Source: Escherichia coli (GTDB lineage Bacteria; Pseudomonadota; Gammaproteobacteria; Enterobacterales; Enterobacteriaceae). Taken from it: 64,000 nt of DNA. The stretch lies in the NCBI RefSeq assembly GCF_017348835.2, contig NZ_CP072315.1. One strand, given 5' to 3'. Each line of letters opens with the position of its first letter. Within the stretch, counting starts at the first letter, position 1. The position numbers and the translations under genes were made by a program. The notes beneath the pieces were generated by a model, which saw only the letters and a program-made list of their open reading frames with translations, ran no database searches and was not told where the DNA came from. Positions 1 through 64,000 of this stretch are shown piece after piece.

Positions 1-47
1 GATATCATTACCTAATAACTTGGTGAAAGAAAATCTGTAATTTTTAG

Positions 48-425
48 TTAACTAAAATTAATAGTCTCAATACTGCTCAAGAATTCTTTTTTTACGTCCG
101 GTGTAAAAGGTATACGTTCAATGTATTTATAAAGTGTCGCAAATGTTTTGGGTTCAATGTTTCGGGAGATAATGTCATCAATCGGATCTTCGAACATATT
201 GATAAAGATATCGACATGCTGCTCTCCGCTTTCTGATGCCTTTGAAAGAAGACTGACCACTTCAATGTAGCGATTATCCTGCTCTGCAATGAACAACCAG
301 TGCCCTTCGTTAAAGGCGGGTGCAGCGCTGTAGCGTTTAACAACAATTTCTGAAAGATTATATCCTGCCTGATTCAGCAGATTATTAAAGTTGAGTTGAG
401 TTGAAATCACGTCTAACGTTTTCAT
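48..425 (-). CDS. hypothetical protein (125 aa)
   Basis: Complete ORF with AAGGAGG Shine-Dalgarno about 7 nt upstream of the ATG; no family recognised by eye. Confidence 0.5.
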   Translation of the reverse strand: MKTLDVISTQLNFNNLLNQAGYNLSEIVVKRYSAAPAFNEGHWLFIAEQDNRYIEVVSLLSKASESGEQHVDIFINMFEDPIDDIISRNIEPKTFATLYKYIERIPFTPDVKKEFLSSIETINFS

Positions 426-594
426 AAAACCTCCTTTTCATCTGTACTTATTATACTGTTACCCAACCCCCAGCTAATAACCTCCCAGCAAATTTTCAGA
501 AAAAAAACACCGCCTTTTATTTAAGATTGAACACATCCTTTTTAAATACCAACAATGATTATGAAACCACAATGTAAGTGAAGCGCCATTATGG

Positions 595-607
595 AAAAGT
601 AACTTTT
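595..607. promoter_or_regulatory. palindrome site AAAAGTAACTTTT (member of dispersed AAAGTNACTTT family)
   Basis: Exact 13-bp palindrome read directly, about 170 bp upstream of the ORF starting at 425; function inferred only from over-representation. Confidence 0.4.
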
Positions 608-832
608 GTGCAGCTCATAAATTTTATTTATTAGTTACGTTCCTTTGTCTTGTGGTCGAAGTTCATCAGGCGAGGCCTAAGAAGAATATGTGTGGTTTCA
701 GCCAATGCGGTGATCGGGCATTATAATTTGGTCGGGCTATTATACGTGGGTAAAGGTAGTGGTAGGGAGAGGATCAGGTTAAATTGCATTTTCCCGGTTG
801 CCTTCCCTGGCCTACCGGTTTCAGGTCAGACG

Positions 833-2014
833 CTAAGACCAGCGGTAATACTTAAAGTAGTCCTCATTTACAGCCAAAAACTCCCTTAAACCGTTCATTA
901 ATCCCTTTTCAAACGCTGTAACGATAAACCGGTATCCGTCCAGTGTTTCAATGTAGTAGATCCCGCCCGGTGTTATTCCAACATGCAACACCTCGGCTGT
1001 CATCATAAACTGGCCTTCCGGAAAATCATGCGACAGGTATATAAAACCCGTCGTGGCCGGTGCGGGTGTGGCATTCACTAAGACACCGTTAAACTGCTGC
1101 CCGTGCCTCGCCGGTACAAGCTCACTTCCCCTGGTTGACTTATCGAGCAGCCCCTTAACATCTTTTTGCTCTTTAGATGAGGTATAGCCCCGCACATCAC
1201 TCCCATCACCTGGGCGAGAGCCGGTGCCGACATGTGCAAGACGACGGTAAGCGCTGCGCATATTGATGTGGCAGGATGCCCCGGCTCTACCCTGAAGCCT
1301 TACGCCAAAATCTTCGCAAAGTAATAAAATCTGACGTAGCTGGTGTTCATACACGGACGCAGAAAGTGAAAGGTTGAAACTGGAAAAGGTCAGTTCTAAA
1401 ACCTTTTCCCGTTTGTCATTGAAATGTGCTTCCAGCCTGATGATTGGCTTTTCCGACATTGCAAAAGCTTTGTCCGTTGCTCTGTACCGGCATTCATCTC
1501 CGAAACATTCTTCAACAACGCTGGCTATAACCGTGTCGTGATCGCCATCTTCCGGAGCTGGCACAAAGATTTCAAATTGTGCCGGTGTCTCCGGCTCCAG
1601 CAGAACGGGATATAAACGCGGAGAATTAAGCAATGCGCATTCAGAATTAATGAGCTTAACCCAGGCGCTTTTGTCGTCCGGATCCTTAAGCTGCTGTCCA
1701 AGGTTATCGCAAAAGTCTACTATCTGACGGGTATGCTCATCCGTGACTGCACAGATCAGGTTAAGACCATGCGTGGCCATACTCAATTCCCGGGTTCGGG
1801 ACTGGGAATTGATCGACCAGGGGTTAAGTGAAAGCGAAATAGGGCTTATGGAAGGGACGACCGTCTCATTCTGCAAATCTGTAAGCTGGCAGTTCGCAGT
1901 AGGCTTCGGGGAAAGGGTACTAAATATGTAACTTGCCTGTTGTTTAGTACTGGCCTGGATATAAAACATCGCGTCCATGCTTGTATCCCGGGATGAAATT
2001 GAAAATAGCTTCAT
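833..2014 (-). CDS. hypothetical protein (393 aa), immediately downstream of higB-like gene
   Basis: ORF starts 9 nt after the higB-like stop with an AAGG RBS; no HTH or other motif recognised. Confidence 0.5.
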   Translation of the reverse strand: MKLFSISSRDTSMDAMFYIQASTKQQASYIFSTLSPKPTANCQLTDLQNETVVPSISPISLSLNPWSINSQSRTRELSMATHGLNLICAVTDEHTRQIVDFCDNLGQQLKDPDDKSAWVKLINSECALLNSPRLYPVLLEPETPAQFEIFVPAPEDGDHDTVIASVVEECFGDECRYRATDKAFAMSEKPIIRLEAHFNDKREKVLELTFSSFNLSLSASVYEHQLRQILLLCEDFGVRLQGRAGASCHINMRSAYRRLAHVGTGSRPGDGSDVRGYTSSKEQKDVKGLLDKSTRGSELVPARHGQQFNGVLVNATPAPATTGFIYLSHDFPEGQFMMTAEVLHVGITPGGIYYIETLDGYRFIVTAFEKGLMNGLREFLAVNEDYFKYYRWS

Positions 2015-2022
2015 TTTTAACC

Positions 2023-2319
2023 TTAATGGATGAGCGATTTATAGTCATGTGCTGACAAATGGACATTATGTGCGCCATCATTCCATTCAAAGAATAATCG
2101 ATACTTAGAGTTTACTCGAATGGAGGAATAACGGTTTGACGTCATTCTTAAGCGTTCATAACGCAAGCTGTTGGATAATAACTCCCGCTCACTCTGGACA
2201 TTATCCAGCGTTTCGAGTCGACACAGAATCGCGTTAATAATTTCAGAAGGAATACCTGCCGTTGTTTTTCCATTACGGAAGAACTTTTCAAGCCGTCTGT
2301 CTTTAAATGAATGGATCAT
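2023..2319 (-). CDS. higB: HigB-like type II toxin (RelE/ParE superfamily, plasmid killer family)
   Basis: N-terminal MIHSFKDRRLEKFF and C-terminal YRLFFEWNDGAHNVHL..HDY resemble HigB family signatures; GGAGG RBS upstream. Confidence 0.6.
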   Translation of the reverse strand: MIHSFKDRRLEKFFRNGKTTAGIPSEIINAILCRLETLDNVQSERELLSNSLRYERLRMTSNRYSSIRVNSKYRLFFEWNDGAHNVHLSAHDYKSLIH

Positions 2320-2368
2320 AGTTCCTCCGTAATAATTGACCTTAAAATTAAATTAAAAGGGCTTTGAA

Positions 2369-2839
2369 TTAATGAATCCCTAAAATGCGGGCGGCGACTG
2401 CCAGCTGCTTATCACTTAACTGACGCTGGTGGGTTAAAGAAGACTTAAGGCTTTCCAGAAAATTATTACTGCTGGATTGCTGGGTGATTGCATCAACCAT
2501 TTTTTGATGAGATCTGCACCATGCATTGAACGCAGAGTTGTGGGCGTTTTCAGTCCTCAAACGCTCGTTTTGCAAGGATGCTGACACTTTGCGGGCAGCT
2601 TGAGCATTAATGCGGTACAGCGCATTCAGCGTGTAAGCAGTGCGGGTCGTTTCGAGGCTGTAACCCGTGGCTTTACAAGCCATACAGCGACTTCTATAAA
2701 AATGCTTACGCTCTCCCCGACCATTGCATTTATCGCAAAGAATACGAAAAGTATATTCCGCAGTACCTTTTACAGAATCAACACAGCGGATTTTTGCGCT
2801 GGAGATTTCAATTCCACTGCGATCATAATATTTGGTCAT
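2369..2839 (-). CDS. zinc-ribbon protein (156 aa), function unknown
   Basis: Paired CxxC motifs (CDKCNGRG ... CMACKATG); GGAGG RBS upstream. Confidence 0.5.
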   Translation of the reverse strand: MTKYYDRSGIEISSAKIRCVDSVKGTAEYTFRILCDKCNGRGERKHFYRSRCMACKATGYSLETTRTAYTLNALYRINAQAARKVSASLQNERLRTENAHNSAFNAWCRSHQKMVDAITQQSSSNNFLESLKSSLTHQRQLSDKQLAVAARILGIH

Positions 2840-3105
2840 AATGTGATTCCTCCGGTTAGTTCTGGAGTAATCATGACAGAATGAATCTACTGGCTAATAA
2901 CCTGAGAGTAAATATTTTAAAAAAACATTGAGAGAGGGTCTGCAAATTTATACACGAAGGATTCAAATATAATTTTGTTTAAAAAATTAAGAGCATTCTG
3001 AAGTAAAAGTGCATCAAAAAGCATTCATGGATAAATCATGTACTGGTGCCAGCCATTTAAACGCGGGCATTGTTCCGGAGTGATTAAACGGTTTAGCATC
3101 ATAGA

Positions 3106-3132
3106 TTAAAACCAAAAGGAAGGCGTCCTTCC
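3106..3132 (-). terminator. putative rho-independent terminator downstream of Ig-like gene 1
   Basis: Perfect hairpin GGAAGG-CGT-CCTTCC followed on the minus strand by TTTTGGTTTT. Confidence 0.5.
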
Positions 3133-3273
3133 CGTCTCGGGAATATTACTTTCCCGTTTGCAATTTAAGAGCCACTTAATGAGAAAGTAATAATTAAGTC
3201 ATGCTCAACTCTACATATTACATTGAGGATGGCGTAACAGGGTACGGCATACTACCGCACCCTTCTGAAGAGC

Positions 3274-5664
3274 TTATGTTTGAGGGAATTCTATAGCAAA
3301 TGTGGCCGTGCCAGATTGACCACTTACAGCGGGAGTAACGGGATACGTGCGCTCTTCACCATTACCAAGATCCAGTGACAGCGATTTAGTTTCACCAGGC
3401 TGGACCGTAACTCCGGCAACCGTAACGCCGAACTGGGCATTTTTCTGAACAGTCAGGGTTCCGTTTAACTGTCCGGTAATGATAGAACCGTCCTGACGCC
3501 GCAACACACTGGTTCGGATGATGGCCAGCGGCGTGTTGTCCGTTGCTTTCAGTGCTACGGCTGTGGCCAGCGTCTTGAGATTATCCAGCATAATCAGATT
3601 CGCAGGCTGGTAGGTAAAATTAAGCGTTTTAGTGGTCCGGTTACCTGATTCGTCAATAGCCAGTGCCTCCAGATGATACATCTGTCCCGATTCGTCAGTG
3701 TTGGGGAAGATTCTGGGGTATTCCGGAATAAAGACATCCTTGGATAACGGCGTGAATGCCAGGGTGACCTTTTCAGAGTTAGGTCCACCAGCGAGCTGAA
3801 GCGATGTCAGGGAAGCATCCCCAGAGGCATCAGTAACGCTTATGCGAAGGTTCTCAAGCCCTTTAACCAGTTTTCCTTCTGCGTCTGCGCCATTAAAACT
3901 GAACGCGATAACCGGAAGCGTTGAGTCAATTTTCAGCGGTGCATTAAGCGTTTTGGTTCCGGTGTTTCCAACAAGATCCGTGGCAGAGACGCTAACCACC
4001 GTATAATCCCCGTCCGGTAGACCAGCGTATGAGAAGGTGGCGTTTTTGGTTTTATAATCGCTTTCACTGACGGTCACAGGCTTCAGCGTGAAAGGTTCCC
4101 CCCGGGCATTTTTAAGGGTGGCTTCGAAAACTTTGGTATCCCAGTAGCTGATGTTCCAGGCGTTGACGCGATCATTATCGGTGGCCGTCATAGTGATTGT
4201 CTTGGAGGCCTTGTTTACCTGAGCGACATTAACCACCGGTGGGTTGTTATCCCAGATAACCGTAAAATTACCAGCAAGCGCATCGAATATGCTGTCACCA
4301 TCTTTTCCCGAGTAAAGGTGCAGATACTCAAATCCTTTGTCACTGGTGTAGTTGAAGTTAACCGTCATCTCGCATGAACTTTGTCCGATAGGTATAGTGC
4401 AGAACCAGGCTGCATTTTTTACCGTTCTGAACTTTTGCACGTATGGTCGGGGTTCAGCGGTTACCTTTATGCGGCTAATGGTGGCGGTTTTAACGCTGAT
4501 TGAGGCCTGAGTTAACCACTCACTGGTATCACTCCGGTACATCTCTTTAGCCACTATCTTCGGGGCTATTTCCATCGCCGGGGCTGGAGTGAAGTTGAGG
4601 GAGTTATGATGAATTCGTCTTACTCCTCCTGCCAGAGTCTGGAATTCATGATAAGTATCCCCCACATTGGGATATATGTATTTGAAAGTATAAATATTAT
4701 AAGTGCTATCGGACGTCTGGAAATTCGAGTCCGCCCAGCCATATTTGGAACCGTTAACAGCAGTAAAGTCACTTTTTTTCCTTAATACCCGTACGGAAAT
4801 AGGGTTCTGGAAGACGGTCATGCCAGACTGATAAGTGACCCATGATCCGGTAGTGGCGTCCTGCACCTGGATGATATCGTCAGGCTTAACCCGATCAATT
4901 ACGCTTCGGCGGCTTAGTTCGATCCTGTTTCCCGCTTTGTCATAAAGGTAGATCCCCACTTTATATTCAGAGCGGTTTTCCGGTGCCAGGGCATTGCTGC
5001 TTGCGTCGGCGACTTGAACGGTTACGCTACCTTCCACTGTATTAATTTCCGCTGGCTTTTTACGCTCCACTCCAGCGGCATCGGTTATGAAATATTCAGC
5101 ATTAGCAAGCCCGGAACCTTTATCACTCAGTCCATTAAAGACCAGTGCCTGGACGCTGGCGTACTGCATACCGGCTGGTACTGAAGTGAAGATCGCTTCG
5201 CTGCCAAAGTTCCACCCGTTTCTCGTATAACTTATGGTACCCGTTGCCGGAGGCGTTCGGTCAATTGCAAGCGGGTAATCCTGCCGGGAGACCTCCTTCC
5301 CTTGCAAGTCGGTAATCACCTCTCTGAGGGTGAAGCTATCTTCTCCCATCGCTGGTACGGTCAGAGTCTTGCCGTAATAATCAAAGCCTGTCGAAGATGT
5401 GGTACGGTCATCTACGGTAACCAGGCTGCTTTTCGTGCTCCAGATGAGGCTCCCGTCACTTTTCAGCAGACTGAGCGTAATATAACGGTCCAGACCGGAA
5501 ATAACGGCAACGTCAAAGCTCGTTACCGGATTAATCCATACGGATGCAGGCGATACGGTCTTTTTAACGTTCAGGGTATCTTTAAAGCTGAATTCTGCGA
5601 TTTCAGCGGAAGCTCCTGCGCTGAAACCTGCAAATGCAATAAGCAGGGCTAGTTTGATTTTCAT
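3274..5664 (-). CDS. large secreted Ig-like/adhesin-like protein, ~800-aa paralog 1
   Basis: Start moved to the Met preceded by AGGAGA RBS (track start 5691); signal peptide MKIKLALLIAFAGFSAGASA; shares CxIPxGxxSC motif and C-terminal GLENLRI..LAGGP..NFTYQPANL module with ORFs at 9285 and 17587. Confidence 0.7.
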   Translation of the reverse strand: MKIKLALLIAFAGFSAGASAEIAEFSFKDTLNVKKTVSPASVWINPVTSFDVAVISGLDRYITLSLLKSDGSLIWSTKSSLVTVDDRTTSSTGFDYYGKTLTVPAMGEDSFTLREVITDLQGKEVSRQDYPLAIDRTPPATGTISYTRNGWNFGSEAIFTSVPAGMQYASVQALVFNGLSDKGSGLANAEYFITDAAGVERKKPAEINTVEGSVTVQVADASSNALAPENRSEYKVGIYLYDKAGNRIELSRRSVIDRVKPDDIIQVQDATTGSWVTYQSGMTVFQNPISVRVLRKKSDFTAVNGSKYGWADSNFQTSDSTYNIYTFKYIYPNVGDTYHEFQTLAGGVRRIHHNSLNFTPAPAMEIAPKIVAKEMYRSDTSEWLTQASISVKTATISRIKVTAEPRPYVQKFRTVKNAAWFCTIPIGQSSCEMTVNFNYTSDKGFEYLHLYSGKDGDSIFDALAGNFTVIWDNNPPVVNVAQVNKASKTITMTATDNDRVNAWNISYWDTKVFEATLKNARGEPFTLKPVTVSESDYKTKNATFSYAGLPDGDYTVVSVSATDLVGNTGTKTLNAPLKIDSTLPVIAFSFNGADAEGKLVKGLENLRISVTDASGDASLTSLQLAGGPNSEKVTLAFTPLSKDVFIPEYPRIFPNTDESGQMYHLEALAIDESGNRTTKTLNFTYQPANLIMLDNLKTLATAVALKATDNTPLAIIRTSVLRRQDGSIITGQLNGTLTVQKNAQFGVTVAGVTVQPGETKSLSLDLGNGEERTYPVTPAVSGQSGTATFAIEFPQT
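4765..4775. promoter_or_regulatory. palindrome site AAAGTCACTTT (dispersed family)
   Basis: 11-bp core palindrome read directly, inside Ig-like gene 1. Confidence 0.3.
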
Positions 5665-6224
5665 GGGTTGTCTCCTGATCAGGTTCCCCATGATACTTTT
5701 TCAGTGTTCGAGATCTTTTCGGGAAAATAGCTAATTTTAATGTTTTTCTTTTCTGCCCGGCGGGACCTGTTTTGTTCCATTTTTATCAGTGAATGTAATG
5801 AGACCGATTCGTCCACTGTTAACAGTGTAAAAGCGAGGTTGAAAGCCAGCTTTGAGAAGGTTTTCAATAGCTGAAAAAAAATCTTTTTTGAGCATTGGTT
5901 TCAAGATGGTTTTCCTTTTATGCCCGGTGCCGCCGGGACGGTGGCATTAAATATACGCCATGTAAGTAAATTAATTTTTACCCATTTGATTGTCAATACA
6001 AACAAAAAATAAACCATGTTTATTATTTTACCAGCGATGCTATTTTAAAGTCCGTCTAAAATAAAAAACCAAAAAGTTAAATTTGAAGCCATCCTTCCTA
6101 AATTCATTTCTTGCGCATATTAGCCCCTGCTTTAAGTATATAATTTTTGAAAAAGTTGTCTGGAGGTTATTAGCTCGTGCATCTGGATTGTTAATATAAA
6201 GCCAACACAGAAAAGGAAAACAAA

Positions 6225-6989
6225 ATGTATAAATTAGTATCTCCTCGTGAACTGACTGAGATTATTACCGGTTTACTGCTTAAACCTGAACTCCTTGGTG
6301 AGCTGGACTCACCAGAAAAGCATCGGATGTTTATGGCAGATTTAGGCCGGGTGGTGGCAGAACATTGTGGAGGTCTGGTAAACAGCGTCGTCTTGCCAGG
6401 AGCTGAAGTTACAGTGCCGGATGGGTTACCGCTTAACGGCCAGCCAGTACGTTATCTCGGAATCAAAGAGAGCATCCCTCACCTCCTTGTAGAGCCTGAT
6501 GCTTCCTTACCTTCGCTCGCTAAAAACGTCTGGATGTATGCAGATCCTGAAGGCTGGAAAGAACATTTTGGAGCTGAGGAAGACTGCCTTACTCATGAAA
6601 TGATGCAGCTGTTCCGTAAAGGTATCCAGGCTCTTCAGAAGGAGCATGATACCCCTGAAATTAGCCTCACACTTCAGGACTGGCGCCTGGAGGAGGAAAC
6701 ACTGAGAGAAGAGGACAGTCAGGCCTATCAGGTCAGCGTTACCGGCCAACATAACATCCACTGTGAAGTTGTTAACAAGGAAGGTAACCCCTGTTTTGGT
6801 GTCATGTTCGAAATCGATCAGGGTGTGCCTGCCTTACACATCAACACCGGCGGGGATATGTTGCTCCACATTCATTGCGCCCATAACGGACTCGTTCTGA
6901 CCCCTGATGCAAGCGGTCAGCGATTTGAGAAGGCTCCCGTTGACCGCTTCGCTTATAACAGCCCATCCCTGCTGTTGTCTGCCGACTAA
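6225..6989 (+). CDS. hypothetical protein (254 aa)
   Basis: Complete ORF after a long AT-rich intergenic region; no motif recognised. Confidence 0.5.
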   Translation: MYKLVSPRELTEIITGLLLKPELLGELDSPEKHRMFMADLGRVVAEHCGGLVNSVVLPGAEVTVPDGLPLNGQPVRYLGIKESIPHLLVEPDASLPSLAKNVWMYADPEGWKEHFGAEEDCLTHEMMQLFRKGIQALQKEHDTPEISLTLQDWRLEEETLREEDSQAYQVSVTGQHNIHCEVVNKEGNPCFGVMFEIDQGVPALHINTGGDMLLHIHCAHNGLVLTPDASGQRFEKAPVDRFAYNSPSLLLSAD

Positions 6990-7069
6990 CCAAGGCCAAA
7001 TCTGAATTGTCCTGTTTAAGTAACCAACCCGCTGCCGCCAGGCGGGTAAATCCTCTTAATGGAGTTTTA

Positions 7070-7831
7070 ATGCAAATCTCAACTGAAGTTCTGAACGTCT
7101 TATCTCGCTGCCGTGCTGAAGGGAACTTTCTTTTCCTGGCCGACCAGCTCGACCGCAGCATTTATGTTAAGACAAACAAAGTGCTGGAAGCTGCCGGTGG
7201 CAAATGGAACCGAAAAGAGCAGGCACATATTTTTACGGCGGATGCAGCTGAGCGTATCGAGCAAATCATTCTGACAGGTTCGGTCGACATCCCACGTGAT
7301 TTGTTCAATTTCTTCCCTACCCCTGAGAATTTAGTCACAGATATGGTTCTACGCGCTGAACCAGCTGCCGGGGAACGTGTTCTGGAGCCTGAGTTTGGTG
7401 ATGGCCGCATTCTGAAAGCCTTAAAACTGGCGGCTCCGGATGCATTGATTACCGGGATCGAATTGAACGATGAGCGATTCCTTGCAGTGAAGAACGATAG
7501 TGTCCTTAGCACAGGGGCCGAGCTGGTGCATACCGACTTTCTTGGGTACCAGCCCGATGAAACTTTTGATGTTATCGTTATGAATCCACCATTCCTTAAA
7601 CGCTCTGACGTTAAACATGTCATGCATGCCATCGCAATGCTCGCTAAGCGAGGTCGCTTACAGGCCATTCTGTCAGCTGGGGTATTGTTCCGGGAAGACA
7701 CACTGACAAAAGCGCTCAGGGAGCGAGTCAAACAACTTGGCGGACAAATTTCGCCTCTTCCGGATGATACATTTAGGGAGTCCGGAACAAAGGTCAAAAC
7801 AGCCCGCCTTGAAATTGATCTTCGCCGCTAA
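7070..7831 (+). CDS. orphan SAM-dependent N6-adenine methyltransferase (NPPF type)
   Basis: Motif I LEPEFGDGRIL and motif IV VIVMNPPF; start set at the ATG with GGAG RBS 5 nt upstream (track start 7007); no adjacent restriction endonuclease. Confidence 0.65.
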   Translation: MQISTEVLNVLSRCRAEGNFLFLADQLDRSIYVKTNKVLEAAGGKWNRKEQAHIFTADAAERIEQIILTGSVDIPRDLFNFFPTPENLVTDMVLRAEPAAGERVLEPEFGDGRILKALKLAAPDALITGIELNDERFLAVKNDSVLSTGAELVHTDFLGYQPDETFDVIVMNPPFLKRSDVKHVMHAIAMLAKRGRLQAILSAGVLFREDTLTKALRERVKQLGGQISPLPDDTFRESGTKVKTARLEIDLRR

Positions 7832-7924
7832 CTGACAAGCAACCGGAAAGAAATCTTAATACGAGTAGCCGGTTAAAGTTACCTGACCGGCTTAACTGAC
7901 TAAATCAATAAAGAGTGAACAGAA

Positions 7925-8188
7925 ATGACGCATACTGCCGTTTCTCAGGCTAATAGTGCTTTGCAGCTACCCACGCTGGAGCATGTCTACGCACTTCTGA
8001 AAGCAAATTGTAAACCTGACCGCTTTGACGGGCGTGACGGACCCGTGTGGGGCCAGGAATACTCGTGGAATCTGGCAAAAGATCGCTTACAGGATCTGGA
8101 GAAATACGGTAAGGCATATGTCTCCCGTCATGAAGACCGTATGGGGGAAGGATTTAGTTTTGGTCCTGACCTGTTAATTATTCGCTAA
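7925..8188 (+). CDS. hypothetical protein (87 aa)
   Basis: Small complete ORF co-oriented with neighbours; weak RBS. Confidence 0.4.
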   Translation: MTHTAVSQANSALQLPTLEHVYALLKANCKPDRFDGRDGPVWGQEYSWNLAKDRLQDLEKYGKAYVSRHEDRMGEGFSFGPDLLIIR

Positions 8189-8208
8189 CGCTCTTAAGGC
8201 CTGATGAT

Positions 8209-8820
8209 ATGGTAAGCACAACTGGAAAAAATATGTTTTCAAAGCCTATGACCACTTTCACACCAGAACGTATTGAACAAATTTTGGAATTTTCCGAGGG
8301 TAGTAACCCAAGCGAAGCAATGAGTCTTAGAGCTGACGAAGTTGCTGTACTGGCACGTATTGGAAAGGCAGTTATGTCGATTGCGCCTGTTTATCAGTGC
8401 GAGTTTTGCCACCATGACGCAACCGGGCAACTTCAGTGGCACTGGGAAGATGTGAACAAAGCTTTTTATGATAAATACGATCCAGACAGACGCGGAAGAC
8501 GTCGAATCCTCTATACCGCCCCGCCGATGCCTTTAGTTTCGGCTGACCTGCTTAACATGGCTTCATCTGCTATTGAAGACTTGCTCACTAACAAAGACAG
8601 AAGTGGTGCGGGAATGTGGAATGACATTCCAGAACAGCTACGACGCGCAGCAGAACTGGTAATGGATAATAGCCGGGCCGCTGAAATAGAAGCGATGCTG
8701 ATGCGTCTTTATGTAGAATGTGACACCGGTGAGCGCAGAGGCAACGGCAGTCAATCTGGCGTAGCAATGCCTTCGTGGCAAACCGTTGAAGAGGCACGTG
8801 TGTTGCTGGGGGTGAAATGA
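8209..8820 (+). CDS. hypothetical protein (203 aa)
   Basis: Complete ORF, co-oriented; no motif recognised; alternative start at Met9. Confidence 0.45.
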   Translation: MVSTTGKNMFSKPMTTFTPERIEQILEFSEGSNPSEAMSLRADEVAVLARIGKAVMSIAPVYQCEFCHHDATGQLQWHWEDVNKAFYDKYDPDRRGRRRILYTAPPMPLVSADLLNMASSAIEDLLTNKDRSGAGMWNDIPEQLRRAAELVMDNSRAAEIEAMLMRLYVECDTGERRGNGSQSGVAMPSWQTVEEARVLLGVK

Positions 8821-9284
8821 TGCAGTTCTCGCCAGGGCAGTTTGTAATTCACAACAAGAAGCGCCTTGCGGAACGAAGGTAGACGTACTGACTGAGGTTC
8901 ACTCCCCTCTCGACTGGTGGCGTAATACCGCCAGGTTTTGATTCATATATGCCGTCCGTTAACGCATTTATATCTGTCATACCTAATTTATCCTGATTCT
9001 TTTTTACACAAAGTAAAAGCATCACTTAATGCGATATGTGGATGCCGATAGTTTCAGGCTAATGTTATAAGTTTTGCAATCGTTGCCAGTTTGGATACCA
9101 CAGCAATGTCAGATGTAATTCCAAAAAGAAAGATTTACGTCCTGAACGCACAATAAGGTTTGTCGAAAGGCAAATTATAGATTTGTAATTTCGAGCACCA
9201 TATGGAGAAGTTTTTTATACTTTTACGAACATAGTGACCTTTAGGAAAAGCTTAAAATAACACCAAACCTAAAGGGGAATAAGA

Positions 9285-11705
9285 ATGAAACATCTCGCTT
9301 TTATTACTGCTGTAGCCGGACTCGGTATGTCTGTTCAGGCCCCAGCTCAGATATATGAATCGGCCTTTAAGGACACGAACGGTATTGAGATCCACGCCCC
9401 GTCTTCTCGTCTTATGCTTAATCCGGCATCACCGGTAACTTTGACACTTATTTCAGGTCTTGATCGTTTCGTTAATGTCAAAGTCACGAAAGACACTGGA
9501 ACTGTCATTCTTAATACTACGACTACACGGACGGGTGTATCAGACCGACTAACAGCTGCTGACGGTAGTGAGTTCTACGGCAAAAAAGTAACTTTGCCTG
9601 CTTTGGGTGAAGGCAAATTTGTCGTTCAGATAAACGTGTTAGATCTCAATCAGAAGCCTGTAGCGACCTATAACTATAACTGGCTAATTGATGTCACCCC
9701 TCCAGCGGCAAATGCTCTTACCGCTAATACTGGTTCTGGCTCTACCGCTGGTGACGTGTGGAAGCTTGGATTAGAGGCAACGGGGCAGTATGACTTCACC
9801 TCTTCGGGCGTAAGTGATGCAAATGGTATTGATAAGGGCCTAATATATATTTACAGGCAGGACGGTAGCCTCTACAGCACTACACAGATGCAGTATGACG
9901 TATCCGGCCAAAAGATGTACCACACTTACTCTAAGAATTCAGTTAAGGGAACCGGAATACCAGACAGCAACCTGGATGAAGACTTTACTGCAAAAGTTGT
10001 TATCTTCGATAACGCAGGTAATAGCCGAACGCTGCCAACTCAAAAATTTCGCTACGACAACACGCTGGGTGAGATGACACTGTGGGCCGTTCATGATCCA
10101 AATACGTCTTCCAGCGTCGTACCCGGGGTTTCTAATTATCCGGCTTACAAAGCCGGTATGGTCGTTAACGAAAACCCTATTCGATTAGTCTACCGGATCC
10201 CAAAATCTAACTACCGTGCTTATTCAGAAGGTGGGCTTCAGTTCATCAATCAATATTCCGCCCCCAAAGAGATAGCTGTAGACAGCACTTATGCTTATGT
10301 TGAAATGACTCTTCCCTATGGCTCAATTAATGGGGATATGGCTCGTATGGCGAACTTTGGCCAGTGGGGAGGGTATTATCCGTCATACAGCCTCGTTCTA
10401 AACCCATCTGCAAACCAAACGCCTGCATTTGCGGGTACCTGGGTAGATTTCCTCGATGATAAGGGGAACTGGGTTAAGTGGAAGGATTTTGAGAGTGTGG
10501 CTTCATCACGACTGCCAATTAAAATTTCCCGACTTCGTTTTAACGTTGAAGCCCGGCCCTTTGCACAGGAGATCGGCGGTAAGGCGACCTGCACCATTCC
10601 GGCAGGAAAAACCTCGTGTGAAGCGCCTGAGACGTTTGATATGGCCTTGGGTACCCAGGGCTACAATAGAATCCTTTACTTCGTTCGCAGCATCAGCAAT
10701 CCCATTTTGCGGTCTGAGCAATGGATTATGACACGCTGGAACAATAAACAACTGCCGGTAATAAACTCGATATCATATGACGAGACTAACAAGCAGCTGG
10801 ATGTACTGGCGTCACTTGAAGGCGATGGTAACTGGTTCGACTCGGTCTCATTGAGGGAATTTTATCTTTCCGATAAGAACACCGGTACCCGGATGTCACC
10901 AACAGGCGTAATCAAATCTCGTATCTCAGGTAACTACACGATTGCTTATGATTTATCCCGTCAGTCTGAAGGAAAATACAACGTTGAGGTCAACATCAGG
11001 GACTTCTTCCAGAACCAGACCAATAAAACTTTCGGAGAAATTGCTCTGGATAACACTCCTCCGACAGTGGCCATAACATTCGACGGAAAGCCGGTAAAAG
11101 ACGATACGGTAGTGTACGGCCTGGAGAACCTCAGGATCGCTCTGGCAGATAATCTGACAACCCCGAGGATAACCCGTCTTCAGCTCGTAGGTGGCCCCAC
11201 AGCTGATAACGTTGAGCTTACGTGGTCACCGGCAGGCAAAGATACATACATGCCTGAGTATCCGAGGCTGTTCCCAAATTTCGAACCATCTGAAAATTAT
11301 TCAATTAGCGTAACAGTTGCCGATAGTCAGTCGAATACCAAAACCTATACTCAGAAGTTCAGTTATCTACCGAATAACCTTGTGCAGTTACATAATCTAC
11401 GCACATTGTCGGTCAGTTCACCTCTCAAAACGACAGATGGCGTACCACTTGCGTACCTGTCCACTAACGTTCTGCGTAAGACAAATGGAGAAATTGCTAA
11501 AGGGGTCCAGAACGCAACGCTGACTGTGCGGAAGGATGCAGCCTTCGGTATTAAATTTAATGGGGCACAGGCGGCTCCAGGCGAGTCAGTTGAGGTGCAA
11601 ATAGATATGGGCCAGGGGGATAATCTTCTGTTACCCGTTTATCCTTCCGAAAATGGGAAAGTTGGCACCTCAGAATTCATGATTCAGATCGACGAGTTGA
11701 AGTAA
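9285..11705 (+). CDS. large secreted Ig-like/adhesin-like protein, ~800-aa paralog 2
   Basis: AGGGGAA RBS; signal peptide MKHLAFITAVAGLGMSVQA; conserved ISGLDRF, ATCTIPAGKTSC and C-terminal GLENLRI..LVGGP..FSYLPNNLVQL module shared with paralogs. Confidence 0.75.
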   Translation: MKHLAFITAVAGLGMSVQAPAQIYESAFKDTNGIEIHAPSSRLMLNPASPVTLTLISGLDRFVNVKVTKDTGTVILNTTTTRTGVSDRLTAADGSEFYGKKVTLPALGEGKFVVQINVLDLNQKPVATYNYNWLIDVTPPAANALTANTGSGSTAGDVWKLGLEATGQYDFTSSGVSDANGIDKGLIYIYRQDGSLYSTTQMQYDVSGQKMYHTYSKNSVKGTGIPDSNLDEDFTAKVVIFDNAGNSRTLPTQKFRYDNTLGEMTLWAVHDPNTSSSVVPGVSNYPAYKAGMVVNENPIRLVYRIPKSNYRAYSEGGLQFINQYSAPKEIAVDSTYAYVEMTLPYGSINGDMARMANFGQWGGYYPSYSLVLNPSANQTPAFAGTWVDFLDDKGNWVKWKDFESVASSRLPIKISRLRFNVEARPFAQEIGGKATCTIPAGKTSCEAPETFDMALGTQGYNRILYFVRSISNPILRSEQWIMTRWNNKQLPVINSISYDETNKQLDVLASLEGDGNWFDSVSLREFYLSDKNTGTRMSPTGVIKSRISGNYTIAYDLSRQSEGKYNVEVNIRDFFQNQTNKTFGEIALDNTPPTVAITFDGKPVKDDTVVYGLENLRIALADNLTTPRITRLQLVGGPTADNVELTWSPAGKDTYMPEYPRLFPNFEPSENYSISVTVADSQSNTKTYTQKFSYLPNNLVQLHNLRTLSVSSPLKTTDGVPLAYLSTNVLRKTNGEIAKGVQNATLTVRKDAAFGIKFNGAQAAPGESVEVQIDMGQGDNLLLPVYPSENGKVGTSEFMIQIDELK
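9584..9595. promoter_or_regulatory. palindrome site AAAAGTAACTTT (dispersed family)
   Basis: Read directly; the same site plus flank (AAAAGTWACTTTGCCTGCT) recurs at 34713. Confidence 0.3.
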
Positions 11706-11807
11706 CTACCCGGAGCCGACAGTAAAACTGACGGCTTCAATTTTACTGCCCTCCTCGACTCCGATCAGCCAGTACGTCTTCAGAGATTCGCAAGGAAGAA
11801 CCGAAAG

Positions 11808-11819
11808 AAAAGTTACTTT
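11808..11819. promoter_or_regulatory. palindrome site AAAAGTTACTTT (dispersed family)
   Basis: Read directly, about 100 bp downstream of Ig-like gene 2. Confidence 0.3.
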
Positions 11820-11859
11820 AATCGTACGTTTCCAGCGATGCTTTCAAAAGACAATGCAT

Positions 11860-12275
11860 ACTCGTTGATTACGACAATGGGAGTGAGTGTCGAACCCCTT
11901 GAGTAAGGATACCTGGTAAATATACAGCCCCGGGGATTCTCTTCCTTCAACCGGGGATGACAACGGGAGTGAGTCCGGCAACTCACACCTGTTGTCACTT
12001 CTCTGACATATCGTCATACGAGCTTACTCAAGCGCATCCACAAAGATGGGATCGTTTTGAATCTAAACTGGTACTGGTTAGCCAGTCACTTGCATCTACT
12101 CCCCCGTCGATATTTAAGTGACAATTGTAGTGATCTGCAATACTGGTGTCTCAGAAACACTGACGACGGTAGAGACTCAATACCCTAACCCCTGACAACA
12201 GAAGTGAGCTTAGAGGTGTTACGCTGCTGTCACCTAATGCTTGGGAATTGCCTGACTCACAACCATTGTCATCCG
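11860..12275. repeat. iteron-like inverted-repeat units (left remnant of iteron array split by the IS)
   Basis: Units such as TGACAACGGGAGTGAG...CTCACACCTGTTGTCA match the repeat family at 13990-15320. Confidence 0.5.
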
Positions 12276-13985
12276 GAGCTACTGATTAACGTTGAACCAC
12301 GGCAGCCTGGCGGCTGCAAATTGAAAACCGCCCCGGTTCGTCCTGTTGTTGCCGCACGCCCCGCAGAATATGTATGCTCTGAGGACCTGTTTTATTAAGG
12401 ACTCATCCCCTTATGTTGACCCGCAAAAGTATCGATACAGTTCTGCTCTCTGTTGGTGCTGAGAAGCTCTCACAACGAGAATGGGACTGGATGAAAATGC
12501 TCAAACCCATGGACCCACCACCTGCGATGGTGACGACCTCCATCCTGAAGCGCCGTGGCGATACAGCAGCCCTTACCCTGCTACAGGATACCGGGGTTTA
12601 ATCCATCCTCATGTTGTCCGGTTTTACTCCCCGCCCTCTGAAACGTCTGTTCACAGCCAACCAGTGCTGGACGTCCTTCCTGGATGCGGGCGGTCTGCGC
12701 GATATCGAGGTTGAAGCCGTCACCAAAATGCTGGCCTGCGGCACACGGATACTGGGTGTAAAAGAGTTCGGGTGTGATAACCCGGACTGTCAGCACGTAA
12801 AGTACCTGACCAACTCATGCGGCAGCCGTGCCTGCCCGTCCTGCGGAAAGAAGGCCACAGACCTGTGGACAGCAACACAGCTGAATCGTCTTCCTGACTG
12901 CGACTGGGTACATCTGGTCTTCACCCTGCCGGACACGCTGTGGCCGGTGTTCGAAAGCAACCGCTGGCTGCTGAATGACGTGTGCCGTCTGGCGGTGGAG
13001 AATCTGCTGTATGCCGCCCGAAAACGGGGGCTGGAACCCGGTATCTTCTGCGCCATCCACACGTATGGCCGTCGTCTCAACTGGCATCCGCATGTACATG
13101 TGTCTGTAACCTGTGGAGGTCTGAATAAGCATGGTCAGTGGAAAAAGCTGAGCTTCCTGAAAGACGCGATGCGTTCACGGTGGATGTGGAATATGCGGCA
13201 GCTGCTTCTGAAAGCGTGGTCAGAGGGGATGGCAATGCCGGAGTCGTTGTCACATATCACGACGGAATCACAGTGGAGAAGCCTGGTGCTGAAATCCGGC
13301 GGAAAATACTGGCATGTGTACATGTCGAAGAAGACAGCCGGAGGGCGGAATACGGCACGCTACCTGGGTCGTTATCTGAAGAAGCCACCAATAGCGGCTT
13401 CCCGACTGGCTCATTACAACGGAGGGGCAAGCCTGAGCTTCCGTTACCTGGACCACAAAACGGGAGAAACGGCGACGGAAACGCTGACACAGCGTGAGCT
13501 GGTCGCGAGGCTGAAACAGCACATCCCGGAGAAGTTTTTTAAGATGGTGAGGTACTTCGGGTTCCTTGCCAACCGTGTGTGTGGAGAGAAGCTGCCGCAG
13601 GTGTACCGTGCACTGGGGATGGATAAACCGGAACCAGTGGCGAAAGTGTGCTATGCACAAATGGTGAAACAGTTCCTGAGTCGTGACCCGTTCGAATGCG
13701 TGCTGTGTGGCTGCCGGATGGTATACCGCCGGGCCATTGCGGGGCTGAATGTATCAGGGCTGAAGAAAAACGCGCGGGATATCAGTCTACTGAGGTATAT
13801 GCCGGCCTGACACAGGCTAAGTGTGCCCGGGAATCGGTGAAAGTATAAAAAACAGCCTGTTACGGTATAAAAATCGACCATACAGAGAGGGAAACCACCG
13901 GAGTGGTGGGAAAAGCAGAAAGGCTCACGTGGCATAAGGCGTGGACAATGGTATCGACTGGTTTTTCAATTTCCTATACGTGAAC
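12276..13985 (+). mobile_element. IS91-family insertion sequence (about 1.7 kb, IS1294-like size); boundaries approximate
   Basis: Carries the HUH-Y2 transposase gene; flanked on both sides by the same iteron family; hairpin CCACCGGAGTGGTGG near the right end; GAACC at both junctions. Confidence 0.55.
12611..13810 (+). CDS. tnpA: IS91-family rolling-circle (HUH, Y2) transposase
   Basis: N-terminal zinc-binding cysteines (CPSCGKK), HUH motif WHPHVHVSV, paired tyrosines RYLGRYL. Confidence 0.8.
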   Translation: MLSGFTPRPLKRLFTANQCWTSFLDAGGLRDIEVEAVTKMLACGTRILGVKEFGCDNPDCQHVKYLTNSCGSRACPSCGKKATDLWTATQLNRLPDCDWVHLVFTLPDTLWPVFESNRWLLNDVCRLAVENLLYAARKRGLEPGIFCAIHTYGRRLNWHPHVHVSVTCGGLNKHGQWKKLSFLKDAMRSRWMWNMRQLLLKAWSEGMAMPESLSHITTESQWRSLVLKSGGKYWHVYMSKKTAGGRNTARYLGRYLKKPPIAASRLAHYNGGASLSFRYLDHKTGETATETLTQRELVARLKQHIPEKFFKMVRYFGFLANRVCGEKLPQVYRALGMDKPEPVAKVCYAQMVKQFLSRDPFECVLCGCRMVYRRAIAGLNVSGLKKNARDISLLRYMPA

Positions 13986-13989
13986 CGCT

Positions 13990-15320
13990 GGACTTTAATG
14001 ACAGTGGTAGTGATGGATAGGCTCATTTCCATTGTCGTCATTTTATCGGACAAGCCTCTTCGTCCTACAGGTTTAAGCTGACAATGGTAGTGATTGGATG
14101 ATCTCACTACTGTTGTCACTCAGTTCTTTGAGCGGACCCTTCCCTCGGTTGGTCGGCATTAACAACGGTAGTGACTCGATTGGCTCACTGCCATTGTCAT
14201 CGTGTAAATGACGTACCTTATCAGCTCAGCTGAAAGCAATGACAACGGTAGTGACTCTAATTGCTCACTGCCATTGTCGTCGTGTCTATTGAGAGCCTTA
14301 TCAGTGCACCTGAAAAGCAATGACAACGGTAGTGATTCTAATGGCTCACTACCGTTGTCACCGTGTGTATTGAGAGGATGGTCCACTTAACTGGACGTAT
14401 ATGACAATGGTAGTGACTTTAATAGCTCACTACCATTGTCGGTGTGTGAATTGAGAGGATGAGCAGCTCAGCTGTACGTCCATGACAATGGTAATGACTT
14501 AATGAGCTCACTACCGTTGTCACCCTGTTAATTAAGAGGCTCATCTGCTCTTCTGGAAGGCTATGACAACGGAAGTGACTTGCTGGGCTCACTGCCATTG
14601 TCGCCGTATGAATTGAGAGGATCATCCGCTCTTCTGGATGGCAATGACAACGGTAATGACTTAATAGGCTCACTACCATTGTCACCCTGTGAATTGAGAG
14701 GATGATCTGCTTAACCAGACGGCCATGACAACGGTAGTGACTTTCTGGGCTCAATACCGTTGTCACCCTGTGAGTTAAGAGGTTGACCCGCTCTACTGGA
14801 CGGCCATGACAACGGTAGTCACTTTCTGGGCTCACTACCGTTGTCGCCATATAGAATGAGAGGAGCATCAGCTCAACTGAACGGCAATGACTACAGTAAT
14901 GAGCTGGATGAAGCATAACCATTGACATCTGGCCCAACCGGAAGCCGTATTCGCCAATCCAATCGAGATTCACAATGGCCGTGACTCGCCGCATTAAGTT
15001 CCGGTGTCCTCCTAAAGCTGAACGCACACTCGGAGGACAATGACAATGCCAGTAAGGTACACATCATTACCATTGTCACTATAGCTACCAGAGAAGCCGG
15101 GATTTGAATGTCGATGGTAGTGAGTGGGTCAACTCACTGCCATTGTCACCCCGTTACGATATTTTCCGTTGGATGTACTGGCCAATGAAGTAAAGCGTAG
15201 AAACCGGGTGTTAACAGGTGACTCAGGAGAAAGCGTTGAATTTCGCAATCTCGATCTACATAGGGTGGTAGAGAACAATGACAACGGTAATGACTTTTGA
15301 CTCATTACCGTTGACGTGAA
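13990..15320. repeat. tandem array of about 16 units of ~80 bp, each containing a 15-bp-arm palindrome (TGACAACGGTAGTGA / TCACTACCGTTGTCA); putative Rep-binding iteron / incompatibility array
   Basis: Period about 80 bp read directly; inter-palindrome segments are also conserved (CCTGTGAATTGAGAGGATGA); adjacent to the rep gene. Confidence 0.65.
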
Positions 15321-15390
15321 AGAGCGGGCTGGGACTAACGAAAATCGAAGAAGTAATTTAGCACCCGGAGCCTAAACCGCCGGGTTAACT

Positions 15391-16479
15391 TTAGCTGGCG
15401 TTGCTGTTCTTTTTCTGGCTTCGAAGACTACGAATATAGCGCAGTTCTTCAGCGGTTAAATCATGGACGGTAAGAACATCATCGCCGTCAATCGGGTCAG
15501 CTGGTGGGCATAACTCACCTTCTAAAACAGAAGACCCTGAGTTCTCTTCTTCATCTTCAACCACTTCTAAAGGAGGCTGAGTATTGTTCAAATTCAGATC
15601 GGGATCCCGCTTATGAATCTGGAAGTATACTTTTCCGTCTTTCTTAATTTCGGTGTACTTGAGGTATCCTATCGATGCCAACTCTTCAAGAGCCTTTCTC
15701 ACGGTAGCATTCTGACTATTTGCTCGTGTTTTGAGGTTCAGACGATTTTTCAGCCGAGTAAGGGATATCGGTATAGGATTTGGCGGTAATGACTCTATGA
15801 ACGTATAGAGAGCCTGGGCGCTTTCCTTCTTGGCCAACTCCTTAATTGCCTTCAGCTGCATCAAAACCTTATGATCGTATTGATAGAGCTCGAAAATCTT
15901 AGGATCAACCTGAAGGACAACCTGATCTGATTCCGGGTCTAACAGGGCAGACTGTACCAGATGCGTTGTATAGACTTTGGACGAGTTATTACTGGTGAAC
16001 GACAAGGTAACGGATGCTAACCTGCGTAAGGAGGCGTCTATACGTTTTCTGGACGCTGTAGATGAGCGATAATTTTCAGGCGTACATAGCTTGAGGAATT
16101 CAGTGAATTTTAAGCTTATCGTGTCATTGTTAATCGGATGATTGGCATAGGTTCGAATGATGCCCATCCACGTCTTAAAATCTACTGACATATTAAGACG
16201 CTCACCGACAATTGAAATATTGGTGAACCCCTCGCTCTCCATTAAAGAGAGCGTCTGTAACTCTTTCGTTGCGTCAAAGCCAACCGTTTTATATTCCCGA
16301 TTTTGACGCCCCACACTCTTTGGTGATGGGACGAACAGCCCGAGCCGCATCAAAGCAATAGACTGCACCGTACGGTTGCTGTTAGGACGCAAAATGATGT
16401 CTTTACCTGATTCTTTCTCTCTAACAGAGAAAGCCCTGGTGACCAGGTCCTGCTGCTCAGTATCTTTCTCTTTAGTCAT
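15391..16479 (-). CDS. iteron-type plasmid replication initiator (RepA/RepE-like, IncHI/RepFIB-type)
   Basis: 362-aa protein paralogous to the ORF at 29890 (shared LRLxxF, TDFKxWxGII, YDHKxL, ESIGYL motifs); flanked by iterons on both sides. Confidence 0.7.
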   Translation of the reverse strand: MTKEKDTEQQDLVTRAFSVREKESGKDIILRPNSNRTVQSIALMRLGLFVPSPKSVGRQNREYKTVGFDATKELQTLSLMESEGFTNISIVGERLNMSVDFKTWMGIIRTYANHPINNDTISLKFTEFLKLCTPENYRSSTASRKRIDASLRRLASVTLSFTSNNSSKVYTTHLVQSALLDPESDQVVLQVDPKIFELYQYDHKVLMQLKAIKELAKKESAQALYTFIESLPPNPIPISLTRLKNRLNLKTRANSQNATVRKALEELASIGYLKYTEIKKDGKVYFQIHKRDPDLNLNNTQPPLEVVEDEEENSGSSVLEGELCPPADPIDGDDVLTVHDLTAEELRYIRSLRSQKKNSNAS

Positions 16480-17340
16480 AATAAGTTATCACTGAATGTG
16501 TAAACAGATTGGTGAATAGTAAGCCCCAGCGAACTCTATGTCACTGGATGGATCATTGTGATGATCCATATCTGTGCATAAGTTCTACCTAAAAAAACGA
16601 CTCCACTCATTAAAACTTGGCAAAAACTCTTTGCATACAATGACCTGCAACTCTTATCAACAACGGATCAGATCAAGTTAAAAAGATCTAATGAAAAGTC
16701 ACTACTATTGTCGCTCTGATCACTACTGATGTCAAAAAACTCATTACCAACGTTATAATAATCACTACTAATGTCAAAATAATCACTACTGTTGTCACTG
16801 ATCACGTCTCAGGCCTTGTGCCGTCTGGCCTGGAGGCAGCGGGGATCTCTTTTGATCTATCAGGAACACTAAGGTACTAATTATTGGAACTACCTTGTGG
16901 AAAATGGGGATAAATAAATGCTTAGTTCTTATACAGGTCTCAACTTGCCTCCCTGATAAAAACTGTCGTCAAAGCTAAATCACAGCCACAGGCATTTTCG
17001 GTGGATAAATTTTTGAGAAATAGAAGCATACATGCAGACTCGTGTCGCAAGTAATTGAAAGTAATGATTTATTTAAATAATGCGAGTCACCTTACCTCAC
17101 AGTGGAAGTTTAAGTCTAACCTCACTACCATTGTCACTTAAAATCATTACCAACGTCGAAATAGTCTCTACCATTGTCTTTTAAGTCACTCCCGTTGTCA
17201 CTTATGTCGCTACTGTTGTCAGTGACAATGCTCCAGCCCAGTAACCATGCGGCCTACAGCGTACCGGGATCTTCTTTGTACTCTCTGGCACCTTTGGGAT
17301 CATTTATTGGATCTACATGAGGGATAAAATCTTTTGACGA
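16480..17340. other. putative origin of replication (oriV) for the rep gene at 15391-16479
   Basis: Two clusters of five ~21-bp direct iterons (TCACTACnnTTGTCA; 16690-16800 and 17100-17230), each followed by a GATC-rich segment; AT-rich. Confidence 0.5.
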
Positions 17341-17448
17341 TTTCGTAGTGCAGTTATACCAGCGACTTAGCAAGACAAAAGCTGCAATTTAGTGACGAGT
17401 TACTAGTCTGCCCAACAAGAGCAATGCAGAGAAGATATGTGGTGAAAT

Positions 17449-17482
17449 GACCATGGTAGTGAGTCTAATCACTACCATGGTC
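17449..17482. repeat. perfect 14-bp-arm inverted repeat of iteron-like half-sites (GACCATGGTAGTGA-6nt-TCACTACCATGGTC)
   Basis: Read directly; candidate Rep-dimer operator or terminator for the upstream Ig-like gene. Confidence 0.45.
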
Positions 17483-17586
17483 CGCAGTAAGCGTTACTTA
17501 CGCAATGAACGTCGGACTGATTTGCAACAACATGGGCTACGGCGCATCAGAAGGCGGCCGTTGTGCTTCAGCAAAACAGCCCTGCT

Positions 17587-20043
17587 TTATTTTAATTCTT
17601 CAATGTTAATCATGAACTCAGATCTGCCAGTAAGGCCGGATACAGCAGGGAAAATAGGAAAGCTACGGCTGTCCCCGAGCCCCAAATCCAGTTGAAGCTC
17701 TTTGCTTTCACCTGGCATCGCAGAAACGCCATTTACAGTCACGCCGAATGCAGCGTCCTTACGGACAGTAAGCACTGCGTCCTGAAGCCCTGTAGCGATT
17801 GAACCATCCTTTTTACGCAGCTGGCTGGCATACAGAACAGCCAGAGCAGTATTGTCAGATGTTTTGAGAGAAGCATTGACAGCTAAGGTTTTCAGATTCT
17901 CTAGCCTGACGAGATTGTTTGGAAGGTAGTTAAATTCGACTGAGCTTTCTTTAACGTTGTTCATCTCATCTTTGGCCTGAACTGTGAGAGTGTATGTTTC
18001 GCCTTCATTAAGAGACGGAAAGATCTTGGGATAATTAGGTGCATACAGGTTGTTTCCCAGATTCACCCAAGACAATTCCACCGCATCAGAAACAGGGCCA
18101 CCGCGAAGAGTCATACGGCTTAAGGATGGTTTAGTTAGAGCATCGGTGAGCTGTATACGGACGTTCTCCAGCCCATATACTGTTACGTTTTTGCTGATCG
18201 GTTTTCCTTCGTAGCTAATACTTACAGATGGTGCTGTATTATCAACGACAACTGTTTGATAAGGGAGGTTACCGGTATTGTTGAATGTATCTTGGGCATT
18301 AATCACCACGTTATAACTGCCTTCTGGTACCTCTTTCATGTTGAACTCATACGTGTAGTTCCCAGACGCCATATTTCTACCTGTTTGTTTGCCGGTTACG
18401 CTTATTTCTGCGTTGTTACGGTTTTTATCTGACAACCAAACTCGATTTACATAAACATGGTCGAAATATGAACCATCTCCAGGTTGATTCACGTAAACCT
18501 GGAGAATGTTGGTGGTTTCATTGTAATCAAATCCAGTGACGGAGGGACCCAGTGTATGCCAGGCTATATTCTCCCATATAGGGGCAAAGAAGGTTGCTTC
18601 GGTGGTTGACCTTACTTCATAGCCACTATGAAGATAACCGGTAGTGCCATTTATAATATCCTGGGGCAAAGAGACGGTACAGGTTGTTGAGCCAGCTGGA
18701 ATACTGCATGTTGCTCCGCCAGTGATTTTTTGATCATATGGCCTGGCCTGTACATTGAATCGGATATTAGTAAGTTTTATAGGCATATCAGATGCCTTGA
18801 ACAGGTTCCAGTTTACGCTGTTGAACCATGTTCCATCAGCCTTTTGTCGTTCTATGGGTGAACTTCCCCAAGCCGGACTCTTTACAGAGGCAGGATCCCA
18901 GTTGAGCCAGCTGGCATACTGACCAAGATCTCCTCCAGACCATTGATATGTATTCACAGGTCTATAGTAGTTTCCATCTAAGGCACCCTGTGGCAGCTTA
19001 ACTTCCACGTAGACATAGGTGGCATCTTCGGAAAGGACCTGTACTCCGCCATAGTTATTGGTAATGCTCATGCCACCATTTCGATATGGCTTCCAGTTAG
19101 TTCTTGGGATACGTATAACCAACTTGTAGGGGTTTTCCAGCACTGTAAGGCCTCGTTTAAACGGGACGTATCCCGAAGAAATGCCGGGTACAACACTGGT
19201 GCTTACACGTGAGTCATGAACTGCAAATGGCGTAAATTCTCCCATTTGATCGTCATATAAAAACCGCTGGGGAGGAATGTTAAGCGTATTTCCTGCCAGG
19301 TCCGTAACGATGAAATTGAAGGTGAATTCTTCATCAAGATCACTTGAGGGCATGCCAGCCTGGGTGTTCATATCTTTAATCCACGGATAGAACGCACGTT
19401 TATTGGCTGTGTCATAACTCAGGTTATTGTCGGAGACCACAGAACCATTACTTCGTTTAATGACAAGACGGATCTTGTCAATTCCACTAGCATCCTCAAT
19501 ACCGTCTGCAAATATAGAAAACTGGCCACTACCGCCTCGGCCCAACTCCCAAAGTGGCCCAGAAAGTACCATGTCGTAACCTGCGTTTTGACTCGGATAA
19601 ATACTCTTATAGCGTGGAGGAGTTGTATCAACGATGAAATGATAAGTAGATGTGCTCACTACAGTCTGGCGAATATCCAGAGTTTCATTGACTACAGTAA
19701 AGGTCCCTTCTCCGAGCGCCGGTAGAACCATATCCTTTCCATAGTATTCTGTTCCATCGGCAGCAACGATACGATCTGCAACGCTCGTTTTGGTCGAGAC
19801 GGAGGAATACATAACCTTTTTATCGCTGTCTCGTGTGACCGTCACTCGCTCGTACCGATCAAGACCCGATATCAAGTTCAGAGTCAAAACACCAGCGGGA
19901 TTAAGATATGTTTGTGTTGCAGGTTTGATATTCCGAACAGCCTTATTGGTATCTGTAAATGAGTAGCTAAATACCTGAGCATGTGCCGAAGATACAGTAG
20001 CAAGGGCAGTTGCAACCATGCAGCCAATTAGAGTTTTACGCAT
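17587..20043 (-). CDS. large secreted Ig-like/adhesin-like protein, ~800-aa paralog 3
   Basis: GGAG RBS; signal peptide MRKTLIGCMVATALATVSSAHA; ATCSIPAGSTTC and C-terminal GLENVRI..LRGGP..FNYLPNNLVRLENLKTLAV module shared with paralogs. Confidence 0.75.
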   Translation of the reverse strand: MRKTLIGCMVATALATVSSAHAQVFSYSFTDTNKAVRNIKPATQTYLNPAGVLTLNLISGLDRYERVTVTRDSDKKVMYSSVSTKTSVADRIVAADGTEYYGKDMVLPALGEGTFTVVNETLDIRQTVVSTSTYHFIVDTTPPRYKSIYPSQNAGYDMVLSGPLWELGRGGSGQFSIFADGIEDASGIDKIRLVIKRSNGSVVSDNNLSYDTANKRAFYPWIKDMNTQAGMPSSDLDEEFTFNFIVTDLAGNTLNIPPQRFLYDDQMGEFTPFAVHDSRVSTSVVPGISSGYVPFKRGLTVLENPYKLVIRIPRTNWKPYRNGGMSITNNYGGVQVLSEDATYVYVEVKLPQGALDGNYYRPVNTYQWSGGDLGQYASWLNWDPASVKSPAWGSSPIERQKADGTWFNSVNWNLFKASDMPIKLTNIRFNVQARPYDQKITGGATCSIPAGSTTCTVSLPQDIINGTTGYLHSGYEVRSTTEATFFAPIWENIAWHTLGPSVTGFDYNETTNILQVYVNQPGDGSYFDHVYVNRVWLSDKNRNNAEISVTGKQTGRNMASGNYTYEFNMKEVPEGSYNVVINAQDTFNNTGNLPYQTVVVDNTAPSVSISYEGKPISKNVTVYGLENVRIQLTDALTKPSLSRMTLRGGPVSDAVELSWVNLGNNLYAPNYPKIFPSLNEGETYTLTVQAKDEMNNVKESSVEFNYLPNNLVRLENLKTLAVNASLKTSDNTALAVLYASQLRKKDGSIATGLQDAVLTVRKDAAFGVTVNGVSAMPGESKELQLDLGLGDSRSFPIFPAVSGLTGRSEFMINIEELK

Positions 20044-20198
20044 ATGATGCTCCGGGAATAGGTTATAGCCTTATTCTACGGATTCAGCCTACAAGGTCCG
20101 GTCGGATAAAGTGATAATTTGCCTGTTAAAAGAGACATCAAGTGAGAAAGCAACCAACGTACAGAATGCAAAATGGCGGCAGTGCATCTGGATGACGC

Positions 20199-20211
20199 AA
20201 AAGTAACTTTT
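20199..20211. promoter_or_regulatory. palindrome site AAAAGTAACTTTT (dispersed family)
   Basis: Exact 13-bp palindrome in the divergent promoter region between 20043 and 20416. Confidence 0.4.
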
Positions 20212-20262
20212 TGTATCCACTTTTTTGGATTTTAGCCTTCAAAATGAGTATTCAACCAATCA

Positions 20263-20275
20263 TAAAAGTAACTTT
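20263..20275. promoter_or_regulatory. palindrome site AAAAGTAACTTTT (dispersed family)
   Basis: Second exact copy 64 bp from the previous one in the same intergenic region. Confidence 0.4.
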
Positions 20276-20415
20276 TGATAGACGCTGCTCCTTTATGTTT
20301 GCCAATTGTGCTGATATGTTTGTAAATTCAAGGAAGCGAGATTTTAAAAGCATCTGTTGAGTCAAATTTATGTAAAATAACAGGGAAACCATCACTTCTA
20401 GGTTGAGGAAACCCA

Positions 20416-21042
20416 ATGTTATACATGCTCTTATGCTGTTTTCTGATGCTCAACAGTACATTCGTTATGTTCAGAGCAATGTCTGCAATAAGTAAAGGAT
20501 CCGCTAAAGAAAACCGGTCTGAAATATCGCTGATAGTCCTAGCAACACTTGGAATCGCATCACCATTCATTGTCGCAATGATTACTATTAATGAAAGTAT
20601 GACATCTAAAACAGTAACAGATTTTTCTTTGGGTGCTCAGTGGTACGGAATGGTTTCAGCGGTAGCGCTAATGGGGTTATATGCTCGACGCGTTTGGAAA
20701 GAGAAGAAGTCCTTATTTACTGGCGCTTTCCTGGCCTCTTCCTTAATGGCCTTTATTTTTACTGACAGCCTTGTTTTCGTATCCCAGAAGGACACCGGCG
20801 TTCTGGCTACTTTCGTACTCGATAAAAACGCTGGAGATATTGATTGTAGTCGCCCGGCTATGATTGTCCATTACAGTAAAGGTGTTCCAACGGACTGGCG
20901 TTGCCCAACCAGTATCATGTTGATGGCGTATTCTTCATATCCTTTTTTACCCTGGCCTGAGTATAGCCATGGTACCAGCCAGTCTCTTACGGTTGTTATT
21001 GATACATTTATGGAAAACGCTGTTAATCTCAGCCAAAAATAA
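20416..21042 (+). CDS. integral membrane protein (208 aa)
   Basis: GAGGAAA RBS; several hydrophobic segments; terminator immediately downstream. Confidence 0.55.
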   Translation: MLYMLLCCFLMLNSTFVMFRAMSAISKGSAKENRSEISLIVLATLGIASPFIVAMITINESMTSKTVTDFSLGAQWYGMVSAVALMGLYARRVWKEKKSLFTGAFLASSLMAFIFTDSLVFVSQKDTGVLATFVLDKNAGDIDCSRPAMIVHYSKGVPTDWRCPTSIMLMAYSSYPFLPWPEYSHGTSQSLTVVIDTFMENAVNLSQK

Positions 21043-21047
21043 AAAAT

Positions 21048-21070
21048 AAACCTCACTAGTGAGAGGTTTT
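21048..21070. terminator. putative bidirectional rho-independent terminator
   Basis: Imperfect hairpin AAACCTCAC-TAGT-GAGAGGTTT with T-runs on both strands, between convergent genes. Confidence 0.45.
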
Positions 21071-21099
21071 ATAAACCTGAGCCACCAATCTAATTAACT

Positions 21100-21381
21100 C
21101 TATATTTTTGTTTTAGCTTTTTTAAAGATAGACTTACCGAATAAAACAGCAATTATAGAGCAAAGGCCTGGCGTTAGGACAAAAGCTAATAATGCACTGC
21201 CAAAACTTGTCATTTCAGGCACCAGGAACCAGCTGATAGGCCACGTCAGGGCTGGTAAATTTAGCGGATCATAAAGCGCATGTAGAGCGCTTAACACACA
21301 GTAAAGTGCTAAAAAGCAAACTAGATAAACAACGATCCACATTTTAATTTGCTCAGCAATTTCAAATTTTGGACTGCCCAT
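21100..21381 (-). CDS. small membrane protein (93 aa)
   Basis: Two predicted hydrophobic helices; overlaps the upstream gene by 20 nt (operon). Confidence 0.5.
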   Translation of the reverse strand: MGSPKFEIAEQIKMWIVVYLVCFLALYCVLSALHALYDPLNLPALTWPISWFLVPEMTSFGSALLAFVLTPGLCSIIAVLFGKSIFKKAKTKI

Positions 21382-21823
21382 GCTTTACCTCAGTGGCTGA
21401 ATATTGATGGTTAATATCTTTAATCACCCGTAAGCACTTAGTGCATACCTTAGTTCGATTTGTCTGCTTGTCCAGAGTGTATTTAACTTCAAGTTGACCT
21501 CCAGCATTAAGCAAAGTGAGCATCTCATCTTCTAACACGCTTCGGTAAATGGTCTTGGCCGAGAGTGTGCCCGGTAACGAGTACTCAACATAATTGTTTG
21601 AAACTCTTACCGATTTAGGGATTTTACCACTGAGCTGGGTTTCATTCGTTGAAGGCATTACAGTTACTTTAATCACAGTTGCCGGTGACCAGAAATCCTG
21701 ATAACGCACTTTATGAATTTTATCAGCTCTAAGGCCTAACCACACATTTCCGGCGATAAGAACAATAAGCAATCCATAAACTGATCGTCGAATGTTACGC
21801 CTTTTAATCACAATGTCCCCCAT
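21362..21823 (-). CDS. membrane-anchored protein (153 aa)
   Basis: N-terminal transmembrane segment LLIVLIAGNVWLGL; same operon as neighbours. Confidence 0.5.
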   Translation of the reverse strand: MGDIVIKRRNIRRSVYGLLIVLIAGNVWLGLRADKIHKVRYQDFWSPATVIKVTVMPSTNETQLSGKIPKSVRVSNNYVEYSLPGTLSAKTIYRSVLEDEMLTLLNAGGQLEVKYTLDKQTNRTKVCTKCLRVIKDINHQYSATEVKHGQSKI

Positions 21824-21871
21824 CCCTCAAATATCATTCTAAATAACTGCACCAGGATATCATGAGCGTAA

Positions 21872-22048
21872 TTAATAGAATTCTTCATAACCGGGGTTTT
21901 CAGTTGAGTTTGCGGACTCTTTACTTTGCGGTTTCTCACCCTCTAGTTGAGTATCCCTGACAGGCTTGGATTTACCCATGCTCCTCTGAAAGGTATCCAT
22001 AACAAACTCAATATCTTCTTCTGGCAGGCTGGTGGGTTGGTTGCTCAT
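21872..22048 (-). CDS. small acidic protein (58 aa), translationally coupled; not in ORF track
   Basis: ATG overlaps the stop of the 563-aa gene (ATGA); reads MSNQPTSLPEEDIEFVMDTFQRSMGK...; below the track length cutoff. Confidence 0.35.
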   Translation of the reverse strand: MSNQPTSLPEEDIEFVMDTFQRSMGKSKPVRDTQLEGEKPQSKESANSTENPGYEEFY

Positions 22049-23736
22049 AGGACTTCCTCTTGTTGAATACGTTCGGCGTACAGGATGCGAACCGAAACGG
22101 TCGTGTTTTCAAACTCGTTCTCAAAAACGTCCATCCATTCCGTCCGGAATTCTTCCCCCAAAAGGTTATCGAGCCCCTGAAGAGATAATGGAAGAACGGC
22201 TGCTAGAGATCCCCCGGCTGCGAGATGAGATGCAGCTGCCTGGAGATGCAGCCTGGCCCGGTTATCGGCAAAAGGTGGGTTCATCACGACATAATCAAAC
22301 TTCTTCTGTTGATTAGACTTAGACCATGTGAGGAAGTCAGCTTCTGTCGTATCGTATCCCTTAGCCCGGGAGATAAGGCAATTCAAAGTATCAAGCTCGA
22401 TGCCAGTAACGATCACACCGGCAGGGAATGATTTAAGCAAATCCGCATGGCCAATATTAGGCTCCAGGAGGGTATCCCCTTCCCCTGCACCAAGCAGGGA
22501 AGATACATATTCGCTGATTCGGCAAGATGAAGGGTAAAACTGATGCGATACAATATCAGGCATCTCCCCTATCTGGCCGATGTAACGAATAACCTCACAC
22601 GGATCATAGGAAAATGTCACATCGTATTTTGTTACTGTTGCCCCTAAGAACCGAAGGGTGTCAGCGGCAACACTCGAAGATTTGCGTTCGGCGAGAGACC
22701 CTAAAGATGTCCAGCAACTCCATTTATTGTCCCCGTCATTTTTAAACATCAGTTCAGAAAGCTGCATCCGGGTATCAAAGTCGATGCACTGCTTAAGTAC
22801 AGGGAATGCCTCCAAAGATTTCTTGCTATGAGCCATACGGTCGGCAGGTAATGCCAGCGGTACGATAGCTGATAAAATATTGTTAAGCCGCTCGGCGATA
22901 TCAGGGTGGACGTCAATATGCATTGATCCATTTTTGTAAACCCTGAAACGAATACTGTTGCCATCGATGCAGATCCATTTTCTGAACCCCTCATGTTCGA
23001 CCAACGCCTCAACCAATGATTTGGTGTTATGGATCGCCTTCACCTGTTCGCCACGGAAGAATGCGCATATAACGCGGAGCTCGCTCAGCGGTGAAATGCC
23101 AGACTCTTTAAAATCCACCCTTAATTTCTGCCAGGGGTATTTAGACGGCTCGCAAACTCCGGTAGTGATCATGCGGGTGGAGAACCCAAAAGCTTTGTTT
23201 GTCTTGTGACTGCGGCTCAGAGACTGGAAGACGTCGTAAACCCTTTCTTTAATAAATTGATTGCGGTCATTAAGCAAAGCAACGACTGTGCCCACTACAG
23301 CGTCAGCTGTGAAATCAGGGATCACCTGAGGCGGCATAATATAACGGTCGGCCGTAAACTGCTTATCCCATTCGTTACGTTTGGCATCCGACATGATAGG
23401 CAAAACATCAGTGAGTGCCATAACGCATTTCCAGTATTCTGATCTCAGAGCGTTTTCTGCGAACAAAGCATCCGCTTCTGAGATGCTGTGGTTGTAGCCT
23501 GAGAGATAAGAATAAAGTTTCTGGTGATTGTGGGTTTTGAACTGGACAGCCATGAGTTTCAACAAGCAGAGTTCATCATTATAGGACTCAACAAGATCCG
23601 CGATAATGCCGAGCTCTTTGCGCATATCTGGAAGAAATGTTTCAGGAGAGCTAACCACCAGGCTATGAGAGGTTGTTAAAGCCAGTACGCTGTGACCTGC
23701 ATTATCGGGTTTAGCTTCAGAATCAAGAGATGACAT
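22045..23736 (-). CDS. two-domain protein: unknown N-terminal domain (~380 aa) fused to NPPF-type adenine methyltransferase domain
   Basis: C-terminal LEPNIGHADLL ... FDYVVMNPPF ... GGSLAAVLP is paralogous to the standalone methyltransferase at 7070-7831. Confidence 0.6.
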   Translation of the reverse strand: MSSLDSEAKPDNAGHSVLALTTSHSLVVSSPETFLPDMRKELGIIADLVESYNDELCLLKLMAVQFKTHNHQKLYSYLSGYNHSISEADALFAENALRSEYWKCVMALTDVLPIMSDAKRNEWDKQFTADRYIMPPQVIPDFTADAVVGTVVALLNDRNQFIKERVYDVFQSLSRSHKTNKAFGFSTRMITTGVCEPSKYPWQKLRVDFKESGISPLSELRVICAFFRGEQVKAIHNTKSLVEALVEHEGFRKWICIDGNSIRFRVYKNGSMHIDVHPDIAERLNNILSAIVPLALPADRMAHSKKSLEAFPVLKQCIDFDTRMQLSELMFKNDGDNKWSCWTSLGSLAERKSSSVAADTLRFLGATVTKYDVTFSYDPCEVIRYIGQIGEMPDIVSHQFYPSSCRISEYVSSLLGAGEGDTLLEPNIGHADLLKSFPAGVIVTGIELDTLNCLISRAKGYDTTEADFLTWSKSNQQKKFDYVVMNPPFADNRARLHLQAAASHLAAGGSLAAVLPLSLQGLDNLLGEEFRTEWMDVFENEFENTTVSVRILYAERIQQEEVL

Positions 23737-23983
23737 TTTACCGGTCCTTTAGAAAAAACTTTTACCAGGATAGCAACGTCGCTCAGTAACCTAATAGGTT
23801 CAGTGACACGAAAAAGTTTTTTATGTCTCTGAATAAAACTTAAAGATGTCAACTCATAGAAAGAAGCAAAAAAAAAGCCCCGCATAAACGGGGCAAGAAC
23901 GATACATGGAGGTTTAAAAAAGGCGGGCAAAAAGCCTGAATCCTTAATGACTCTGACAAAACCAGCACTTTGCCAAAAGTAAA

Positions 23984-25147
23984 TTATTCTGCGTCCGGCT
24001 GTGGGTCAGTATCCTGATCGGTCTCTTCCCCTGCCTTCTTAGCATTTTTTTTACGTGGGTATTTTGGCTTCTCACCATTAAGTTTTGCCTGACGATTCTC
24101 CGCACGGCGAAGCTGCTTGTTCTCTGATTCTGTGATCTCTTTTGAAAGATTTCTCAACATCTCCAGAGTACTGCGGTTCAACGTAATGTTGATTTCTTCG
24201 TCAGCACTTGAATCTGTCAGCTCCGGCAATTCAATATCCCCCAGTTTCTGTAATAAGCTGGTGGTGATGAGTTTGACGCCTTCTACGGCTTTTGTGGCAA
24301 TAACCGGCGGAATCCGTGCTGGCTTGAAGTCTGAAGGTCTGACTCGTACCTGACCATGTTGGGTTTTTTTCACCGTGATGCCATTCGCATCGGCCTGCTC
24401 AAGTTCTGCGATCATCTTCTTGATACGTGAAATTGCTTCTGTTTCGCCGAGCTCATCGATCAGTGAAAGCACGTTAACATACGAAATAGCGTCAGCATGA
24501 ATCCATTTCTTGATAACAACAGAACAGGTTGTCAGGCGGATAAGAGAACTGATGGTCGTCGGGCTTTTATTTTCACGTTGAGCAATTCGTTCGAGTGACC
24601 AGCCAGCAAGAGAATGTAGGCGACGATAGGACTCGCCAAGCGCAACAGGAGAAAGCGCAAGACCACGGTTACCATCAATGGTCGCGAGCTCACAGCCAAT
24701 TTCATCTTCTTTAATCTCAACGCAAAGGATTGTGATGTCATGATCTTCATCACATGCCATCATTGCGGCTTTTAAACGGCAGTGCCCCTGGCGAACAAAA
24801 GGTACCCCATCAATGACACGTACTCGGATAGGGTCTACATAGTCACCTCGAATGTAGGCATTCTTGATGTTGTAGATGTGTTCTTCAACCTCAGGGAGCT
24901 TATAGTAATCGTCACCCATTCCCATTTCGCGGGAGTTGAAGCCTGGCGTGACCTGAATTACTGAAGGGTGGATAGCCCATGCTTTCTGGTCACTTACTTC
25001 AGTACAAAGTTCAGGGTTTGCATCACGGAACTGTTTAAGCCCAGTGACGTAACGGCCTGTGCCAGTAACTACTGAAAAGGCAACATGGGCCGTTTTAAAG
25101 ACCTTGTCATTAGCTTGCTGTGTAGGTTCTGTCAGTAAAACACTCAT
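23984..25147 (-). CDS. ParB/Srx-like nuclease-domain protein (387 aa)
   Basis: N-terminal FNSRE ... VRQGHCRLKAA resembles the ParB N-terminal box; paralogous to the ORF at 28358. Confidence 0.55.
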   Translation of the reverse strand: MSVLLTEPTQQANDKVFKTAHVAFSVVTGTGRYVTGLKQFRDANPELCTEVSDQKAWAIHPSVIQVTPGFNSREMGMGDDYYKLPEVEEHIYNIKNAYIRGDYVDPIRVRVIDGVPFVRQGHCRLKAAMMACDEDHDITILCVEIKEDEIGCELATIDGNRGLALSPVALGESYRRLHSLAGWSLERIAQRENKSPTTISSLIRLTTCSVVIKKWIHADAISYVNVLSLIDELGETEAISRIKKMIAELEQADANGITVKKTQHGQVRVRPSDFKPARIPPVIATKAVEGVKLITTSLLQKLGDIELPELTDSSADEEINITLNRSTLEMLRNLSKEITESENKQLRRAENRQAKLNGEKPKYPRKKNAKKAGEETDQDTDPQPDAE

Positions 25148-25516
25148 AGGGGCTCCGTTACATTTTTCTGCTTACTTTCTGCGTAGCGGGGATACTACCG
25201 AAAAAAAAATTCATAATTTTTCGCAAAAAAGGTACTTTTTGAGCCTATTCTGATTTTTTACAAAAAAAGGTGGCTCCCCATTACTTGTGATGGCATAAAA
25301 ATCGCTTCATAAACAAATACATAAATCCAAAACATAAAGTTCAGGTATAAGTGAGGAAAAATCTTATAAATCCGAAATGCTGAAAGTCAAAACTGTGCGT
25401 CTTAAACAACTTTTTTTTGCTCCCTAAGTTATTAGTTAAAGCCCGTGGTTAGGTACGATACCAGCACCTAAATTTCTCTCTCAGGTATAGACACTTTGAC
25501 TCGACATCTCAGACAC

Positions 25517-26329
25517 ATGCCGATAATCAAATGGGCTGGTGGAAAAACGAAACTGATGCCTTTCATCAGCCATCACTACCCACACGATCATAGTTGCCGG
25601 TGGGTAGAACCCTTTATAGGCGGTGGTGCCGTTTTTCTGAACATGTTTGCACAAAATGCATTGCTTGCAGATAGCAATCCAGACTTGATCAACCTATACA
25701 GGACTATTCAAAGACAGAAAACTAACTTTATAAATCAGGTCCAAAACTTGGCGGATAAAACCTTTGTCGAAAAGGACTACTATGAGATGAGGGACCGTTT
25801 CAACAAAACCTGTATTTCTGGTCAATCGCTTCAAAGAGCGGCTTTGTTTTACTCCCTGAATCGCCTGGGCTATAACGGTATGTGCCGCTATAACTCAGAA
25901 AGAATCTATTCAGTGCCGTGGGGGAAACATACAGAACTGAAGCTTGACCTCAATAAAATAGACTACCTTTCATTTCGTCTTTCAGGTATTGAACTGATCA
26001 CCGCTGGTTTTGAGGAGACTCTGGCCGCAACCGGTGAAGGAGATCAGATTTACTGTGATCCGCCATATGACAAAACAAGCAAAACTAGTTTTGTCAGTTA
26101 CGATGGTAAACCGTTCAGCCAAAGCGACCACGTGCTGTTAGCAAATATGCTCGTTGACGCTCACAGAAAAGGCGCTGCTGTTGCGATATCAAATAGCCTG
26201 ACATCATTCACTTTGGGCCTCGATGAAGAGCGTGGATTCGTCATACACAGACTCAGCGCTTACCGATCCGTAGGAAGTAAGCCGAATACACGGAAAACGG
26301 AAACAGAAATACTGGCCGTGCTGAAATAG
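25517..26329 (+). CDS. dam: Dam-family DNA adenine methyltransferase (GATC type predicted)
   Basis: KWAGGK, EPFIGGGAVF, NRLGYNGMCRYN and DPPY motifs closely parallel E. coli Dam; ATG at 25517 (track uses TTG at 25496). Confidence 0.8.
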   Translation: MPIIKWAGGKTKLMPFISHHYPHDHSCRWVEPFIGGGAVFLNMFAQNALLADSNPDLINLYRTIQRQKTNFINQVQNLADKTFVEKDYYEMRDRFNKTCISGQSLQRAALFYSLNRLGYNGMCRYNSERIYSVPWGKHTELKLDLNKIDYLSFRLSGIELITAGFEETLAATGEGDQIYCDPPYDKTSKTSFVSYDGKPFSQSDHVLLANMLVDAHRKGAAVAISNSLTSFTLGLDEERGFVIHRLSAYRSVGSKPNTRKTETEILAVLK

Positions 26330-26337
26330 AGTAAATT

Positions 26338-27195
26338 CTAATCAACTAGGCTAATCCATTCCTCAAAAGTTAATACCTCAGGGTAAGTTCGTTGAACATA
26401 AGGTATAAACTGAAGCTCTTCTATTCTCCGGTCGCCCCTCTTTCCTTCGCAAATAAATGAAATGAGTCCTTGCTGAGAAAGGCCAGTAAGGACGCTCATA
26501 AGTCTTATATTTAGACTTTTAAGCTGTAAGTCGTTATTAATGTCCTCCACTTTATGAGAGCTCTGGCCTGAACGTTTAAGATACTCGTAAACCATGAAAT
26601 TCGAATTTCGTCGTTTTAACAATTTTTCGGTTATGCATTCCTGAATGAAGTCGCCAAGAGCATCTAAAAGCGGACTGAGAACTACCGGGAAAGTTAATGT
26701 GTAACTTTGAGAAGTTTTAGACAAAGTGAATGAGTTTAGAAAGCTAAAGTTTAGTCTCTTTTTTGAATATGGAACATAAGCGACAAGAGTAGTCGACATA
26801 ACAGTAAGTAAAGCTTCAAGATGGTTCACTGTTATTAAAGTGGTTTTATCTGTATTTCTAAGATTATGGAAATCAATAAACGCTACTCTTGAACGGCTAA
26901 GCCAATCTTGTACTTTAATGTCGATAGAAAATTGCGAGATATGATTTGAACATTCATTTTGGGTGATAGGGCATGCAGACGAAAGATGGTTATGGATTAT
27001 CATGCATAGCACAAAAAAAGGAAAACGGCAGGCTGTGGGGCATTGAAAACCGGTTAAAGAAAGCTTAGACGTTTCATATGCGCTTACCGGAAAAGTAACT
27101 TTTCTTAACGTTGGCTTTGACGATGTTCTTGCATTTTTACAAATGAAACCGAGACCCAGATCATTGTGCATTTTAAAGTCCATCTCCATCATCAC
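26338..27195 (-). CDS. hypothetical protein (285 aa)
   Basis: Complete ORF convergent with dam; no motif recognised. Confidence 0.45.
   Translation of the reverse strand: MMMEMDFKMHNDLGLGFICKNARTSSKPTLRKVTFPVSAYETSKLSLTGFQCPTACRFPFFVLCMIIHNHLSSACPITQNECSNHISQFSIDIKVQDWLSRSRVAFIDFHNLRNTDKTTLITVNHLEALLTVMSTTLVAYVPYSKKRLNFSFLNSFTLSKTSQSYTLTFPVVLSPLLDALGDFIQECITEKLLKRRNSNFMVYEYLKRSGQSSHKVEDINNDLQLKSLNIRLMSVLTGLSQQGLISFICEGKRGDRRIEELQFIPYVQRTYPEVLTFEEWISLVD
27091..27103. promoter_or_regulatory. palindrome site AAAAGTAACTTTT (dispersed family)
   Basis: Exact 13-bp palindrome with GG/C flanks, near the 5' end of the gene at 26338-27195. Confidence 0.35.
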
Positions 27196-27426
27196 CTTTT
27201 AGCCTTAACTGTATGGTATTGGTATACAAAAAATTAAAATTATAATTAATAAGATTATCATTTTTTTACAATAGAAAAGGTTCTGATAGAGGGGAATTTA
27301 AATGTAAAAGATTTATACTCGCAGATCTTTATGAGGGATAAAACCCATTGCGTAAGCAACAATATTACGTGAGTGAGTCCTAACGACAGTTAAAGTCTTG
27401 GCTCTATATTTAAGCAGCAAAAACAT

Positions 27427-28143
27427 TTAACTGTCTTGGAGTTTATTTAACTTAAAAACTGTTATTGCAGCATAATTTTTCGAATCAAATTCATAGAATT
27501 TTCTGACTTTTCCAGTCAAATGATAACGTTCACCCAATAAAATGTGATCCTGTTTATCGGCCGTTAAAGCGATCCCGTCATTTCTAACTTTACCAGTAAA
27601 TGTAAAAAAATAACTCCCTTTACTTTTTGCGTACGCGGCCCTGACTTCAGTAAATGTTAGTTCAATGCTTATGACCTGGCCGATATTGTAGCTATGTTTT
27701 AAAATTTCTTGTTCATTTTCCGGAGTTTCAGACAACATCACATCAAAAGTTGTAAAGAAACAATCCAGCTGGCGTTCTGTCAAGAAACGGTTATTGTCTA
27801 ATTGCGCCAATATACTATTAGAAAACTTAGTGTTAGCCTTTTTTGCTTTCTCAATAAGGACGTGGTTTCTGGATTTCCATGCTTCGAGTGTTGGGTTAAC
27901 ACGCAGTTCCGGAATGTTATCGAGAAAGGTAATTGGCTCTAGTGCCACTAATTTTTCAATAATGGGTCCAACTGTTTGTACCCCATGACACTTTTCACAT
28001 AAATCAGCCCCTTTGTGGCCTGTGCCCGCACATTCGTTACATTCTCTTTCGATAGGTGCATAATAATTTCCATCTCCGTTAAGTGATACATTCACTGAGG
28101 CTGGTACCATATGACCATCAAGAGTAAAGAAAAGAGATTTCAT
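27427..28143 (-). CDS. zinc-ribbon protein (238 aa), function unknown
   Basis: CNECAGTGHKGADLCEKCHG (CxxCxGxG-type) motif; last gene of operon with the ParB-like gene. Confidence 0.5.
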   Translation of the reverse strand: MKSLFFTLDGHMVPASVNVSLNGDGNYYAPIERECNECAGTGHKGADLCEKCHGVQTVGPIIEKLVALEPITFLDNIPELRVNPTLEAWKSRNHVLIEKAKKANTKFSNSILAQLDNNRFLTERQLDCFFTTFDVMLSETPENEQEILKHSYNIGQVISIELTFTEVRAAYAKSKGSYFFTFTGKVRNDGIALTADKQDHILLGERYHLTGKVRKFYEFDSKNYAAITVFKLNKLQDS

Positions 28144-28340
28144 TTTCGAAACACCTCCAAACGTGCCTCTACGATTGCTACAGCTTCTTTCACAGTTTTT
28201 TCATAGTGGTCATGCCCTTCAGGAAATTGATCAAAACGTTTACCGTGTTCTAACTCTTCCATGTTGCGTTTAAGGACTTCATGAGTTAGAAGCAAATCAC
28301 TATAATTATCGATAAGAGTCAGCTTTATAGGTTTAATCAC
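28140..28340 (-). CDS. small protein (66 aa)
   Basis: Stop overlaps the downstream gene start (operon position). Confidence 0.4.
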   Translation of the reverse strand: MIKPIKLTLIDNYSDLLLTHEVLKRNMEELEHGKRFDQFPEGHDHYEKTVKEAVAIVEARLEVFRK

Positions 28341-28357
28341 TCAACTAATCCTCGTTT

Positions 28358-29413
28358 TTAATATTCCTTAAGGAGATCTCGAATTTCCAGAAGCTCTTCT
28401 AATTTTGGTTTAGAAACAATGATTGCTGTATTTTCGTCGTTAAGTAAAGACAATAAAATATTTAGCTTTTCATCATTCAAGATTATTTGAACACCATCAT
28501 TGGAAAATATTACATTATTACTATTAACATTTTTGAACAAGTGTGCACTATCTCTACCAAATTTTAGTTCTGTTTGAGTATTCGTTATAGATTCCGTATG
28601 TGTACTTTCCACAAGCTCAAGAAATTCAGATTTTAGCCGTTCTGTTTTCTTATGCGAGAGGCGCTTAATACCCAAAGTCTTACGAGTGACTGCCGAATTT
28701 TTCTTTTCTGGTCCGCCTTTATTTAAGGTGTCTGGTCCTGCTCCAGCTGCATTGTGTTCAGGTATGCCTACAATTTTGCTCGTTGTAGTCTCAATATTCT
28801 TAACGCCAGGTAAGAAACCTTCTATATGTTTTAAAACCATTTTGTGATCGTTGGAATATTTTAACATTATTTCAATGGCGAGCGTTTTTTTGATTAGATT
28901 TAGGCTAATCAAACGTTGAAGCTCTAATGGCATATCAAGGATTTTTAGCATATTACGAATTGCGGTAGTTGATCGTTGATATCGCATTGCTAGTTCTTCA
29001 ACCGAATACCCGAGACTAACAGCATGAGCTAATGCATGAGCTTGCCCAACCGGATTTAGCCCATTGCTTCTGTTACCATCGAGGTTCTCAAGGTATTCTT
29101 CAATTTCGTTTTTATAATCGATTAGGATAACAGATAATTTTGGAATATTAGCACCTTCAGAAATTGCTAATTTTAAGCCATGAAAACGAGTATGACCTTG
29201 ACGAACTAAATATTTACCTTTTCTTTTTACGACCTTGATCATATCAACCTGCCTTCCTTCCTTAAAGGCTTGTTTGATTGACACAATCATCGACTTGACA
29301 GGTTCTTGTTCGTAACACAAATCTCCGATTACCGCCTCTCGGGGATTAAATCCCTTTTCAATTTCAACTAGATTAGTATCCACTTCAATGACTGTATGTT
29401 TGCTGTTGTTCAT
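28358..29413 (-). CDS. ParB/Srx-like nuclease-domain protein (351 aa)
   Basis: FNPRE ... YLVRQGHTRFHGLKLA ParB-box-like motif; paralog of the ORF at 23984. Confidence 0.55.
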   Translation of the reverse strand: MNNSKHTVIEVDTNLVEIEKGFNPREAVIGDLCYEQEPVKSMIVSIKQAFKEGRQVDMIKVVKRKGKYLVRQGHTRFHGLKLAISEGANIPKLSVILIDYKNEIEEYLENLDGNRSNGLNPVGQAHALAHAVSLGYSVEELAMRYQRSTTAIRNMLKILDMPLELQRLISLNLIKKTLAIEIMLKYSNDHKMVLKHIEGFLPGVKNIETTTSKIVGIPEHNAAGAGPDTLNKGGPEKKNSAVTRKTLGIKRLSHKKTERLKSEFLELVESTHTESITNTQTELKFGRDSAHLFKNVNSNNVIFSNDGVQIILNDEKLNILLSLLNDENTAIIVSKPKLEELLEIRDLLKEY

Positions 29414-29419
29414 ATCTTC

Positions 29420-29889
29420 CTCCTGTTTACTACATGATACATGAACCTCAAATTTGCCAAATAGGGCTGATACATCTAAAAGGTAAACTCAAAAAATTTG
29501 CTTAATAAAATTAAAATAAAAACTGTCTTGAATAAAACAATGATAGTAGACCCTCGTTCATTTCCGTTTGCGATCTGTAGATATTGTTAAAGGAGCGCTA
29601 TTCCTTGTTTTATATGGACTTATCATTGTTTTCAACAGGATAGATCAATTCTTTAGATCACTAAAGATCAATAGAGTTCAAGTAAAGATCACGGCATCTT
29701 TAACTCATTGATTATAGTGACTTTATGAAAGGATCCGGCATTCGGATGCATGCGAAAAGCATTTGAATGAATAAGGAAGGCATTTACTGGAATGCTTATG
29801 GCATTTAGGTTAATGCGTAAAAAGCATTTGCAAGAATATGTTATAAACAGTTTGCCAAATGAAAATCTTATCACCGACGAGTTAAGTTA
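29420..29889. other. putative oriV / rep promoter region of second replicon
   Basis: Four GATC sites within about 50 bp (29651-29700) and four ~21-bp direct repeats of type GCATTTnnnTGAATG (29735-29860) upstream of rep. Confidence 0.5.
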
Positions 29890-30765
29890 ATGATTAAAAA
29901 CAACGAGTTAATCCATCCTTTTGACGTAACCAGTAATGAATCAGGTAAGACTTATCAACTGACGCCTAACTCGTCCAAGTCGGTTCAGCCCGTGGCCCTG
30001 TTGAGATTGAGTGTATTTACCCCTGTCGGCACAAAAGAAAACCGCGACCGAAACTTTGAAGTTGATGCCTCTGATGAGCTTTCGTGTATGGAAATTGCAA
30101 GATCGGAGGGTTATGACGACATCAAGATAACTGGTGTCAAACTATCTATGTCTACCGACTTTAAGTGCTGGCTCGGGATCATCATGGCTTTCAGTAAATA
30201 TGGTTTTACTTCCGAGAAGATTACCCTGACTTTTAACGAGTTTGCGAAGATGTGTGGTATCAGTTCAACAAACATCAACAAACGAACTCGTGCGCGCTTT
30301 AAAGAGTCATTAATGAACCTTGCATCGGTAGTGCTTGCCTTCTCAGACTCTCGGAGTGGTCGGTTCACAGTAACGCATCTGGTGCAGAAGGCTATGATTG
30401 ATCCAAAAAGCGATACTGTTGAGTTGGTTGGGGATCCTTCTATGTGGGAACTGTATCGTTACGACCATAAGACATTGTTAAGCCTTCAGGTTCTATACAT
30501 TTTGGCTAAAAAAGAAGCTGCGCAATCTCTCTATATTTATTTTGAAGCAATGCCAGCTGGTACGTTGTTCGTTAATATGAAACGGTTGAGGGAAAGGTTG
30601 CTTCTTACAACCCCTATTCGTACGCAAAACCAGATAATTCGTAAAGCAATGCGGGAACTTGAATCTATCGGATATCTCGATTATCAAGAAGTTAAGAAAG
30701 GTCGCGACATACAATTTCAGATCTTCAAAAGAAGCCCTAAGCTGGCCCTCGCCAAACAAGGTTGA
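29890..30765 (+). CDS. iteron-type plasmid replication initiator, second paralog (RepFIB/RepHI-like)
   Basis: 291-aa protein paralogous to the Rep at 15391; iterons upstream and downstream. Confidence 0.7.
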   Translation: MIKNNELIHPFDVTSNESGKTYQLTPNSSKSVQPVALLRLSVFTPVGTKENRDRNFEVDASDELSCMEIARSEGYDDIKITGVKLSMSTDFKCWLGIIMAFSKYGFTSEKITLTFNEFAKMCGISSTNINKRTRARFKESLMNLASVVLAFSDSRSGRFTVTHLVQKAMIDPKSDTVELVGDPSMWELYRYDHKTLLSLQVLYILAKKEAAQSLYIYFEAMPAGTLFVNMKRLRERLLLTTPIRTQNQIIRKAMRELESIGYLDYQEVKKGRDIQFQIFKRSPKLALAKQG

Positions 30766-30874
30766 AAGCTACCAGGTATGCACTGGTTATAACATGCTGA
30801 AAAATAAGTTATTTATCAGTGCTATGCTTAGTGCTTCTTTTACTACTGGTCTTACATCTCGGCTTAATGTGCAA

Positions 30875-30887
30875 AAAAGTAACTTTT
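30875..30887. promoter_or_regulatory. palindrome site AAAAGTAACTTTT (dispersed family)
   Basis: Exact 13-bp palindrome about 110 bp downstream of rep. Confidence 0.35.
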
Positions 30888-30989
30888 CAAACGAACTCCT
30901 GACTATTCATCTGTATGCCTTTCTGGCTCAAGCGTACATGCTAGCCCATTCATTAAATGCCGTGGAGCAAGATGGTTTCGTGCGCACTC

Positions 30990-31500
30990 TATTCACGTGA
31001 ATGCCTTTTGTGGATTACGCCTCTTACATTCATACAAATGCTTTTGATGTCGGTATCCCAAAAAATCATTCATTGAAATGCTTTTGTTTGCCACTGTATC
31101 CCGAGCATAGCTATGCAGTGGTATAAAAAGGCATTTTGGTGAATGGCATTAGGTCGAATGACACACAGTACAGCTTTGTTAAGAGCGAGAATGGTCCAAG
31201 ACATCTATGACATTGGGCATCAGAAGGACTATGTGTTTGATATGAGATCAAAAAAATATCAGAAGCATCACAACTCCAATGGCATTCAAAGAAATGCCTT
31301 TGTTTTGTTAGTACACCAAACAACCCAAAATTCATGCAGTTATATCAAAGACTCATTCGCAAAAGGACTCAGCCAGAAAGCATTTGCTTAAATAGCATTG
31401 GCCAAAAGCATTCGAATGAATGATGTTCATATGGACAAGACAAAGTCCCACTCACGCCCAGAGGTGTAAAAGGCATTTAGATGAATGACGCACCGGCCGA
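30990..31500. repeat. downstream iteron cluster of second replicon (AAATGCTTTTG / AAAGGCATTT repeats)
   Basis: Multiple ~20-bp repeats read directly, inverted relative to the upstream set. Confidence 0.5.
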
Positions 31501-31659
31501 GGATTGTATGTAGTTTCTCCAACTGATAGTTGCCGAACCAGGGAGCACAGTGATATGCGGCCTTCTCAGAATCAAGAGATAGATATTAAGGGAACAAAAA
31601 AGATTAGATATGAAGCTTAGTTACCTGCCCGATATCTAGTTAGAGCTTTTCAAACCATC

Positions 31660-31672
31660 AAAAGTGACTTTT
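31660..31672. promoter_or_regulatory. palindrome site AAAAGTGACTTTT (dispersed family, central G)
   Basis: About 240 bp upstream of the pilin gene start. Confidence 0.4.
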
Positions 31673-31913
31673 ATGCTTGAGGAGTCTCATCAGCTTCAGG
31701 ATTGAGCTTAACGTAATCTTACCCCCTCCCCTCTTTCAAACTTTTACTAAGCGTTCACTGGTACTTTTCAAAGATTATGCTTTAGGCCCCTTTGCTTAAA
31801 AATTCACCAATCGCTAAACGTTAAAAAAAGGGGGTTTATGCGAACGGAAGGATCGGAATAAAAAAGTATTATTCATTCGCGTTTACGTGAACTCAAATCT
31901 ACACGGAGTAATT

Positions 31914-32267
31914 ATGGAACTTTCTTTAAATATTGGCCTTAGTGAAAAGAAATCTAACACGGCTGCACTTTTTAAAACAAAAAGCGCAAAAGTGATTTTG
32001 TTTGTTCTGCTGACCGTGCTTTTTTGCGGTCTGGCATATGCGGGTTCAGATGATGGGGCACTGGGAGATATTTGGTCATACATGAGTGAAAGTATGACTG
32101 GAGCTCCGGGCAAAATTCTGGCAGCCGCGATGTTGATCTCAAGCGTATATTTCTCTGTCCTTAAGCCTAACCCGGGCCTGGCACTGGTTTCATTATTCAT
32201 GATGCTGGTAATGGCCAACGGCGAGAAAATTATCAGCACCTTTATGGATGCTGGCGTACCGCTGTAA
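31914..32267 (+). CDS. trhA: F-type conjugative propilin (TraA/TrhA-like)
   Basis: ATG with GGAG RBS (track start is an upstream GTG); long leader ending GLAYA then a ~74-aa hydrophobic mature pilin; first gene of the T4SS cluster. Confidence 0.7.
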   Translation: MELSLNIGLSEKKSNTAALFKTKSAKVILFVLLTVLFCGLAYAGSDDGALGDIWSYMSESMTGAPGKILAAAMLISSVYFSVLKPNPGLALVSLFMMLVMANGEKIISTFMDAGVPL

Positions 32268-32317
32268 TTTATTGTTAATCATGCATGAGGGGGTTCATCC
32301 CCCTCTCTGGATTTTTA

Positions 32318-32635
32318 ATGAGTAAGCAGAACGACGTTCCTCAGCATACCTATAGATTCCCTTTCAGGATCAACATGCCTCTACTGATTTTGTTTTGGGA
32401 TGCAAAAAAAATAGGGCTTGCATTCATTCTGGTTGCATTTGGGAATATCTTCGAATGCTTCGGGTTTTCTGTTGTAGTAGCGGTTGTATATTGGATTGCG
32501 TATAACAAAGCAGCTGAGTCAGGAATAAGAGGATTGCTAAAACACAGACTCTGGTGGCTCGGTTTTTTGCCAGGTAAAGCAGTTTTTAGTAGCCGTTATT
32601 TCAACGATCCATTTATCAGAGATTTGTATTCTTGA
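32318..32635 (+). CDS. trhL: TraL/TrhL-like pilus assembly protein
   Basis: HTYRFPFRINMP and WWLGFLP motifs typical of TraL family; start uncertain (alternative ATG at 32285). Confidence 0.55.
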   Translation: MSKQNDVPQHTYRFPFRINMPLLILFWDAKKIGLAFILVAFGNIFECFGFSVVVAVVYWIAYNKAAESGIRGLLKHRLWWLGFLPGKAVFSSRYFNDPFIRDLYS

Positions 32636-32646
32636 TGGAGCTATGA

Positions 32647-33435
32647 ATGAAAATGCTAAGTGGCATTAACATCCCTTTTTTCAAAAAATCTAAAAAGGAT
32701 GAAAACGGTGATCTTGAACAGTCATACGTAAAGAAAGATGAAAGTGCTAAGGGACGTTTTTTGGACATTAAAAAACGATTTAGCCCACAAGCTGAAGCGT
32801 CAGGTGCTGGAATTACATACAGCGCCCTGATTAATCGTGATACAAAACTTATCCGCATTAATACTGTTTCAATAGCCGTCATTGGGTTATTGGTTGCAAA
32901 GATTCTTTTTTTCACTGACCCAGTGACGATTGTTACCCCTCCAAACATGAATGAAGAGATCACGGTTGTTGGTAACAAAGCATCGGAATCTTATAAAACA
33001 CAATGGGCTCTCTTTTTTAGTACCCTTTTAGGGAATATTAATCCAACTAATATTTCCTTTGTGACGGCCTATGTCCTCGATGCCCTTTCACCTGAACTAC
33101 AGGCTAAAACGAGTGAGTCTTTACAGGAGCAGATAAATATCATGCAGGCTCGTGGTGTTGAGCAGACCTTTAAGCCTAATGATATTTACTTTGATCCAAA
33201 AAATGACATGGTCTATGTCTGGGGTACCAAAACGACTCGACTTGTAAATGTTCCGGACAAAACTGAATCATCGAAATGGACTTATGAATGGGTTCTCGGG
33301 ATGAAAAATGGTCGCCCAAGAATTGCATATGTAAATCAATATTCCGGAACACCGAATATTAAAAAAATTACGATAAACGGCAAAGAGCAACTGGCAACGC
33401 TGGATAATCCGCCACCGTCTACAGGTAACAAGTGA
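32647..33435 (+). CDS. trhE: TraE/TrhE-like T4SS inner-membrane protein
   Basis: GGAG RBS; single N-terminal TM helix then periplasmic domain; position between traL and traK homologs. Confidence 0.6.
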   Translation: MKMLSGINIPFFKKSKKDENGDLEQSYVKKDESAKGRFLDIKKRFSPQAEASGAGITYSALINRDTKLIRINTVSIAVIGLLVAKILFFTDPVTIVTPPNMNEEITVVGNKASESYKTQWALFFSTLLGNINPTNISFVTAYVLDALSPELQAKTSESLQEQINIMQARGVEQTFKPNDIYFDPKNDMVYVWGTKTTRLVNVPDKTESSKWTYEWVLGMKNGRPRIAYVNQYSGTPNIKKITINGKEQLATLDNPPPSTGNK

Positions 33436-34706
33436 TGATTAAAAAAAAGGGCTTAGGGTTCAACGCAATTACCGCATTGATCATGCTCACGACTTCGAAC
33501 TGCGTAATCGCTGAAGAATACCAATTGCCAGCAACAATTAATAACCCGGTTGTAATGCCAGTTGGTGCTGACGGATTTCAGAATGGAGCTGCAAAAGCCA
33601 TTATTCCGGGTCAAGCTGGTTCTGAACAGTCAGGTGCACAAACAAACCTTAGTGAAGCCGGTAATGCGCAGGGACAAAAACCTACAACTGATCTCCCTAC
33701 CGTGCAACTTTCCCCAGCCAGCAATGCTTCGCCTGCGGTAAGCGCTATTACTGGAGCATTATCAAATAATCCTAGTCTCCCCGGATTTGACGCACAGACC
33801 CGCTCTGGTGCAATTGATAGCTATGGGAGACCAACAGGTACCTCTTCCCAGCAGAATGCAACCAATGCGACCGCCACGTCAAAAGCCGATGAACTTTATG
33901 TCGAAGCTCGTAACCGATATAAAGAAGTTCAGCGTGTAAATGTGCCGCCTGGTGGGAATGTGGTACTGCCAGTTTCACGAGGACTTCAAAACAGAATATC
34001 GACCAGCTTCAAGAATGCTTCTGTCAGCACTTCTACCCCTGCTGAAGAGGCAAGCATATTTGTTAATGGTGGCGATGTCTTTATTTCAACTAATACCGAT
34101 AAACCAATCGGGATTATGTTGTCGGAAGATCAGGTACCTGAATCGACCTATAACCTGACCCTGGTACCGCTTGATGTTCCCGGTGCGATGATTTCAGTTA
34201 CTACATCTTTAAGCCCATCTATGCAAGCCAAACGTGAAACCTCATTGGATAAGCAAAACTATGAGGAAATGTTGGCCCGCTCCCAGTCAGAAGAACTGGC
34301 TCCATCGGATCCAAAACAAGACGATCATAAACAAAGAATCATTGATTTATTGACTCCTGTGGCTCTTGGTGAGGTCCCTTCAGGATTCAGTTTACAACAG
34401 GACCGACTTTCTCGTATTCCTGCGTCAGAGCAGTCCCCATGTAACTTTAATATGTATGCAAAGCTCGGTCAGAGACTGGTTGGCTCACGTGAACTTATTG
34501 ATGTAATTCTTGTGAAAAACGATAAACCATACGGTCAAATCGTTGCTGATCAGCAGTGTATGGCAGAAGGCGTTATTGCAAGTGCTTTATTTGATAAAGC
34601 ATACCTGCAACCGGGAGAAGAAACAGAGCTTTACATAGTCCGGGATAAATTGTTCAAGGAACGCGAGGCCCGGGTTACAACCAGACCAAGTCTAATCAGA
34701 AAATAA
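33432..34706 (+). CDS. trhK: TraK/TrhK-like T4SS protein (VirB9-like)
   Basis: ATGA overlap with upstream gene; signal peptide; conserved position in F-like gene order. Confidence 0.6.
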   Translation: MMIKKKGLGFNAITALIMLTTSNCVIAEEYQLPATINNPVVMPVGADGFQNGAAKAIIPGQAGSEQSGAQTNLSEAGNAQGQKPTTDLPTVQLSPASNASPAVSAITGALSNNPSLPGFDAQTRSGAIDSYGRPTGTSSQQNATNATATSKADELYVEARNRYKEVQRVNVPPGGNVVLPVSRGLQNRISTSFKNASVSTSTPAEEASIFVNGGDVFISTNTDKPIGIMLSEDQVPESTYNLTLVPLDVPGAMISVTTSLSPSMQAKRETSLDKQNYEEMLARSQSEELAPSDPKQDDHKQRIIDLLTPVALGEVPSGFSLQQDRLSRIPASEQSPCNFNMYAKLGQRLVGSRELIDVILVKNDKPYGQIVADQQCMAEGVIASALFDKAYLQPGEETELYIVRDKLFKEREARVTTRPSLIRK

Positions 34707-34707
34707 T

Positions 34708-35169
34708 ATGGGAAAAGTTACTTTGCCTGCTCTGCTTGGGGCCACCGTGATTGGTTTTGTCGTATTTGCTTTAACCAGCTTTTACTACAGGTCAGAATAT
34801 ATACCAAAAAGGAGTGTATTAATCGTTCCGGACGCACCCATTAGTATCGAAGATGGCAGTAACGCTTTTCCCGTTCAGACAGTAATAATGAACGATCCAA
34901 CTCTTATTGATAAATTTGTAGGAGAGGACAATATTAATGAGGAGAATGCTTTTGACTATCACAAAAGTAACGTTTTGGAACCTAATTACAAACATGAAAT
35001 ATCTAGAACGAGCCAGATAGATAAAGCTGAAATGAATCATCCATCTGTTCGTGAAAACTGGGCCAGAGCAGGTGATCCCTATATCGTTCCTCAGATGTCT
35101 GACAGCGAACGAAATCTAAAAATTAAACGATTCCAGAAACCTACAAGTGGAGCTAATCATGGACATTAA
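34708..35169 (+). CDS. membrane-anchored protein (153 aa) within T4SS operon
   Basis: N-terminal TM segment; palindrome site overlaps codons 2-6. Confidence 0.5.
   Translation: MGKVTLPALLGATVIGFVVFALTSFYYRSEYIPKRSVLIVPDAPISIEDGSNAFPVQTVIMNDPTLIDKFVGEDNINEENAFDYHKSNVLEPNYKHEISRTSQIDKAEMNHPSVRENWARAGDPYIVPQMSDSERNLKIKRFQKPTSGANHGH
34713..34724. promoter_or_regulatory. palindrome site AAAAGTTACTTT (dispersed family)
   Basis: Read directly at the 5' end of the ORF at 34708. Confidence 0.35.
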
Positions 35170-36514
35170 AAAGGCCTGGGAAAATAAGACCGTCAGACTT
35201 TCTGTTATTGGCGCTCTGCTGGTAGTGATTGTTTATATTATTAGCCAGTCTATTTTTTCCACACCAGTTAAGAAAGAAAAGAAAACACAGAAAAAAGACA
35301 TGCAGACCAATTTGTTGTTAGATGATTCGCAAATGAACAAATTGAGTAATGAAGAAAGCCAGAAAGTATATAAGGAAATGGTTAAGCAAAACCGACTTGA
35401 TCAAAATGCGGCGAAAGAGGACCGCGAAAAAGCAGAAAAAGCCCAACAGGAAACTAAAGCCCAAGTTGCAAGTTTAACTTCTCAACTTCAGCAACTGTCT
35501 CAGCAAATTAATGATATGCAGACTAATCGAAACGGCAATCGTAACTTGGATGCTGGTAGTTCGCGTAAAACGATTAATGAGCAGGCACCGGCAGCTCCTT
35601 ATCAGCTTAATGCTAATGCGCCGATTAATGGCGTAAACCCTAATTACGCGTCTATCACACCTACGCGTAATAGCCCGATGAGAACAATCACACAAAGTTC
35701 CATTAAGACTAATGGTACCGATGGTGTCATTCAGGTTATGCCCGTGTCTGAAAACAGAATCAAGGAAGGCAGAGAGGTCATTGCAGGAGATAAAGCGCCT
35801 ACTCGGACTGTACGAGGTGATGGTACTGCGCCAGTTGATAGCAAAGCGCGGCATGCTGCCCGAAAAGATGAAATGTTTCTTCCGGCAACATCTATTATCA
35901 CTGGTGTTCTGATTACCGGGCTTGAAGCGCCTACAAGCCTTTCTTCCAAATCAGAACCAATGCCAGTAACAATGCGTATTAAAAAAGATGTCATCATGCC
36001 CAATAATTTCACCATGGATTTGCGTGACTGTAACCTTCTGGGTTCAGCTGTTGGTGATTTGGCGTCACAGCGTGCTTACATACGTGCCACTTCTATCTCT
36101 TGTGTTAATTCAAAAGGGAAAGCTTTTGACGTAAAACTGGAAGCATATGCTGTAAGTGAAAATGACGGAAAAAATGGGATCCGAGGCACGCTTATCAGCC
36201 GAAATGGTAACGCAATTGCAGGAGCTGCATTTGCCGGTGGACTTTCTTCACTTGCCGGTAGCTTAAGCCCCAGTAAGGTATCTTCACTTAACATCGACCC
36301 TAATTCACAGGCTCAGTATCAGTCCCCTAATTTTGGTGCACTTGGGGCATTAGCCGGGGCTGGTGCAGCTCAAGGTGGCCTTAATCGACTCGTCGATTAC
36401 TACACCGCAATTGCAGAACAACAGTGGCCAATCGTAGAAATTAGCCCTGGCCGAGCTATTACATTTGTCGTTCAGACCGGAACTACAATTCCAACGAATC
36501 TGACCAGTCGCTGA
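35159..36514 (+). CDS. trhB: TraB/TrhB-like T4SS protein (VirB10-like)
   Basis: ATG with GGAG RBS (track start is upstream GTG); N-terminal TM, coiled-coil/Pro-rich region and C-terminal VirB10-like domain. Confidence 0.7.
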   Translation: MDIKKAWENKTVRLSVIGALLVVIVYIISQSIFSTPVKKEKKTQKKDMQTNLLLDDSQMNKLSNEESQKVYKEMVKQNRLDQNAAKEDREKAEKAQQETKAQVASLTSQLQQLSQQINDMQTNRNGNRNLDAGSSRKTINEQAPAAPYQLNANAPINGVNPNYASITPTRNSPMRTITQSSIKTNGTDGVIQVMPVSENRIKEGREVIAGDKAPTRTVRGDGTAPVDSKARHAARKDEMFLPATSIITGVLITGLEAPTSLSSKSEPMPVTMRIKKDVIMPNNFTMDLRDCNLLGSAVGDLASQRAYIRATSISCVNSKGKAFDVKLEAYAVSENDGKNGIRGTLISRNGNAIAGAAFAGGLSSLAGSLSPSKVSSLNIDPNSQAQYQSPNFGALGALAGAGAAQGGLNRLVDYYTAIAEQQWPIVEISPGRAITFVVQTGTTIPTNLTSR

Positions 36515-36521
36515 GGTTTAA

Positions 36522-37004
36522 ATGGATAGTTTAGAAAAAAAAGAATCGACTGAATCAGCTGGACCTGAAATCACTAAAAAAATGGTGCGAGAAAGGACAA
36601 CAAAAAAAATTACCTTCGAAATTGATATTGAAAAAATATTGAAGTATTTATTTTTCTTCGCCTTTGCCGTTTTGGTCATTATTTATGGTTATAAAGGCTT
36701 TATGAATGTTTACGATTACTTCAATAAACAATCACAGCCTTCGTACAAGATTGCAGTGCTTGACATGCCTGAATTACGTAAGGAATTTTTCAAGCATCAC
36801 GGAGGCCGTACTGCTGACAATGATAGAACTCAATTCGAAGAATATTTCAGAACATTAATGAAGATCTACCGTGACCGTGGCTATTTAATTATTGATGCAA
36901 CGCTTGCCGTTACTGTACCGGATAGTGTTGAAATCGTCACTTATATGGAACTTGAAGATAGCTCTGAAGCGGTACAATCAAGTTCTTATAATGCAAAGAA
37001 GTAG
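36522..37004 (+). CDS. membrane protein (160 aa) within T4SS operon
   Basis: Central TM segment YLFFFAFAVLVIIYGY; co-oriented. Confidence 0.5.
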   Translation: MDSLEKKESTESAGPEITKKMVRERTTKKITFEIDIEKILKYLFFFAFAVLVIIYGYKGFMNVYDYFNKQSQPSYKIAVLDMPELRKEFFKHHGGRTADNDRTQFEEYFRTLMKIYRDRGYLIIDATLAVTVPDSVEIVTYMELEDSSEAVQSSSYNAKK

Positions 37005-37017
37005 AGGGCACCCAATA

Positions 37018-37875
37018 GTGAAAAAGTTACTTTTCCCTTTAATGGCGGCTTTCGCCATTATGGCGAATACGGTCACTTATGCTTCAGAGCAGGTCCTAAC
37101 TAATAGTGATGCTGCTGCGTTAATGGCAAAGGCAAAGGAAGGCGGCGTTTCACCCAGTCAGATCTCGGGTGCGTTATCAAAAATGAAAGGATATAAACCT
37201 AAGGATGCCATATACATTCCTTCTGGTGGGCTATACCTCTTTCAGGACGAGCGTTCGCAGCTAATGGCAGTAACGACCGATGGCCGATACTCCCTTACTG
37301 GGGGAAGCCTTGTTGATGTAATTAAACGTAAACCTGTTCTGACTGTAGAAGAAATCAGAAATTCCTATTTTATTAGTCTTGATGAGGCCCCCTTCCCTCT
37401 GGAAACTGTAGCGTCCATTCATCTGGGAAATTCAAAGCTTAAGAGACAAGCAGCCATTTTCTTAACACTTGATTGTGACGGTTGCATGGAACTTGTTAAG
37501 AAATTTTATGCAGATCGGGACAAGTATCGGATAGATATTGTTTTAGTTCCCTCACCCGGTGAGCCAAAAGAAGAGCTTAGAAGGCTCTGGTGTAGTAAAG
37601 AAAAAGGAAAAATAAACAACCTCGATATTCTTCGTTGGCTAATGGGAAGCAAATCCGACATTGAAAAAAGATTGCTCTCTCAAAAAGAAGCAGAAGAATG
37701 TCCGGCGGAACCTTTGGTAGCGTCATTGATGCTCGCAGGAATTTATAAATTGCAGGGTGTACCTTCAGTTGTCAGACAGGATGGTTTGGCTGGTAATGGC
37801 ATTCCAAAAGATTTCGACTACTGGTTGAACCAAAGCGTTGAACCTCTCTTAAAAAATCCATTTGAGACAAATTAA
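37018..37875 (+). CDS. periplasmic thioredoxin-fold thiol:disulfide interchange protein (DsbC/TrbB-like)
   Basis: GTG start with signal peptide VKKLLFPLMAAFAIMANTVTYA; CDGC active-site-like motif; the track start at 36892 would overlap the upstream gene by more than 100 nt. Confidence 0.55.
   Translation: MKKLLFPLMAAFAIMANTVTYASEQVLTNSDAAALMAKAKEGGVSPSQISGALSKMKGYKPKDAIYIPSGGLYLFQDERSQLMAVTTDGRYSLTGGSLVDVIKRKPVLTVEEIRNSYFISLDEAPFPLETVASIHLGNSKLKRQAAIFLTLDCDGCMELVKKFYADRDKYRIDIVLVPSPGEPKEELRRLWCSKEKGKINNLDILRWLMGSKSDIEKRLLSQKEAEECPAEPLVASLMLAGIYKLQGVPSVVRQDGLAGNGIPKDFDYWLNQSVEPLLKNPFETN
37022..37034. promoter_or_regulatory. palindrome site AAAAGTTACTTTT (dispersed family)
   Basis: Read directly at the start of the DsbC-like gene. 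Confidence 0.35.
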
Positions 37876-37884
37876 GGCTAGTTT

Positions 37885-38835
37885 ATGAACATCAAAAGAT
37901 TGGTACTCAGTGCTCTGGTTGTAGGTACATCCTCATATCTTACGGGGTGCTCCATCGGGAGTTCCGAATCCGAATGTCCAGGCATTGAAAAGGGCGTTAT
38001 CTGTAAAGGTCCTCGCGAAGTTATGGAGTTAACTAATAATCGAGATGATCTGTCTGCACTTGCGGGGGAAGAGTCGGAATCGGGAAAGGAGAAATCGGCT
38101 GTCAATGACAGCCGTTATCCAACTGAAATTAGCCCTCCAGGGGAAGTCAAATATCCACAGTCTACAACCCTTAAAAATCAGCCTGTGGCTTATTCAAAAA
38201 CCGAAATTAAGCCAGTTGGTCAGTTACCTGTCATGTACGATAAAACTTTAAAAATGGGTGCCCCTACTTCATCCATTGGACCACGGCCTATTTCTGGTGT
38301 ACCGGTTAATTCAAACGTAAGGATGACTAGCAGTTATAGCACTGCCTCTTCAGCTGGTAACCCTTTCGTTCATCCGGCTGCGGAAGTCGTTAAACAAACA
38401 AGCTATCCGGTTTCTGCTGGAAATGCACCACGCTACGTTGCACCTAATTCTGATATCAGCCCTGGCAAGGATATGTACTCTCTTTACAATGGCCAGCCCG
38501 TTAACCCTACTCTCAACACTGGGCAGATCCAGCAATACCGTTCGCAAGGTTATAAACAAGCTGTAGTGGCTCCTGAACCACTTGCTGTTCTGCAACAGGG
38601 GAAAGTAATGAGAATTACTTTTGCACCTTATACCGATGATAACGATGCGCTTAATCTTCCCGGCTACGTTTATGTCAACGTAAAACCGCAAACATGGATT
38701 GCTGGCAAGAATTCGACCTCAAACCCAGCTCGCATAGTTCCTTTAGAAGTACAGGATGCGGCCCGGGAAAATATGCAGCAGCAACAAAAAGCAACTAAAG
38801 CTGTCTCTTCGAACGGCATTGTTAGACAACTGTAA
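37885..38835 (+). CDS. trhV: TraV/TrhV-like outer-membrane lipoprotein
   Basis: Lipobox LTGC after signal peptide; position before the traC homolog. Confidence 0.6.
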   Translation: MNIKRLVLSALVVGTSSYLTGCSIGSSESECPGIEKGVICKGPREVMELTNNRDDLSALAGEESESGKEKSAVNDSRYPTEISPPGEVKYPQSTTLKNQPVAYSKTEIKPVGQLPVMYDKTLKMGAPTSSIGPRPISGVPVNSNVRMTSSYSTASSAGNPFVHPAAEVVKQTSYPVSAGNAPRYVAPNSDISPGKDMYSLYNGQPVNPTLNTGQIQQYRSQGYKQAVVAPEPLAVLQQGKVMRITFAPYTDDNDALNLPGYVYVNVKPQTWIAGKNSTSNPARIVPLEVQDAARENMQQQQKATKAVSSNGIVRQL

Positions 38836-38843
38836 GGTCAAAT

Positions 38844-41525
38844 ATGGAAGCTATCAATAATTACAATAGCGGTTTAAATCGCCATCAATTAGGTGGGTTT
38901 ATCCCTGTTTACGATCAATTAGCAGGGACTCACTATTTTTTGATTGATGGCAACAGATTAGGGTTTATGTTTATCTGTAATCCATCACCTGGAGTTTTTG
39001 ATAATCAGCAAGATGTTCTTGCTGAAATGTTCAAAATGGATTTTCCTACAGATACTGTCTGTCAAATATCTCTGACTGCATTGCCAGACTTGACTTTACA
39101 GCTTAGTGCTTGGTCAGCTGTGCGAGGTGGGCGTATGACTGGGAACGATAAGCTTAAAGCAGATCTGCTTAATGGTTATCAGTTGGACTACTACGACAGA
39201 AGTATGCATAAGCCTTTAAAACCTGATCATGATAACCTTATGTTGAGGGATTTTCAGGTATGGATCTCGCTATCGATTCCTTTACAGTCTGCCCTTCCTA
39301 CCGAGCTGGAACATTCGCGTATCGATTCACTTTACTCTGAACTTGTAAGTAAGTTAATTACGATTGGACTGCATCCGATTAAGGTCGATGCAGAAAACTG
39401 GCTCTATTGTATAGATAAGGTCGTAAACCCCGGAAAGAACTCTCGGTGGGCTGAAGGTTTTATAGACGTTAACACTATGAAAAGGCTTAATGAACAAGTT
39501 AACGTTCCCGGCCGTAAGTATACAGTCACAGAAAATCATTTCTCATCAGTCACACAAAGTGACGACGAATCTGAGCATCGTTACTTCAAACAACTTTCCG
39601 TTGTAAAGTTTCCTGAATACGTCAATTTCGGTTGTATGTATGAGTTAGTAGTTAACTGGATGCATGGACGTAAGACAATTTTCAGCCCATTTATGATCAC
39701 TCAGACTGTTCAGTTTGCCGATCCGCTCAAGTTGTCAAAAGAAAACGTCCGCTACAAAGCAATCACTAATAAACAGGCAAGTATACCTTCAGTTGTCACA
39801 TTCTGCCCTCGCCTGCGGGATATGGATAATGACTACATGGCCGTAACTCGCGAGCTTGAGGATGGCGCAAAGCTTTTAAGAGGGTATCTTACTTTCACTG
39901 TTATGGGTAGTAATGCCAATTCTGTGCAGACAGCAGCTAACGATCTCAAATCCTTTTACCTCGAAAGCCGGGTCAAAGTAGCAGATGATTCCTTTATCGT
40001 TTTCCCGTCATTTATGTCATGTCTGCCAATGTGCAATGACCCAAAGACAATTTTCGACCTTGACCGATCCGAAGTAGTGAGCAACACCGGAGCGGCTCAT
40101 ATGACGCCGATCTTTGGGCCCTGGAAAGGTAATACAGATAGACCAGTACTGAGTTTAGTTTCTCGTGAAGGTCAACTCATGGGACTTGATATTTTCAAGA
40201 CTTCTGCAAGCTATAACATGGTTATTGGTGCAACGTCAGGTGCAGGCAAGTCATTCTGGACAGCATATCTAATCAATAACTATCTTGGAGCTGGACCGCG
40301 ATCTAATAACCTCGTTCATTATCGCTCAACATTTAAGCATTTTTTAGAAAACGAATACCCAGATGATGATCCTGATGGTGCTCAAGTTTTTGTAGTGGAC
40401 GTGGGGCGTTCTTACCAGGGGATTGCGGAACAATATACAAACAGTCAATTTATTGATTTCGGTAAAACCCCTGACTTCACCCTAAATCCCTTTGCCTTCC
40501 TAACTGACATCACTGTTAACGACGATGTATTTAACGAAGCACCTGAATTTACCGGTGAATCAACTTCAAACGATGCAGAAAAAGACAAAGTTGCTCAGAC
40601 CATAATGGTTCTGAATCAGCTAAAAATTATGGCTTCAGAGAAAGGCCTTATCGATGATTATCAACAATCAGTGATGCTTCAGCTTATTGCAGAAGAGTAC
40701 CAGGAATCCAGAAAATCAGGTCGGACCGGTTCAATAACCGGCTTTGCTCTGCGTTGCAAGAAGCATGAAGACAAACGTATAAAGGATATTGGGGAGCAAC
40801 TCGGAGCATGGTGCGAAGGTGGAATTTATGGGCACCGGTTTACCGATACGTTGCCTCCAATCAACTTCGACAGCAGATTTATTGTTTTGGAACTGGAGGA
40901 GCTAAAAGGCACCCCCCACCTTCAGACAGTTGTTTTAATGTCTATCATTCAGGCTGCTCAGCATGCAATGTTCATCAAAAAAGATGGGCGTCGTCGCTTG
41001 TTCATCCTAGATGAAGCTTGGGAGTACATTCGTCCTGATAATTCATCAGGTGCCGGAAATCAATCAAACCAATTCTTCTCTTCCTTCCTCGAAGCGGCAT
41101 GGCGTAGGTTCAGGAAAACAAACTGCGCTGGCATCTGTATCACACAGTCGTTTGAAGATTATTTTACTTCTTCTGTTGGCCGGGCCCTGACTGCTAACTC
41201 GCCTTGGAAGATAATCATGAAACAAGAAAAAGAAAGCATTGAAGCAATGAAGGCTAATAAATATTTTTCTACTTCAGATGCAGAATATGAACGAATGAAA
41301 AATATTCGTACAGTCAAAAAGGTGTTTTCAGAGATGTTAGTCAGGTTCGAAAACTTCCAAGAGATCTGTCGGTTATACGTAGACCGGAAAATGGAGCTTT
41401 GTTTTACTACGGATAGTGCTGACAGGAGTAAATTATGGGAAATTCAAAGCCGCGAGAATTGTAGCTATGGCGAGGCAATAGAAATTCTCTATGCTCAAGA
41501 AGTAGCAGCGGGTTTGGCCGCGTAG
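38844..41525 (+). CDS. trhC: TraC/TrhC-like T4SS ATPase (VirB4 family)
   Basis: 893 aa; Walker A GATSGAGKS; Walker B-like LFILDEAWEY. Confidence 0.8.
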   Translation: MEAINNYNSGLNRHQLGGFIPVYDQLAGTHYFLIDGNRLGFMFICNPSPGVFDNQQDVLAEMFKMDFPTDTVCQISLTALPDLTLQLSAWSAVRGGRMTGNDKLKADLLNGYQLDYYDRSMHKPLKPDHDNLMLRDFQVWISLSIPLQSALPTELEHSRIDSLYSELVSKLITIGLHPIKVDAENWLYCIDKVVNPGKNSRWAEGFIDVNTMKRLNEQVNVPGRKYTVTENHFSSVTQSDDESEHRYFKQLSVVKFPEYVNFGCMYELVVNWMHGRKTIFSPFMITQTVQFADPLKLSKENVRYKAITNKQASIPSVVTFCPRLRDMDNDYMAVTRELEDGAKLLRGYLTFTVMGSNANSVQTAANDLKSFYLESRVKVADDSFIVFPSFMSCLPMCNDPKTIFDLDRSEVVSNTGAAHMTPIFGPWKGNTDRPVLSLVSREGQLMGLDIFKTSASYNMVIGATSGAGKSFWTAYLINNYLGAGPRSNNLVHYRSTFKHFLENEYPDDDPDGAQVFVVDVGRSYQGIAEQYTNSQFIDFGKTPDFTLNPFAFLTDITVNDDVFNEAPEFTGESTSNDAEKDKVAQTIMVLNQLKIMASEKGLIDDYQQSVMLQLIAEEYQESRKSGRTGSITGFALRCKKHEDKRIKDIGEQLGAWCEGGIYGHRFTDTLPPINFDSRFIVLELEELKGTPHLQTVVLMSIIQAAQHAMFIKKDGRRRLFILDEAWEYIRPDNSSGAGNQSNQFFSSFLEAAWRRFRKTNCAGICITQSFEDYFTSSVGRALTANSPWKIIMKQEKESIEAMKANKYFSTSDAEYERMKNIRTVKKVFSEMLVRFENFQEICRLYVDRKMELCFTTDSADRSKLWEIQSRENCSYGEAIEILYAQEVAAGLAA

Positions 41526-41553
41526 AGTAAATATCTTCAAGCAAAAACAATTA

Positions 41554-41585
41554 AACCAGATGTCTCATAAGAATCTGGTTTTTTA
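41554..41585 (+). terminator. rho-independent terminator after trhC
   Basis: Hairpin AACCAGAT-11nt-ATCTGGTT followed by TTTTTT. Confidence 0.6.
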
Positions 41586-41949
41586 TTGTATGCCTTAAGT
41601 AAACAAATGAGGTTATGACTTAATGAGTTCATCACTGTGCTGCAAATTTTGGTTTTATAATTAATATGGCTTAAAAACAGTGACATAATTACAAATCGCA
41701 TTTAGGTTGTGTACGCATTAAGTAAACAAAATTTATAACATCAATACTGACTTTATAAGATGAAATTCACGTAAATTACATTTTTGTTTACCAAAGGTAA
41801 TCAAAGGAGCGCGGCATTATTAGTGAAAACAGATCACTGGTGTCATATTGCATACAAAACTTAATATCCTTTAATCATTCTTCTAAAAGTTTAATATTAA
41901 CGCTTTGGTTTATGAAAATTTATCCAATTTGCTCACCGAAGACTTTTAA

Positions 41950-44900
41950 CTTATTTAACCCCCTTTATCGCCAATCTGTGATTTTCTAATGTTAGCCTAC
42001 AGTTCTAGGGCCCTTGCTCCCATGATGCGAATCCTTCCACCTAATAAAGATTAACGCCTCATTCCTGTATGCCGGTCTTACGACGCCAGTGCACGGACAA
42101 TTTTTGGTCATCACAAGGCCAGGCGGGAGATTTAATCAGGGCGTGGTGTTCCTTAGCAGCAGCTGCGGCACTGTAAGCCGAAGGCGGAATTAACTCCTTT
42201 ATCGCCATCTGGGGACGTCATTAGGGGTACCCCTTTTAACTTGCTCAGGACCATTAAGCTAAAATTCCGGATAGTGATTGACGTAAGATTTAGGCTAAGC
42301 AGGTAAAGTGATCCCCGCTCCCGGGGTGACCACTTTATACAAAAGGCCGATCGGAAGATTGTCCTTAGGGAAATATTCCTTTAACACAGCACGGGCACTT
42401 ACTGCCGCTGCCGGATTTAACCCCCTTAATCGCCAAACTGGGGTACTGTCCTGATGCTGGCCTTCAGTTCTGGGCTGGGTGGCTATCACTTCCTCCCATA
42501 ATGCGAAATGTAACTGCTGATACAGATTAACGTCATATTCCTGCGTGCCGGTCTGCCAACACCAGTGCACGGGCTTTTTTCGGTCATCACATTACCGGGC
42601 AGGAGATTTTATCAGGGCGTGGTGTGACTGAGCAGAAGCTGGGGCACTGTCAGCAGCTTGCAGATTTAACCCCCTTAATCGCCAAACTGGGATTCTGGTC
42701 TGATATTGACCTTCCGTGCTGGGCGGGGTTCGGTTTGCTAACACTTACTCCCATGATACGAAATGTGCCTGCTGATACAGATTAAAATCACATTACTGCA
42801 TACCGGTCTGCCGACACCGGTGCATGGGCGATTTCCGACGATCTCAAGAACATATGGGAGATTATATCAGGGAGAGTAGTATGCCTGAGCAGCATCTGAA
42901 GGCACTGTCAGCCGCTGTCAGATTTAACCCCCTTAATCGCCAAACTGGTGTTCTGTCCTCATGCAGGCCTTCAGTTCTGAGCTGGGTTGCTATCACTTGC
43001 TCCCATAATGCGAAATGTACCTGCTGATACAAATTAACGTCGTATTCCTGTATGCCGGTCTGCCGACACCAGTGCTCGGGCTATTTTCGGTCCTAACAAG
43101 ACCTGGCGAGAGATTTAATCAGGGCGTGGTGTGACTGAGCAGCAGCTGGGGCACTGTTATCCGCTTGCAGATTTAACCCCCTTAATCGCCACACTGGGGT
43201 TCAGTCCTGATAGTGTCCTTCCGTCCTGGGCTCGGTTGCTAACACTTGCTCCCATTGCGCCTGCTGATACAGATTAAAGTCACATTACTGCATACCGATC
43301 TGCCGACTCCGGTGCATGGCTTTTTCCGATAATCACAAGGACGGACGGGTGATTTTATCGTTGCATAGTATGTCTGAGCAGCATCAGAAGGCTCTGTCAG
43401 CCACTGGCAGATTTAACCCCCTTAATCTCCAAACTGGGATCAGTCCTGATAGTGTCCTTCCGTCCTGGGCAGGGTTGCTAACACTTGCTCCCATGATACG
43501 AAATGCGCCAGCTGATACAGATTAACGTCTCATTACTCCATGCCGGTCTGCCGAAACTGGTGCATAGCTTTTTTCGATATTCGCATGAACAGACGCTTGA
43601 TTTTTTCAGGTTGTAATATACCTGAGCAGCATCTGAAGGCACTTTCAGTCGCTGTCAGATTTAACCCCCTTAATCGCCAATCTGGGATTTTCTGATGTTA
43701 ACCTACAGTTCAAGGCCCTTGCTCCCATGATGCGAACCTTGCAACCTGATAAAGATTTAAGCTTCATTCCTGTATGCCGGTCTTACGACTCTAGTGCACG
43801 GGGACTATTTTCGGTCATAATAAGACCTGGCGGGAGATTTAATCAGGCGTGGTGTGACTGAGCAGAAGCTGGGGCACTGTCAGCCGCTGGCAGATTAAAA
43901 CCCTTTATTCGCCATCTCAAGACGTCATTATGGGTAGTCCTTTTAACTTTCTAAGGACCATTAAGCTTAAACTCCGTTTAGAGAATGACGTAAGATTTAG
44001 GCTAAGCAGGTTAAGTGATCCCCGCTCCCGGGTTGAACACTTTATTCATCGTACGAGCGAAAGATTGTCCTTCGGGAAATATTTCTTATACACCGCTCGG
44101 GCACTTACAGCCACTGGCGGATTTAACCCCCTTAATCGCCAAACTGGGGTACTGTCCTGATGCTGGCCTTCAGTTCTGGGCTGGGTGGCTATCACTTGCT
44201 CCCCTAATGCGAAATGTGTCTGTTAATACAGATTAACGTCATTTTCCTGCGTGCCGGTCTGCCGACACCAGTGCACGGCCTTTTTTCGGTCATTACATTA
44301 CCGGGCAGGAGATTTTATCAGGGCGTGGTGTTACTGAGCAGGAGCTGGGGCACTATCAGCAGCTTGCATATTTAACTCCCTTAATCGCCAAACTGGTGTT
44401 CTGTCCTCATGCTGGCCTTCAGTTCTGGGCTGGGTTGCTATCTCTTGCTCCCATAATGCGAAATGTATCTGCTGATACAGATTAACGTCATATTCCTGTA
44501 TGCCGGTCTGCCGACACCAGTGCTTGGGCTATTTTCGGTCATAACAAGACCTGGCGAGAGATTTACTCAGGGCGTGGTGTGACTGAGCAGCAGCTGGGGC
44601 ACTGTCATCCGCTTGCAAATTTAACCCCCTTAATCGCCAAACTTGGGTTTTGTCCTGATGCTGGCCTTCCGTTCTGGGCGGGGTTGCTATCACTTGCTCC
44701 CATCATGCGAAAAGTGCCTGCTGATACAGATTAACGTCATATTCCTTCATGCCGGTCTGCCGACACAAATGCACGGGCTTTTTTCGGTCCTTACAATACC
44801 GGGCAGGAGATTTAATCAGGGCGTGGTGTGACTGAGCAGCAGCTAGGACACTGTCAGCCGCTGGCAGATTTAACCCCCTTAATCGCCACACTGGGGTTGC

Positions 44901-45000
44901 CTCCTGAAGTTGGGTTTCAGTTCTGGGCTAGGTTGCTAACTCTGCTCCCATAATTCGTAGTGGGCCTACTCAAGAGATTAACACCTCATATCTTTAGACT
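41950..45000. repeat. tandem array of about 13 diverged direct repeats of ~235-257 bp (at least three unit subtypes, higher-order duplication)
   Basis: Anchor CAGATTTAACCCCCTTAATCGCCAAACTGGG recurs at about 41955, 42416, 42664, 42921, 43171, 43411, 43660, 44121, 44371, 44620, 44868; every unit contains TCGCCA and ATTTAAC. Confidence 0.8.
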
Positions 45001-45361
45001 GGACTGACGACAACGATTCACAGTTAGGAAACGTAAATCAGCACACCGGTGAGATAGATTTTAGGGTCTAAGCAAGAAATAGGGTAGGCGTGAAGATTCA
45101 TTAATGGAGCTCATAACGTCAAAGCGTAGAGAAGTCGACAAGAATCGTGGTTTAAAAAGAATGAGCATTAGGTATGGACTAGAGAGTCTGAGCTCTCATC
45201 TGCAAGTTAAGCTCACAAAAAATCATAAAAAAGTAAACAAACATTAGCTTAGGATTGAAACAAAGGATAGAATTGTACGTATAACAATGAAATGGACGCA
45301 TTATGCGTAAAGTTTACATATATGCGTAAAAGTCGGTTTTCAGTGCAAAAAGGTCATAACC

Positions 45362-46615
45362 ATGAATTTACTTGAAAAGATCGCCCTCGTTGGTCAGCGC
45401 ATGAAAAGCGAGCAGATTTCTCTTAAGGAATCTCTGATGGCTTCATCAAGAGTATCTGTTTCTGATGATAGTGTTGATGGTGTTGATAGACTGATCTACA
45501 ACCACTGTTTAAATAAAAAAAATCTCTCTGATTTTTTTGGGAAGTCACGAGTAACGTTCAATAAAATACTTTCGGACTTAGAAGAAAAAGAAGTTGTTGG
45601 TGCACCTATTTATCAAAACAAAAATCATCTTTACACCCGCTGGGATGTTCAAAAAATAATGGATGCCCTGGGTTATCCCAAGTACCGCGATCATTACTTT
45701 AGCAGAGCTATTGTTACTCAGAATCATAAAGGCGGTACAGGGAAAAGCACTACATCTGTAGCTTTAGCAGTAGCAGCTGCTTTAGATCTACAACTGAATG
45801 CACGTGTATTAATGATCGAATGGGACCCACAAGGTTCGATTGGAAGCAGCATGATTCAAAGTGTCTCAGAAGATGATGTCTTCCTTACAGCAATTGATGC
45901 AATCCTTGGAATTTATGAAGAAAATTCTGAGTATAAAAAATATTTAGATTCAGGATTCTCTGAAGAAGAAATCATCACTAATATGCCTTTTTCAACGCAT
46001 CTGCCAAACTTGGACGTGATAACGGCATTTCCGACAGATGCTCGTTTTAAAGATAAATACTGGCAATGTTCTAGAGAAGAACGAACGTCTTTGTTACTAC
46101 GTTTCAAGGAAGTTATCTTACCGGTACTGAAGCAGAACTATGATTTGATTATTATAGACACTCCACCTGAAGATTCACCTTTGATCTGGGCTGCTGACGA
46201 AGCGGCCGATGGGATTCTTGTCGCAGTGTCACCACGTGAATATGATTACGCCTCTACTACAGACTTCATGCTTACAATAAGTGAAAGGTTTAAACAATCA
46301 CCAAGTAAGGGCGATAATTTAAAATGGTTCAAAGTTCTTGCTGTCAATGTTGATGACAAAAGTCCATATGAAAGAATAGTTTTGGATAAATTAATCAGAA
46401 CTGTTCAGGACCTTTTGATGTCCGCTAACATAAAAAATTCTGAAGCATTTAAGGCAGCTGCTTCCAAAGGGCGTACAGTGCTTGATATCAAAAAATCAGA
46501 GGAACTTTGTTCCGCAAAGCAACTTGATGTCGCAGAAGAATCTGTATTACAGGTATATCAACAATTTATAAATGAAATAAAAAGTTTTTCAGCTAAGCAA
46601 GGAGTTAACGCATGA
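45362..46615 (+). CDS. parA: type Ia partition ATPase ParA (SopA/P1 ParA-like, with N-terminal extension)
   Basis: Deviant Walker A KGGTGKST; 417 aa. Confidence 0.8.
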   Translation: MNLLEKIALVGQRMKSEQISLKESLMASSRVSVSDDSVDGVDRLIYNHCLNKKNLSDFFGKSRVTFNKILSDLEEKEVVGAPIYQNKNHLYTRWDVQKIMDALGYPKYRDHYFSRAIVTQNHKGGTGKSTTSVALAVAAALDLQLNARVLMIEWDPQGSIGSSMIQSVSEDDVFLTAIDAILGIYEENSEYKKYLDSGFSEEEIITNMPFSTHLPNLDVITAFPTDARFKDKYWQCSREERTSLLLRFKEVILPVLKQNYDLIIIDTPPEDSPLIWAADEAADGILVAVSPREYDYASTTDFMLTISERFKQSPSKGDNLKWFKVLAVNVDDKSPYERIVLDKLIRTVQDLLMSANIKNSEAFKAAASKGRTVLDIKKSEELCSAKQLDVAEESVLQVYQQFINEIKSFSAKQGVNA

Positions 46616-47616
46616 GCGATGAGCAACATATCGGGAATGATAAATCTCGATATTTAAACGCACCAAAGCGGACAGAAGTCGGTCACCGTTCAGGTCTTGC
46701 GGGTTTGAAAACAGCACCTCGCATAAAAAAGTTATTCACTCTTCATAAGGGCCGAAGACTTGAAGCGGAACATGTGATTGTTCCAGCCCAGAGAGTGGAG
46801 AAGGAGACCTTAGTCCATCCAGCAAACCCACGAAATCAAGAAGCCCTTACAGATTATTCTGTTAGAGATATTCTTAAGCAGATTGAAGAAAGAGGGGTCG
46901 ATACCGAAGGGATCGCTGTAAAAAGAGATGGGGTTTATTTATTAATAGAAGGAAGTCGCAGACGTTTCTGCTGTATAAAGGCAGAAAAGGATCTCCCCCT
47001 GTGGGTACTACCGGATGAACTAACCGAAGATGATATAAATTCAATTATATCCGCAGCACAAACATCTCGAAAATTTTCATATAGAGAAGTTGGGTTTCAA
47101 TTTATCAAGAAAATGGAAGAAAAGGGATTTTCTACTAATGAAGAACTCGCAGCATATCTTGGGATTAGTCATGTATCGGTAGCCAAAAGAATCCAGGCGG
47201 CACGTATTGACGAAACATTGATCTCTTTATTCCCGGATTATGAAGGAATACCGAACTCCTATTATAGTCGCTTGTCTCGTTTACAGAAATATGTGCAAAA
47301 AAATCTATTTCCTTTAGATGAAGTAATAGATAATGTTAAAGAGGAAACAAAAGATTTAGACATTGGAGATCTCCAAGTTGCCCAAAAAGTTGTAATGGAG
47401 AAAATCACACAATCTGTGGAAAGTGTTTGTGAAAAATCTTATTCCACAAAATGGGAAACAAGTGATCTTATTACTTTTGATAACAAAGATAAGTATGCAA
47501 GAATCAGTAAAAACAATACTGGAAGAAAAATTCGCATTGAATTCAATAGGATAAGTGCGGGTTTTATTAAGGAGCTAGAGGAGTTCATAAAAGAAAAATT
47601 AAAAGTATCAGAATAA
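46612..47616 (+). CDS. parB: partition protein ParB (centromere-binding)
   Basis: ATGA overlap with parA; ParB box-like LLIEGSRRRF; 334 aa. Confidence 0.7.
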   Translation: MSDEQHIGNDKSRYLNAPKRTEVGHRSGLAGLKTAPRIKKLFTLHKGRRLEAEHVIVPAQRVEKETLVHPANPRNQEALTDYSVRDILKQIEERGVDTEGIAVKRDGVYLLIEGSRRRFCCIKAEKDLPLWVLPDELTEDDINSIISAAQTSRKFSYREVGFQFIKKMEEKGFSTNEELAAYLGISHVSVAKRIQAARIDETLISLFPDYEGIPNSYYSRLSRLQKYVQKNLFPLDEVIDNVKEETKDLDIGDLQVAQKVVMEKITQSVESVCEKSYSTKWETSDLITFDNKDKYARISKNNTGRKIRIEFNRISAGFIKELEEFIKEKLKVSE

Positions 47617-47621
47617 ATATT

Positions 47622-47646
47622 GAACTGCATCTTTATGATGCAGTTC
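47622..47646. terminator. perfect 10-bp-stem hairpin between convergent parB and downstream operon
   Basis: GAACTGCATC-TTTAT-GATGCAGTTC; AT-rich flanks. Confidence 0.4.
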
Positions 47647-47677
47647 ATATGATTTATATTTTTAATTTCTTGTTATA

Positions 47678-48067
47678 TTAATATGGGGTGTGCGCAGGTT
47701 CAGACATATAAGGTCTTAGTTCTATATGAACAGAAGCGCCATTCCCATCATTTACTACGTTTAAAGGTGCTTTGCCCGGCAATGACATAGTTGCAACGTC
47801 AGGTCCAGAAACAGCAAAATTATTTTCTGCTGAAGGCATTACTGTAAAAATCTTTATAGCAACATTTTCATGTCTAAATAAAGAAATCCCAAAAGTAGAA
47901 CCAGCTTCGGTATTGCTCACGTCCACAACCACAGGGGTTTTTCCTAGATATTCATTAGTTAGTATGTTTTTTACTAATGCCCCTTCCGGGACAGTATAGA
48001 TACGGTATGGATATGCTAAAACTGAGTGACAAAAACATAATAAAATAACAATTAATGTTTTTTTCAT
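47678..48067 (-). CDS. secreted protein (129 aa)
   Basis: Signal peptide MKKTLIVILLCFCHSVLA; last gene of the four-gene operon. Confidence 0.5.
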   Translation of the reverse strand: MKKTLIVILLCFCHSVLAYPYRIYTVPEGALVKNILTNEYLGKTPVVVDVSNTEAGSTFGISLFRHENVAIKIFTVMPSAENNFAVSGPDVATMSLPGKAPLNVVNDGNGASVHIELRPYMSEPAHTPY

Positions 48068-48585
48068 AGATTATCCTCATTCAAAAATAAAAGATATAAC
48101 TCTTGAAAATCGTGGTTATTAATTAGGTCCGCTTTTCCGGGAAAATCGTAACTAACAGAAAATAAAAGAGAAAGAGAATCTTTTCCTTTTGCTTTGGGAG
48201 AGATTCTGCTAAAAGCACGGTTAATAAACATAAGTTGATCTTCATTGTTGAAGCAAAGTCCAAGCATTCCAACCGTAGGAACTACGAATGTGCTTACGCT
48301 GCCTGGGGGCAAAAGTTGCTTACTACGGGCATTGTAAGCACAACGACTACCACCTAGCGTTAGGCCTGAAAGCTCAATAAAACTTCTGGTTCCATTCTTG
48401 GCGACAAGCCAAACATCAGTTCCTGAACTTTCGACACGTAAAGTAACTTTTCCGTCAGTAAAGGCCTCACTTTTATTGTATAGAATAGGGTCAAAACCAA
48501 CTGTCGGGAGTTCTTCGATTTTACTTTCTACTGACTGACAACCAGTCAGTAATGCAAACAATAAAAGTGTGATAACTTTAATCAT
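48064..48585 (-). CDS. lipoprotein (173 aa)
   Basis: Lipobox LLTGC; start/stop overlaps with neighbours. Confidence 0.55.
   Translation of the reverse strand: MIKVITLLLFALLTGCQSVESKIEELPTVGFDPILYNKSEAFTDGKVTLRVESSGTDVWLVAKNGTRSFIELSGLTLGGSRCAYNARSKQLLPPGSVSTFVVPTVGMLGLCFNNEDQLMFINRAFSRISPKAKGKDSLSLLFSVSYDFPGKADLINNHDFQELYLLFLNEDNL
48440..48451. promoter_or_regulatory. palindrome site AAAGTAACTTTT (dispersed family)
   Basis: Read directly, inside the lipoprotein gene. Confidence 0.3.
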
Positions 48586-49414
48586 CCCGCTTCCTTAGAT
48601 TGTTTTTGGCGCTGGTTATAAAAGATAATGATTCACCGGGGTAGAGAATTGTTTCTTTCGTCCAATAACGATAACCACCGAGGATATCTTTTCTTTTCTC
48701 AATATAAACCGGTTCAGAAAATTCTAAATGTTGATATTTCGGAAGAGATAAGATTTTATATTTTACTTGTCCAACTAAGAGGTAATTCTTCTCTTTAGGA
48801 TTGATGGTTACTGAATTACCAACACTTTGAGGTATGTTAAGTTTTTTTATATTTAGATCAGAATCGTCAGGAACGGACACTTGATCATTAGATGTCTTTC
48901 CGGGAAGAGTAAACCCTTTACCCTGATCCGGTCCAAAGATGGCAATTACATCTTTGTTGTTTCTTGTGATCGAAACGATAGCCTGAAGGGGCGTATTAGC
49001 AAGGTCATTTATAAACGATATAGTTATACTTGATTTAGGCTCGACCCAAATAATGCTTTTTCCGGATGTGCCTTCGCTTAATGCAATTTTTTCATTTAGT
49101 AAGATTTTATTTTTGGCAATGATATTATACTCAAGTTTCGGTATCACCATAAAAAGTGATTCTTTATTTGAAACATTCATGATTTCTAAGAAATTGGTTT
49201 TGGTCATGCTGGTCTTTAGAACAGGCCTATATTTACCATTTATAAACCACCTTCCGTTTATAAGCTCCGCTTTAGCAGATATAAGTGAATCACTTTTCTG
49301 AGCGGCAGAAGAAAAAGCATCTTTTCTTTGCTCTTTCTCTTGATGTGGTGCAGCTGCTGCGTGAAGATGCAAAAGTAATGTTGAAATTGAGATAATCTTC
49401 CATTTTATCTTCAT
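48578..49414 (-). CDS. secreted protein (278 aa)
   Basis: Signal peptide; overlaps both neighbours. Confidence 0.5.
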   Translation of the reverse strand: MKIKWKIISISTLLLHLHAAAAPHQEKEQRKDAFSSAAQKSDSLISAKAELINGRWFINGKYRPVLKTSMTKTNFLEIMNVSNKESLFMVIPKLEYNIIAKNKILLNEKIALSEGTSGKSIIWVEPKSSITISFINDLANTPLQAIVSITRNNKDVIAIFGPDQGKGFTLPGKTSNDQVSVPDDSDLNIKKLNIPQSVGNSVTINPKEKNYLLVGQVKYKILSLPKYQHLEFSEPVYIEKRKDILGGYRYWTKETILYPGESLSFITSAKNNLRKRDD

Positions 49415-50358
49415 CTTGTTACCTCAATGTTGTTTTCAATCGAATCGAGTTCTAACGGATAGGTTTTAAGTGAATAAAACTTGTTTGTTGTTTGTATTAG
49501 CTGATGACACAATAAAACTGGATTGTTCTTCATGATTATTTCTACTAATGTAAGTGCTGGTGAGTCAGTTGGCGGTATACCCGGAGCAACTATTACCTGG
49601 TCTTCTAATTTTGACATATAGAGTGATCCAGTATTTATATGTAAACAATTACCGATCAGTACTGGAAGATTGTTTTGAGTACGACCATGGGCTTTTCGAA
49701 TGCTGTTTACAGGATTCCTACCTAGGACCATAAGGTTGACGTCATTTATCATCATTGGTATTACGGCATGGTCCATACCGAATAGAAACTGGCTCTGAAA
49801 AATATTCACATTGGCATAGTTGAATGCTTGAAGCGCATTATAAGTATCAGTGAATGATGTGCGGATAGGGGCGTAATCAGAAGGGCAAACCCCAATTTTT
49901 ATATCGCCTTTGAGTAAAATCTGCATCATCGTACCAAGCTGGGTATTAAGAAGTTTTTTTACCTCTTCCTCTAAATAGTAACGATTTACAGCTTTATGCC
50001 ACTTTCCGCCCATTACACACCATCTCTCATTGAGGTATGTGCTGGGGTAAAATGTTCTCCGGTCTTTGTTTAATGGTAACAATTTTTTTAACATTTCTTC
50101 TCCGGCTCCGGCAGCTGAGAAATGCCTCACAAAACGTCCATCGAAAAAGCCACTGTTTATCGCCTTCATCAACTCTATGGGTTCCGGCCCATAGTCAAAC
50201 AAATTTCCAGTAGAGAAAATTACTATCTCTTCTTCTGGCTTTGTAACTGATTGAATCAAGTTGCACAGCGCAGAGTAATGTCCATGAGGATCTGCCAGAA
50301 AGAAAATCCTTCCCGAGAAGTTTGTAAGGTCTATAGTTTGGACGTGCTCAGCTGCCAT
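49411..50358 (-). CDS. calcineurin-like metallophosphoesterase-fold protein (degenerate motifs), 315 aa
   Basis: FFLADPHGHY (GDxHG-like) and GNLFDYG (GDxxDRG-like) motifs; first gene of the operon. Confidence 0.45.
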   Translation of the reverse strand: MAAEHVQTIDLTNFSGRIFFLADPHGHYSALCNLIQSVTKPEEEIVIFSTGNLFDYGPEPIELMKAINSGFFDGRFVRHFSAAGAGEEMLKKLLPLNKDRRTFYPSTYLNERWCVMGGKWHKAVNRYYLEEEVKKLLNTQLGTMMQILLKGDIKIGVCPSDYAPIRTSFTDTYNALQAFNYANVNIFQSQFLFGMDHAVIPMMINDVNLMVLGRNPVNSIRKAHGRTQNNLPVLIGNCLHINTGSLYMSKLEDQVIVAPGIPPTDSPALTLVEIIMKNNPVLLCHQLIQTTNKFYSLKTYPLELDSIENNIEVTR

Positions 50359-50513
50359 AAATTCCTCTACGTATGTTTACATCGATGATACGGTATTTCG
50401 AGCTATGATTTTTTTACATAAAGGCGTCATTTTGGATTCTAAGCCTAAGGACCTTTGTTACTTACTGGTAAAGGCTCCAGTCCTGGCTCTCAAACAGTTC
50501 ATACTTAGGATGC

Positions 50514-50524
50514 AAAGTAACTTT
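50514..50524. promoter_or_regulatory. palindrome site AAAGTAACTTT (dispersed family)
   Basis: About 200 bp upstream of parM in the divergent promoter region. Confidence 0.4.
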
Positions 50525-50721
50525 CTGATTATAATTGGCTCCTTTATAAACATGTTTACTTCATGAATACAGGATATTTAACGGTAATGTATTTAAAATG
50601 GAAGGATGCTGAAATAACATAGAGTTACGTATTTTTTTAATAGTGTTGATGTTGATAATAGGTCACCATTAATGTATAAAGTTAATATCTAATATGGTCC
50701 TATTAATAAAAGAGAGTTTTT

Positions 50722-51759
50722 ATGGCTGAACTATTAAAATCTGAAAGTCCTGTTTCACAATCATTGCAGGATATCACTGAAGCTTTAAAAATCGTTGTCG
50801 ATGATGGAAGTAAAGCTGCAAAACTGGTTTGTCTTAATGAAAGAAACGAATTAGTTCCCTTGCTCACACAAAATAGTTTTGTTCCAGATTTCCGTGTTCG
50901 CCATGAGGGTCTCAATCCTTTTAACTATCTTATTGATGGGCTGGAAAGGTTTTCGCATCACAGCGAATCTAGTAACTCACTGGAATCGACTGATGTATCT
51001 CACCAATACGATGAAATTAGCCGGTTAAATGTTCACCATGCACTTCATGCTTCTGGTTTAGTTCCTCAGGATGTTCACCTCTTTGTTACTTTACCTCTTA
51101 GCCAGTTCTATACTGCTTTAGGGGAAACGAATATTGAAAATATTCAGAGAAAAAAAGATAACCTGATGAAACCAGTTGAGCGTTATCTTGACGGTAAACG
51201 CTATTCTTTCAACGTTTTGTCTGTGACTGTTTTCCCTGAATCTTTACCAGCTGTGACCCGGGCAGATGAAATTGAGGATATTGCTTCATTTGAATCAAGT
51301 TTGGTAATTGATCTTGGTGGTACTACTCTTGATGTTGCAAGTATTACTGGGCAATTAGAACAGATTTCGAAAGTAAAAGGTTTTGACCGTATTGGTTGTT
51401 CTATTGTTTACGATGAGATCAGCAGGTATCTTGAATCTGAGAAACTGAATACGAGTAATGCTTACATTCATCATCTTGTTGATAATCGTCATGATAAATC
51501 AGCTTTGAAGGTTGCAGAGGACAAGCGTGACGGTGTTTTTGATGCGGTAAACTCTGCGGTACAGAAGTTGCAAAGTAAAGTAATCAGAGCGGTTACACAA
51601 GTCGAAGAGAGGCCTCATAATGTTTTCCTTGTTGGGGGAGGTTCATATCTCATCGAAACAGCTATTCGTAAACATTTTGAAACGGCTAAAGTTATCATGG
51701 TAGACAATCCGCAGTTCGCATTATCTTTGGCAATTGCTGATACTATTTATTCAGAATAA
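50722..51759 (+). CDS. parM: type II partition actin-like ATPase ParM/StbA
   Basis: AAAGAGAG RBS; phosphate-1 motif VVDDGSKAAKL, VIDLGGTTLDV, VFLVGGGSYLI. Confidence 0.75.
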   Translation: MAELLKSESPVSQSLQDITEALKIVVDDGSKAAKLVCLNERNELVPLLTQNSFVPDFRVRHEGLNPFNYLIDGLERFSHHSESSNSLESTDVSHQYDEISRLNVHHALHASGLVPQDVHLFVTLPLSQFYTALGETNIENIQRKKDNLMKPVERYLDGKRYSFNVLSVTVFPESLPAVTRADEIEDIASFESSLVIDLGGTTLDVASITGQLEQISKVKGFDRIGCSIVYDEISRYLESEKLNTSNAYIHHLVDNRHDKSALKVAEDKRDGVFDAVNSAVQKLQSKVIRAVTQVEERPHNVFLVGGGSYLIETAIRKHFETAKVIMVDNPQFALSLAIADTIYSE

Positions 51760-51770
51760 TGAGCTAGAAC

Positions 51771-52409
51771 ATGGCTAAAAACCCTATCTCAAATAAGGCA
51801 GATAACGACCGGATTCAGATCCGGTCTTTCTGGATATCCGAAAGAAAAGCACCCTATGTTTATAGTTTCTTGAAAAAAACAGAACTTTCTCATAGGGGTG
51901 ACCAACTGGATTTAATTAGGTCGGCTATTAGTACCGGGTTGGTATTGAATAATTTATTTCCTGACTTGGCAAATTTTATAAATGGTTTAAACGAAAGATT
52001 AACACTTGCAGATCTTAATAGGTTTCTGAATGATGGAAATACTATAGATACTGAACCTAAGCCTCCTATTAATGTATTGCTAGAGAATGTCTTAGATCAA
52101 AAGTTTAAGGAGTATTTAACACCTCTACAATTAGATAATTCAAAGCAGGATTCTGTTTCTGTAAAAGAAACCTTCCTTGTACAAAAGGAGCATGCCTGCT
52201 TTGGTGTGAAGATTGAAAATGAGGGAAGCGATACCTCTATACCATCTGAAAGCCCACTTTCTTCAGATGCATCCAAAATTTCAAAAGAAAAGTCCATTTC
52301 CGCTGTGGTGCCAGTGCTAGAAAAAGTATCGGATGAAAATCAAACCGCCTCCATAAGCATAAAATCTAAAGCTAAGGCAAACAAGCGACTGGCAACTTTG
52401 GCAAGATAG
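51771..52409 (+). CDS. parR: putative ParR/StbB-like partition adaptor
   Basis: Immediately downstream of parM; identity inferred from position only. Confidence 0.45.
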   Translation: MAKNPISNKADNDRIQIRSFWISERKAPYVYSFLKKTELSHRGDQLDLIRSAISTGLVLNNLFPDLANFINGLNERLTLADLNRFLNDGNTIDTEPKPPINVLLENVLDQKFKEYLTPLQLDNSKQDSVSVKETFLVQKEHACFGVKIENEGSDTSIPSESPLSSDASKISKEKSISAVVPVLEKVSDENQTASISIKSKAKANKRLATLAR

Positions 52410-52457
52410 GTGAGAGACAGTACAATCGACTTCTGAGTTCCAACTTGTCTTACCAGG

Positions 52458-52487
52458 AAAGCCAGCATACTTGCTGGCCTTTTTTTT
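52458..52487 (+). terminator. rho-independent terminator after parMR
   Basis: Hairpin GCCAGCA-TACT-TGCTGGC followed by TTTTTTTT. Confidence 0.65.
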
Positions 52488-52812
52488 GTTATAATAATTT
52501 CAGGCTTCACCTGGGTATGTAAAATTACTGTTAATGAAACGGTATTTTAGGTTAATTTGGGTGCTGTTACAGGAAGTGCGGATTTTTCCTAAATTTGTAA
52601 AAAACCTAAGAATTATCTTAATAAATCTGGTACTTAATTATTATTTTACTTATAAAGTCTCTGTGCTTTAATGGTTATGTAAGGATTTTTTGATACCCTT
52701 ATACCCGATGGACCTAAGGTCACTGACAACGATGTTCATGTAGAATCTTCGTTTCTGTAATCCCTTTTGTTCTTGTCCCAAATGTTTGATTATTATAATA
52801 AAGGCTGATCGA

Positions 52813-53265
52813 ATGCTATCTCGCAACTCACTAATACATGGTTTACGCCGAGACCAGTTAATCGGAGTTCTGACTATTTCAGAGTTTCCGGTAGTTATGG
52901 TAGAAAGCCACTTCATTCAGTCTGAGGTTATGGGAATAAAACCCGTAATTTTTAATATTGATGAGCTTCTTGTTTCTATATCCCCAATTTCCTCTCTTAA
53001 GTTCGATTGGGAGTGGGCCCCAGTTGATACAATACTCATTGAAGTTATCATTCCACCTGTAGAGTCAGACCTTGTAAGTGCAGAAAATGACTTCCTCCGT
53101 GATTCTGGTATCGGCCATATCCAGTGCGAGCCTGGCGGAGCATCAATACGACGTACAGTTACCTTCGTTGGTGGAATAACCGCTGATAACTTACTGTATC
53201 AGTTGAGGCTTATGTGCGTAAGTGCGTTAAAACTTTTAGGAGAGGAACTGGGGGATGAAGTCTAA
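52813..53265 (+). CDS. hypothetical protein (150 aa)
   Basis: ATG with AAGG RBS (track start 52786); no motif recognised. Confidence 0.45.
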   Translation: MLSRNSLIHGLRRDQLIGVLTISEFPVVMVESHFIQSEVMGIKPVIFNIDELLVSISPISSLKFDWEWAPVDTILIEVIIPPVESDLVSAENDFLRDSGIGHIQCEPGGASIRRTVTFVGGITADNLLYQLRLMCVSALKLLGEELGDEV

Positions 53266-53680
53266 GATTAGATATGTTTTATCTGGTTTTGTTGTGATAT
53301 GTGCATTTGCTGGAGTTTATAAAATCCTAAACAATGTTCCGGTTAAACCTGACCTTTTGGACTTCACTGGAAACACATTTAAAAAGACATCACTCTTCCT
53401 GCCATGTGATAAAAGCTCGCCTTCTTTAAACATTAAAATTGCTGATAACGAGAAAATCGTGATCAACGGCATCGCTTCAAAAGTAACTTTTGTTGAAAAG
53501 GCTGACCCCGTCAAAAGCCCTGGTTTTTGTGATGATCTTGATCTAAACAATTCTCGCCTTGTACATACGGCATCTTACAGCATGGTGATTTCTGAAACCA
53601 AAACAGGATATACACTCTCAAATTTCAAGCATCTTGCCGATGATGAATCATTAGGTGGTATGTGGTTTTATCAAAAGTGA
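53255..53680 (+). CDS. membrane-anchored or secreted protein (141 aa)
   Basis: GGAG RBS; N-terminal hydrophobic segment. Confidence 0.5.
   Translation: MKSKIRYVLSGFVVICAFAGVYKILNNVPVKPDLLDFTGNTFKKTSLFLPCDKSSPSLNIKIADNEKIVINGIASKVTFVEKADPVKSPGFCDDLDLNNSRLVHTASYSMVISETKTGYTLSNFKHLADDESLGGMWFYQK
53479..53491. promoter_or_regulatory. palindrome site AAAAGTAACTTTT (dispersed family)
   Basis: Exact 13-bp palindrome inside the ORF at 53255-53680. Confidence 0.3.
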
Positions 53681-54243
53681 CTTTTTATATGGCAACTTCA
53701 GACTTCTCTCTTAAAAACCATAATGTAAAAGCTTTTGGTCAGGATGCAGCACTTGTCATTGAGATGAACAATGAAGATGTTAGCTCATCAAAACCTTCAC
53801 CTTTTTCAAATGAGATTGATAATTATTATCTTACATTGCACGTCGCTCCGAGGAACGCCAAAAAAGATTATGACTGGGGCTCAAACCGTTCTGTACTTCT
53901 AAAATTGTCGACGAATGAAGTTATGCAGATGGCATCTGTATTTCTTAGAATCATGCATACTTTAAAAATTGATAAGAGGAAAACCTCACATCATGGCCAC
54001 GTCGTATACAAAAATATAAGCGTTACCCCAAACGAGAGGGGCGGTTTGTTGTTATCAGCAGGGATAGTTCCAGTCGATAAAGACGGCTTAAAACCCTTCA
54101 TGCACATGGTCCCCGTCTCACAAATGGACTGCGTTAAAATTGGCCTCTACATACTTGGATATCTTGCTCAAAAAACGCCTTGGGTAAGCTCCGAGTCTAT
54201 AATTACCGCGCTTCGCTTATCTGAAGCCAAGAATTCAAAATAG
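53662..54243 (+). CDS. hypothetical protein (193 aa)
   Basis: GTG start with AGGTGG RBS; alternative ATG at 53689. Confidence 0.45.
   Translation: MVLSKVTFYMATSDFSLKNHNVKAFGQDAALVIEMNNEDVSSSKPSPFSNEIDNYYLTLHVAPRNAKKDYDWGSNRSVLLKLSTNEVMQMASVFLRIMHTLKIDKRKTSHHGHVVYKNISVTPNERGGLLLSAGIVPVDKDGLKPFMHMVPVSQMDCVKIGLYILGYLAQKTPWVSSESIITALRLSEAKNSK
53673..53685. promoter_or_regulatory. palindrome site AAAAGTGACTTTT (dispersed family, central G)
   Basis: Read directly at the start of the ORF at 53662. Confidence 0.35.
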
Positions 54244-54362
54244 CGTATTAACATACGGAATACATGGAAAAATACAGGTTTTTTTAAATGTTATACGAAC
54301 GGATATTTCTGTTTTTCATCGTAAAGTGAGTTTAATTTTGCTCAGAAAAACAGGTATTCGTC

Positions 54363-57300
54363 ATGAGAAAATCAGGTTTAGGTTTAGCCCTGTTGTTTTC
54401 TTTAATTGCTCCGATTAAAGCGGTCTATGCCGAAGCGATTATGATTTCAGGAAAGCTACAGGCTGATTTGCCAGCCGTATCCTTTGACCCGGGGCCGGGC
54501 GACTTTGTTGCATACGTTAATTCTAACACTATCACTGCCTCAGGTGCAGGCACAGCCTGTAATGTAACGGTTGATGATCGAGCGACTTCCTCTGTTGATA
54601 ACCTCGTTTGTTTTTTTGAGTGGTTACCCAATACCTTGGGATTTACTTCTAACGGTTTCACTCTTTCAGGCGTTCCCAACACCACCGGTGATTTAAAACT
54701 ACCTTACAAGATTTCTTACTTCTCTGGTTCTGAACGGAAAAAAGTTGAAATAGTAAAAGGTGAATATTCAATCAAAAGTGTGGCACCGGTAAAACCTACT
54801 ATCACCGGTCTTAAATCATCCCTGAACGGATTAGTCTATGACGGCTTTTCTTTCAAATCGTATTTAAAGGATGAAGCGATCAAAGATATCGCTGTTTCTG
54901 TTGAGCCCCGCAATTATATTCAATACATCTCAATAGGTTCAGGCTCCGCCTGTGAAGTTCCTATTGGCGGAACTTCCTGTACCATTGAAGTTGGAAGCAT
55001 TAAGGCCAGTGATACAGATGAACTTTTGGGTTCACGTGATATCACAATTACAGCAAACTCTAAGAATAATTATTTCGCACCTCCTGAATCCAAAAAGCTT
55101 GTTGTTAACTGGGATTATCGGCCTCCTGTAGTAGACCATACACTTTGGAATTTTACCGATGAGGCTAAAACAATCAAAGTAGGTGGCCAGGACATCTATA
55201 CCGGAGCCAAAACCGTTGCTGTGGCCGTTAAGGTACCCCAGCAAGAAACAGAAGGTGAATGGTGGCTCCCAACAGCTATGTCGCTCACTATGACTCCGGA
55301 TGGCGTGTTTAAACCGACGACTAAAGTGACTTTAGATGATGGCACTGAGATTGATTTCAAACAGTCCTGGGCAACCCCTTTACGTAGAACTTTACAGCCG
55401 GTAAGTGGACCTCAAAAAGTCGGTGATGAGTACCTCTATATCTTCGACTTAACGGATCTTATAAACGGGTCCTACGCAGCGACTTTTACAGTAGAAAATA
55501 CGAGCAAAAACTCTTCTACGTACACTGAGCCTGAAAGCAAACTGATGCTGTCTGATAACCCAACGCTTATGGTTCTCAAAGATGGGCAGGTATTAACTAA
55601 ACGAGCACCCGTATACTTCCTGAACGAGATTATCGTTGCAGCTTTCCAGGGGCAGGCTGGGGTTGCTGACATAAAATCAGTAACAATAGACAACAAAGTA
55701 GTTTCGTTAACACCTACAAATTATAGAGGTATTTACTACCTGCCGGTTGGAGACGATTTAGCAGTTAATTCGGATCACGAGATTACTGTGGTGGCTGAAA
55801 ACCTTTATGGAAAAAACGTTAATTTCAGTACCGTTTTCACTTATCAACCTACTGGATTCACTCTCAAGAATCTGGAAAAAAACGTAACTCTTTACTCGCG
55901 TGTACGTCAGTATACGGACCTGCTTAGTCAAACAGCTGGTGATAAATGCACTCTGTTTACCACAGAGGAAAATGCGAATGCTTACCTCGCCTGGTATGGG
56001 GAAAAATCAGATGTTACAGCATGCTACCCTCAGTGGAACAATGTCCCTGATGGGTTGGAGTTCTATTTTAAAGGACGTACCCCGGGTCTAACTGGATTCT
56101 TTAATAAAACAGGTGAGAATCTGCTCGACTATCAAGTCTATATGATTAACGGGAAGGGCTCTAAAGCGGTATCCGCAAGGAATCGCCGTACTCTGACCAC
56201 ACAATTACCATACAACCCGATCATCTCTTACAAAAAGAATAAAGTCATAGCTGGCATCAATCCGAACACTGCTCTGGCTTATACGACCGGGGGGGAGGCC
56301 GCTCGAATATTAGCGAAGGTGGTACCAGCTGACGTTACGATGATCGTCTCTCAAAACGGCTCTGAGGCTGTCAAAACGTCATTTAAAAATCGTTCCTCAA
56401 ACAACGATGCAACGACCTTTGTACAAAGGGTTAAGGTTGCTGCTGCACCATTGTGGACAAAGAACGTCTTTGACATAGCTGTAGAATACTCAAAGGATCC
56501 AGAATTAAGAACTACAGACACACTCAACGTATATACGGTGCCTGATTTCAATATTCGAGCATCGATGGAAGTGGATGACAGAAAAACAGCCACATCTCTT
56601 GAAGTGCCCTTAAAGGTAACAGTGGGGCGTTATAACAACTCCACACGTAAAAGTGCATTTGACCGTAAAACAATGGGAGAATGGGACGTCACGATATACT
56701 CGCAAAAAAGTGTATACGGCAAAGATCCAGAAACAGGCCGTTATAAAACTACATACGAAAGAACTGCGCTGACTGAAGCATTGCCGGTCAATGATGCGGG
56801 CATTGTCGAAACCAAGATTAAAATTGAAAATATGGATCTGGGTAATATGCGTCTGGTTGGTGTGGCTAAGGTCAGATCGCCATTCTCTGATTTTGAAATG
56901 AAACGTGAGACCAGTGCTGTAGGCATTCGAATCTATAAAGGTGAGGAACTGGAGGGTAACCTGTCGAAAAGCCTTATTATCGGAAGGATCCCACTTAGTA
57001 CTCTGGTAAGCTTCAAATCTGCCAGTACTGCTAACTCTGACGCACTTGCCCCCACCGAATGGCAGCAGTCCTCTGATAATGGTCAAACCTGGAATATGCT
57101 TTCCGACATGACCGGAAAGAGAAGTGTAAGTATCAAAAAGACAGAAGTAGGAAAGTGGCTTTATAGGGCAAAAATGACCAATAAATTCACATCTAAGGTT
57201 TCCTACACAGATGCCTTAACGGTAGTTACCTACAAGCAGCCTAAGCTCAGTATAGATGTGACAGACATTCTTCAGGGCTCAGATGTACCTGTAACCCTGC

Positions 57301-58667
57301 TTGATAACGATGAGCCTATACCAGCAGGCACCGCTGAGGTTCTCTGGTCAGAGGATAAAGTCAACTGGGTGCAGGGAGATACAACTTACACTGTGGCTTC
57401 AGCTGATACCCTACCGTCTACGATTTATGCCCGGATGCGTTACCTTGATTCCGATGAACTGGCAGAGGAGTCTTCATGGAAGGAAACGTCTGCTCGGTTG
57501 GCAGCCGCAAAACCCAAGCGCCTTTCTGTCTCGGTAACGGGGGTTTCTAAGGTAGAGGTTGGTCAAAAAGTTACTTTGGAAGGTAAGTTCACGAACCCTA
57601 ACAGTAAGTACCAGAATGGTAATAACGTAGTTGAAGAATGGAAAACACCGGATGGCCAGACATTTAAAGGCTCTACACTGTCTGTTACCCTTACTGAGCA
57701 AATGTTGGATAAACAGGGATATGCTGCTTTTGAATACAGTGCATGGTTAGCGGACAATAAGGAGAATACGGTTTCTACCCGTAGAGTTTCTGTCAAATCG
57801 TGGGTTTATAAATTCCCCGAAATGAAAATAAGCTCCAAACTTAAATACGACATGGCACCGACCACCCTACGCGTTGCGTTGAGCGGTATTAAGGATGGAG
57901 ACTATCCTGGTGTTACTTATTCCCGAGAATGGATTTACGACAAAGAGAATCTGGTAATCACTAAAGATGAAGGTGACACCAAAGAATTTACAATTGAAAA
58001 TCCTGGCAAATATACATTGATGGTTGTTTTCAAAGATAACCGCAACAATGAACAGCGTATCGAAAATACCTTTGTTGTCGATGAACAAACGCCAATGAAC
58101 GTTGAGATGACACCCAAGTTCTCTAACAAATATATGAGAGCTCCACTCGATGTAACCTTAAGGTCAAACATCAAGCTATCTCATTCGGCGGACTCGATAG
58201 ATACGGTCACATACAAGGTGAACGGTGAGGTAATACCCAGCGGCAAAAATTATTGGGCTCAACTGATTTCGGGTTTAAAAGAAAAGAAATACGAGATCAC
58301 AATTGATGTTGTTAGTAAACTTGGACAGAGAGGTTCAGCATCTGTTGAGTTTGATGTCGTTAAAAACGCAGTGCCTAATTGTACATTGAGCTACACGGAA
58401 ACCAACCTAAGCTGGAGCTTTACCAATAAATGTGATGATACTGATGGAAAAATGGTTAGATATGAATGGTTCATCAACGGCGAATTAAGGAACGTTTTCG
58501 GTAGTACGGCTACACTTTCTAAAAACCTTAACCGTGGTAAGCAGGACATAAAAGTAATTGCTTATGATGATAGTGGAGACTTTGCAACGCAGCACGTGAC
58601 AGTTTTCGGACCGGCTGAAGAGGCAAGTAAGTCTGAAAACACTGTATCAATACCAAGCAGTGAGTAA
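54363..58667 (+). CDS. very large secreted Ig-like/adhesin-like protein (1434 aa)
   Basis: Signal peptide MRKSGLGLALLFSLIAPIKAVYA; Thr/Ser/Val/Asn-rich repeated modules; shares the CxxPxGGTSC motif with the three ~800-aa paralogs; strong terminator downstream. Confidence 0.75.
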   Translation: MRKSGLGLALLFSLIAPIKAVYAEAIMISGKLQADLPAVSFDPGPGDFVAYVNSNTITASGAGTACNVTVDDRATSSVDNLVCFFEWLPNTLGFTSNGFTLSGVPNTTGDLKLPYKISYFSGSERKKVEIVKGEYSIKSVAPVKPTITGLKSSLNGLVYDGFSFKSYLKDEAIKDIAVSVEPRNYIQYISIGSGSACEVPIGGTSCTIEVGSIKASDTDELLGSRDITITANSKNNYFAPPESKKLVVNWDYRPPVVDHTLWNFTDEAKTIKVGGQDIYTGAKTVAVAVKVPQQETEGEWWLPTAMSLTMTPDGVFKPTTKVTLDDGTEIDFKQSWATPLRRTLQPVSGPQKVGDEYLYIFDLTDLINGSYAATFTVENTSKNSSTYTEPESKLMLSDNPTLMVLKDGQVLTKRAPVYFLNEIIVAAFQGQAGVADIKSVTIDNKVVSLTPTNYRGIYYLPVGDDLAVNSDHEITVVAENLYGKNVNFSTVFTYQPTGFTLKNLEKNVTLYSRVRQYTDLLSQTAGDKCTLFTTEENANAYLAWYGEKSDVTACYPQWNNVPDGLEFYFKGRTPGLTGFFNKTGENLLDYQVYMINGKGSKAVSARNRRTLTTQLPYNPIISYKKNKVIAGINPNTALAYTTGGEAARILAKVVPADVTMIVSQNGSEAVKTSFKNRSSNNDATTFVQRVKVAAAPLWTKNVFDIAVEYSKDPELRTTDTLNVYTVPDFNIRASMEVDDRKTATSLEVPLKVTVGRYNNSTRKSAFDRKTMGEWDVTIYSQKSVYGKDPETGRYKTTYERTALTEALPVNDAGIVETKIKIENMDLGNMRLVGVAKVRSPFSDFEMKRETSAVGIRIYKGEELEGNLSKSLIIGRIPLSTLVSFKSASTANSDALAPTEWQQSSDNGQTWNMLSDMTGKRSVSIKKTEVGKWLYRAKMTNKFTSKVSYTDALTVVTYKQPKLSIDVTDILQGSDVPVTLLDNDEPIPAGTAEVLWSEDKVNWVQGDTTYTVASADTLPSTIYARMRYLDSDELAEESSWKETSARLAAAKPKRLSVSVTGVSKVEVGQKVTLEGKFTNPNSKYQNGNNVVEEWKTPDGQTFKGSTLSVTLTEQMLDKQGYAAFEYSAWLADNKENTVSTRRVSVKSWVYKFPEMKISSKLKYDMAPTTLRVALSGIKDGDYPGVTYSREWIYDKENLVITKDEGDTKEFTIENPGKYTLMVVFKDNRNNEQRIENTFVVDEQTPMNVEMTPKFSNKYMRAPLDVTLRSNIKLSHSADSIDTVTYKVNGEVIPSGKNYWAQLISGLKEKKYEITIDVVSKLGQRGSASVEFDVVKNAVPNCTLSYTETNLSWSFTNKCDDTDGKMVRYEWFINGELRNVFGSTATLSKNLNRGKQDIKVIAYDDSGDFATQHVTVFGPAEEASKSENTVSIPSSE
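55323..55333. promoter_or_regulatory. palindrome site AAAGTGACTTT (dispersed family)
   Basis: Read directly, inside the 1434-aa gene. Confidence 0.25.
57566..57577. promoter_or_regulatory. palindrome site AAAAGTTACTTT (dispersed family)
   Basis: Read directly, inside the 1434-aa gene. Confidence 0.25.
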
Positions 58668-58682
58668 TAAATTTTTAAATAT

Positions 58683-58712
58683 AAAGCCGGGACATTTTGT
58701 CCCGGCTTTTTT
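58683..58712 (+). terminator. rho-independent terminator after the 1434-aa gene
   Basis: Hairpin AAGCCGGGAC-ATTTT-GTCCCGGCTT followed by TTTTTT. Confidence 0.7.
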
Positions 58713-58749
58713 ATGCCCAACAATTGGACCTTTGAAAAATTAATACCGG

Positions 58750-58760
58750 AAAGTAACTTT
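58750..58760. promoter_or_regulatory. palindrome site AAAGTAACTTT (dispersed family)
   Basis: About 190 bp upstream of the peptidase gene. Confidence 0.4.
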
Positions 58761-58944
58761 GCTACAAAGGTATCTTTCATGGCCGCTAACAAGGCTGCGT
58801 CTACATGCTGAGAAATTAACATCCTTATAGGTTAATATTAGGTTAGTTTGCAGACTTCCGAGCGTTGAAAAACATGGATAATAGTTACTTGGATAGAGGT
58901 GTATCTACTTAGTAAAAATATTCTTCAGTGCTAGTGAGAAAAAT

Positions 58945-59457
58945 ATGAGCGACTACATACCTAAAAAGAGAGGGCTGCTTATACTGGATTGGTATGTCCC
59001 CATTAATATTTTATTGCTGATTCTCGTTATGTGTGTCTTTTTCACCCGTTATACATTTGGATACGGTTTATTGAATGGGTGCCTGCCTGCTGATTTTTAT
59101 ATGATTGATCATTCGGATAAAACTATTAAAACTGGTGAACTCATAGCTTTCAACATGCCGAAATCGGTTCGTTTTATCCCAGAAAATGAACGAGTCATAA
59201 AAATTGTTGCCGGTGTGGGCGGTGACAAACTCAAAGTAACAATGGATGGGGTTTATAACGGGGACAAATTTTTTGAAGCTAATGCACGTCGTATTTCAAA
59301 GAAATACAGTATTCCGTCCATTTTGATTGAAAAAGAATTGATAATTCCTGAAGGCGAAGTTTTCCTAATTGGGCAAACCGATCACTCATGGGATTCCCGT
59401 TTTTGGGGAACAGTAAAGCTGAATTCAGTAATTGGGAAAACATATGCGATCTTTTAA
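58945..59457 (+). CDS. trhP: TraF(RP4)-type signal peptidase I-like pilin-processing peptidase (TrhP-like)
   Basis: 170 aa with N-terminal TM segment and S26-like C-terminal region; position before traW/traU homologs. Confidence 0.6.
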   Translation: MSDYIPKKRGLLILDWYVPINILLLILVMCVFFTRYTFGYGLLNGCLPADFYMIDHSDKTIKTGELIAFNMPKSVRFIPENERVIKIVAGVGGDKLKVTMDGVYNGDKFFEANARRISKKYSIPSILIEKELIIPEGEVFLIGQTDHSWDSRFWGTVKLNSVIGKTYAIF

Positions 59458-60955
59458 TGTAAATAAAAAATATTTACCAATACTTCCTGGACTTGCGTTA
59501 TGTGCAGTTTTAAGTAATACAAATGCAAGCACTGAGTATCAACATGATGCTGACCTAATCGCTCAGCAAGCAAAAGGGCTTGGCGCTCAGGCTAAAGGTG
59601 CACAGCAGCCAGATGGGGCTCTTAGCCTTGATGCTACGCTAAATTCACCAGATGTGCAGAAGTACATTGCGCAAGCTGAAGCACTCAAAAAAAACCAGGA
59701 CCTGAGCAGGCAAACAAACCGTGGTTACGTGCCCGGTATGAATGCGGATAGTGTTCAAGCAGTTATAGACCATACCCAGGCTATAAGGGCCCAAAGTAAT
59801 AACTCTGATGCTGTCAACGATATAATTAGAAGACGTGATGAAATTCAGGAAAACGCCAGCCTTAATGAAGCGGCTCTGAAAGCTGTGGAAAATAAGCCGG
59901 AAGTCATGCGAGGACAATCTAAAAATATCGAAAAATTGTTTGGTTCCTCGGGCATCACAGCTGCTGACTTCGAAAGAAAAATGGATAGCACACGTGAAGA
60001 AGCACTATCAACTGAAAATGGTATAACGATCTTTGCTTCATTTAGCTTACCGGATTATGTACTGGAAGACCTTTTACGTACGGCCTCAGAGCATAAAGCT
60101 CGTGTAGTTTTCAATGGTCTAAAGAAAGGAACTACTCGGCTACCAGAGACACAGGCAGCAATAAACCAAATGATTGTCAAAGGAAAATTTGAATCTCCTT
60201 TGATTACAATTGATCCTGATAGCTTCAGTCAGTATCAAGTAACTCAAGTACCGACAATTATTTCTCGGGAGCAAGCTCGTTTTGCAAAAATGGTAGGGTC
60301 CTTCAACGTTGAGTTTTTTCAGCGAGAACTTGCTAAAAAACCCGATCAGGACATTTTTCCTGTTGCTGGTACGATTTATCCCGTTGAAGAAAAGAGCATC
60401 ATTAAAGAACTGGAAGAACGCGCACAAAAATATGACTGGGAAGGTGCAAAAAAAAGGGCCGTTGCGGACACCTGGAAAAATCAATGGATGGTCGATCTCC
60501 CTCCTGCCCAGGAACACAAAGAATTTTTAATTGACCCTACAGTGAGGGTCACTCAGGACGTAAAAGATAAGCAGGGCCGTGTAATAGCTTCCGCCGGTGA
60601 GTTGATTAATCCACTTTCGAGATTTCCTCAAAACCTGACGATGATAATTTTCGATCCACTCAATCCGGGCCAGCTGGTATGGGCTGAGCAGCAGTATCGA
60701 CAACGTCTGGGTAGTGGAAAAGTAATGCCAATGTTTACCCGTATCCAAAAAGATAATGGATGGGATCACCTAAATGATTTACGTGAAAAATTTAACGGTA
60801 AGGTGTTTAAAGTAAACGAACAGATTATCTCACGCTTTCAGATTAAAAATACACCTGCGCTTATAACTACTGACCAAGATAAATTCCGGATCACCCTGTT
60901 TAGCGAGGCAGAAGTCCGTGGAATCGGAGCCCCAAATCTTTCAGAGGAAAAATAA
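59444..60955 (+). CDS. trhW: TraW/TrhW-like pilus assembly protein (503 aa)
   Basis: ATG start with signal peptide MRSFNVNKKYLPILPGLALCAVLSNTNA (track uses upstream TTG); position in conserved W-U-N order. Confidence 0.5.
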   Translation: MRSFNVNKKYLPILPGLALCAVLSNTNASTEYQHDADLIAQQAKGLGAQAKGAQQPDGALSLDATLNSPDVQKYIAQAEALKKNQDLSRQTNRGYVPGMNADSVQAVIDHTQAIRAQSNNSDAVNDIIRRRDEIQENASLNEAALKAVENKPEVMRGQSKNIEKLFGSSGITAADFERKMDSTREEALSTENGITIFASFSLPDYVLEDLLRTASEHKARVVFNGLKKGTTRLPETQAAINQMIVKGKFESPLITIDPDSFSQYQVTQVPTIISREQARFAKMVGSFNVEFFQRELAKKPDQDIFPVAGTIYPVEEKSIIKELEERAQKYDWEGAKKRAVADTWKNQWMVDLPPAQEHKEFLIDPTVRVTQDVKDKQGRVIASAGELINPLSRFPQNLTMIIFDPLNPGQLVWAEQQYRQRLGSGKVMPMFTRIQKDNGWDHLNDLREKFNGKVFKVNEQIISRFQIKNTPALITTDQDKFRITLFSEAEVRGIGAPNLSEEK

Positions 60956-60956
60956 T

Positions 60957-61091
60957 ATGAAACTCGGATTTATTATAGGCGCTCTCTTTGCAACATGGCT
61001 GACGCTAAATTATCCGGACCAGATGAGAAGTTATTTTACCAAAGCCGTCGACTATATCGAAAGTGTTGCAACATTTATTACATCCAAGTGA
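60957..61091 (+). CDS. small hydrophobic protein (44 aa), not in ORF track
   Basis: GAGGAAA RBS 8 nt upstream; reads MKLGFIIGALFATWLTLNYPDQMRSYFTKAVDYIESVATFITSK; fills the trhW-trhU gap. Confidence 0.3.
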   Translation: MKLGFIIGALFATWLTLNYPDQMRSYFTKAVDYIESVATFITSK

Positions 61092-61093
61092 GC

Positions 61094-62155
61094 ATGATGG
61101 TGAAAAAATTCAAAAAGTTACTTTTAGAGTTCATTGTAGCAGTTATGCTTTCGCTTTCTATACCTGGTATGGCTATGGCAGCAGATGCTGGAGTCCCTGG
61201 GGCTATGTGTCAGTCAGCTGGAGTGTGGCAGGGCTTGATTAAGAATATCTGTTGGAGCTGCATTTTTCCCATGAGGATAATGGGCATAGGGGCTGCTCCA
61301 GAAGGCGCTGCACCTTCACGTCCGGGTTGCTACTGCACAGATCAGAACGGCGTACCGGAAATAGGTTGGCAATTGAGCTTCTTTCAGCCGGTGAAGATTG
61401 TAGAAGTTGTAAAGAGCCCCTGGTGCAGCCCCTTTCTTGAAGGCACGATGCTTCAAAAATCGCAGTTTGATATTGGTAAAAGCAACACTAATCAGCCAAT
61501 GACAGCAACTGAAGCCGGATTTTACGATGTTCATCTTTGGGAGTTCCCAATCATGACAATGCTCAAATTACTGATTATTGGCGAGTGCACTGCTGAACCC
61601 TATATAGATGCCAGCCTGACCTATATAAGCGAAGTGGACCCTATGTGGGAAAGTGATCTGCTTACACTCGTCCTGAATCCCGAGGCAGTAGTTTTTGCAA
61701 ACCCAATTGCCTCAATGGTGTGCGCTGCTGACTGTGTAGCAGTAACAGCAGGAAAGGATAATCTCGCTGCATACTTTTGTGCCGGATGCGATGGCAACCT
61801 TTACCCATTAACCGGCCACATTTACGCAAATGATGACGCTGTAAGGACGAGTTCACTGATTACCCAGCGTCTTCTGACAAAACTACATCGCCAAGGCATG
61901 CTGATGCGAACGATGGGAGCAGACGCAATGTGTGAGAAAACGTGGGAATACTTTACACCACGTTCCCAGTATCGGCTTTCAATGCTTTTCCCTACTCCTG
62001 AGGCGAAGGGACCGGATTGCTGTCATCGTCTTGGTGATTCGGTACACGACTGGTCAACCCTTAAAGGTGGGCGCAAAAAAATAGGCAACGATAATTATGT
62101 CTATATGTTGTGGCGTTACAATGACTGTTGTGTTCGCTACGTTCCAGGCGTTTGA
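61094..62155 (+). CDS. trhU: TraU/TrhU-like pilus assembly protein (Cys-rich, secreted)
   Basis: Start at internal ATG (MMVKKFKK...) 2 nt after the small ORF stop; signal peptide; many conserved cysteines. Confidence 0.65.
   Translation: MMVKKFKKLLLEFIVAVMLSLSIPGMAMAADAGVPGAMCQSAGVWQGLIKNICWSCIFPMRIMGIGAAPEGAAPSRPGCYCTDQNGVPEIGWQLSFFQPVKIVEVVKSPWCSPFLEGTMLQKSQFDIGKSNTNQPMTATEAGFYDVHLWEFPIMTMLKLLIIGECTAEPYIDASLTYISEVDPMWESDLLTLVLNPEAVVFANPIASMVCAADCVAVTAGKDNLAAYFCAGCDGNLYPLTGHIYANDDAVRTSSLITQRLLTKLHRQGMLMRTMGADAMCEKTWEYFTPRSQYRLSMLFPTPEAKGPDCCHRLGDSVHDWSTLKGGRKKIGNDNYVYMLWRYNDCCVRYVPGV
61113..61125. promoter_or_regulatory. palindrome site AAAAGTTACTTTT (dispersed family)
   Basis: Exact 13-bp palindrome at the 5' end of trhU. 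Confidence 0.35.
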
Positions 62156-62173
62156 TTTCTAAGGAGAAAATAA

Positions 62174-64000
62174 GTGAAACTTAGAAAAACAATCACCTCA
62201 GCGATTATTGCATCAATGGTTGCCAATACTATGAGTTGGGCTTTTTATGTCACACTCATAAACATGGTAATGACACCACGTGTTTACGCTGCTGACGCTA
62301 TATTTGACCAGCTCGAAAATAATTTTAACCTTGCAAATCCTAACGCAAATCGCAATGCAACCACCAGTGCTCAGGACATTGTGGAGAAATACAAGAACGC
62401 GGATTCAGGCGAGAATGTCAGTGGGAAGATCACCGAGAAATACGTGGGTAAAGCCGAATCCGCTAATCTTAATCTCGGGAAGTATGGGGCAGGGAACTCT
62501 AATGAAAGTGTCATGAAAAATGCCGCATCCGATGGAAAGTCTATTGGTAGCGCCGTACAACTGCCGAGTATGTCTGGAGGGACAATCAATTCAAACTACA
62601 CCAAGGAAGGGGCAAAGCTGCTCTCTCGTGATGCTAATGGCAACATTGGTATAAGCAGTAATCCCAATACTACTCCTGGAACCAAAACAAATACGGGAGA
62701 GATTTTCAGCTCAGAGCAAAAGCACAGCGATATAAAGTTCAACGCCGCAGATCGTTATGGGGATGAGGATGGCTTTGTTAACGATATAAAGAATCGGAAA
62801 AGCCAGTTATTTGATGCTCAAAGTTATGATGGCGTTGCCTACCGCACCCTCGTAAATGCTAACAAGGACAACCCGGCATCGTCTGTAAAGCCTAACGATC
62901 CCATGTTTACTGCGGGGAGAAATGAGATAACCAATGCTGTTGCTGGTACTGGAAACTGGCTTCAGAACTGTAATGTTGAGACCTCCAAAAAAACAGTAAC
63001 CACACACTATCCTGATTACAAAGAGTTCTACTGTAACTCGCCTAAGCAAGATAACTTCAGCAGCTGCACGATAACTCGTGACTTCTCTGTTCCTGTATAC
63101 ATTTCAGGCGGAAACGGAGACATGTCGATGTGCGGCGATAATTGTGTGCGTATATGGTTTGGTCGCCGTGATGACAACTACTGGAGTGACGGGGTATTTG
63201 ATAACGAACTGACATTAAAATTCCATCCGGATGCAAAATTGGCCTCAGCAAAGATTGTTAACGCGGAGTGGGATGACCACATGCGGGTAACACTTGATGG
63301 CACGCAGATTTTTGCTCACATAGATGGTGCATATCGAGAAAGTGACTATCCGGCTCCAAAGGGATCTTGGGAGTTAAAAAAATCGTGGAAACTCGACAAA
63401 GTATACGATGTAACTGAAAAGGTCAGAAAATCAGTTTATGAAGAACCTGATCGTGAAGTGACAATGGCATCCAGAGTCTGGGTTGGTGGGGGAGGTGAAG
63501 GGTACTTTGAGGTTGAGCTGACGTTTGAAAATATGAAGCTCGAAGATAAGCACGTCCAGGAACCAGCTGGTTGTTACGATGCTGTACAAACACCAAATAC
63601 ATTCTGCCGTTTCGATCGGTTTAAAGATATGGATGTTGGCACGAAGCGGCTTCCGGAAAGCGTGCTTTCTATGGCAAAGCCGCTGTATGAAGGCGATAAA
63701 GGCTTTCTTACCTGGAAGACTAACCTTGAAGGCTATTTTTGTGATCCATTGGCTAAAGACAAGATTTGCTCTTATGACGCCAGTGGGAAAATTATGAAAG
63801 ACGCTAATGGAAAGGACCTCTGTTACAACTACGAAGAAATTAAGAGTATGCCTGATGCATGTAGTTCTTATAAAAATGATGCAGCATGTGTACTCGATAA
63901 ACAAACATGTGCAGAGGGTTGGTTCGATGAGGGCACTAACAGCTGCTACATGTATGAACAGAAATACACCTGTGACAGAGGTAAGGATGTAGTTCGTGAG
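62174..64000 (+). CDS. trhN: TraN/TrhN-like mating-pair stabilisation protein, 5' part (truncated by window end)
   Basis: GTG start 7 nt after AAGGAG RBS; open frame of 609 codons to the window edge with no stop, so absent from the ORF track; Cys-rich C-terminal part. Confidence 0.6.
   Translation, partial: MKLRKTITSAIIASMVANTMSWAFYVTLINMVMTPRVYAADAIFDQLENNFNLANPNANRNATTSAQDIVEKYKNADSGENVSGKITEKYVGKAESANLNLGKYGAGNSNESVMKNAASDGKSIGSAVQLPSMSGGTINSNYTKEGAKLLSRDANGNIGISSNPNTTPGTKTNTGEIFSSEQKHSDIKFNAADRYGDEDGFVNDIKNRKSQLFDAQSYDGVAYRTLVNANKDNPASSVKPNDPMFTAGRNEITNAVAGTGNWLQNCNVETSKKTVTTHYPDYKEFYCNSPKQDNFSSCTITRDFSVPVYISGGNGDMSMCGDNCVRIWFGRRDDNYWSDGVFDNELTLKFHPDAKLASAKIVNAEWDDHMRVTLDGTQIFAHIDGAYRESDYPAPKGSWELKKSWKLDKVYDVTEKVRKSVYEEPDREVTMASRVWVGGGGEGYFEVELTFENMKLEDKHVQEPAGCYDAVQTPNTFCRFDRFKDMDVGTKRLPESVLSMAKPLYEGDKGFLTWKTNLEGYFCDPLAKDKICSYDASGKIMKDANGKDLCYNYEEIKSMPDACSSYKNDAACVLDKQTCAEGWFDEGTNSCYMYEQKYTCDRGKDVVRE

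What the first reader, a model, noticed from the sequence alone, without database searches (positions are those of the whole stretch)
37018..37875. Plasmid-encoded DsbC/TrbB-like disulfide isomerase inside the T4SS operon
A CDGC thioredoxin-like protein with a signal peptide sits between traB and traV homologs. The window encodes several cysteine-rich periplasmic proteins (TraU-like, TraN-like, Ig-like proteins), which suggests a dedicated folding catalyst.
Basis: partly seen in the sequence, partly recalled or inferred. Interest (0 to 1): 0.3.

Follow-up and report, generated by a model that had tools for sequence, protein, structure and literature searches.

The report
HtdT, IncHI2 plasmid disulfide isomerase
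The gene is real and is htdT, the already named DsbC-type periplasmic disulfide isomerase in the mating-apparatus operon of IncHI2 resistance plasmids, so the finding is correct but ordinary.

Summary
Window 37018-37875 (+) is an intact 285-codon gene with a GTG start and TAA stop. It has a signal peptide, a CDGC motif (Cys153/Cys156), a second conserved cysteine pair (Cys192/Cys228) and a conserved proline (Pro249). The DNA is at least 99% identical in 1116 plasmid records (IncHI2 in every record inspected), where it is annotated "protein-disulfide isomerase HtdT". It lies in the run trhL-trhE-trhK-htdO-trhB-orf160-htdT-trhV-trhC. The closest solved structure is DsbP, the IncA/C plasmid disulfide isomerase (sequence E=1.3e-12). 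DsbP is also the best fold match for the AlphaFold model, followed by DsbC and DsbG. It is not a TrbB/TraF-type protein. A 160-aa ORF lies between trhB and htdT. The roughly 800-aa Ig-like proteins have only 2-3 cysteines, whereas TrhU has 16 and the partial TrhN has 15. A complete IncHI2 plasmid also carries a canonical DsbC, a TrhF and a DsbA-family protein, so redundancy is likely. Two points are new. RefSeq starts the gene at an internal ATG (250 aa), which removes the signal peptide; the GTG/TTG start is conserved across lineages. One IncHI-like lineage and about 20% of distant relatives have lost the CxxC motif but keep everything else, which hints at a redox-independent role. Novelty: already known.

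The parts
37018..37875 (+). htdT coding sequence, 285 codons, GTG start and TAA stop
   Evidence: ORF list and sequence. 100% identical DNA in IncHI2 plasmids annotated htdT. Homologues of 283-285 aa share the same N-terminus.
37004..37008 (+). Shine-Dalgarno-like GAGGG, 9 nt upstream of the GTG start
   Evidence: Read from the sequence. No comparable motif precedes the RefSeq ATG at 37123.
37018..37083 (+). Predicted Sec signal peptide (aa 1-22; inferred cleavage TYA|SE)
   Evidence: Hydrophobic core and the -3/-1 rule. AF2 pLDDT is below 50 for residues 1-3 and 17-27. The frame is open in three lineages while the other frames carry 2-5 stops; dN/dS is 0.2-0.5.
37102..37185 (+). HtdT-specific N-terminal helical extension (aa 29-56), including the conserved DAxAL..A...G motif
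   Evidence: AF2 helices 29-41 and 46-55. A39 and G43 are invariant in alignment A1. The DsbP and DsbC alignments begin only at aa 52-57.
37186..37347 (+). DsbC-type N-terminal (dimerisation-type) beta domain, about aa 57-110
   Evidence: Aligned to DsbP residues 13 onward and DsbC residues 8 onward. AF2 strands at 72-76, 82-86, 91-94, 97-100 and 105-107. The fold match spans 216-220 columns of the roughly 200-residue DsbP chains.
37399..37833 (+). Thioredoxin-fold catalytic domain with helical insert, about aa 128-272
   Evidence: pLDDT 93-98. Matches to DsbP, DsbC, DsbG and ScsC catalytic domains.
37474..37485 (+). Active-site CDGC (Cys153-Asp-Gly-Cys156)
   Evidence: Sequence. Aligned to CAVC of DsbP and CGYC of DsbC. 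Present in 17 of 18 HtdT-family sequences.
37591..37593 (+). Cys192 codon, first half of the predicted structural disulfide
   Evidence: Invariant in A1 and A2. Aligned to the WCAKDK cysteine of DsbC and the YCAKDK cysteine of DsbP.
37699..37701 (+). Cys228 codon, second half of the predicted structural disulfide
   Evidence: Invariant in A1; Cys in 90 of 91 sequences of A2. Aligned to the ETC cysteine of DsbP.
37762..37764 (+). Pro249 codon (G-V-P), predicted cis-proline loop facing the active site
   Evidence: Invariant in A1 and in all 91 sequences of A2. Aligned to GVP of DsbP.
35159..36514 (+). trhB (TraB/VirB10-type), upstream operon neighbour
   Evidence: Pfam TrbI and NCBIfam TraB hits. 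RefSeq annotation.
36522..37004 (+). orf160, conserved hypothetical ORF between trhB and htdT
   Evidence: ORF list. No Pfam or NCBIfam hit. Syntenic in IncHI1B and in the CxxC-less lineage. By the R27 gene numbering it would be R0028 (inferred).
37885..38835 (+). trhV (TraV lipoprotein), downstream neighbour, starting 9 nt after htdT
   Evidence: Pfam TraV and TIGR02747 hits; RefSeq annotation.
38844..41525 (+). trhC (TraC/VirB4 ATPase), last gene of the run
   Evidence: Pfam TraC_F_IV and P-loop_TraG hits.
61100..62152 (+). trhU, cysteine-rich (16 Cys) and a candidate substrate
   Evidence: Pfam TraU E=3.5e-82; cysteine count.
62216..64000 (+). trhN, cut by the window end; 15 Cys in 595 aa; a candidate substrate
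   Evidence: RefSeq annotates TrhN at the syntenic position. Cysteine count. No Pfam hit on this N-terminal part.

Best explanation
This is htdT of an IncHI2 conjugative plasmid. It encodes a secreted, DsbC/DsbP-type thiol-disulfide oxidoreductase that is co-transcribed with the mating-pair-formation genes trhL to trhC.

Shown here: the gene is intact. It has a signal-peptide-like N-terminus and a DsbC-type N-terminal domain joined to a thioredoxin-fold domain. That domain carries CDGC, a second conserved cysteine pair and the conserved cis-proline position. The gene sits in a tightly packed T4SS gene run.

Inferred from the DsbC/DsbP family and from work on the R27 orthologue: after export the protein dimerises through its N-terminal domain, and host DsbD keeps it reduced. 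Cys153 attacks wrongly paired disulfides in multi-cysteine T4SS components, most plausibly TrhU and TrhN and perhaps TrhV, TrhK, TrhB and RSP. The mixed disulfide is then resolved, either by the substrate or by Cys156, until the native pairing is reached. This role probably overlaps with host DsbC and with the plasmid's own canonical DsbC.
For: Identity. The DNA is at least 99% identical in 1116 plasmid records annotated htdT / protein-disulfide isomerase HtdT. It is 80% identical over aa 19-285 to the IncHI1 protein WP_010892304.1.

Family. phmmer against PDB gives DsbP 4ML1 at E=1.3e-12 over aa 57-272, with CDGC, Cys192, Cys228 and Pro249 aligned to DsbP and DsbC. The profile from alignment A2 hits DsbP at 2.4e-83, DsbC at 1e-24 and DsbG at 3e-5. 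The AF2 model has pLDDT 86.7. Its best PDB fold matches are DsbP chains (E 4e-12 to 2e-10), then DsbC, DsbG and ScsC.

Operon. Gaps to neighbouring genes are 7-13 nt, and the promoter-like sites found are fewer than the shuffles give. In R27, htdT (R0027) is listed in the AC operon and is induced 3-fold at 25 C (PMC7366339).

Substrates. TrhU has 16 Cys and the partial TrhN has 15.

Literature. Plasmid thioredoxin-like proteins contribute to conjugation in F, R27 and SXT (PMC10838148). Deleting the DsbP orthologue s054 abolished SXT transfer (PMC2791158). From my own knowledge of the abstract of Elton et al. 2005 (J Bacteriol 187:8267; the paper could not be opened here): overproduced HtdT(R27) reversed the DTT hypersensitivity of mating in a dsbA mutant.
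Against: No activity, dimerisation or substrate was tested here. The protein itself hits no Pfam or NCBIfam thioredoxin or DsbC model, even at E up to 10 for Pfam; family assignment rests on the PDB sequence match and the fold. One whole IncHI-like lineage has GNDT in place of CDGC yet keeps the gene intact. In addition, 18 of 91 aligned relatives lack CxxC. Redox chemistry therefore cannot be the family's only selected function. Redundancy is likely: a complete IncHI2 plasmid also encodes a canonical DsbC (CGYC), TrhF (CQFC) and a DsbA-family protein (CIYC). The Rts1 homologue of s054 is dispensable for conjugation.
Confidence: 0.8

Rival explanations
1. HtdT acts mainly as a redox-independent chaperone or assembly factor of the T4SS, comparable to the CxxC-less TraF of the F plasmid. 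On this view the CxxC motif is an accessory feature in this plasmid.
For: All 13 variants of an IncHI-like lineage have LDGNDT in place of LDCDGC. They keep a fully syntenic operon, the structural cysteine pair and the cis-proline. The dN between that lineage and the window is 0.213 for htdT. That equals trhE (0.216) and trhK (0.208) and is far below htdO (0.634) and orf160 (0.580). In A2, 18 of 91 relatives lack CxxC, 90 of 91 keep both structural cysteines and 91 of 91 keep the proline. All three CxxC-less relatives checked lie beside or near traV.
Against: CxxC is kept in 17 of 18 HtdT-family sequences, including all IncHI1, IncHI2 and Klebsiella-type members. From memory of Elton et al. 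2005, the motif was required for the DTT-rescue activity in that study. The date of the CxxC loss is unknown, so the dN comparison may mostly reflect time before the loss.
Confidence: 0.12
2. HtdT is a disulfide oxidase or a reductase (DsbA-like or DsbG-like) rather than an isomerase. It would either introduce disulfides into T4SS proteins or protect single cysteines.
For: The fold matches include DsbG and ScsC as well as DsbC. The acidic CDGC/CEGC/CADC dipeptides differ from the CGYC of DsbC. By general thioredoxin-family chemistry this should shift the redox potential (inference).
Against: The closest relative with solved structures, DsbP, is deposited as a disulfide isomerase. The plasmid already carries a DsbA-family protein that could act as oxidase. 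The most cysteine-rich candidate substrates need isomerisation rather than simple oxidation (inference).
Confidence: 0.05
3. The gene is a dispensable, redundant passenger that contributes nothing measurable to transfer in ordinary hosts.
For: According to PMC10838148, the R27 dsbC and F trbB deletions show phenotypes only in dsbC-null hosts, and Rts1 orf212 is dispensable. The same plasmid type carries three other thioredoxin-fold genes.
Against: The gene is intact and syntenic across lineages down to 45% identity, with many invariant residues. tblastn finds matches in 2890 plasmid records, mostly predicted conjugative. Its dN equals that of essential Mpf genes.
Confidence: 0.03

Closest known systems
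HtdT of IncHI1 plasmid R27 (R0027; WP_010892304.1)
   Same: It is the orthologue. Identity is 80% over aa 19-285, and CDGC, the Cys pair and the proline are the same. The position trhB-orf-htdT-trhV-trhC is the same. htdT is listed as a transfer gene of both IncHI1 and IncHI2 (PMC10682676).
   Different: The signal-peptide region has diverged (dN 0.5) and the start codon is TTG rather than GTG. The window carries the IncHI2 allele.
DsbP of IncA/C plasmids and s054 of SXT/R391 ICEs (PDB 4ML1, 4ML6, 4MLY)
   Same: It is the closest solved structure by sequence (E=1.3e-12) and by fold. It has the same two-domain layout, the CxxC, the structural Cys pair and the GVP loop. It is also encoded in an H-group MPF-F transfer cluster, directly upstream of traC.
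   Different: Identity is only 23-25%. The active site is CAVC rather than CDGC. HtdT has an extra N-terminal segment of about 30 residues containing two predicted helices. The gene order differs: traV-traA-hotspot-s054-traC in SXT, against trhB-orf-htdT-trhV-trhC here.
Chromosomal DsbC (E. coli, Salmonella) and the canonical DsbC of IncHI plasmids (R27 R0135; 249 aa, CGYC)
   Same: Same architecture and the same conserved cysteines and proline. These are the periplasmic disulfide isomerase paradigm.
   Different: The relationship is very distant: phmmer E=0.16 to E. coli DsbC, and 24% identity (E=5e-5) to the plasmid's own DsbC. The plasmid DsbC passes Pfam DsbC_N and Thioredoxin_2, but HtdT passes neither.
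TrbB and TraF of the F plasmid; TrhF of IncHI plasmids (Pfam TraF PF13728)
   Same: They are periplasmic thioredoxin-fold proteins encoded in F-type T4SS gene clusters. TraF(F) shows that a CxxC-less member can still be required for conjugation (from my own knowledge of Elton et al. 2005).
   Different: They belong to a different family. HtdT does not hit the TraF/TrbB models, whereas the IncHI2 TrhF hits Pfam TraF at 2.6e-51. TrbB is reported not to use its N-terminal region for dimerisation (PMC7555446), while HtdT has a DsbC-type N-terminal domain.

Membership tests
DsbC/DsbG/DsbP-type periplasmic disulfide isomerases | Export signal (periplasmic location) | tested here: met
   The GTG-started form has a KK n-region, a hydrophobic core and TYA|SE. 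The N-terminus is conserved in homologues down to 45% identity. No dedicated signal-peptide predictor was available.
DsbC/DsbG/DsbP-type periplasmic disulfide isomerases | N-terminal dimerisation-type domain joined by a linker to the catalytic domain | tested here: met
   Aligned to DsbP from residue 13 and DsbC from residue 8. AF2 gives five beta strands at aa 72-107. The fold match covers 216-220 columns of full-length DsbP. Caveat: Pfam DsbC_N is not hit by this protein.
DsbC/DsbG/DsbP-type periplasmic disulfide isomerases | Thioredoxin fold with a CxxC active site | tested here: met
   CDGC at aa 153-156 aligns with CAVC of DsbP and CGYC of DsbC. pLDDT is 93-98 over the domain. Fold matches.
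DsbC/DsbG/DsbP-type periplasmic disulfide isomerases | Conserved cis-proline loop opposite the active site | tested here: met
   Pro249 (GVP) is invariant in 91 of 91 sequences and aligns with GVP of DsbP. The cis conformation itself was not checked.
DsbC/DsbG/DsbP-type periplasmic disulfide isomerases | Second, structural disulfide in the helical insert | tested here: met
   Cys192 is invariant and Cys228 is present in 90 of 91 sequences. They align to the corresponding DsbP and DsbC cysteines. Bond formation was not tested.
DsbC/DsbG/DsbP-type periplasmic disulfide isomerases | Homodimer; kept reduced by DsbD; isomerase activity | not testable with these tools
   No multimer prediction or biochemistry was available. 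There is indirect literature on the R27 orthologue and on DsbP only (PDB entry titles).
DsbC/DsbG/DsbP-type periplasmic disulfide isomerases | Match to the curated family HMMs (Pfam DsbC_N PF10411, Thioredoxin_2 PF13098) | tested here: not met
   No hit even at E up to 10. Relatives P0041 and the IncHI2 DsbC pass both models. This reflects divergence and does not contradict the fold evidence.
HtdT (IncHI transfer determinant T) | Orthology to R27 HtdT and the position trhB-orf-htdT-trhV-trhC | tested here: met
   80% identity to the IncHI1 HtdT, with identical gene order. 100% DNA identity to IncHI2 records annotated htdT.
TrbB/TraF thioredoxin-like proteins of F-type T4SS | Match to the TraF/TrbB models (Pfam PF13728; NCBIfam TrbB/TraF models) | tested here: not met
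   No hit in Pfam at E up to 10 or in NCBIfam at E up to 0.01. As a positive control, the IncHI2 TrhF hits Pfam TraF at 2.6e-51.

The most novel reading that the evidence does not exclude
The conserved, selected role of the HtdT/DsbP clade in H-group F-type T4SSs may not be disulfide chemistry. It may instead be a redox-independent chaperone or scaffold function near TraV/TraC, with the CxxC motif gained or lost freely. The evidence is an entire IncHI-like lineage with GNDT in place of CDGC, and about 20% of distant relatives that lack CxxC. All of these keep the signal peptide, the structural disulfide cysteines and the cis-proline. Those whose context was checked also keep a position beside or near traV. 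In one case the CxxC-less gene sits in tandem with an active CPYC paralogue. Separately, the RefSeq HtdT models seen in the IncHI records inspected start at an internal ATG and so lack the signal peptide; the same gene name is attached to 1116 near-identical records.
Probability: 0.2. Interest if true: 0.35.

Novelty: already known. Interest (0 to 1): 0.1.

Why it matters
IncHI2 plasmids are major carriers of mcr, blaCTX-M, tet(X4) and metal resistance genes. Their mating apparatus contains multi-cysteine periplasmic proteins whose folding could limit transfer. HtdT is one of four plasmid-encoded thioredoxin-fold proteins, so on its own it is a weak anti-conjugation target. Its function has already been proposed and partly tested for the R27 orthologue. 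Two small practical gains come from this check. The first is a corrected gene start, which anyone expressing or deleting the gene will need. The second is the observation that natural CxxC-less alleles exist, which provides a ready-made test of whether redox chemistry is the essential function.

Tried and rejected
1. The longest mechanical ORF (TTG 36892, 327 aa) was rejected. It overlaps orf160 by 113 nt, and no homologue shares that N-terminus.

2. The RefSeq start (ATG 37123, 250 aa) was rejected as the true start. It lacks a signal peptide and an SD motif, and it cuts a conserved helix. The 35 upstream codons are open and under purifying selection in three lineages.

3. Pfam and NCBIfam scans of the protein gave nothing.

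4. TrbB/TraF membership was rejected.

5. Elton 2005, Lawley 2003, Hemmis & Schildbach 2013 and Premkumar 2014 could not be opened. Statements about them rest on citing papers or on my memory and are marked as such.

6. A pairwise dN/dS test of relaxed selection in the CxxC-less lineage failed because dS is saturated. Only dN could be compared.

7. The IS5-family insertion seen in two plasmids lies in orf160, not in htdT, so it is not a natural htdT knockout.

8. tblastn with HtdT found almost no second place per plasmid (2934 places in 2890 records). The plasmid's other thioredoxin-fold genes were found only through annotation.

Full report
**Observation**

The ORF runs from GTG 37018 to TAA 37873-37875 on the + strand and encodes 285 residues. 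The N-terminus, (M)KKLLFPLMAAFAIMANTVTYA|SEQ, has the three regions of a Sec signal peptide: two lysines, a hydrophobic core with a Kyte-Doolittle mean of up to 2.47, and T-Y-A at positions -3 to -1. A GAGGG motif lies 9 nt upstream of the GTG.

The protein has four cysteines: Cys153 and Cys156 in CDGC (37474-37485), Cys192 and Cys228.

**What it is**

The 1.6-kb stretch around the gene is at least 99% identical in 1116 plasmid records from Escherichia, Salmonella, Enterobacter, Klebsiella and others. The gene is annotated there as "htdT: protein-disulfide isomerase HtdT", flanked by trhB, a hypothetical protein and trhV. The records inspected are typed IncHI2A, MOBH, MPF_F.

In the window the order is trhL, trhE (32647-33435), trhK, htdO (34708-35169), trhB (to 36514), orf160 (36522-37004), htdT, trhV (37885-38835), trhC (38844-41525). 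Pfam and NCBIfam matches support TraE, TraK_C, HtdO, TrbI/TraB, TraV and TraC. Gaps around htdT are 7-13 nt. The promoter-like sites found in the run are fewer than the shuffles give (19 against a mean of 25.6). The gene is therefore most likely co-transcribed with the Mpf genes.

In R27, htdT (R0027) is listed in the AC operon and is induced 3-fold at 25 C (PMC7366339).

**Family assignment**

The protein itself hits no Pfam or NCBIfam model, even at a Pfam E-value limit of 10. Other evidence places it clearly:

- phmmer against PDB sequences finds DsbP, the IncA/C plasmid disulfide isomerase (4ML1), at E=1.3e-12 over residues 57-272.
- In that alignment CDGC lies opposite CAVC, Cys192 opposite the YCAKDK cysteine, Cys228 opposite ETC, and G-V-P249 opposite GVP. 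E. coli DsbC aligns weakly (E=0.16) with the same register.
- An exhaustive search of 1.84 billion cluster representatives gave 182 relatives at E up to 1e-3.
- A 91-sequence alignment (A2) used as a profile hits DsbP at 2.4e-83, DsbC at 1e-24 and DsbG at 3e-5.
- AlphaFold2 on A2 gave mean pLDDT 86.7, and 93-98 over the catalytic domain. The model has a low-confidence N-terminus, two helices (29-41, 46-55), a five-stranded beta domain (72-107) and a thioredoxin-type domain with a helical insert.
- Foldseek against the PDB ranks DsbP chains first (E 4e-12 to 2e-10, 216-220 aligned columns), followed by DsbC, DsbG and ScsC.
- The high global rmsd (about 10 Å) probably reflects a different relative orientation of the two domains in a monomer model; this is inference.

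HtdT is therefore a divergent DsbC/DsbP-type protein. It is not TrbB/TraF-type. It misses the TraF/TrbB models that the IncHI2 TrhF hits at 2.6e-51.

**Conservation**

I aligned 18 HtdT-family sequences, ranging from 99% to 43% identity. The N-terminal signal-like segment, a DAxAL..A...G motif (aa 31-43), Cys192, Cys228 and Pro249 are conserved throughout.

The active site is CDGC, CEGC, CSGC, CADC or CTDC, so it is nearly always acidic. In the wider clade, 25 of 73 CxxC-bearing sequences also have D or E in the dipeptide. By general thioredoxin-family chemistry this should favour a reducing or isomerising potential rather than an oxidising one. That is inference and was not measured.

**Gene start**

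RefSeq models in the IncHI1 and IncHI2 records inspected start at ATG 37123 (Met36, 250 aa). That form has no signal peptide and no SD motif, and it begins inside the conserved helix.

The long form starts with GTG in the window and in the CxxC-less lineage, and with TTG in an IncHI1B plasmid. The 35 extra codons are open in all three, while the other two frames contain 2-5 stops. Their dN/dS is 0.2-0.5. In L004-L007 and in the IncHI1B plasmid, the long form starts at or immediately after the last base of the preceding ORF.

A periplasmic isomerase must be exported, so the 285-aa form is almost certainly the real one.

- TrhU (61100-62152; Pfam TraU 3.5e-82) has 16 cysteines.
- The TrhN fragment (62216-64000) has 15 in 595 residues.
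- The three roughly 800-aa Ig-like proteins have only 2-3 cysteines.
- RSP (1434 aa) has 8, arranged as four close pairs.
- TrhV, TrhK and TrhB have about 2 each outside their signal or lipobox cysteine.

So the claim of cysteine-rich proteins holds for TrhU and TrhN but not for the Ig-like proteins.

**Redundancy**

A complete IncHI2 plasmid (NZ_CP022165.1) carries three more thioredoxin-fold genes outside the window region:

- a canonical DsbC-like gene (249 aa, CGYC; Pfam DsbC_N and Thioredoxin_2) next to a lytic transglycosylase;
- TrhF (348 aa, CQFC; Pfam TraF) upstream of trhH;
- a DsbA-family gene (269 aa, CIYC).

HtdT and that DsbC are only 24% identical (E=5e-5).

The literature points the same way. 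PMC10838148 reports that deletions of F trbB and R27 dsbC lower transfer only in dsbC-null hosts. It also reports that Rts1 Orf212, the homologue of SXT s054, is dispensable, whereas Rts1 orf206 is needed. Deleting s054 abolished SXT transfer, but this could not be complemented (PMC2791158).

From my own knowledge of the abstract of Elton et al. 2005 (J Bacteriol 187:8267): overproduced HtdT(R27) reversed the DTT hypersensitivity of mating in a dsbA mutant. The same abstract reports that the C-X-X-C motif was necessary for this activity. The paper could not be opened here.

**Mechanism**

My best-supported account (confidence 0.8) is as follows.

1. HtdT is exported by the Sec pathway.
2. It dimerises through its N-terminal domain.
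3. Host DsbD keeps it reduced.
4. It shuffles non-native disulfides in TrhU, TrhN and possibly other Mpf components during assembly of the H-pilus apparatus.
5. This role overlaps with host DsbC and the plasmid DsbC.

The architecture and motifs are shown here. Dimerisation, DsbD dependence, isomerase activity and substrates are inferred.

**An unexpected side result**

One IncHI-like lineage consists of 13 protein variants, from Buttiauxella gaviniae, E. coli and at least 24 metagenomic contigs. It has LDGNDT where all others have LDCDGC. It keeps a fully syntenic operon, the long GTG start, the structural cysteine pair and the proline.

Between that lineage and the window, htdT has dN 0.213. 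This matches trhE (0.216) and trhK (0.208) and is far below htdO (0.634) and orf160 (0.580). dS is saturated for htdT, so only dN could be compared.

Among the 91 aligned relatives, 18 lack CxxC, 90 keep both structural cysteines and all keep the proline. All three CxxC-less relatives whose context I fetched lie close to traV:

- one lies between traB and traV-traC (L010);
- one lies two genes upstream of traV (L011);
- one lies directly upstream of traV-traC, in tandem with an active CPYC DsbC-like paralogue (L014).

This recalls the F-plasmid pairing of TrbB with the CxxC-less TraF. It leaves open a redox-independent role for the clade. I rate that reading at about 0.2 probability.

**Verdict**

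The feature is an already named and partly characterised gene, identical to that of more than a thousand sequenced plasmids. Novelty: already known. Interest: 0.1.

Noticed in passing
L004 6001-6855 (also L005, L006, L007); protein cluster P0018: An IncHI-like plasmid lineage (Buttiauxella gaviniae, E. coli, many metagenome contigs) has an htdT orthologue with GNDT in place of the CDGC active site in all 13 variants. The operon is fully syntenic and all other conserved residues are kept.
   Followed up: partly
L010 7001-7741; L011 650-1423; L014 12-755 and 755-1549: About 20% (18 of 91) of distant HtdT/DsbP relatives lack CxxC but keep the signal peptide, the structural Cys pair and the cis-proline. 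All three checked lie beside or near traV. In L014 the CxxC-less gene directly follows an active CPYC DsbC-like gene.
   Followed up: partly
window 37018-37122, compared with the RefSeq start at 37123: The RefSeq HtdT models seen (WP_183079335.1 in IncHI2, WP_010892304.1 in IncHI1) start at an internal ATG and omit the 35-codon signal-peptide region. That region starts with GTG (IncHI2) or TTG (IncHI1B).
   Followed up: yes
window 36522-37004 (+): A conserved but fast-evolving 160-aa ORF lies between trhB and htdT. It has no Pfam or NCBIfam match, no cysteines and a hydrophobic stretch (YLFFFAFAVLVIIYGY). It is syntenic in all the IncHI lineages examined. In plasmids NZ_CP119735.1 and NZ_CP119741.1 the same stretch carries an IS5-family transposase; in NZ_CP119735.1, the one inspected, it interrupts this ORF.
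   Followed up: partly
window 42404-44982: A tandem array of about 10.5 copies of a 249-bp unit (71% matches) lies in the 3.8-kb non-coding gap between trhC and the parA/parB genes. It produces many spurious short ORFs on both strands. It may be partition or iteron-like repeats.
   Followed up: no
window 58945-59454 (+): A 170-aa protein that RefSeq names 'TrhF' is a Peptidase_S26 family member (Pfam 9e-21). This corresponds to trhP in the R27 nomenclature. The thioredoxin-like TrhF (Pfam TraF) is a different 348-aa gene in the Tra1 region, outside the window.
   Followed up: partly
L016 33204-34010, 35664-36410, 44694-45737 (NZ_CP022165.1, outside the window): A complete IncHI2 plasmid encodes three further periplasmic thioredoxin-fold proteins: a DsbA-family protein (CIYC), a canonical DsbC (CGYC) and TrhF (CQFC). 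With HtdT that makes four on one plasmid.
   Followed up: partly
proteins P0039, P0043, P0064 (627-727 aa): These distant relatives each have one DsbC_N-like N-terminus followed by three tandem thioredoxin-like domains (three matched stretches). This multi-domain DsbC-type architecture is unusual.
   Followed up: no
window 3277-5691 (-), 9285-11702 (+), 17590-20043 (-), 54363-58664 (+): There are three paralogous roughly 800-aa proteins (DUF4165 + Big_3_2 + Big_3_3) and the 1434-aa RSP. They probably belong to the Ig-like protein class reported as required for IncHI conjugation (PMC6764697, title only; the paper was not read). All are cysteine-poor.
   Followed up: no

Follow-up and report, generated by a model that had tools for sequence, protein, structure and literature searches.

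Organization of the trhC–parA interval

The window, that is, the whole stretch of 64,000 nucleotides analyzed here, is an IncHI2 (R478-type) backbone. The interval of interest is bounded on the left by trhC and on the right by parA and parB (Table 1); open reading frames and annotation agree with the preliminary description as to the T4SS ATPase gene and the sizes of the two partition proteins. A hairpin and T-run following trhC, which went uncalled in the terminator scan because its loop exceeds 8 nt, probably terminates the trhC operon ahead of the repeats.

Table 1. Features of the trhC–parB region, with positions numbered from the first nucleotide of the 64-kb window. Unit starts and lengths are given on the line of the core that each unit carries.
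Feature	Position	Strand	Unit start	Unit length (bp)	Remarks
trhC (TraC-family T4SS ATPase), 893-aa ORF	38844..41525	+			ORF and annotation; left boundary gene
Hairpin + T-run after trhC	~41555-41585				Read directly from the sequence
Tandem array, 13 units	41942..44990	+			Tandem Repeats Finder, unit alignment, clustering; proposed multi-site parS
Core, unit 1	41953..41973	+	41942	236	ATTTAACCCCCTTTATCGCCA, 1 mismatch to core
Degenerate core, unit 2 (C subtype)	42188..42207	+	42178	226	AATTAACTCCTTTATCGCCA; Box B intact, palindrome decayed
Core, unit 3	42415..42435	+	42404	249	Exact
Core, unit 4	42664..42684	+	42653	258	Exact
Core, unit 5	42922..42942	+	42911	249	Exact
Core, unit 6	43171..43191	+	43160	240	Exact
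Core, unit 7	43411..43431	+	43400	248	Box B changed to TCTCCA
Core, unit 8	43659..43679	+	43648	236	Exact
Degenerate core, unit 9 (C subtype)	43894..43914	+	43884	226	ATTAAAACCCTTTATTCGCCA; position-weight-matrix score 17.4 (perfect core, 40.5)
Core, unit 10	44121..44141	+	44110	249	Exact
Core, unit 11	44370..44390	+	44359	249	1 mismatch, within the C run
Core, unit 12	44619..44639	+	44608	249	Exact
Core, unit 13	44868..44888	+	44857		Exact; ~470 bp upstream of the parA start codon
Candidate par operator	45296..45330	+			Palindrome ACGCATTATGCGT and two TATGCGTAAA copies at 19-bp spacing, just upstream of parA; repeat finding
parA, 417 aa, long (type Ia-size) Walker ATPase	45362..46615	+			PDB and Pfam matches
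parB, 334 aa, P1-type	46612..47616	+			N-terminal GSRRR arginine patch, central HTH, C-terminal P1-ParB dimer/Box-B-reading domain

Tandem Repeats Finder reports a single array at 42404-44982 (period 249, 10.5 copies, 71% matches). Together with the diverged left-hand units this gives, in our delineation, 13 head-to-tail units of 226-258 bp filling the gap between trhC and parA, the last of which is truncated and decays near position 44990. The preliminary description had the number right (about 13) and the size range slightly wrong (235-257 bp); its order of subtypes, F-C-A-B-A-B-B-F-C-A-A-A, is reproduced exactly by clustering on pairwise identity, with the truncated 13th unit added. The higher-order duplication that it suspected is real, since U01-U03 resemble U08-U10 (86, 83, and 94% identity), while the 31-mer that it placed in every unit is there only approximately, being exact in one unit, within one substitution in eight, and within three in ten. 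The GC content of the array is approximately 0.50, as against 0.31-0.41 for its flanks.

The 21-bp core and the spacer

Each unit consists of a 21-bp core, ATTTAACCCCCTTAATCGCCA, and a 228-bp spacer that is specific to IncHI2. The core is found with at most one mismatch in 11 units, is degenerate in both C-type units, and lies on the same strand throughout. When 25 distinct units, drawn from four IncHI2 plasmids, are compared, it forms the most conserved 21-nt window, with a majority identity of 0.998 compared with a unit mean of 0.84. No copy exists outside the array on either strand of the 64 kb, where 100 shuffles lead one to expect 0 matches, nor is there a candidate site downstream of parB within the window. 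The core is laid out as a short inverted pair, TTAA-CCCCC-TTAA, followed by the hexamer TCGCCA, with the dyad centre 7 bp before the hexamer. Of the two motifs formerly likened to the boxes of P1 parS, TCGCCA is indeed identical to P1 Box B; for Box A the inverted pair fits better than the heptamer ATTTAAC first put forward.

The spacer is approximately 84% conserved between units, and the unit alignment shows that some of its blocks, GATT-containing ones included, persist in the C units despite their divergence. In 9-10 of the 13 units a lone half-site, ATTAAC, follows the core at a distance of approximately 110 bp on its 3′ side. In a distant blastn search of a plasmid collection that does not include R478 itself (BX664015), the spacer was found in 1127 records, all of them IncHI2 and the same set as that carrying the whole array; an origin by borrowing from another element was rejected, the matches being confined to IncHI2 plasmids. 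The idea that the 249-bp unit represents five decayed 53-bp units was likewise discarded: a position-weight-matrix scan finds one site per unit, and by nhmmer the spacer shows no homology to the IncHI1 arrays.

ParA, ParB, and a candidate operator

ParA accords with type Ia in being a long (~400 aa) deviant Walker A ATPase. It matches AAA_31 and CbiA in Pfam, together with a weak N-terminal HTH (residues 50-79, E 0.034). Its best structural relative is ParA2 of Vibrio cholerae (7npd, E 4e-37) and not P1 ParA (3ez2, E 3e-12), an observation that was counted against the centromere reading.

ParB shares 28% identity with P1 ParB in an alignment covering 84% of its length (tblastn, E 4e-22); residues 150-330, the C-terminal half, match the P1 ParB structures 1zx4 and 2ntz (E 4e-16), and PF08775 is matched over model positions 1-125 of 126 (E 9e-11). 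The TIGR00180 parB_part model, with a cutoff of 58 bits, gives 47, and the SopB-type NCBIfam model, with a cutoff of 274, is matched weakly at 48 bits. Judged by the comparisons with P1, the protein is a true homologue of P1 ParB, HTH and C-terminal dimer/Box-B domain included. The string LIEGSRRRF, a candidate for the GxxRxxA-type arginine patch of an N-terminal ParB/Srx fold, is invariant in all seven aligned ParBs, that of P1 among them.

Just upstream of parA lies a palindrome, ACGCATTATGCGT, whose sequence is distinct from the array core and which may serve as the operator for the ParA HTH, by likeness to the par operator that record NC_005856 annotates for P1. An equivalent repeat (20 bp × 2.3) precedes parA in the IncHI1 plasmids p3498 and R27.

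The same core in related plasmids

The 21-bp core is the sole element common to the IncHI2 and IncHI1 arrays: a profile built from the entire IncHI2 unit and run with nhmmer matches the latter only at profile positions ~8-37, which correspond to the core. R27 Par1 (IncHI1) is an orthologous module with the same backbone order (trhC, array, parA, parB), a ParB that is 72% identical, an identical core, and an array that likewise lies upstream. It differs in that its units are 52-54 bp (21.6 × 52 bp and 5.6 × 54 bp, with the core present ~27 times), are divided into two blocks separated by ~800 bp of unique DNA, and have a spacer unrelated to that of the ~249-bp IncHI2 unit. The ParA and ParB of R27 share their protein accessions with those of the p3398-type plasmid p3498, the array of which measures ~23.6 × 53 bp plus 4.6 × 54 bp. 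In pCF10-tmexCD1 an upstream insertion has removed other copies, and 9.3 × 54 bp are kept beside parA. According to a statement in PMC4489591, which cites Lawley & Taylor 2003, the type I Par system of R27 is its major stability determinant.

Klebsiella IncHI-like plasmids, with a ParB 48-49% identical and genes for Ig-like proteins rather than tra genes as neighbours, carry a variant core, AAAACAACCCCCTTGTTCGCAG, in 28-42 copies upstream of parA and 2.4-14.4 copies downstream of parB; one pair of arrays is 42+14 × 67 bp. Providencia plasmid pPROV162-1 (ParB 55% identical, gene context unrelated) has a single site ~115 bp upstream of parA and another ~170 bp downstream of parB. Over the IncHI family the number of sites thus runs from 2 to ~56 and their spacing from 52 to 258 bp. 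The site variants track the divergence of ParB, and they stay beside parAB where all other neighbouring genes differ.

This covariation, observed in a sample of only ~4-5 independent lineages, extends to individual residues. The arms of the palindrome change in compensation from TTAA/TTAA to AACAA/TTGTT, two paired positions being altered on both sides; the ParB recognition helix reads SHVSV[AS]K with TTAA arms and [TIV]ES[VI]RK with ACAA/TTGT arms. At the C-terminus of ParB, GR..EFNR accompanies TCGCCA (IncHI1, IncHI2, Providencia, and P1), GQ..EFKR accompanies TCGCAG, and KR..EFSR is found in P7, which has TTCCCA as Box B. In the region that discriminates P1 from P7, KD is found in P1 and in all IncHI ParBs and RR in P7, going with the CG dinucleotide of Box B.

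Comparison with P1, P7, and F

The P1 parS segment ATTTCAAgGTGAAATCGCCA (annotated record NC_005856) has the same Box B, TCGCCA, as the IncHI core, and in its A2-A3-B2 portion the dyad centre is again 7 bp 5′ of that box. The ParBs of P1 and P7 are homologous to that of IncHI2 over the HTH and the C-terminal dimer domain (PF08775; 1zx4), and their ParAs are likewise of the long type Ia. The organization differs. P1 parS is a single composite of ~80 bp situated downstream of parB and containing an IHF site and the outer boxes A1, B1, and A4, whereas IncHI2 possesses only a module resembling A2-A3-B2, repeated 13 times at ~249-bp spacing upstream of parA. No match to the IHF consensus, WATCAANNNNTTR, is found in the array; matches with one mismatch are scattered and share no common position within the unit. 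The half-site, xTTAAs, agrees with P1 ATTTCA at only 2-3 of six positions, and the two ParBs are only 28% identical.

Centromere sopC of plasmid F consists of 12 repeats of 43 bp (~0.5 kb) downstream of sopB, a copy number above what is needed, a single repeat being enough for F partition. As in IncHI2, these are tandem direct repeats, each with one short inverted-repeat site for a ParB-family protein of a type Ia system, and in IncHI2 as in F the array probably acts in incompatibility. In IncHI2 the same sopC-like arrangement is found, with head-to-tail direct repeats adjoining the par operon and one inverted-repeat candidate ParB site in each; by comparison its units are 5-6 times longer, and the array (~3 kb) lies upstream of parA.

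A full-text literature search, the coverage of which did not extend to the primary R27 and R478 papers, gave no match to the core sequence. The IncHI genomics papers covered name only "parAB," "parABC," or "Par1/Par2" and do not describe the repeats.

A probable multi-site centromere

We consider it quite probable that the array is the cis-acting parS centromere of the IncHI2 type Ia ParAB system and, by extension, a partition-incompatibility determinant. A giant centromere or incompatibility array of P1-type sites was the leading hypothesis at the outset, and the homology of ParB to that of P1, the core held in common with IncHI1, the variants that track ParB, and the P1-like geometry all speak in its favour.

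Each ~249-bp unit would then supply one 21-bp ParB site, built like a minimal right half of P1 parS, in which both HTH domains of a ParB dimer would recognize the inverted pair TTAA-CCCCC-TTAA, and the C-terminal dimer domain the hexamer TCGCCA directly after it. The thirteen sites could load many ParB dimers, and these, by spreading and condensing, would build a single large partition complex; the dimers are probably CTP-dependent clamps, since the GSRRR patch is invariant. Nucleoid-bound ParA-ATP would position and separate this complex, while the ParA N-terminal HTH probably represses the par operon at the separate ACGCATTATGCGT operator. Plausibly, the multitude of simple IHF-less sites makes up for the lack of a single high-affinity parS bent by IHF, such as that of P1. 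The 228-bp spacer would be a lineage-specific sequence amplified along with the site, and the array as a whole would expand, contract, and reshuffle through unequal recombination.

A broader role for the unit can be envisaged, in which it acts as a composite partition module: the core together with spacer blocks (the ATTAAC half-site and the GATT blocks) would allow ParB dimers to form bridges inside a unit as well as from one unit to another, yielding a counterpart of the wrapped P1 complex that is independent of IHF. We regard this extension as rather unlikely.

Other readings of the array

Quite unlikely, in our estimation, is that the array binds ParB mainly for regulatory or architectural ends, as a ParB sink or a silencing block that tunes parAB or insulates tra from the par operon, one or two sites being the true centromere. 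The position of the array directly upstream of the parA promoter region would suit such a role, as would the sufficiency of a single sopC repeat in F and the variation in natural IncHI2 plasmids, where 3 to 18 units are encountered and plasmid loss is not apparent. It follows from that range that the 13 units are not individually required, although a collapsed assembly may account for the 3-unit case. On the other hand, a separate operator-like palindrome is available beside parA, the Klebsiella arrays are found also downstream of parB, from where they cannot act on the promoter, and regulation of this kind is in any event compatible with function as a centromere.

The repeats could, in principle, be selfish or neutral satellite DNA generated by unequal crossing-over around one ancestral site, an array without selected function. 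The interior units have indeed been reshuffled among IncHI2 lineages that show 99% identity in the flanking genes, two cores in the array are decayed, and unit length and spacer are lineage-specific. Yet each of the IncHI subgroups examined has arrays with the same core, in 13-56 copies; conservation within arrays is 0.998 for the core and 0.84 for the spacer; and pCF10-tmexCD1 has kept nine copies beside parA after the insertion. This makes a functionless satellite very improbable.

We attach still less credence to binding by a protein other than ParB (for instance a transfer regulator, or a nucleoid-associated protein such as H-NS/Hha) or to an array of the replication-iteron or origin type. 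The location inside the Tra2 region, the heavy regulation of IncHI transfer, and the typical occurrence of tandem repeats as replicon iterons lend these ideas some appeal, but the core follows parAB into contexts devoid of tra genes and covaries with ParB residues, the GC content of 50% is unlike the AT-rich DNA that H-NS prefers, and the RepHI2 iterons stand apart at 14155-14902, in an 81-bp array whose core, CACTACCGTTGTCAC, is unrelated.

That the array encodes a product, either a repeat protein or a structured or small RNA, is the least credible of all: although 249, 258, and 240 are multiples of three, one minus-strand frame of the majority consensus unit lacks a stop, and gene callers have occasionally called ORFs of 53-217 aa in such arrays, every one of the six frames of the real array contains 37-70 stops (longest open stretch, 100 codons), in agreement with the early remark that reading frames are not conserved, unit lengths of 226, 236, and 248 break the frame, Rfam gives no match at E up to 1, units fold worse than shuffles (z-scores +0.78 and +2.04), and promoter-like sites are below chance (3 vs 6.6 expected). 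Protein coding was rejected on these stop counts and on a translation of the consensus unit, which, compared with 5.8 billion proteins, matched only ORFs called within IncHI2 arrays, none of which has a Pfam domain. In a scan of the array, neither promoters nor terminators per unit were commoner than chance.

Significance and distribution

IncHI2 plasmids play a major part in carrying mcr-1, mcr-9, ESBL, and metal-resistance genes. Narrowing the presumed centromere to a 21-bp core provides a target for incompatibility-based displacement or curing of these plasmids, and the array itself is a marker for length typing. The IncHI family would appear to pair a P1-type ParB with tandem, IHF-less minimal sites, and its series of arrangements (1+1, 13 × 249 bp, ~27 × 53 bp, and 42+14 × 67 bp) constitutes a natural experiment on how the number and spacing of parS sites affect ParB loading, spreading, and complex size. 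The same series lends itself to asking how, on very large plasmids, the density of sites sets ParB-CTP loading and the size of the condensate. Testable specificity-switch mutations are suggested by the substitutions that site and ParB undergo together (HV/A to E/R in the helix; EFNR to EFKR).

The array is present in >1,100 sequenced plasmids. A GTDB-wide 18-mer scan (298 Gb) returned four isolated single matches, about as many as chance would give in a search of that size, and located arrays in IncHI2-bearing Enterobacteriaceae (Superficieibacter, Pseudocitrobacter, Atlantibacter, and Huaxiibacter).

Array architecture and plasmid backbone

The array between trhC and parA carries, once per unit of about 249 bp, a 21-bp core (ATTTAACCCCCTTAATCGCCA), which is proposed to be a ParB site (parS), the other 228 bp being spacer. 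Tandem Repeats Finder reported a single array (period 249, 10.5 copies, 71% matches); delineation with the most conserved motif as anchor, followed by alignment, gave 13 units (U01-U13) of 226-258 bp each. Average-linkage clustering of pairwise unit identities recovered the subtype order of the preliminary description, F-C-A-B-A-B-B-F-C-A-A-A, with a truncated 13th unit in addition, and the higher-order duplication suggested there is real, since U01-U02-U03 pair with U08-U09-U10 at 86, 83 and 94% identity. The 31-mer said to mark every unit is exact in only one, and eight units hold it with at most one substitution. In the 64-kb window the core occurs in 11 copies at ≤1 mismatch, all on the + strand and inside the array, with none expected by chance (100 shuffles); in the two C-type units the core is decayed. 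Within IncHI2 it is the best-conserved 21-nt window (0.998 versus 0.84 for the whole unit). The GC content of the array is about 50%, against 31-41% in its flanks.

Many IncHI2 plasmids from Salmonella and E. coli are 100% identical over the 3.9 kb around the array, which matches 1,128 PLSDB records in all. This identity and the annotated order in pD90-1 (trhB-htdT-trhV-TraC(TrhC), an unannotated gap, ParA, ParB, four small genes, parM) show the window to be R478-type IncHI2 backbone, inside transfer region Tra2. A four-gene cluster (129, 173 and 278 aa plus a metallophosphoesterase) separates parAB from parMR and is kept in IncHI1 and IncHI2.

Coordinates of features in the window and in the plasmids compared
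Feature	Position	Remarks
Par array, Tandem Repeats Finder	42404-44982
Par array, delineated	41942 to about 44990
Lone ATTAAC half-site	about 42526, 43033, 43521, 44232, 44481, 44730	unit positions 109-123
Candidate par operator	45296-45330	palindrome ACGCATTATGCGT and two TATGCGTAAA copies, 19-bp spacing; just 5′ of parA
Four-gene cluster	47678-49414 and beyond	minus strand; annotated as hypothetical proteins only
Second tandem array, unrelated to par array	14155-14902	9.3 units of 81 bp, higher order of 243 bp; iteron core CACTACCGTTGTCAC
Short 21-bp iteron runs	16719-16797, 17163-17221	about 2 kb beyond 81-bp array
HI2 primer match (presumed)	15208-15232	exact
pCF10-tmexCD1 gene block	L003 5981-7101	abuts array
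pPROV162-1 single sites	L004 7594-7620, 10172-10195	AAAACAACCCCCTTGTTCGCCA type; one per side of parAB
pRJBSI76-pV-1, array 3′ of parB	L005 10194-10349	2.4 copies
Klebsiella sp. LY unnamed3, array 3′ of parB	L006 10068-11030	14.4 copies
pSH111_227 gap	L011 7513-8897	1.4 kb, 3 units

Conservation of the core beside parAB

The parAB neighbourhoods of plasmids with increasingly distant ParB proteins were compared.

Core sites beside parAB (copies are relative to the par operon)
Plasmid	Group	ParB identity	Unit	Copies	Core
Window, pD90-1, pHZ003	IncHI2	100%	226-258 bp	13 upstream	ATTTAACCCCCTTAATCGCCA
R27	IncHI1	about 72%	52 and 54 bp	21.6 + 5.6 upstream	ATTTAACCCCCTTAATCGCCA
p3498	IncHI1	72%	53 and 54 bp	about 23.6 + 4.6 upstream	ATTTAACCCCCTTAATCGCCA
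pCF10-tmexCD1	IncHI1B	74%	54 bp	9.3 adjoining parA	ATTTAACCCCCTTAATCGCCA
pPROV162-1	Providencia	55%	no array	1 upstream + 1 downstream	AAAACAACCCCCTTGTTCGCCA
pRJBSI76-pV-1	Klebsiella	48.9%	66 bp	28 upstream + 2.4 downstream	AAAACAACCCCCTTGTTCGCAG
Klebsiella sp. LY unnamed3	Klebsiella	47.8%	67 bp	42.4 upstream + 14.4 downstream	AAAACAACCCCCTTGTTCGCAG

In IncHI1, where R27 and p3498 share their ParA and ParB protein accessions, the trhC-parA gap is likewise about 3.1-3.2 kb, and the unit outside the core is unrelated to that of IncHI2. An nhmmer profile built from the whole IncHI2 unit matched the IncHI1 arrays over the core only, and a sequence search found the IncHI2 spacer in no plasmid outside IncHI2. 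Together with the conservation of the core within IncHI2, this leaves the core as the sole conserved sequence and parA and parB as the sole genes that always accompany it. The surroundings vary: the array neighbours in the Klebsiella plasmids are Ig-like protein genes, not tra genes, and the gene context of pPROV162-1 is entirely different. In the latter, two near-identical sites are placed about 115 bp 5′ of parA and about 170 bp 3′ of parB, a layout which may be the ancestral state preceding array expansion. Up to about 56 sites (28-42 of them upstream) bracket the par operon in the Klebsiella IncHI-like plasmids, which have a second parS-type array 3′ of parB. In pCF10-tmexCD1 an insertion with TnsA-family genes, including a TnsA-endonuclease-domain protein (Tn7-like), has taken the place of trhC and most repeats.

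ParB, ParA and their candidate sites

ParB (334 aa) shares 28% identity with P1 ParB over 84% of its length (E 4e-22), matches the P1-ParB family PF08775 end to end, and through residues 150-330 aligns to the crystallised P1 fragment 142-333 (1zx4/2ntz, E 4e-16). Its N-terminal region contains LIEGSRRRF, invariant in all aligned relatives including P1; such an arginine patch is typical of ParB-family CTP-binding folds. Among known structures, the best matches to ParA, a long Walker ATPase of 417 aa, are V. cholerae ParA2 (E 4e-37) and P1 ParA (E 3e-12). Judged by the par operator annotated in P1, the ACGCATTATGCGT/TATGCGTAAA element, also kept 5′ of parA in IncHI1, is likely the ParA operator, overlapping the par promoter.

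With core positions numbered 1-21, TTAA at 3-6 and TTAA at 12-15 form an inverted pair flanking a C run. The Providencia/Klebsiella variant has the arms AACAA and TTGTT, such that at 3/15 and 4/14 both partners have changed and complementarity is kept; paired changes of this kind are the hallmark of sites that a symmetric dimer reads. Positions 16-21 (TCGCCA) are identical to P1 Box B, and in the IncHI core as in P1 (annotated parS, right half: ATTTCAAgGTGAAATCGCCAcgATTTCAC) Box B begins 7 bp 3′ of the dyad centre, which suggests that the core is the counterpart of the P1 A2-A3-B2 module, the "small" parS that works without IHF. The IHF consensus was found in no unit of the array.

Across seven aligned ParBs plus P7, the recognition helix SHVSV[AS]K goes with TTAA arms (IncHI1, IncHI2) and [TIV]ES[VI]RK with ACAA/TTGT arms (Providencia, Klebsiella). 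In the C-terminal domain, GR...EFNR goes with TCGCCA (IncHI1, IncHI2, Providencia, P1), GQ...EFKR with TCGCAG (Klebsiella) and KR...EFSR with TTCCCA (P7). At the positions aligned to P1 residues 287-288, each ParB whose Box B starts TCG has the dipeptide KD, and P7 has RR; residue 288 is presumably the P1/P7 discriminator. The direction of every change, over few independent lineages, fits ParB reading the core.

Other readings of the array

Replication iterons are accounted for elsewhere, in the 81-bp array, which is the RepHI2A iteron/incompatibility region; what we take to be the HI2 replicon-typing primers match close by and, with two mismatches, within it. A structured RNA found no match in Rfam, and the unit folds no better than shuffles on either strand (z-scores +0.78 and +2.04). 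Neither promoter-like nor terminator-like sites are enriched in the array. One frame of the majority consensus unit is open, and the only matches to the repeat protein it would encode were ORFs called within IncHI2 arrays, none with a Pfam domain. The array itself has 37-70 stops in every reading frame, which dismisses a coding role.

Partition model and precedent

From the architecture, homology, co-location and covariation observed we infer the following. Each core would be bound by ParB dimers, the HTH pair on the inverted arms and the dimer domain on TCGCCA. Many neighbouring sites would nucleate one large ParB assembly, probably via spreading CTP-gated clamps, to be moved and separated by nucleoid-bound ParA-ATP, while ParA would repress the par operon at a separate operator of its own. 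Multiple minimal sites would stand in for the one site that IHF bends in P1. Partition incompatibility is likewise expected of the array and, since the core is identical in IncHI1 and IncHI2, cross-reaction between their Par systems is predicted.

Both ingredients are textbook knowledge, the tandem-repeat type Ia centromere from F (sopC) and the Box A/Box B site from P1. IncHI combines them, with a P1-type ParB and IHF-less minimal sites in arrays. The form is unusual: arrays reach 13-56 sites and up to 3 kb or more, and they lie 5′ of parA or, in some plasmids, on both sides. The searchable literature, apart from the primary R27 and R478 papers, yielded no account of either the core or the array; those primary papers probably noticed such conspicuous repeats. 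The orthologous type I Par is reported as the main stability determinant of R27 (PMC4489591).

Array variation and spacer

Array length in IncHI2 ranges from 3 to 18 units: the window has 13, E. coli O157 180-PT54 has 15, p15-0756.1 has 18 and pSH111_227 has 3, which may reflect a genuine contraction or repeat collapse in an older assembly. When the window plasmid is set against pGENC414, identity is about 99% in the flanking genes and 94-97% in the outer units, with the interior units rearranged, a pattern typical of unequal exchange.

Compared with its IncHI1 counterpart, the unit in IncHI2 is longer by a factor of five, and no relative of its 228-bp spacer was detected. Some spacer blocks are kept even in the most divergent units. 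In 9-10 of the 13 units a lone half-site, ATTAAC, follows the core at a distance of about 110 bp, in the orientation of the left core arm (ATTAAA in B-type units); it may provide an accessory ParB contact or be simply inherited repeat sequence. For the spacer at large, the sequence would suit a passive hitch-hiker and a source of accessory contacts equally. A scan of one genome per species gave four single matches, about the chance expectation, and 249-bp-type arrays in four further enterobacterial genera.

What the first reader, a model, noticed from the sequence alone, without database searches (positions are those of the whole stretch)
47678..50358. Four-gene secreted and lipoprotein operon with a degenerate metallophosphoesterase, wedged between the two partition systems
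parAB and parMR flank a convergent operon encoding a calcineurin-like phosphoesterase-fold protein with altered metal-binding motifs, two secreted proteins and a lipoprotein, with overlapping stops and starts. Candidate roles are entry exclusion, transfer regulation, or an envelope-associated function; it may correspond to poorly characterised transfer-determinant genes of IncHI plasmids.
Basis: inference. Interest (0 to 1): 0.4.

Follow-up and report, generated by a model that had tools for sequence, protein, structure and literature searches.

The report
IncHI plasmid Z operon (trhO–eexB–lipoprotein–trhZ)
The four genes are the IncHI2 copy of the already-named "Z operon" of IncHI conjugative plasmids, which encodes an entry-exclusion protein and two helpers of plasmid transfer, so the finding is real but already known.

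Summary
Four minus-strand genes (50358..47678) overlap by 4, 8 and 4 nt. They lie between parAB and parMR and end at a bidirectional terminator hairpin.

They are orthologues of R27 genes R0015–R0018: trhO, eexB, a lipoprotein gene, and trhZ. This is the "Z operon" of the Tra2 transfer region. Published work on R27 says the operon encodes the entry-exclusion system, that trhO and trhZ raise transfer frequency, and that HtdA represses it.

What I added:
- **TrhO** is a lambda-phosphatase-like protein that keeps only 1–2 of 7 catalytic residues across its family, so it is probably a pseudo-enzyme.
- **EexB** is predicted to be a secreted, copper-free tandem cupredoxin (multicopper-oxidase/SufI-like) protein. 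It is the fastest-evolving gene of the locus.
- **The lipoprotein** is an Ig-like β-sandwich restricted to IncHI-like plasmids.
- **Context:** in pKpNDM1-type plasmids the operon sits next to trhC and htdA with no partition genes, so it belongs to the transfer region, not to partition.

Novelty: already known. Interest is low.

The parts
49411..50358 (-). trhO: cytoplasmic lambda-phosphatase/NinI-like metallophosphoesterase-fold protein with a degenerate active site (315 aa). Orthologue of R27 R0015.
   Evidence: ORF. Pfam Metallophos E 4e-5. PHROG NinI-like Ser/Thr phosphatase E 1.4e-7. Family profile against 1G5B E 6.8e-8. 72% identical to R27 TrhO. No signal peptide. The ATG and GAGG ribosome-binding site are conserved in 4 lineages.
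48578..49414 (-). eexB (orf16; orthologue of R27 R0016): secreted 278-aa exclusion protein, predicted to be a copper-free tandem cupredoxin-like fold.
48064..48585 (-). orf17 (orthologue of R27 R0017): 173-aa lipoprotein with lipobox LTGC, Gln at +2 and a conserved Cys82/Cys111 pair. Predicted Ig-like β-sandwich.
47678..48067 (-). trhZ (orthologue of R27 R0018): 129-aa secreted protein with a signal peptide ending VLA|Y and a weak PEGA-like N-terminal domain. It is the most conserved gene of the operon.
   Evidence: ORF. 78% identical to R27 TrhZ. Annotated TrhZ in MF344581. PEGA E 0.0097, below the cutoff; 5 of 8 family members match weakly.
47621..47647 (.). Bidirectional terminator-like hairpin (11-bp stem) between the parB stop and the trhZ stop.
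   Evidence: sequence shown.
50359..50721 (.). 363-bp divergent intergenic region between trhO and parM, which presumably holds the Z-operon promoter. In R27 that promoter is activated by TrhR/TrhY and counteracted by HtdA.
   Evidence: Sequence. Partial conservation with R27 and two other lineages. The regulation statement comes from PMC7366339. No strong sigma-70 consensus was found on the minus strand here.

Best explanation
The locus is the IncHI2 orthologue of the R27 'Z operon' in the Tra2 conjugative-transfer region: trhO, eexB (orf16), orf17 (lipoprotein) and trhZ. It is one translationally coupled transcription unit.

Shown:
- Orthology, synteny and operon anatomy.
- Export signals on three of the four products.
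- The degenerate TrhO active site.

Taken from the R27 literature:
- EexB is an exclusion factor found in the outer membrane. [quoted passage not shown]
- trhO and trhZ raise transfer frequency.
- The operon is activated by TrhR/TrhY and repressed by HtdA.

Inferred here:
- EexB acts through protein-protein recognition at the cell envelope, using a copper-free tandem-cupredoxin scaffold like SufI/FtsP. Its fast-evolving C-terminal half would set exclusion specificity.
- The co-translated outer-membrane-type lipoprotein Orf17 is a plausible tether or partner for EexB.
- TrhO works as a non-catalytic (pseudo-phosphatase) binding or regulatory protein in the cytoplasm.
- TrhZ is a conserved periplasmic accessory of the mating apparatus.
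For: Identity:
- Annotated TrhO/Orf16/Orf17/TrhZ in MF344581.
- R27 has the same four genes in the same place, at 72, 45, 62 and 78% identity.
- R27 gene names and the 8-17-fold co-induction of all four genes in an htdA mutant come from the supplement of PMC7366339.
- EexB in the outer membrane, and its requirement in both donor and recipient, come from PMC11493245 and PMC8923210.
- The trhO/trhZ effect on transfer frequency comes from PMC11628540.

Belongs to transfer, not partition:
- In pKpNDM1-type plasmids the operon lies between htdA-like genes and trhC/traV with no par genes.

TrhO pseudo-enzyme, relative to lambda phosphatase residues D20, H22, D49, N75, H76, H139 and H186:
- Only D20 is invariant.
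- D49 is replaced by Asn in every member.
- N75-H76 becomes Ala-Gly (Phe-Gly in the 304-aa L003 member; Phe-His in the pKpNDM1 type).
- H139 becomes Pro, Ser or Ala.
- H186 becomes Arg in most members.
- H22 is kept only in the IncHI1/IncHI2 forms and the closest (61%) homologue.
- Sources.

EexB fold and evolution:
- Structure prediction and fold searches.
- No conserved His, Cys or Met.
- Lowest identity of the four proteins in every comparison.
- Highest dN/dS of the locus: 0.48, 0.40 and 0.27, against 0.01-0.16 for parA, parB, trhO and parM.
- 44 clusters at 90% identity, against 14 for TrhO.
Against: - No experiment on the IncHI2 genes themselves was found. All functional statements are transferred from R27 at 42-78% identity.
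- The primary papers (Lawley 2003; Gunton 2008) were not held. Which R27 ORF is EexB rests on one supplementary table. The reported outer-membrane location would fit the neighbouring lipoprotein more obviously than a lipid-free secreted protein.
- The location of eexA was not established.
- The reported trhO phenotype could be a polar effect on downstream genes; I could not check complementation.
- dN/dS for eexB is raised but below 1, so relaxed constraint is as good an explanation as diversifying selection.
- The structures are predictions from shallow alignments (31 and 12 sequences).
Confidence: 0.85

Rival explanations
1. The four genes are accessory components of plasmid partition or stability, because they lie between the ParAB and ParMR modules.
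For: They sit exactly between two verified partition modules. The same arrangement is found in R27 and in the diverged contigs L003-L006.
Against: In pKpNDM1-type and related Klebsiella plasmids the same operon is flanked by htdA-like genes and trhC/traV with no par genes. In R27 all four genes are induced 8-17-fold in an htdA (transfer repressor) mutant, while parA and parB are unchanged. Three of the four products are exported to the envelope, which is not expected of segregation factors.
Confidence: 0.03
2. TrhO is an active Ser/Thr or diadenosine-polyphosphate phosphatase (it is annotated 'phosphodiesterase'). It would regulate conjugation by dephosphorylating a host or plasmid target.
For: It passes the Pfam Metallophos gathering score. 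It resembles lambda phosphatase, NinI and ApaH-like enzymes. Motif I (DPHG) is intact in the IncHI1 and IncHI2 versions.
Against: Five of the seven metal-binding or catalytic residues are replaced in every family member, and His22 is also lost in the more distant members. The replacement residues (GN, GAGE, GRNP) are themselves conserved, which argues for a selected non-catalytic role.
Confidence: 0.1
3. The exclusion factor is really the lipoprotein Orf17, alone or as an obligate pair with Orf16, and the 'eexB = R0016' label in the accessible table is shifted by one gene.
For: EexB is reported to be in the outer membrane. Orf17 has a conserved lipobox with a non-Asp +2 residue, the outer-membrane sorting type. 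Orf16 has neither a lipid anchor nor a β-barrel. The two genes overlap by 8 nt. Other surface-exclusion factors (TraT, Sfx) are lipoproteins.
Against: The only accessible gene table names R0016 eexB and lists R0017 merely as 'lipoprotein'. Orf16, not Orf17, shows the fast, non-synonymous-rich divergence expected of a specificity determinant.
Confidence: 0.15
4. The operon is an anti-phage defence or anti-defence cassette carried in the plasmid backbone.
For: Metallophosphoesterase-fold proteins occur in several defence systems (background knowledge). The operon holds several proteins with no assigned function.
Against: None of the four proteins matches PADLOC-DB at E up to 0.1. The family is restricted to IncHI-like transfer regions. 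It is co-regulated with tra genes.
Confidence: 0.02

Closest known systems
Z operon of IncHI1 plasmid R27 (R0015 trhO, R0016 eexB, R0017 lipoprotein, R0018 trhZ; Lawley et al. 2003, Gunton et al. 2008, Gibert et al. 2020)
   Same: Same four genes in the same order, with near-identical lengths (315/323, 278/279, 173/173, 129/130 aa) and overlapping junctions. Same position between parMR and parAB.
   Different: Identity is 72, 45, 62 and 78%. EexB and the C-terminal tail of Orf17 are strongly diverged, so IncHI2 may form a separate exclusion group. That has not been tested.
Bacteriophage lambda Ser/Thr phosphatase (NinI, PDB 1G5B) and E. coli PrpA/PrpB
   Same: TrhO shares the fold family and motif spacing. 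Profile E 6.8e-8 to 1G5B, PHROG NinI-like E 1.4e-7, NCBIfam PrpA/B-type weak hits.
   Different: TrhO lacks D49, N75, H76, H139 and H186, and in many members H22. It also carries a roughly 90-aa C-terminal extension. It should not be filed as an active phosphatase.
Multicopper oxidases (CueO and laccases) and the copper-free homologue SufI/FtsP (PDB 2UXT)
   Different: EexB has two domains, not three. No copper ligands are conserved. There is no significant sequence similarity: Pfam Cu-oxidase scores 15 bits against a cutoff of 21, and the family profile finds nothing in PDB sequences.
Surface-exclusion lipoproteins TraT (F) and Sfx (IncC)
   Same: They have the same functional category as reported for EexB: outer-membrane-associated exclusion. 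Orf17 shares the lipoprotein character.
   Different: There is no homology. hhalign probability is 0.2% (EexB) and 4% (Orf17) against Sfx, with signal-peptide matches only. There is no Pfam TraT hit. Sfx acts only in the recipient and targets TraN, whereas R27 EexB is reported to be needed on both sides.

Membership tests
IncHI Tra2 Z operon (trhO-eexB-orf17-trhZ) | Each of the four proteins is orthologous to R27 R0015-R0018 | tested here: met
   BLASTP gives 72, 45, 62 and 78% identity at E 1e-70 or better. An IncHI2 record annotates them TrhO/Orf16/Orf17/TrhZ.
IncHI Tra2 Z operon (trhO-eexB-orf17-trhZ) | Conserved gene order, sizes and overlapping junctions, located in Tra2 next to the htdA side and the trhC side | tested here: met
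   The par modules are present in the IncHI1, IncHI2 and L004 types and absent in the pKpNDM1 type.
IncHI Tra2 Z operon (trhO-eexB-orf17-trhZ) | Co-transcription and control by TrhR/TrhY and HtdA | not testable with these tools
   Only R27 array data are available. A terminator hairpin and a single upstream intergenic region are consistent with this.
IncHI Tra2 Z operon (trhO-eexB-orf17-trhZ) | Entry-exclusion phenotype and effect on transfer frequency | not testable with these tools
   Literature on R27 only.
Calcineurin-like/PPP metallophosphoesterase (Pfam PF00149; lambda phosphatase type) | Sequence match above the curated threshold | tested here: met
   24.4 bits against a cutoff of 21.5. 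Family profile against 1G5B E 6.8e-8.
Calcineurin-like/PPP metallophosphoesterase (Pfam PF00149; lambda phosphatase type) | Complete dinuclear-metal/catalytic motif set: DxH, GD, GNH(E/D), H, GH | tested here: not met
   The motifs read DPHG, GN, GAGE, P/S and GR. Only the first Asp is invariant across 15 family members.
Multicopper oxidase / cupredoxin superfamily (EexB) | Tandem Greek-key cupredoxin fold | tested here: met
Multicopper oxidase / cupredoxin superfamily (EexB) | Copper ligands (HxH, HCH motifs) and a Pfam Cu-oxidase match above threshold | tested here: not met
   No conserved His, Cys or Met column. PF00394 scores 15 bits against a cutoff of 21.
Bacterial lipoprotein (Orf17) | Signal peptide with lipobox [LVI][ASTVI][GAS]C | tested here: met
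   LTGC, VTGC, LSGC or LTAC aligned at the invariant Cys (position 16 or 17) in all 8 lineages, with a non-Asp residue at +2.
PEGA domain (TrhZ) | Pfam PF08308 match above the gathering score | tested here: inconclusive
   16.2 bits against a cutoff of 20.8. 5 of 8 family members match weakly, best E 0.0034. No structure was predicted.
TraT / Sfx surface-exclusion lipoproteins | Sequence or profile homology to TraT (PF05818) or to IncC Sfx | tested here: not met
   No Pfam TraT hit. hhalign probability 0.2% and 4% against Sfx.
Known anti-phage defence systems (PADLOC-DB) | Any component matching a defence-system model | tested here: not met
   No hit at E up to 0.1 for any of the four proteins.

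The most novel reading that the evidence does not exclude
The Z operon may encode an unrecognised kind of self-recognition exclusion device. A copper-free multicopper-oxidase-like protein (EexB) would be held at the outer membrane by its co-translated lipoprotein partner Orf17. It would recognise the same protein on the mating partner, with the fast-evolving C-terminal cupredoxin domain defining exclusion groups. A conserved cytoplasmic pseudo-phosphatase (TrhO) and the periplasmic TrhZ would couple the device to the type IV secretion machinery. Neither the fold assignment nor the pseudo-enzyme status appears in the papers I could read.
Probability: 0.15. Interest if true: 0.45.

Novelty: already known. 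Interest (0 to 1): 0.15.

Why it matters
IncHI2 plasmids are major carriers of mcr-1, mcr-9 and carbapenemase genes. Their exclusion and transfer-modulating genes shape which plasmids can coexist and how fast they spread. The locus itself is a named, partly characterised operon, so the finding adds no new system.

The modest added value is in structure and evolution:
- TrhO looks like a dead phosphatase although it is annotated 'phosphodiesterase'.
- EexB is predicted to be a copper-free tandem cupredoxin, unrelated to TraT or Sfx.
- eexB is the divergence hot spot of the locus, which suggests allelic exclusion groups within IncHI2 that could be tested directly.

Tried and rejected
- **Primary papers not held.** I tried to read Lawley 2003 (PMC145343, PMID 12511505), Gunton 2008 (by DOI), Sherburne 2000 (PMC105367) and Humbert 2019 (PMC6482922); none is held. 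I therefore could not confirm from the source which ORF is eexA or eexB, nor the complementation data. Further literature searches for eexA/eexB gave only citations.
- **Original records absent.** The GenBank records AF250878, BX664015 and KF551948 are not in the collections.
- **No specific family for the last three proteins.** NCBIfam, PADLOC and PHROGs gave no significant family match for Orf16, Orf17 or TrhZ.
- **No RNA family.** Rfam found nothing in 45000-53000.
- **No sequence link for EexB.** The EexB family profile found nothing among PDB sequences.
- **AFDB50 unavailable.** The AFDB50 fold library could not be searched.
- **No homology to Sfx.** Homology of EexB or Orf17 to IncC Sfx was tested and rejected.
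- **No clear promoter.** The sigma-70 consensus scan did not find a convincing promoter upstream of trhO.
- **Readings rejected.** I rejected the partition-accessory and defence-system readings; see the rival explanations.
Full report
**1. What is in the sequence**

| Coordinates | Length |
|---|---|
| 50358..49411 | 315 aa |
| 49414..48578 | 278 aa |
| 48585..48064 | 173 aa |
| 48067..47678 | 129 aa |

- Their junctions overlap by 4, 8 and 4 nt, the usual sign of translational coupling.
- The first ATG is preceded by a GAGG ribosome-binding site. Both are conserved in four diverged lineages.
- An 11-bp-stem hairpin at 47621-47647 scores as a terminator on both strands. It lies between the trhZ stop and the parB stop.
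- Upstream on the + strand are ParA (AAA_31/CbiA) and ParB (PF08775). Downstream are ParM (StbA_N + ParM_N, E 1e-66) and the ORF annotated ParR in a related record (no Pfam hit).

**2. Identity**

- The 3.3-kb segment matches 1126 PLSDB plasmids at 95% or higher identity. They come from Escherichia, Salmonella, Enterobacter and Klebsiella; the two records examined are typed IncHI2A, MOBH, MPF_F.
- One record (MF344581) annotates the four genes as IncHI conjugative transfer proteins TrhO, Orf16, Orf17 and TrhZ.
- The IncHI1 prototype R27 has the same four genes in the same place between parM and parB. Identities are 72, 45, 62 and 78%.
- The supplementary gene table of Gibert et al. 2020 (PMC7366339) lists R0015 as trhO (Z) 'phosphodiesterase', R0016 as eexB (Z) 'exclusion protein', R0017 as 'lipoprotein (Z)' and R0018 as trhZ (Z). 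All four are induced 8-17-fold in an htdA mutant at 25 °C, while parA and parB do not change.
[quoted passage not shown] It says the operon is activated by TrhR/TrhY and counteracted by HtdA.
- A review citing Lawley et al. 2003 states that trhO and trhZ increase transfer frequency.
- Two later papers summarise Gunton et al. 2008. EexB localises to the outer membrane, and EexA and EexB are needed in both donor and recipient for exclusion.

**3. The operon belongs to the transfer region, not to partition**

- Diverged IncHI-like contigs (TrhO 45-57% identical) keep the four genes with the same order and sizes. Their context is the same: parM, a parR-like gene and htdA/F/K-like genes on one side, and parB and parA on the other where the contig extends that far (L004).
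- In pKpNDM1-type and related Klebsiella/Raoultella plasmids (22-38% identity) the same operon lies between htdA-like genes and trhC/traV. No partition genes lie beside it.
- Being 'wedged between the two partition systems' is thus a feature of the IncHI1/IncHI2 lineages, not of the operon.

**4. TrhO**

- It has no signal peptide.
- It passes Pfam Metallophos, matches the PHROG NinI-like phosphatase family (E 1.4e-7) and matches lambda phosphatase 1G5B (single sequence E 0.0017; family profile E 6.8e-8).
- I aligned 15 family members with lambda phosphatase.

| Lambda phosphatase residue | State in the TrhO family |
|---|---|
| D20 | Invariant |
| H22 | Kept only in the IncHI1/IncHI2 forms and the closest (61%) homologue; Tyr, Phe or Cys elsewhere |
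| D49 | Asn in every member (GNLFDYGP) |
| N75-H76 | Ala-Gly (GAGE); Phe-Gly in the 304-aa L003 member; Phe-His in the pKpNDM1 type |
| H139 | Pro, Ser or Ala |
| H186 | Arg in most members |

- A dinuclear metal centre cannot be formed from what remains, yet the substitute residues are themselves conserved.
- TrhO is therefore best read as a pseudo-phosphatase retained for a non-catalytic role. This is an inference. It contradicts the 'phosphodiesterase' label but not any experiment I could find.

**5. EexB (orf16)**

- Every lineage has a hydrophobic N-terminal signal sequence followed by a variable linker.
- With a 31-sequence alignment, AlphaFold2 gives pLDDT 79 and pTM 0.74. The model has two all-β domains at about 44-162 and 185-277.
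- A sub-threshold Pfam Cu-oxidase hit points the same way.
- No His, Cys or Met column is conserved, and a sequence profile finds nothing in the PDB.
- I read it as a copper-free tandem cupredoxin scaffold, not an oxidase. It is unrelated to IncC Sfx, and no Pfam TraT match was found.
- EexB is the least conserved of the four proteins at every depth:

| Comparison | EexB identity | Other three proteins |
|---|---|---|
| The other main IncHI2 lineage (L010) | 95% | 97-99.7% |
| L012 | 87% | 97-100% |
| L013 | 78% | 89-94% |
| R27 | 42-45% | 57-78% |
| pKpNDM1 type | about 22% | 25-38% |

- Its dN/dS is 0.48, 0.40 and 0.27, against 0.01-0.16 for parA, parB, trhO and parM. The C-terminal half reaches 0.82 in the L012 comparison.
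- It forms 44 clusters at 90% identity, against 14 for TrhO.
- This fits a specificity determinant but does not prove positive selection.

**6. Orf17 and TrhZ**

- Orf17 has a lipobox in all eight lineages, a non-Asp residue at +2, and an invariant Cys82/Cys111 pair.
- An exhaustive profile search of 1.84 billion representatives found only 21 proteins, so the family is confined to IncHI-like elements.
- TrhZ has a classical A-x-A signal-peptide cleavage site. Its mature part is identical between the two main IncHI2 lineages.
- TrhZ matches the PEGA domain only below threshold.

**7. Mechanism**

- *Shown here:* orthology, anatomy, export signals, the degenerate active site, the absence of copper ligands and the divergence pattern.
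- *Taken from the R27 literature:* exclusion by EexB acting on both mating partners, stimulation of transfer by trhO and trhZ, and HtdA/TrhRY control.
- *Inferred:* EexB mediates protein-protein recognition in the envelope. Orf17, which overlaps eexB by 8 nt and is of the outer-membrane sorting type, may tether or partner it. TrhO acts without catalysis.
- *Open ambiguity:* the outer-membrane location reported for EexB would suit Orf17 better than Orf16. The one accessible table could be shifted by a gene. I give that 0.15.

**8. Verdict**

The new elements are secondary annotations: the pseudo-phosphatase reading, the cupredoxin-like fold prediction, the eexB divergence hot spot, and the operon's independence from the par modules. 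Interest is low.

Noticed in passing
window 42404-44982: A tandem array of 10.5 copies of a 249-bp unit (71% matches) lies just upstream of parA. Its GC content is about 0.50, against about 0.37 in the neighbouring genes. It produces the series of similar small ORFs on both strands in the ORF list. It could be centromere or incompatibility repeats, but this was not examined.
   Followed up: no
L002 (R27) 15185-15208 vs window 50358: The RefSeq start of R27 TrhO (323 aa) lies 8 codons upstream of the ATG that is conserved, together with its GAGG ribosome-binding site, in four lineages. The 315-aa start is probably the real one.
   Followed up: partly
window 51771-52409 (parR): ParR diverges as fast as EexB: 42% identity to R27 and 78% in L013, while ParM stays at 80-96%. 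In some IncHI2 plasmids parR is interrupted or truncated by IS elements, for example MF344581 and AP025852.
   Followed up: no
L007-L009 (pKpNDM1-type plasmids), about 4000-6500 in each locus: The Z operon is present but directly flanked by htdA-like genes and trhC/traV. Neither the ParAB nor the ParMR module lies beside it.
   Followed up: yes
protein P0174 (818 aa, from the representative search): An unrelated long protein carries seven repeats of a roughly 35-residue motif (…VSTMVTPQDSQLLGLCFPNANDxxFVSYNNIS…). The motif resembles residues 96-131 of the Orf17 lipoprotein around its invariant LGLC. Its significance is unknown.
   Followed up: no
PLSDB hit H1 (NZ_MW025965), matching window 47400-50700: In this otherwise 100%-identical Salmonella plasmid the segment is split into two pieces by an IS3-family transposase insertion, so the operon is disrupted in some natural isolates.
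   Followed up: no
window 50405-50566 (+): A 53-aa ORF in the trhO-parM intergenic region is annotated as a hypothetical protein in MF344581. The region is only patchily conserved between lineages, so the ORF is probably spurious.
   Followed up: partly

Follow-up and report, generated by a model that had tools for sequence, protein, structure and literature searches.

An Ig-like protein of 1434 residues in an IncHI2 transfer region is the ortholog of the R27 conjugation protein RSP

Introduction

The closest described system is the IncHI1 plasmid R27, whose RSP protein has been the subject of experimental work (Hüttener 2019, 2022; Prieto 2024). Deletion of R27 rsp abolishes detectable transfer at 25 °C, and supplying rsp in trans restores it (PMC6764697). 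The protein has been found in the secretome and detected by LC-MS/MS, lowers motility, and is reported to have a periplasmic pool, with cytoplasmic and inner-membrane fractions also positive (PMC6764697). Immunogold labelling places it on flagella and on conjugative pili, the H-pilus (PMC6764697; PMC8730810). Export of RSP requires trhC (PMC6764697) and also trhA and trhH, and the protein co-immunoprecipitates with RSP2 and TrhH (PMC8730810). RSP2 itself binds flagella and pili and co-precipitates with RSP (PMC8730810). For IncHI2 plasmids, the sole evidence on rsp function that we found in the literature is a stock of pMG101 in which ISEc27 interrupts rsp; this stock is non-transmissible, and the insertion may be polar (PMC8417528). 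The rest comes from the R27 ortholog.

A Big-domain protein of the IncA/C plasmid pKAZ3, ALG87338.1, is needed for conjugation at 25 °C and not at 37 °C (PMC8730810). Like RSP, it is an Ig-like secreted protein from a plasmid tra region; our homolog search with RSP did not recover it, which limits the resemblance to function and architecture. Mating efficiency, above all in liquid, is also raised by other surface proteins encoded on plasmids, such as TraN of F-like plasmids and PilV of the IncI thin pilus. RSP resembles both as a plasmid surface protein that promotes mating; however, TraN is an outer-membrane protein, of which this plasmid has its own copy (trhN) besides RSP, and PilV is a pilus-tip adhesin, whereas RSP is a released, filament-coating protein. 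For export, a parallel is pertussis toxin and its Ptl type IV system, in which the toxin enters the periplasm via Sec, acquires disulfides, and crosses the outer membrane in a T4SS-dependent step.

Identity of the 1434-residue ORF

We analysed a window of 64,000 nucleotides from an Escherichia coli contig (NZ_CP072315.1). The ORF of interest is real and has the extent given in the initial annotation:

54363..58667, + strand: rsp coding sequence, 1434 aa, ATG start, WP_001232107.1 (ORF list and translation)

PGAP names the identical protein IncHI-type conjugal transfer protein RSP, and more than 1000 IncHI2 plasmid records, annotated rsp, carry a 100% identical RSP. An NCBIfam search found no model matching RSP, so the PGAP name must derive from another rule. 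Alignment with R27 RSP (ORF R0009, IncHI1) gives 84% identity and 93% positives over 1428 aa with 0 gaps. Homologs are conserved over their full length from 100% down to 26% identity, and the family, among the homologs examined, occurs only alongside H-type transfer genes. IS insertions in rsp are a small minority (~15 top-ranked records, and 2 of 60 when records were sampled at even spacing). As the ortholog of R27 RSP in IncHI2 plasmids, this rsp gene is already known rather than new. A weak Pfam match and the absence of an NCBIfam match might point to a chance open frame or a decayed pseudogene; this has almost no probability and is already refuted by the conservation of a 4.3-kb open frame along its full length, by confident AlphaFold2 models, and by LC-MS/MS detection of the ortholog protein.

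By orthology, the rsp product very probably acts outside the cell as a large accessory protein of the H-type (MOBH/MPF_F) conjugation system. The initial annotation had proposed a role in mating, as an adhesin or in mating-pair formation, rather than as cargo, to be checked by deletion, complementation and localisation. Since the gene is the ortholog of R27 RSP, these experiments have already been done on the ortholog, and the published loss of transfer at 25 °C, its restoration in trans, secretion, and binding to pili and flagella support the mating role.

Locus organisation and transcription signals

The genes flanking rsp are as follows:

52813-53265, + strand: htdA (annotation of identical plasmids; AN operon composition in R27, PMC7366339)
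53255-53680, + strand: htdF-like gene (annotation of identical plasmids; R27 AN operon, PMC7366339)
53689-54243, + strand: htdK-like gene (annotation of identical plasmids; R27 AN operon, PMC7366339)
58945-59457, + strand: S26 peptidase, trhP in the R27 papers, "TrhF" per PGAP (Pfam Peptidase_S26; annotation)
59444-60955, + strand: trhW (Pfam TrbC_Ftype; annotation)
61100-62155, + strand: trhU (Pfam TraU; annotation)

The order in the Tra2 AN operon (htdA-trhN) is htdA, htdF, htdK, rsp, S26 peptidase, trhW, trhU, and trhN. The gene had been placed between parMR and trhP; trhP, the S26 peptidase gene, does follow, but parMR is not adjacent: the proximal part of the AN operon, consisting of htdA, the htdF-like gene and the htdK-like gene, separates it from rsp. 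In R27, rsp has the same Tra2 AN operon position and the surrounding gene order is identical. A 50%-identity homolog lies in the same order, with parM, parR, three small genes, rsp, S26 peptidase, TrbC/W, TraU, and TraN.

Retention of the AN operon position at 50% identity argues against RSP being mainly a host-benefit adhesin or biofilm factor carried as cargo, with the conjugation defect of rsp mutants indirect or polar. The IS insertion in pMG101 could indeed act through polarity on trhP, trhW, trhU, and trhN, but in R27 transfer was restored by rsp in trans, which excludes polarity there. The restriction of the family to H-type transfer genes, the co-precipitation of RSP with TrhH, and its binding to the conjugative pilus likewise disfavour a cargo role. 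An architecture like that of fibrillar adhesins (Foldseek) and a reported Phyre2 similarity to SiiE and SraP (PMC6764697) speak for it. On balance, we regard a cargo role as very unlikely and favour a function in conjugation.

Two candidate transcription signals bracket the gene:

54244..54362, + strand: htdK-rsp intergenic region, likely site of an internal rsp promoter (R27 equivalent; conserved blocks relative to R27)
58683..58714, + strand: intrinsic terminator, 12-bp perfect hairpin AAAGCCGGGACA/TGTCCCGGCTTT plus T-run (inverted-repeat search and folding)

As had been suggested, rsp has its own strong terminator. The hairpin (58683-58709) begins 16 nt past the stop codon, is followed by the T-run, and folds with a dG of -20.4 kcal/mol (z -4.9; 0 of 200 shuffles fold as well). 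R27 has the identical 3' arm and T-tract, inside a spacer that has otherwise diverged. A consensus promoter/terminator scan missed this hairpin, which was found by the direct inverted-repeat search and folding. RT-PCR on R27 detected read-through from R0009 into trhP (PMC7366339), indicating that the terminator is not absolute.

Upstream of rsp, the consensus scan showed no strong or convincing sigma-70 promoter. The intergenic region does contain blocks conserved relative to R27, and its R27 equivalent drives lacZ (PMC7366339). R0009 has a separate transcript and promoter activity (PMC7366339), and the R27 deletion is complemented by an rsp clone carrying "its own promoter" (PMC6764697). R0009 was unresponsive to temperature in R27 microarrays (PMC7366339), whereas lacZ and qRT-PCR assays found it thermoregulated (PMC6764697). 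An internal promoter and a conserved terminator within the AN operon would allow a very abundant structural RSP to be expressed separately from trhP, trhW, trhU, and trhN.

RSP is predicted to be a chain of Ig-like modules

Domain and structure prediction, a check proposed in the initial annotation, was run on RSP and located two regions:

55428..55853, + strand: Big_3_3 (bacterial Ig-like group 3) region, residues 356-497 (Pfam PF13750, sub-cut-off)
58359..58610, + strand: C-terminal PKD-like β-sandwich module, approximately residues 1333-1416, with the invariant pair C1340/C1357 (profile and Pfam)

The Big_3_3 match is weak (E 5.6e-4, 20 bits, under the 27-bit gathering cut-off); in R27 RSP, a Big_3_3 domain is reported at residues 331-470 (PMC6764697). 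AlphaFold2 models of the two halves of RSP have mean pLDDT values of 82.1 and 80.7 and are almost all β-strand. Foldseek searches with both half-models recovered only tandem arrays of the Ig, FN3, cadherin, and macroglobulin types, matches that are generic and of low TM-score, and assigned no module to a specific binding function. The repeated β-rich Ig-like modules noticed initially are therefore borne out. Self-BLAST of RSP at E values up to 10 gave no off-diagonal alignment, hence no sequence-level tandem repeats; the modules repeat in fold rather than in sequence.

Sequence searches of the PDB with whole RSP and with the N-half profile found nothing meaningful, and the last module alone matched. 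The profile of alignment A2 hits PKD domains (6aem, E 6e-5; collagenase PKD, ~1e-4), and the Pfam PKD model matches 7 of 11 RSP family members, with a best E of 7e-5. In the overall explanation that we consider highly probable, mature RSP (~1411 aa) would be an elongated chain of ~13 β-sandwich (Ig-like) modules with a PKD-like end and a short disordered tail, a module count read off secondary-structure strings.

As modelled, this chain resembles the long extracellular β-sandwich chains of fibrillar Ig-like adhesins (SiiE, SraP, and BapA-type), and Phyre2 found the C terminus of R27 RSP similar to SiiE (PMC6764697). RSP differs from these adhesins in having no sequence-similar tandem repeats and, in R27, in being exported in dependence on the conjugative T4SS.

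Route of export

The N terminus of RSP has the features of a Sec leader:

54363..54431, + strand: predicted Sec-type signal peptide, residues 1-23, predicted cleavage between VYA and EA (prediction from sequence)

The sequence MRKSGLGLALLFSLIAPIKAVYA, followed by EA, opens with a basic n-region that leads into a hydrophobic core, and positions -3 and -1 are occupied by small residues. Its shape is kept in 18 RSP homologs though the sequence varies, and directly after it lies a conserved mature N terminus, E[AS]IM[IV]SG. Secretion, as initially proposed, agrees with both this leader and the presence of the R27 ortholog in the secretome (PMC6764697). Pfam and fold searches of RSP detected no T1SS/RTX, autotransporter β-barrel, or sortase/LPXTG feature, leaving the Sec-type leader only. 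The 8 cysteines of RSP are all retained in homologs with identity as low as 26%, suggesting disulfide formation in the periplasm. Together, the signal peptide and the cysteines suggest that RSP is exported via the periplasm.

No signal peptide is mentioned in the cited R27 papers, where RSP figures as a substrate exported by the T4SS (PMC6764697; PMC8730810). Taken literally, this would make RSP a classical one-step substrate, recruited in the cytoplasm and exported through the conjugation channel, with a hydrophobic N terminus that is not a cleaved Sec signal. The need for the T4SS ATPase TrhC and an SSPred prediction of type IV secretion (PMC6764697) agree with one-step export. The canonical shape of the N terminus in 18 homologs, beside a conserved mature end, the periplasmic pool observed for R27 RSP, and the periplasmic disulfides suggested by the eight invariant cysteines do not; neither does the acidic, poorly conserved, disordered C-terminal tail, which is unlike a dedicated secretion signal. 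Moreover, export also needs TrhA and TrhH, and dependence on pilus assembly fits the data equally well as channel transport. One-step export is thus improbable, though less so than a cargo role, and we favour passage through the periplasm. The export logic proposed for RSP is that of pertussis toxin, but only as an analogy: the two are not homologous, and RSP is structural or adhesive and depends on pilus assembly.

Relation to the RSP2 family

RSP was said to share a cysteine motif with ~800-aa paralogs encoded in the same window. The relevant features are:

54951..54980, + strand: cysteine-loop motif CEVPIGGTSC, residues 197-206 (six-frame translation, single occurrence)
54876..55895, + strand: core common to RSP and the RSP2 family, residues 172-511, cysteine-loop module through Big_3_3 (hhalign, BLASTP)
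3274..5691, - strand: RSP2-family paralog A, 805 aa, DUF4165 + Big_3_2 + Big_3_3 (Pfam; 38% full-length identity to R27 RSP2)
9285..11705, + strand: RSP2-family paralog B, 806 aa (Pfam; 32% identical to R27 RSP2)
17587..20043, - strand: RSP2-family paralog C, 818 aa (Pfam; 35% identical to R27 RSP2)

In a six-frame translation of the window, the literal motif C-x-x-P-x-G-G-T-x-C occurs in RSP only. The ~800-aa proteins carry CTIPIGQSSC, CTIPAGKTSC, and CSIPAGSTTC, which fit the looser C-x-[IV]-P-x-G-x-[ST]-[ST]-C. The exact form is therefore not shared, but the looser form is, and it marks a real homology of ~300 residues. Both motif cysteines are invariant in the RSP family (C174 and C183 of alignment A1). 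R27 RSP resembles its IncHI2 ortholog in operon position, eight cysteines, and terminator, and its reported Big_3 region corresponds to the sub-cut-off match found here, but its motif reads CEVAIGGNGC.

An hhalign comparison of the RSP family with the RSP2-like family, the latter profile excluding R27 RSP2 itself, aligned RSP 172-511 with 404-709 over 288 columns (98%, E 2.6e-13), and BLASTP aligned RSP 168-277 with paralog A 400-505 (E 4e-6). The succession of a cysteine-loop module and Big_3_3 is an RSP2-family feature that is present in RSP (hhalign 98%); in the RSP2-like proteins the aligned Big_3_3 region is a strong match to the domain. Pfam matches DUF4165 and Big_3_2 strongly in R27 RSP2 and in each of the three ~800-aa proteins but detected neither in RSP, which makes RSP a relative of the RSP2 family, not a member. 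RSP2 and the three RSP2-like proteins resemble RSP in being Ig-like, with Sec-type leaders and predicted secretion, and in the ~300-aa core; they differ in their ~800-aa length and in the DUF4165 and Big_3_2 domains at their start, and RSP has a ~900-aa C-terminal extension of further β-sandwich modules.

By sequence comparison, paralog A is the closest counterpart of R27 RSP2. Paralog B is 86% identical to a 198-aa gene fragment of R27, and paralog C is 82% identical to an IS30-truncated 719-aa R27 gene.

All three ~800-aa proteins belong to the RSP2 family and are intact; the literature calls RSP2 IncHI1-specific and absent from IncHI2.

We tentatively offer a wider reading, which is possible but which we would not assert: RSP may be one of the two halves of an old RSP/RSP2 module that H-type conjugative plasmids inherit together, with three intact RSP2-family genes in IncHI2, two of them decayed in R27. 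Their products would probably act with RSP on pili and flagella, as partners that are partly redundant or that tune host range, and all of these proteins would reach the surface via Sec and then a step dependent on pilus assembly, not as classical T4SS substrates.

Discussion

The proposed mechanism begins with the N-terminal Sec signal peptide, which would bring RSP into the periplasm. There, the four invariant cysteine pairs would form intradomain disulfides, for which an isomerase encoded by the transfer region may be available:

37123-37875: htdT, protein-disulfide isomerase, Tra2 region (annotation)

As in R27, RSP would then reach the surface and medium only with the T4SS and pilus assembled, TrhC, the pilin TrhA, and TrhH being needed. 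Extracellular RSP would coat flagella and the H-pilus together with RSP2-family partners, again as described for R27, where the coating lowers motility and promotes donor-recipient contact and thereby transfer, especially in liquid and at ~25 °C.

This analysis adds nothing new on the role of RSP. It does add the predicted Sec-type signal peptide, the eight invariant cysteines, the ~13-module model with its PKD-like end, and the terminator conserved with R27. Plasmids of the IncHI2 group are major carriers of resistance genes, including mcr-1, and RSP, which is surface-exposed and required for the spread of IncHI plasmids, has previously been put forward as a target for antibodies or nanobodies. 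Two points are modestly useful here: the presence of three intact RSP2-like partners in IncHI2 could matter for targeting these proteins, and an RSP that appears to be Sec-exported and disulfide-bonded would refine the published "T4SS substrate" model.

rsp in the IncHI2 transfer region

The reading frame at 54363-58667 (+ strand) opens with ATG and exactly matches the 1434-aa ORF of the initial annotation; it is by a large margin the longest in the window. A megablast search with this gene, rsp, matched 1125 of 72,556 plasmid records, 1088 of them at 99% identity or more, from Escherichia, Salmonella, Enterobacter, Klebsiella, and Citrobacter. Matching records carry the annotation "rsp: IncHI-type conjugal transfer protein RSP." The RSP of the IncHI1 reference plasmid R27 is 84% identical to the window protein (93% positives over 1428 residues, no gaps), and its gene lies in the same gene order. 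The G+C content rises from 36 to 38% in the par/htd region (46001-54000) to 42 to 44% across rsp (54001-58000).

Two identical IncHI2A plasmids (MOBH relaxase, MPF_F) supply an annotated gene order for the region: parA, parB, four reverse-strand genes, parM, a parR-like gene, htdA, two small genes, rsp, "trhF" (S26 peptidase), a TrbC-family gene (trhW), trhU, trhN, and trhI. Within the window's first 25 kb lie repHI2 and genes for three "Ig-like domain-containing proteins." Together, this gene order and repHI2 identify the window as IncHI2 backbone spanning Tra2. Of the proposed placement of rsp between parMR and trhP, the downstream neighbor is correct, but rsp does not directly adjoin parMR, as htdA, an htdF-like gene, and an htdK-like gene intervene. 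Features around rsp are as follows:

37123-37875, htdT, annotated protein-disulfide isomerase, in the Tra2 region like rsp
52461-52488, terminator-like hairpin GCCAGCATACTTGCTGGC at 52461-52478 plus T-run, directly 3' of the parR-like gene
52813-53265, htdA, between parMR and rsp
53255-53680, htdF-like gene, between parMR and rsp
53689-54243, htdK-like gene, between parMR and rsp
58945-59457, Peptidase_S26 gene, next downstream of rsp

The hairpin after the parR-like gene sets the parMR cassette apart from htdA. The S26 peptidase gene is named trhP in the R27 papers and TrhF by PGAP; we use trhP here.

Published evidence for a role in mating

RSP is already known and has been experimentally characterized as its R27 ortholog. 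The product of R27 ORF R0009 was found in the secretome and predicted to contain ~61% β-sheet, a Big_3 domain at residues 331 to 470, and a SiiE-like C terminus; its export needs the type IV secretion system (T4SS) ATPase TrhC, it associates with flagella, and it reduces motility (Hüttener et al. 2019, PMC6764697). An R0009 allele was present in 34 of 34 IncHI1 and 102 of 102 IncHI2 plasmids then available (PMC6764697). From its position, RSP had been proposed to act in mating (as an adhesin or in mating-pair formation) rather than as cargo, and the R27 work supports this interpretation. The suggested deletion and complementation have been done on the ortholog with an outcome that favors a mating role: at 25 °C, transfer of R27 Δrsp was undetectable, and rsp on a low-copy vector brought it back (PMC6764697). 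Immunolocalization, likewise already carried out on the R27 protein, also favors this role. TrhH and RSP2 (R0055), a 794-aa Ig-like protein, co-precipitate with RSP; the pilin TrhA and TrhH are needed for export of both RSP and RSP2, and the two proteins coat the conjugative pilus (Hüttener et al. 2022, PMC8730810). RSP has also been targeted with nanobodies (Prieto et al. 2024, PMC11268884).

The IncHI2 evidence comes from two pMG101 stocks: one, whose rsp is interrupted by ISEc27, is non-transmissible, and the other, with rsp intact, transfers at 25 °C; the authors consider polar effects of the insertion possible (PMC8417528). Among our matches, the rsp alignment was split in two pieces in only 2 of an evenly spaced sample of 60. 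An IS element (IS2, another IS3-family element, IS1203, or ISKpn26) interrupts rsp in about 15 IncHI2 plasmids, for example NZ_PP626394.1, CP056986.1, and NZ_CP067308.1, which are likely transfer-impaired variants.

Leader, cysteines, and predicted fold of RSP

RSP begins with MRKSGLGLALLFSLIAPIKAVYA, which is built like a Sec signal peptide (n-, h-, and c-regions), and the predicted cleavage site lies before Glu24, the first residue of the EAIMISGKL that comes next. In 18 homolog clusters spanning 100% to 26% identity, this shape is kept although the leader sequence varies, and a conserved E[AS]IM[IV]SG directly abuts the leader. The protein has exactly eight cysteines (66, 83, 197, 206, 529, 554, 1340, and 1357), all invariant in the family alignments.

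We modeled RSP with AlphaFold2 as two overlapping halves (residues 24 to 760 and 721 to 1434), using 11-sequence alignments. In agreement with the Ig-like, β-rich character first noticed, the models (mean pLDDT, 82.1 and 80.7) are almost purely β, with few short helices (the longest at 535 to 545) and a disordered tail of ~15 residues. Judging approximately from the strand pattern, we estimate about 13 β-sandwich modules, of which the last (about 1333 to 1416) is PKD-like; self-BLAST revealed no internal repeats at the sequence level. The cysteines make up four pairs, 66/83, 197/206, 529/554, and 1340/1357; every pair sits on neighboring strands of a single module, which points to four intradomain disulfides. 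Foldseek searches of the PDB with the two halves returned only multidomain Ig, FN3, cadherin, and macroglobulin-type proteins and the neck of the GhpA grappling hook, at the low TM-scores expected for flexible chains. Pfam and fold searches found no enzyme, toxin, β-barrel, or RTX elements.

Three intact RSP2-family genes in IncHI2

The three ~800-aa Ig-like proteins each align over their full length with R27 RSP2:

3274-5691, - strand, intact paralog A, 38% identical to RSP2
9285-11705, + strand, intact paralog B, 32% identical to RSP2
17587-20043, - strand, intact paralog C, 35% identical to RSP2

All three have Sec-type leaders and the DUF4165, Big_3_2, and Big_3_3 architecture of RSP2. Paralog C aligns at 82% identity with an IS30-truncated R27 gene (18925-21084 of the R27 locus compared), and paralog B at 86% with a 198-aa R27 remnant (25629-26225). 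By these alignments, two of the IncHI2 genes have decayed orthologs in R27, which thus keeps one intact member, RSP2, versus three in the window's plasmid. The identity of RSP2 to its closest IncHI2 counterpart is only 38%, far under the backbone level of ~84%. RSP2 has been stated to be absent from IncHI2 plasmids (PMC8730810), and the literature we searched did not link RSP2 or DUF4165 with IncHI2.

The initial annotation had RSP and the ~800-aa proteins share a cysteine motif. Its literal form, C-x-x-P-x-G-G-T-x-C, occurs in RSP only, and looser forms are present in the three paralogs (CTIPIGQSSC, CTIPAGKTSC, and CSIPAGSTTC); the R27 counterparts are CEVAIGGNGC in RSP and CNVSVGESSC in RSP2. 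What is conserved is a C-x8-C loop after an [EQ]-[PA]-R-x-[YF]-x-Q strand, and the RSP2-like proteins each keep one cysteine pair, inside this loop. Beyond the motif alone, profile-profile alignment of RSP 172 to 511 with RSP2-like 404 to 709 (98% probability, E = 2.6e-13) indicates a common core of ~300 aa.

In the Vibrio sp. plasmid CP090982, an RSP homolog, the most distant at 26% identity, adjoins an RSP2-like gene (29% identical to RSP2; 5355-7739 and 9001-13206 of the locus, ~1.3 kb apart), which suggests that the RSP/RSP2 pairing is old. There, replication and partition genes lie between the RSP homolog and the S26 peptidase and TrbC genes.

A conserved terminator after rsp

As initially proposed, rsp has a strong terminator of its own, a perfect 12-bp hairpin at 58683-58709 followed by a T-run (-20.4 kcal/mol; z = -4.9). 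R27 shares the 3' arm and T-tract without change; its 5' arm is altered with pairing kept, and the spacer around the hairpin has diverged. The terminator is probably leaky, because reverse transcription-PCR on R27 detected an R0009-trhP co-transcript besides a discrete R0009 transcript (PMC7366339). That study reported promoter activity in both the htdK-R0009 and R0009-trhP spacers; since its ARNold search gave a terminator after htdK only, the hairpin after rsp appears to have gone unnoted there. Elsewhere in the otherwise diverged rsp-trhP spacer, IncHI2 and R27 match perfectly over a 16-nt island, AAAACATGGATAATAG (58869-58884), which may be part of the internal promoter for trhP described in R27.

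A proposed two-step export route

The experiments showing that RSP is extracellular, depends on TrhC, TrhA, and TrhH, binds flagella and pili, reduces motility, and is required for transfer come from R27 only. The published view, and the main rival to our own, is that RSP is a direct T4SS substrate, which we consider improbable. We favor a two-step route in which RSP would enter the periplasm by Sec export and form its disulfides there, and a second export step would depend on pilus assembly. HtdT, the disulfide isomerase encoded in the transfer region, may assist folding at the invariant cysteine pairs of RSP and at the loop pairs of RSP2-like proteins. Pertussis toxin, which is exported by Sec plus Ptl, offers an analogy of comparable logic. 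Modest leads are the three intact IncHI2 RSP2-like genes, the core that RSP shares with that family, the signal peptide together with the invariant cysteines, and the conserved terminator.
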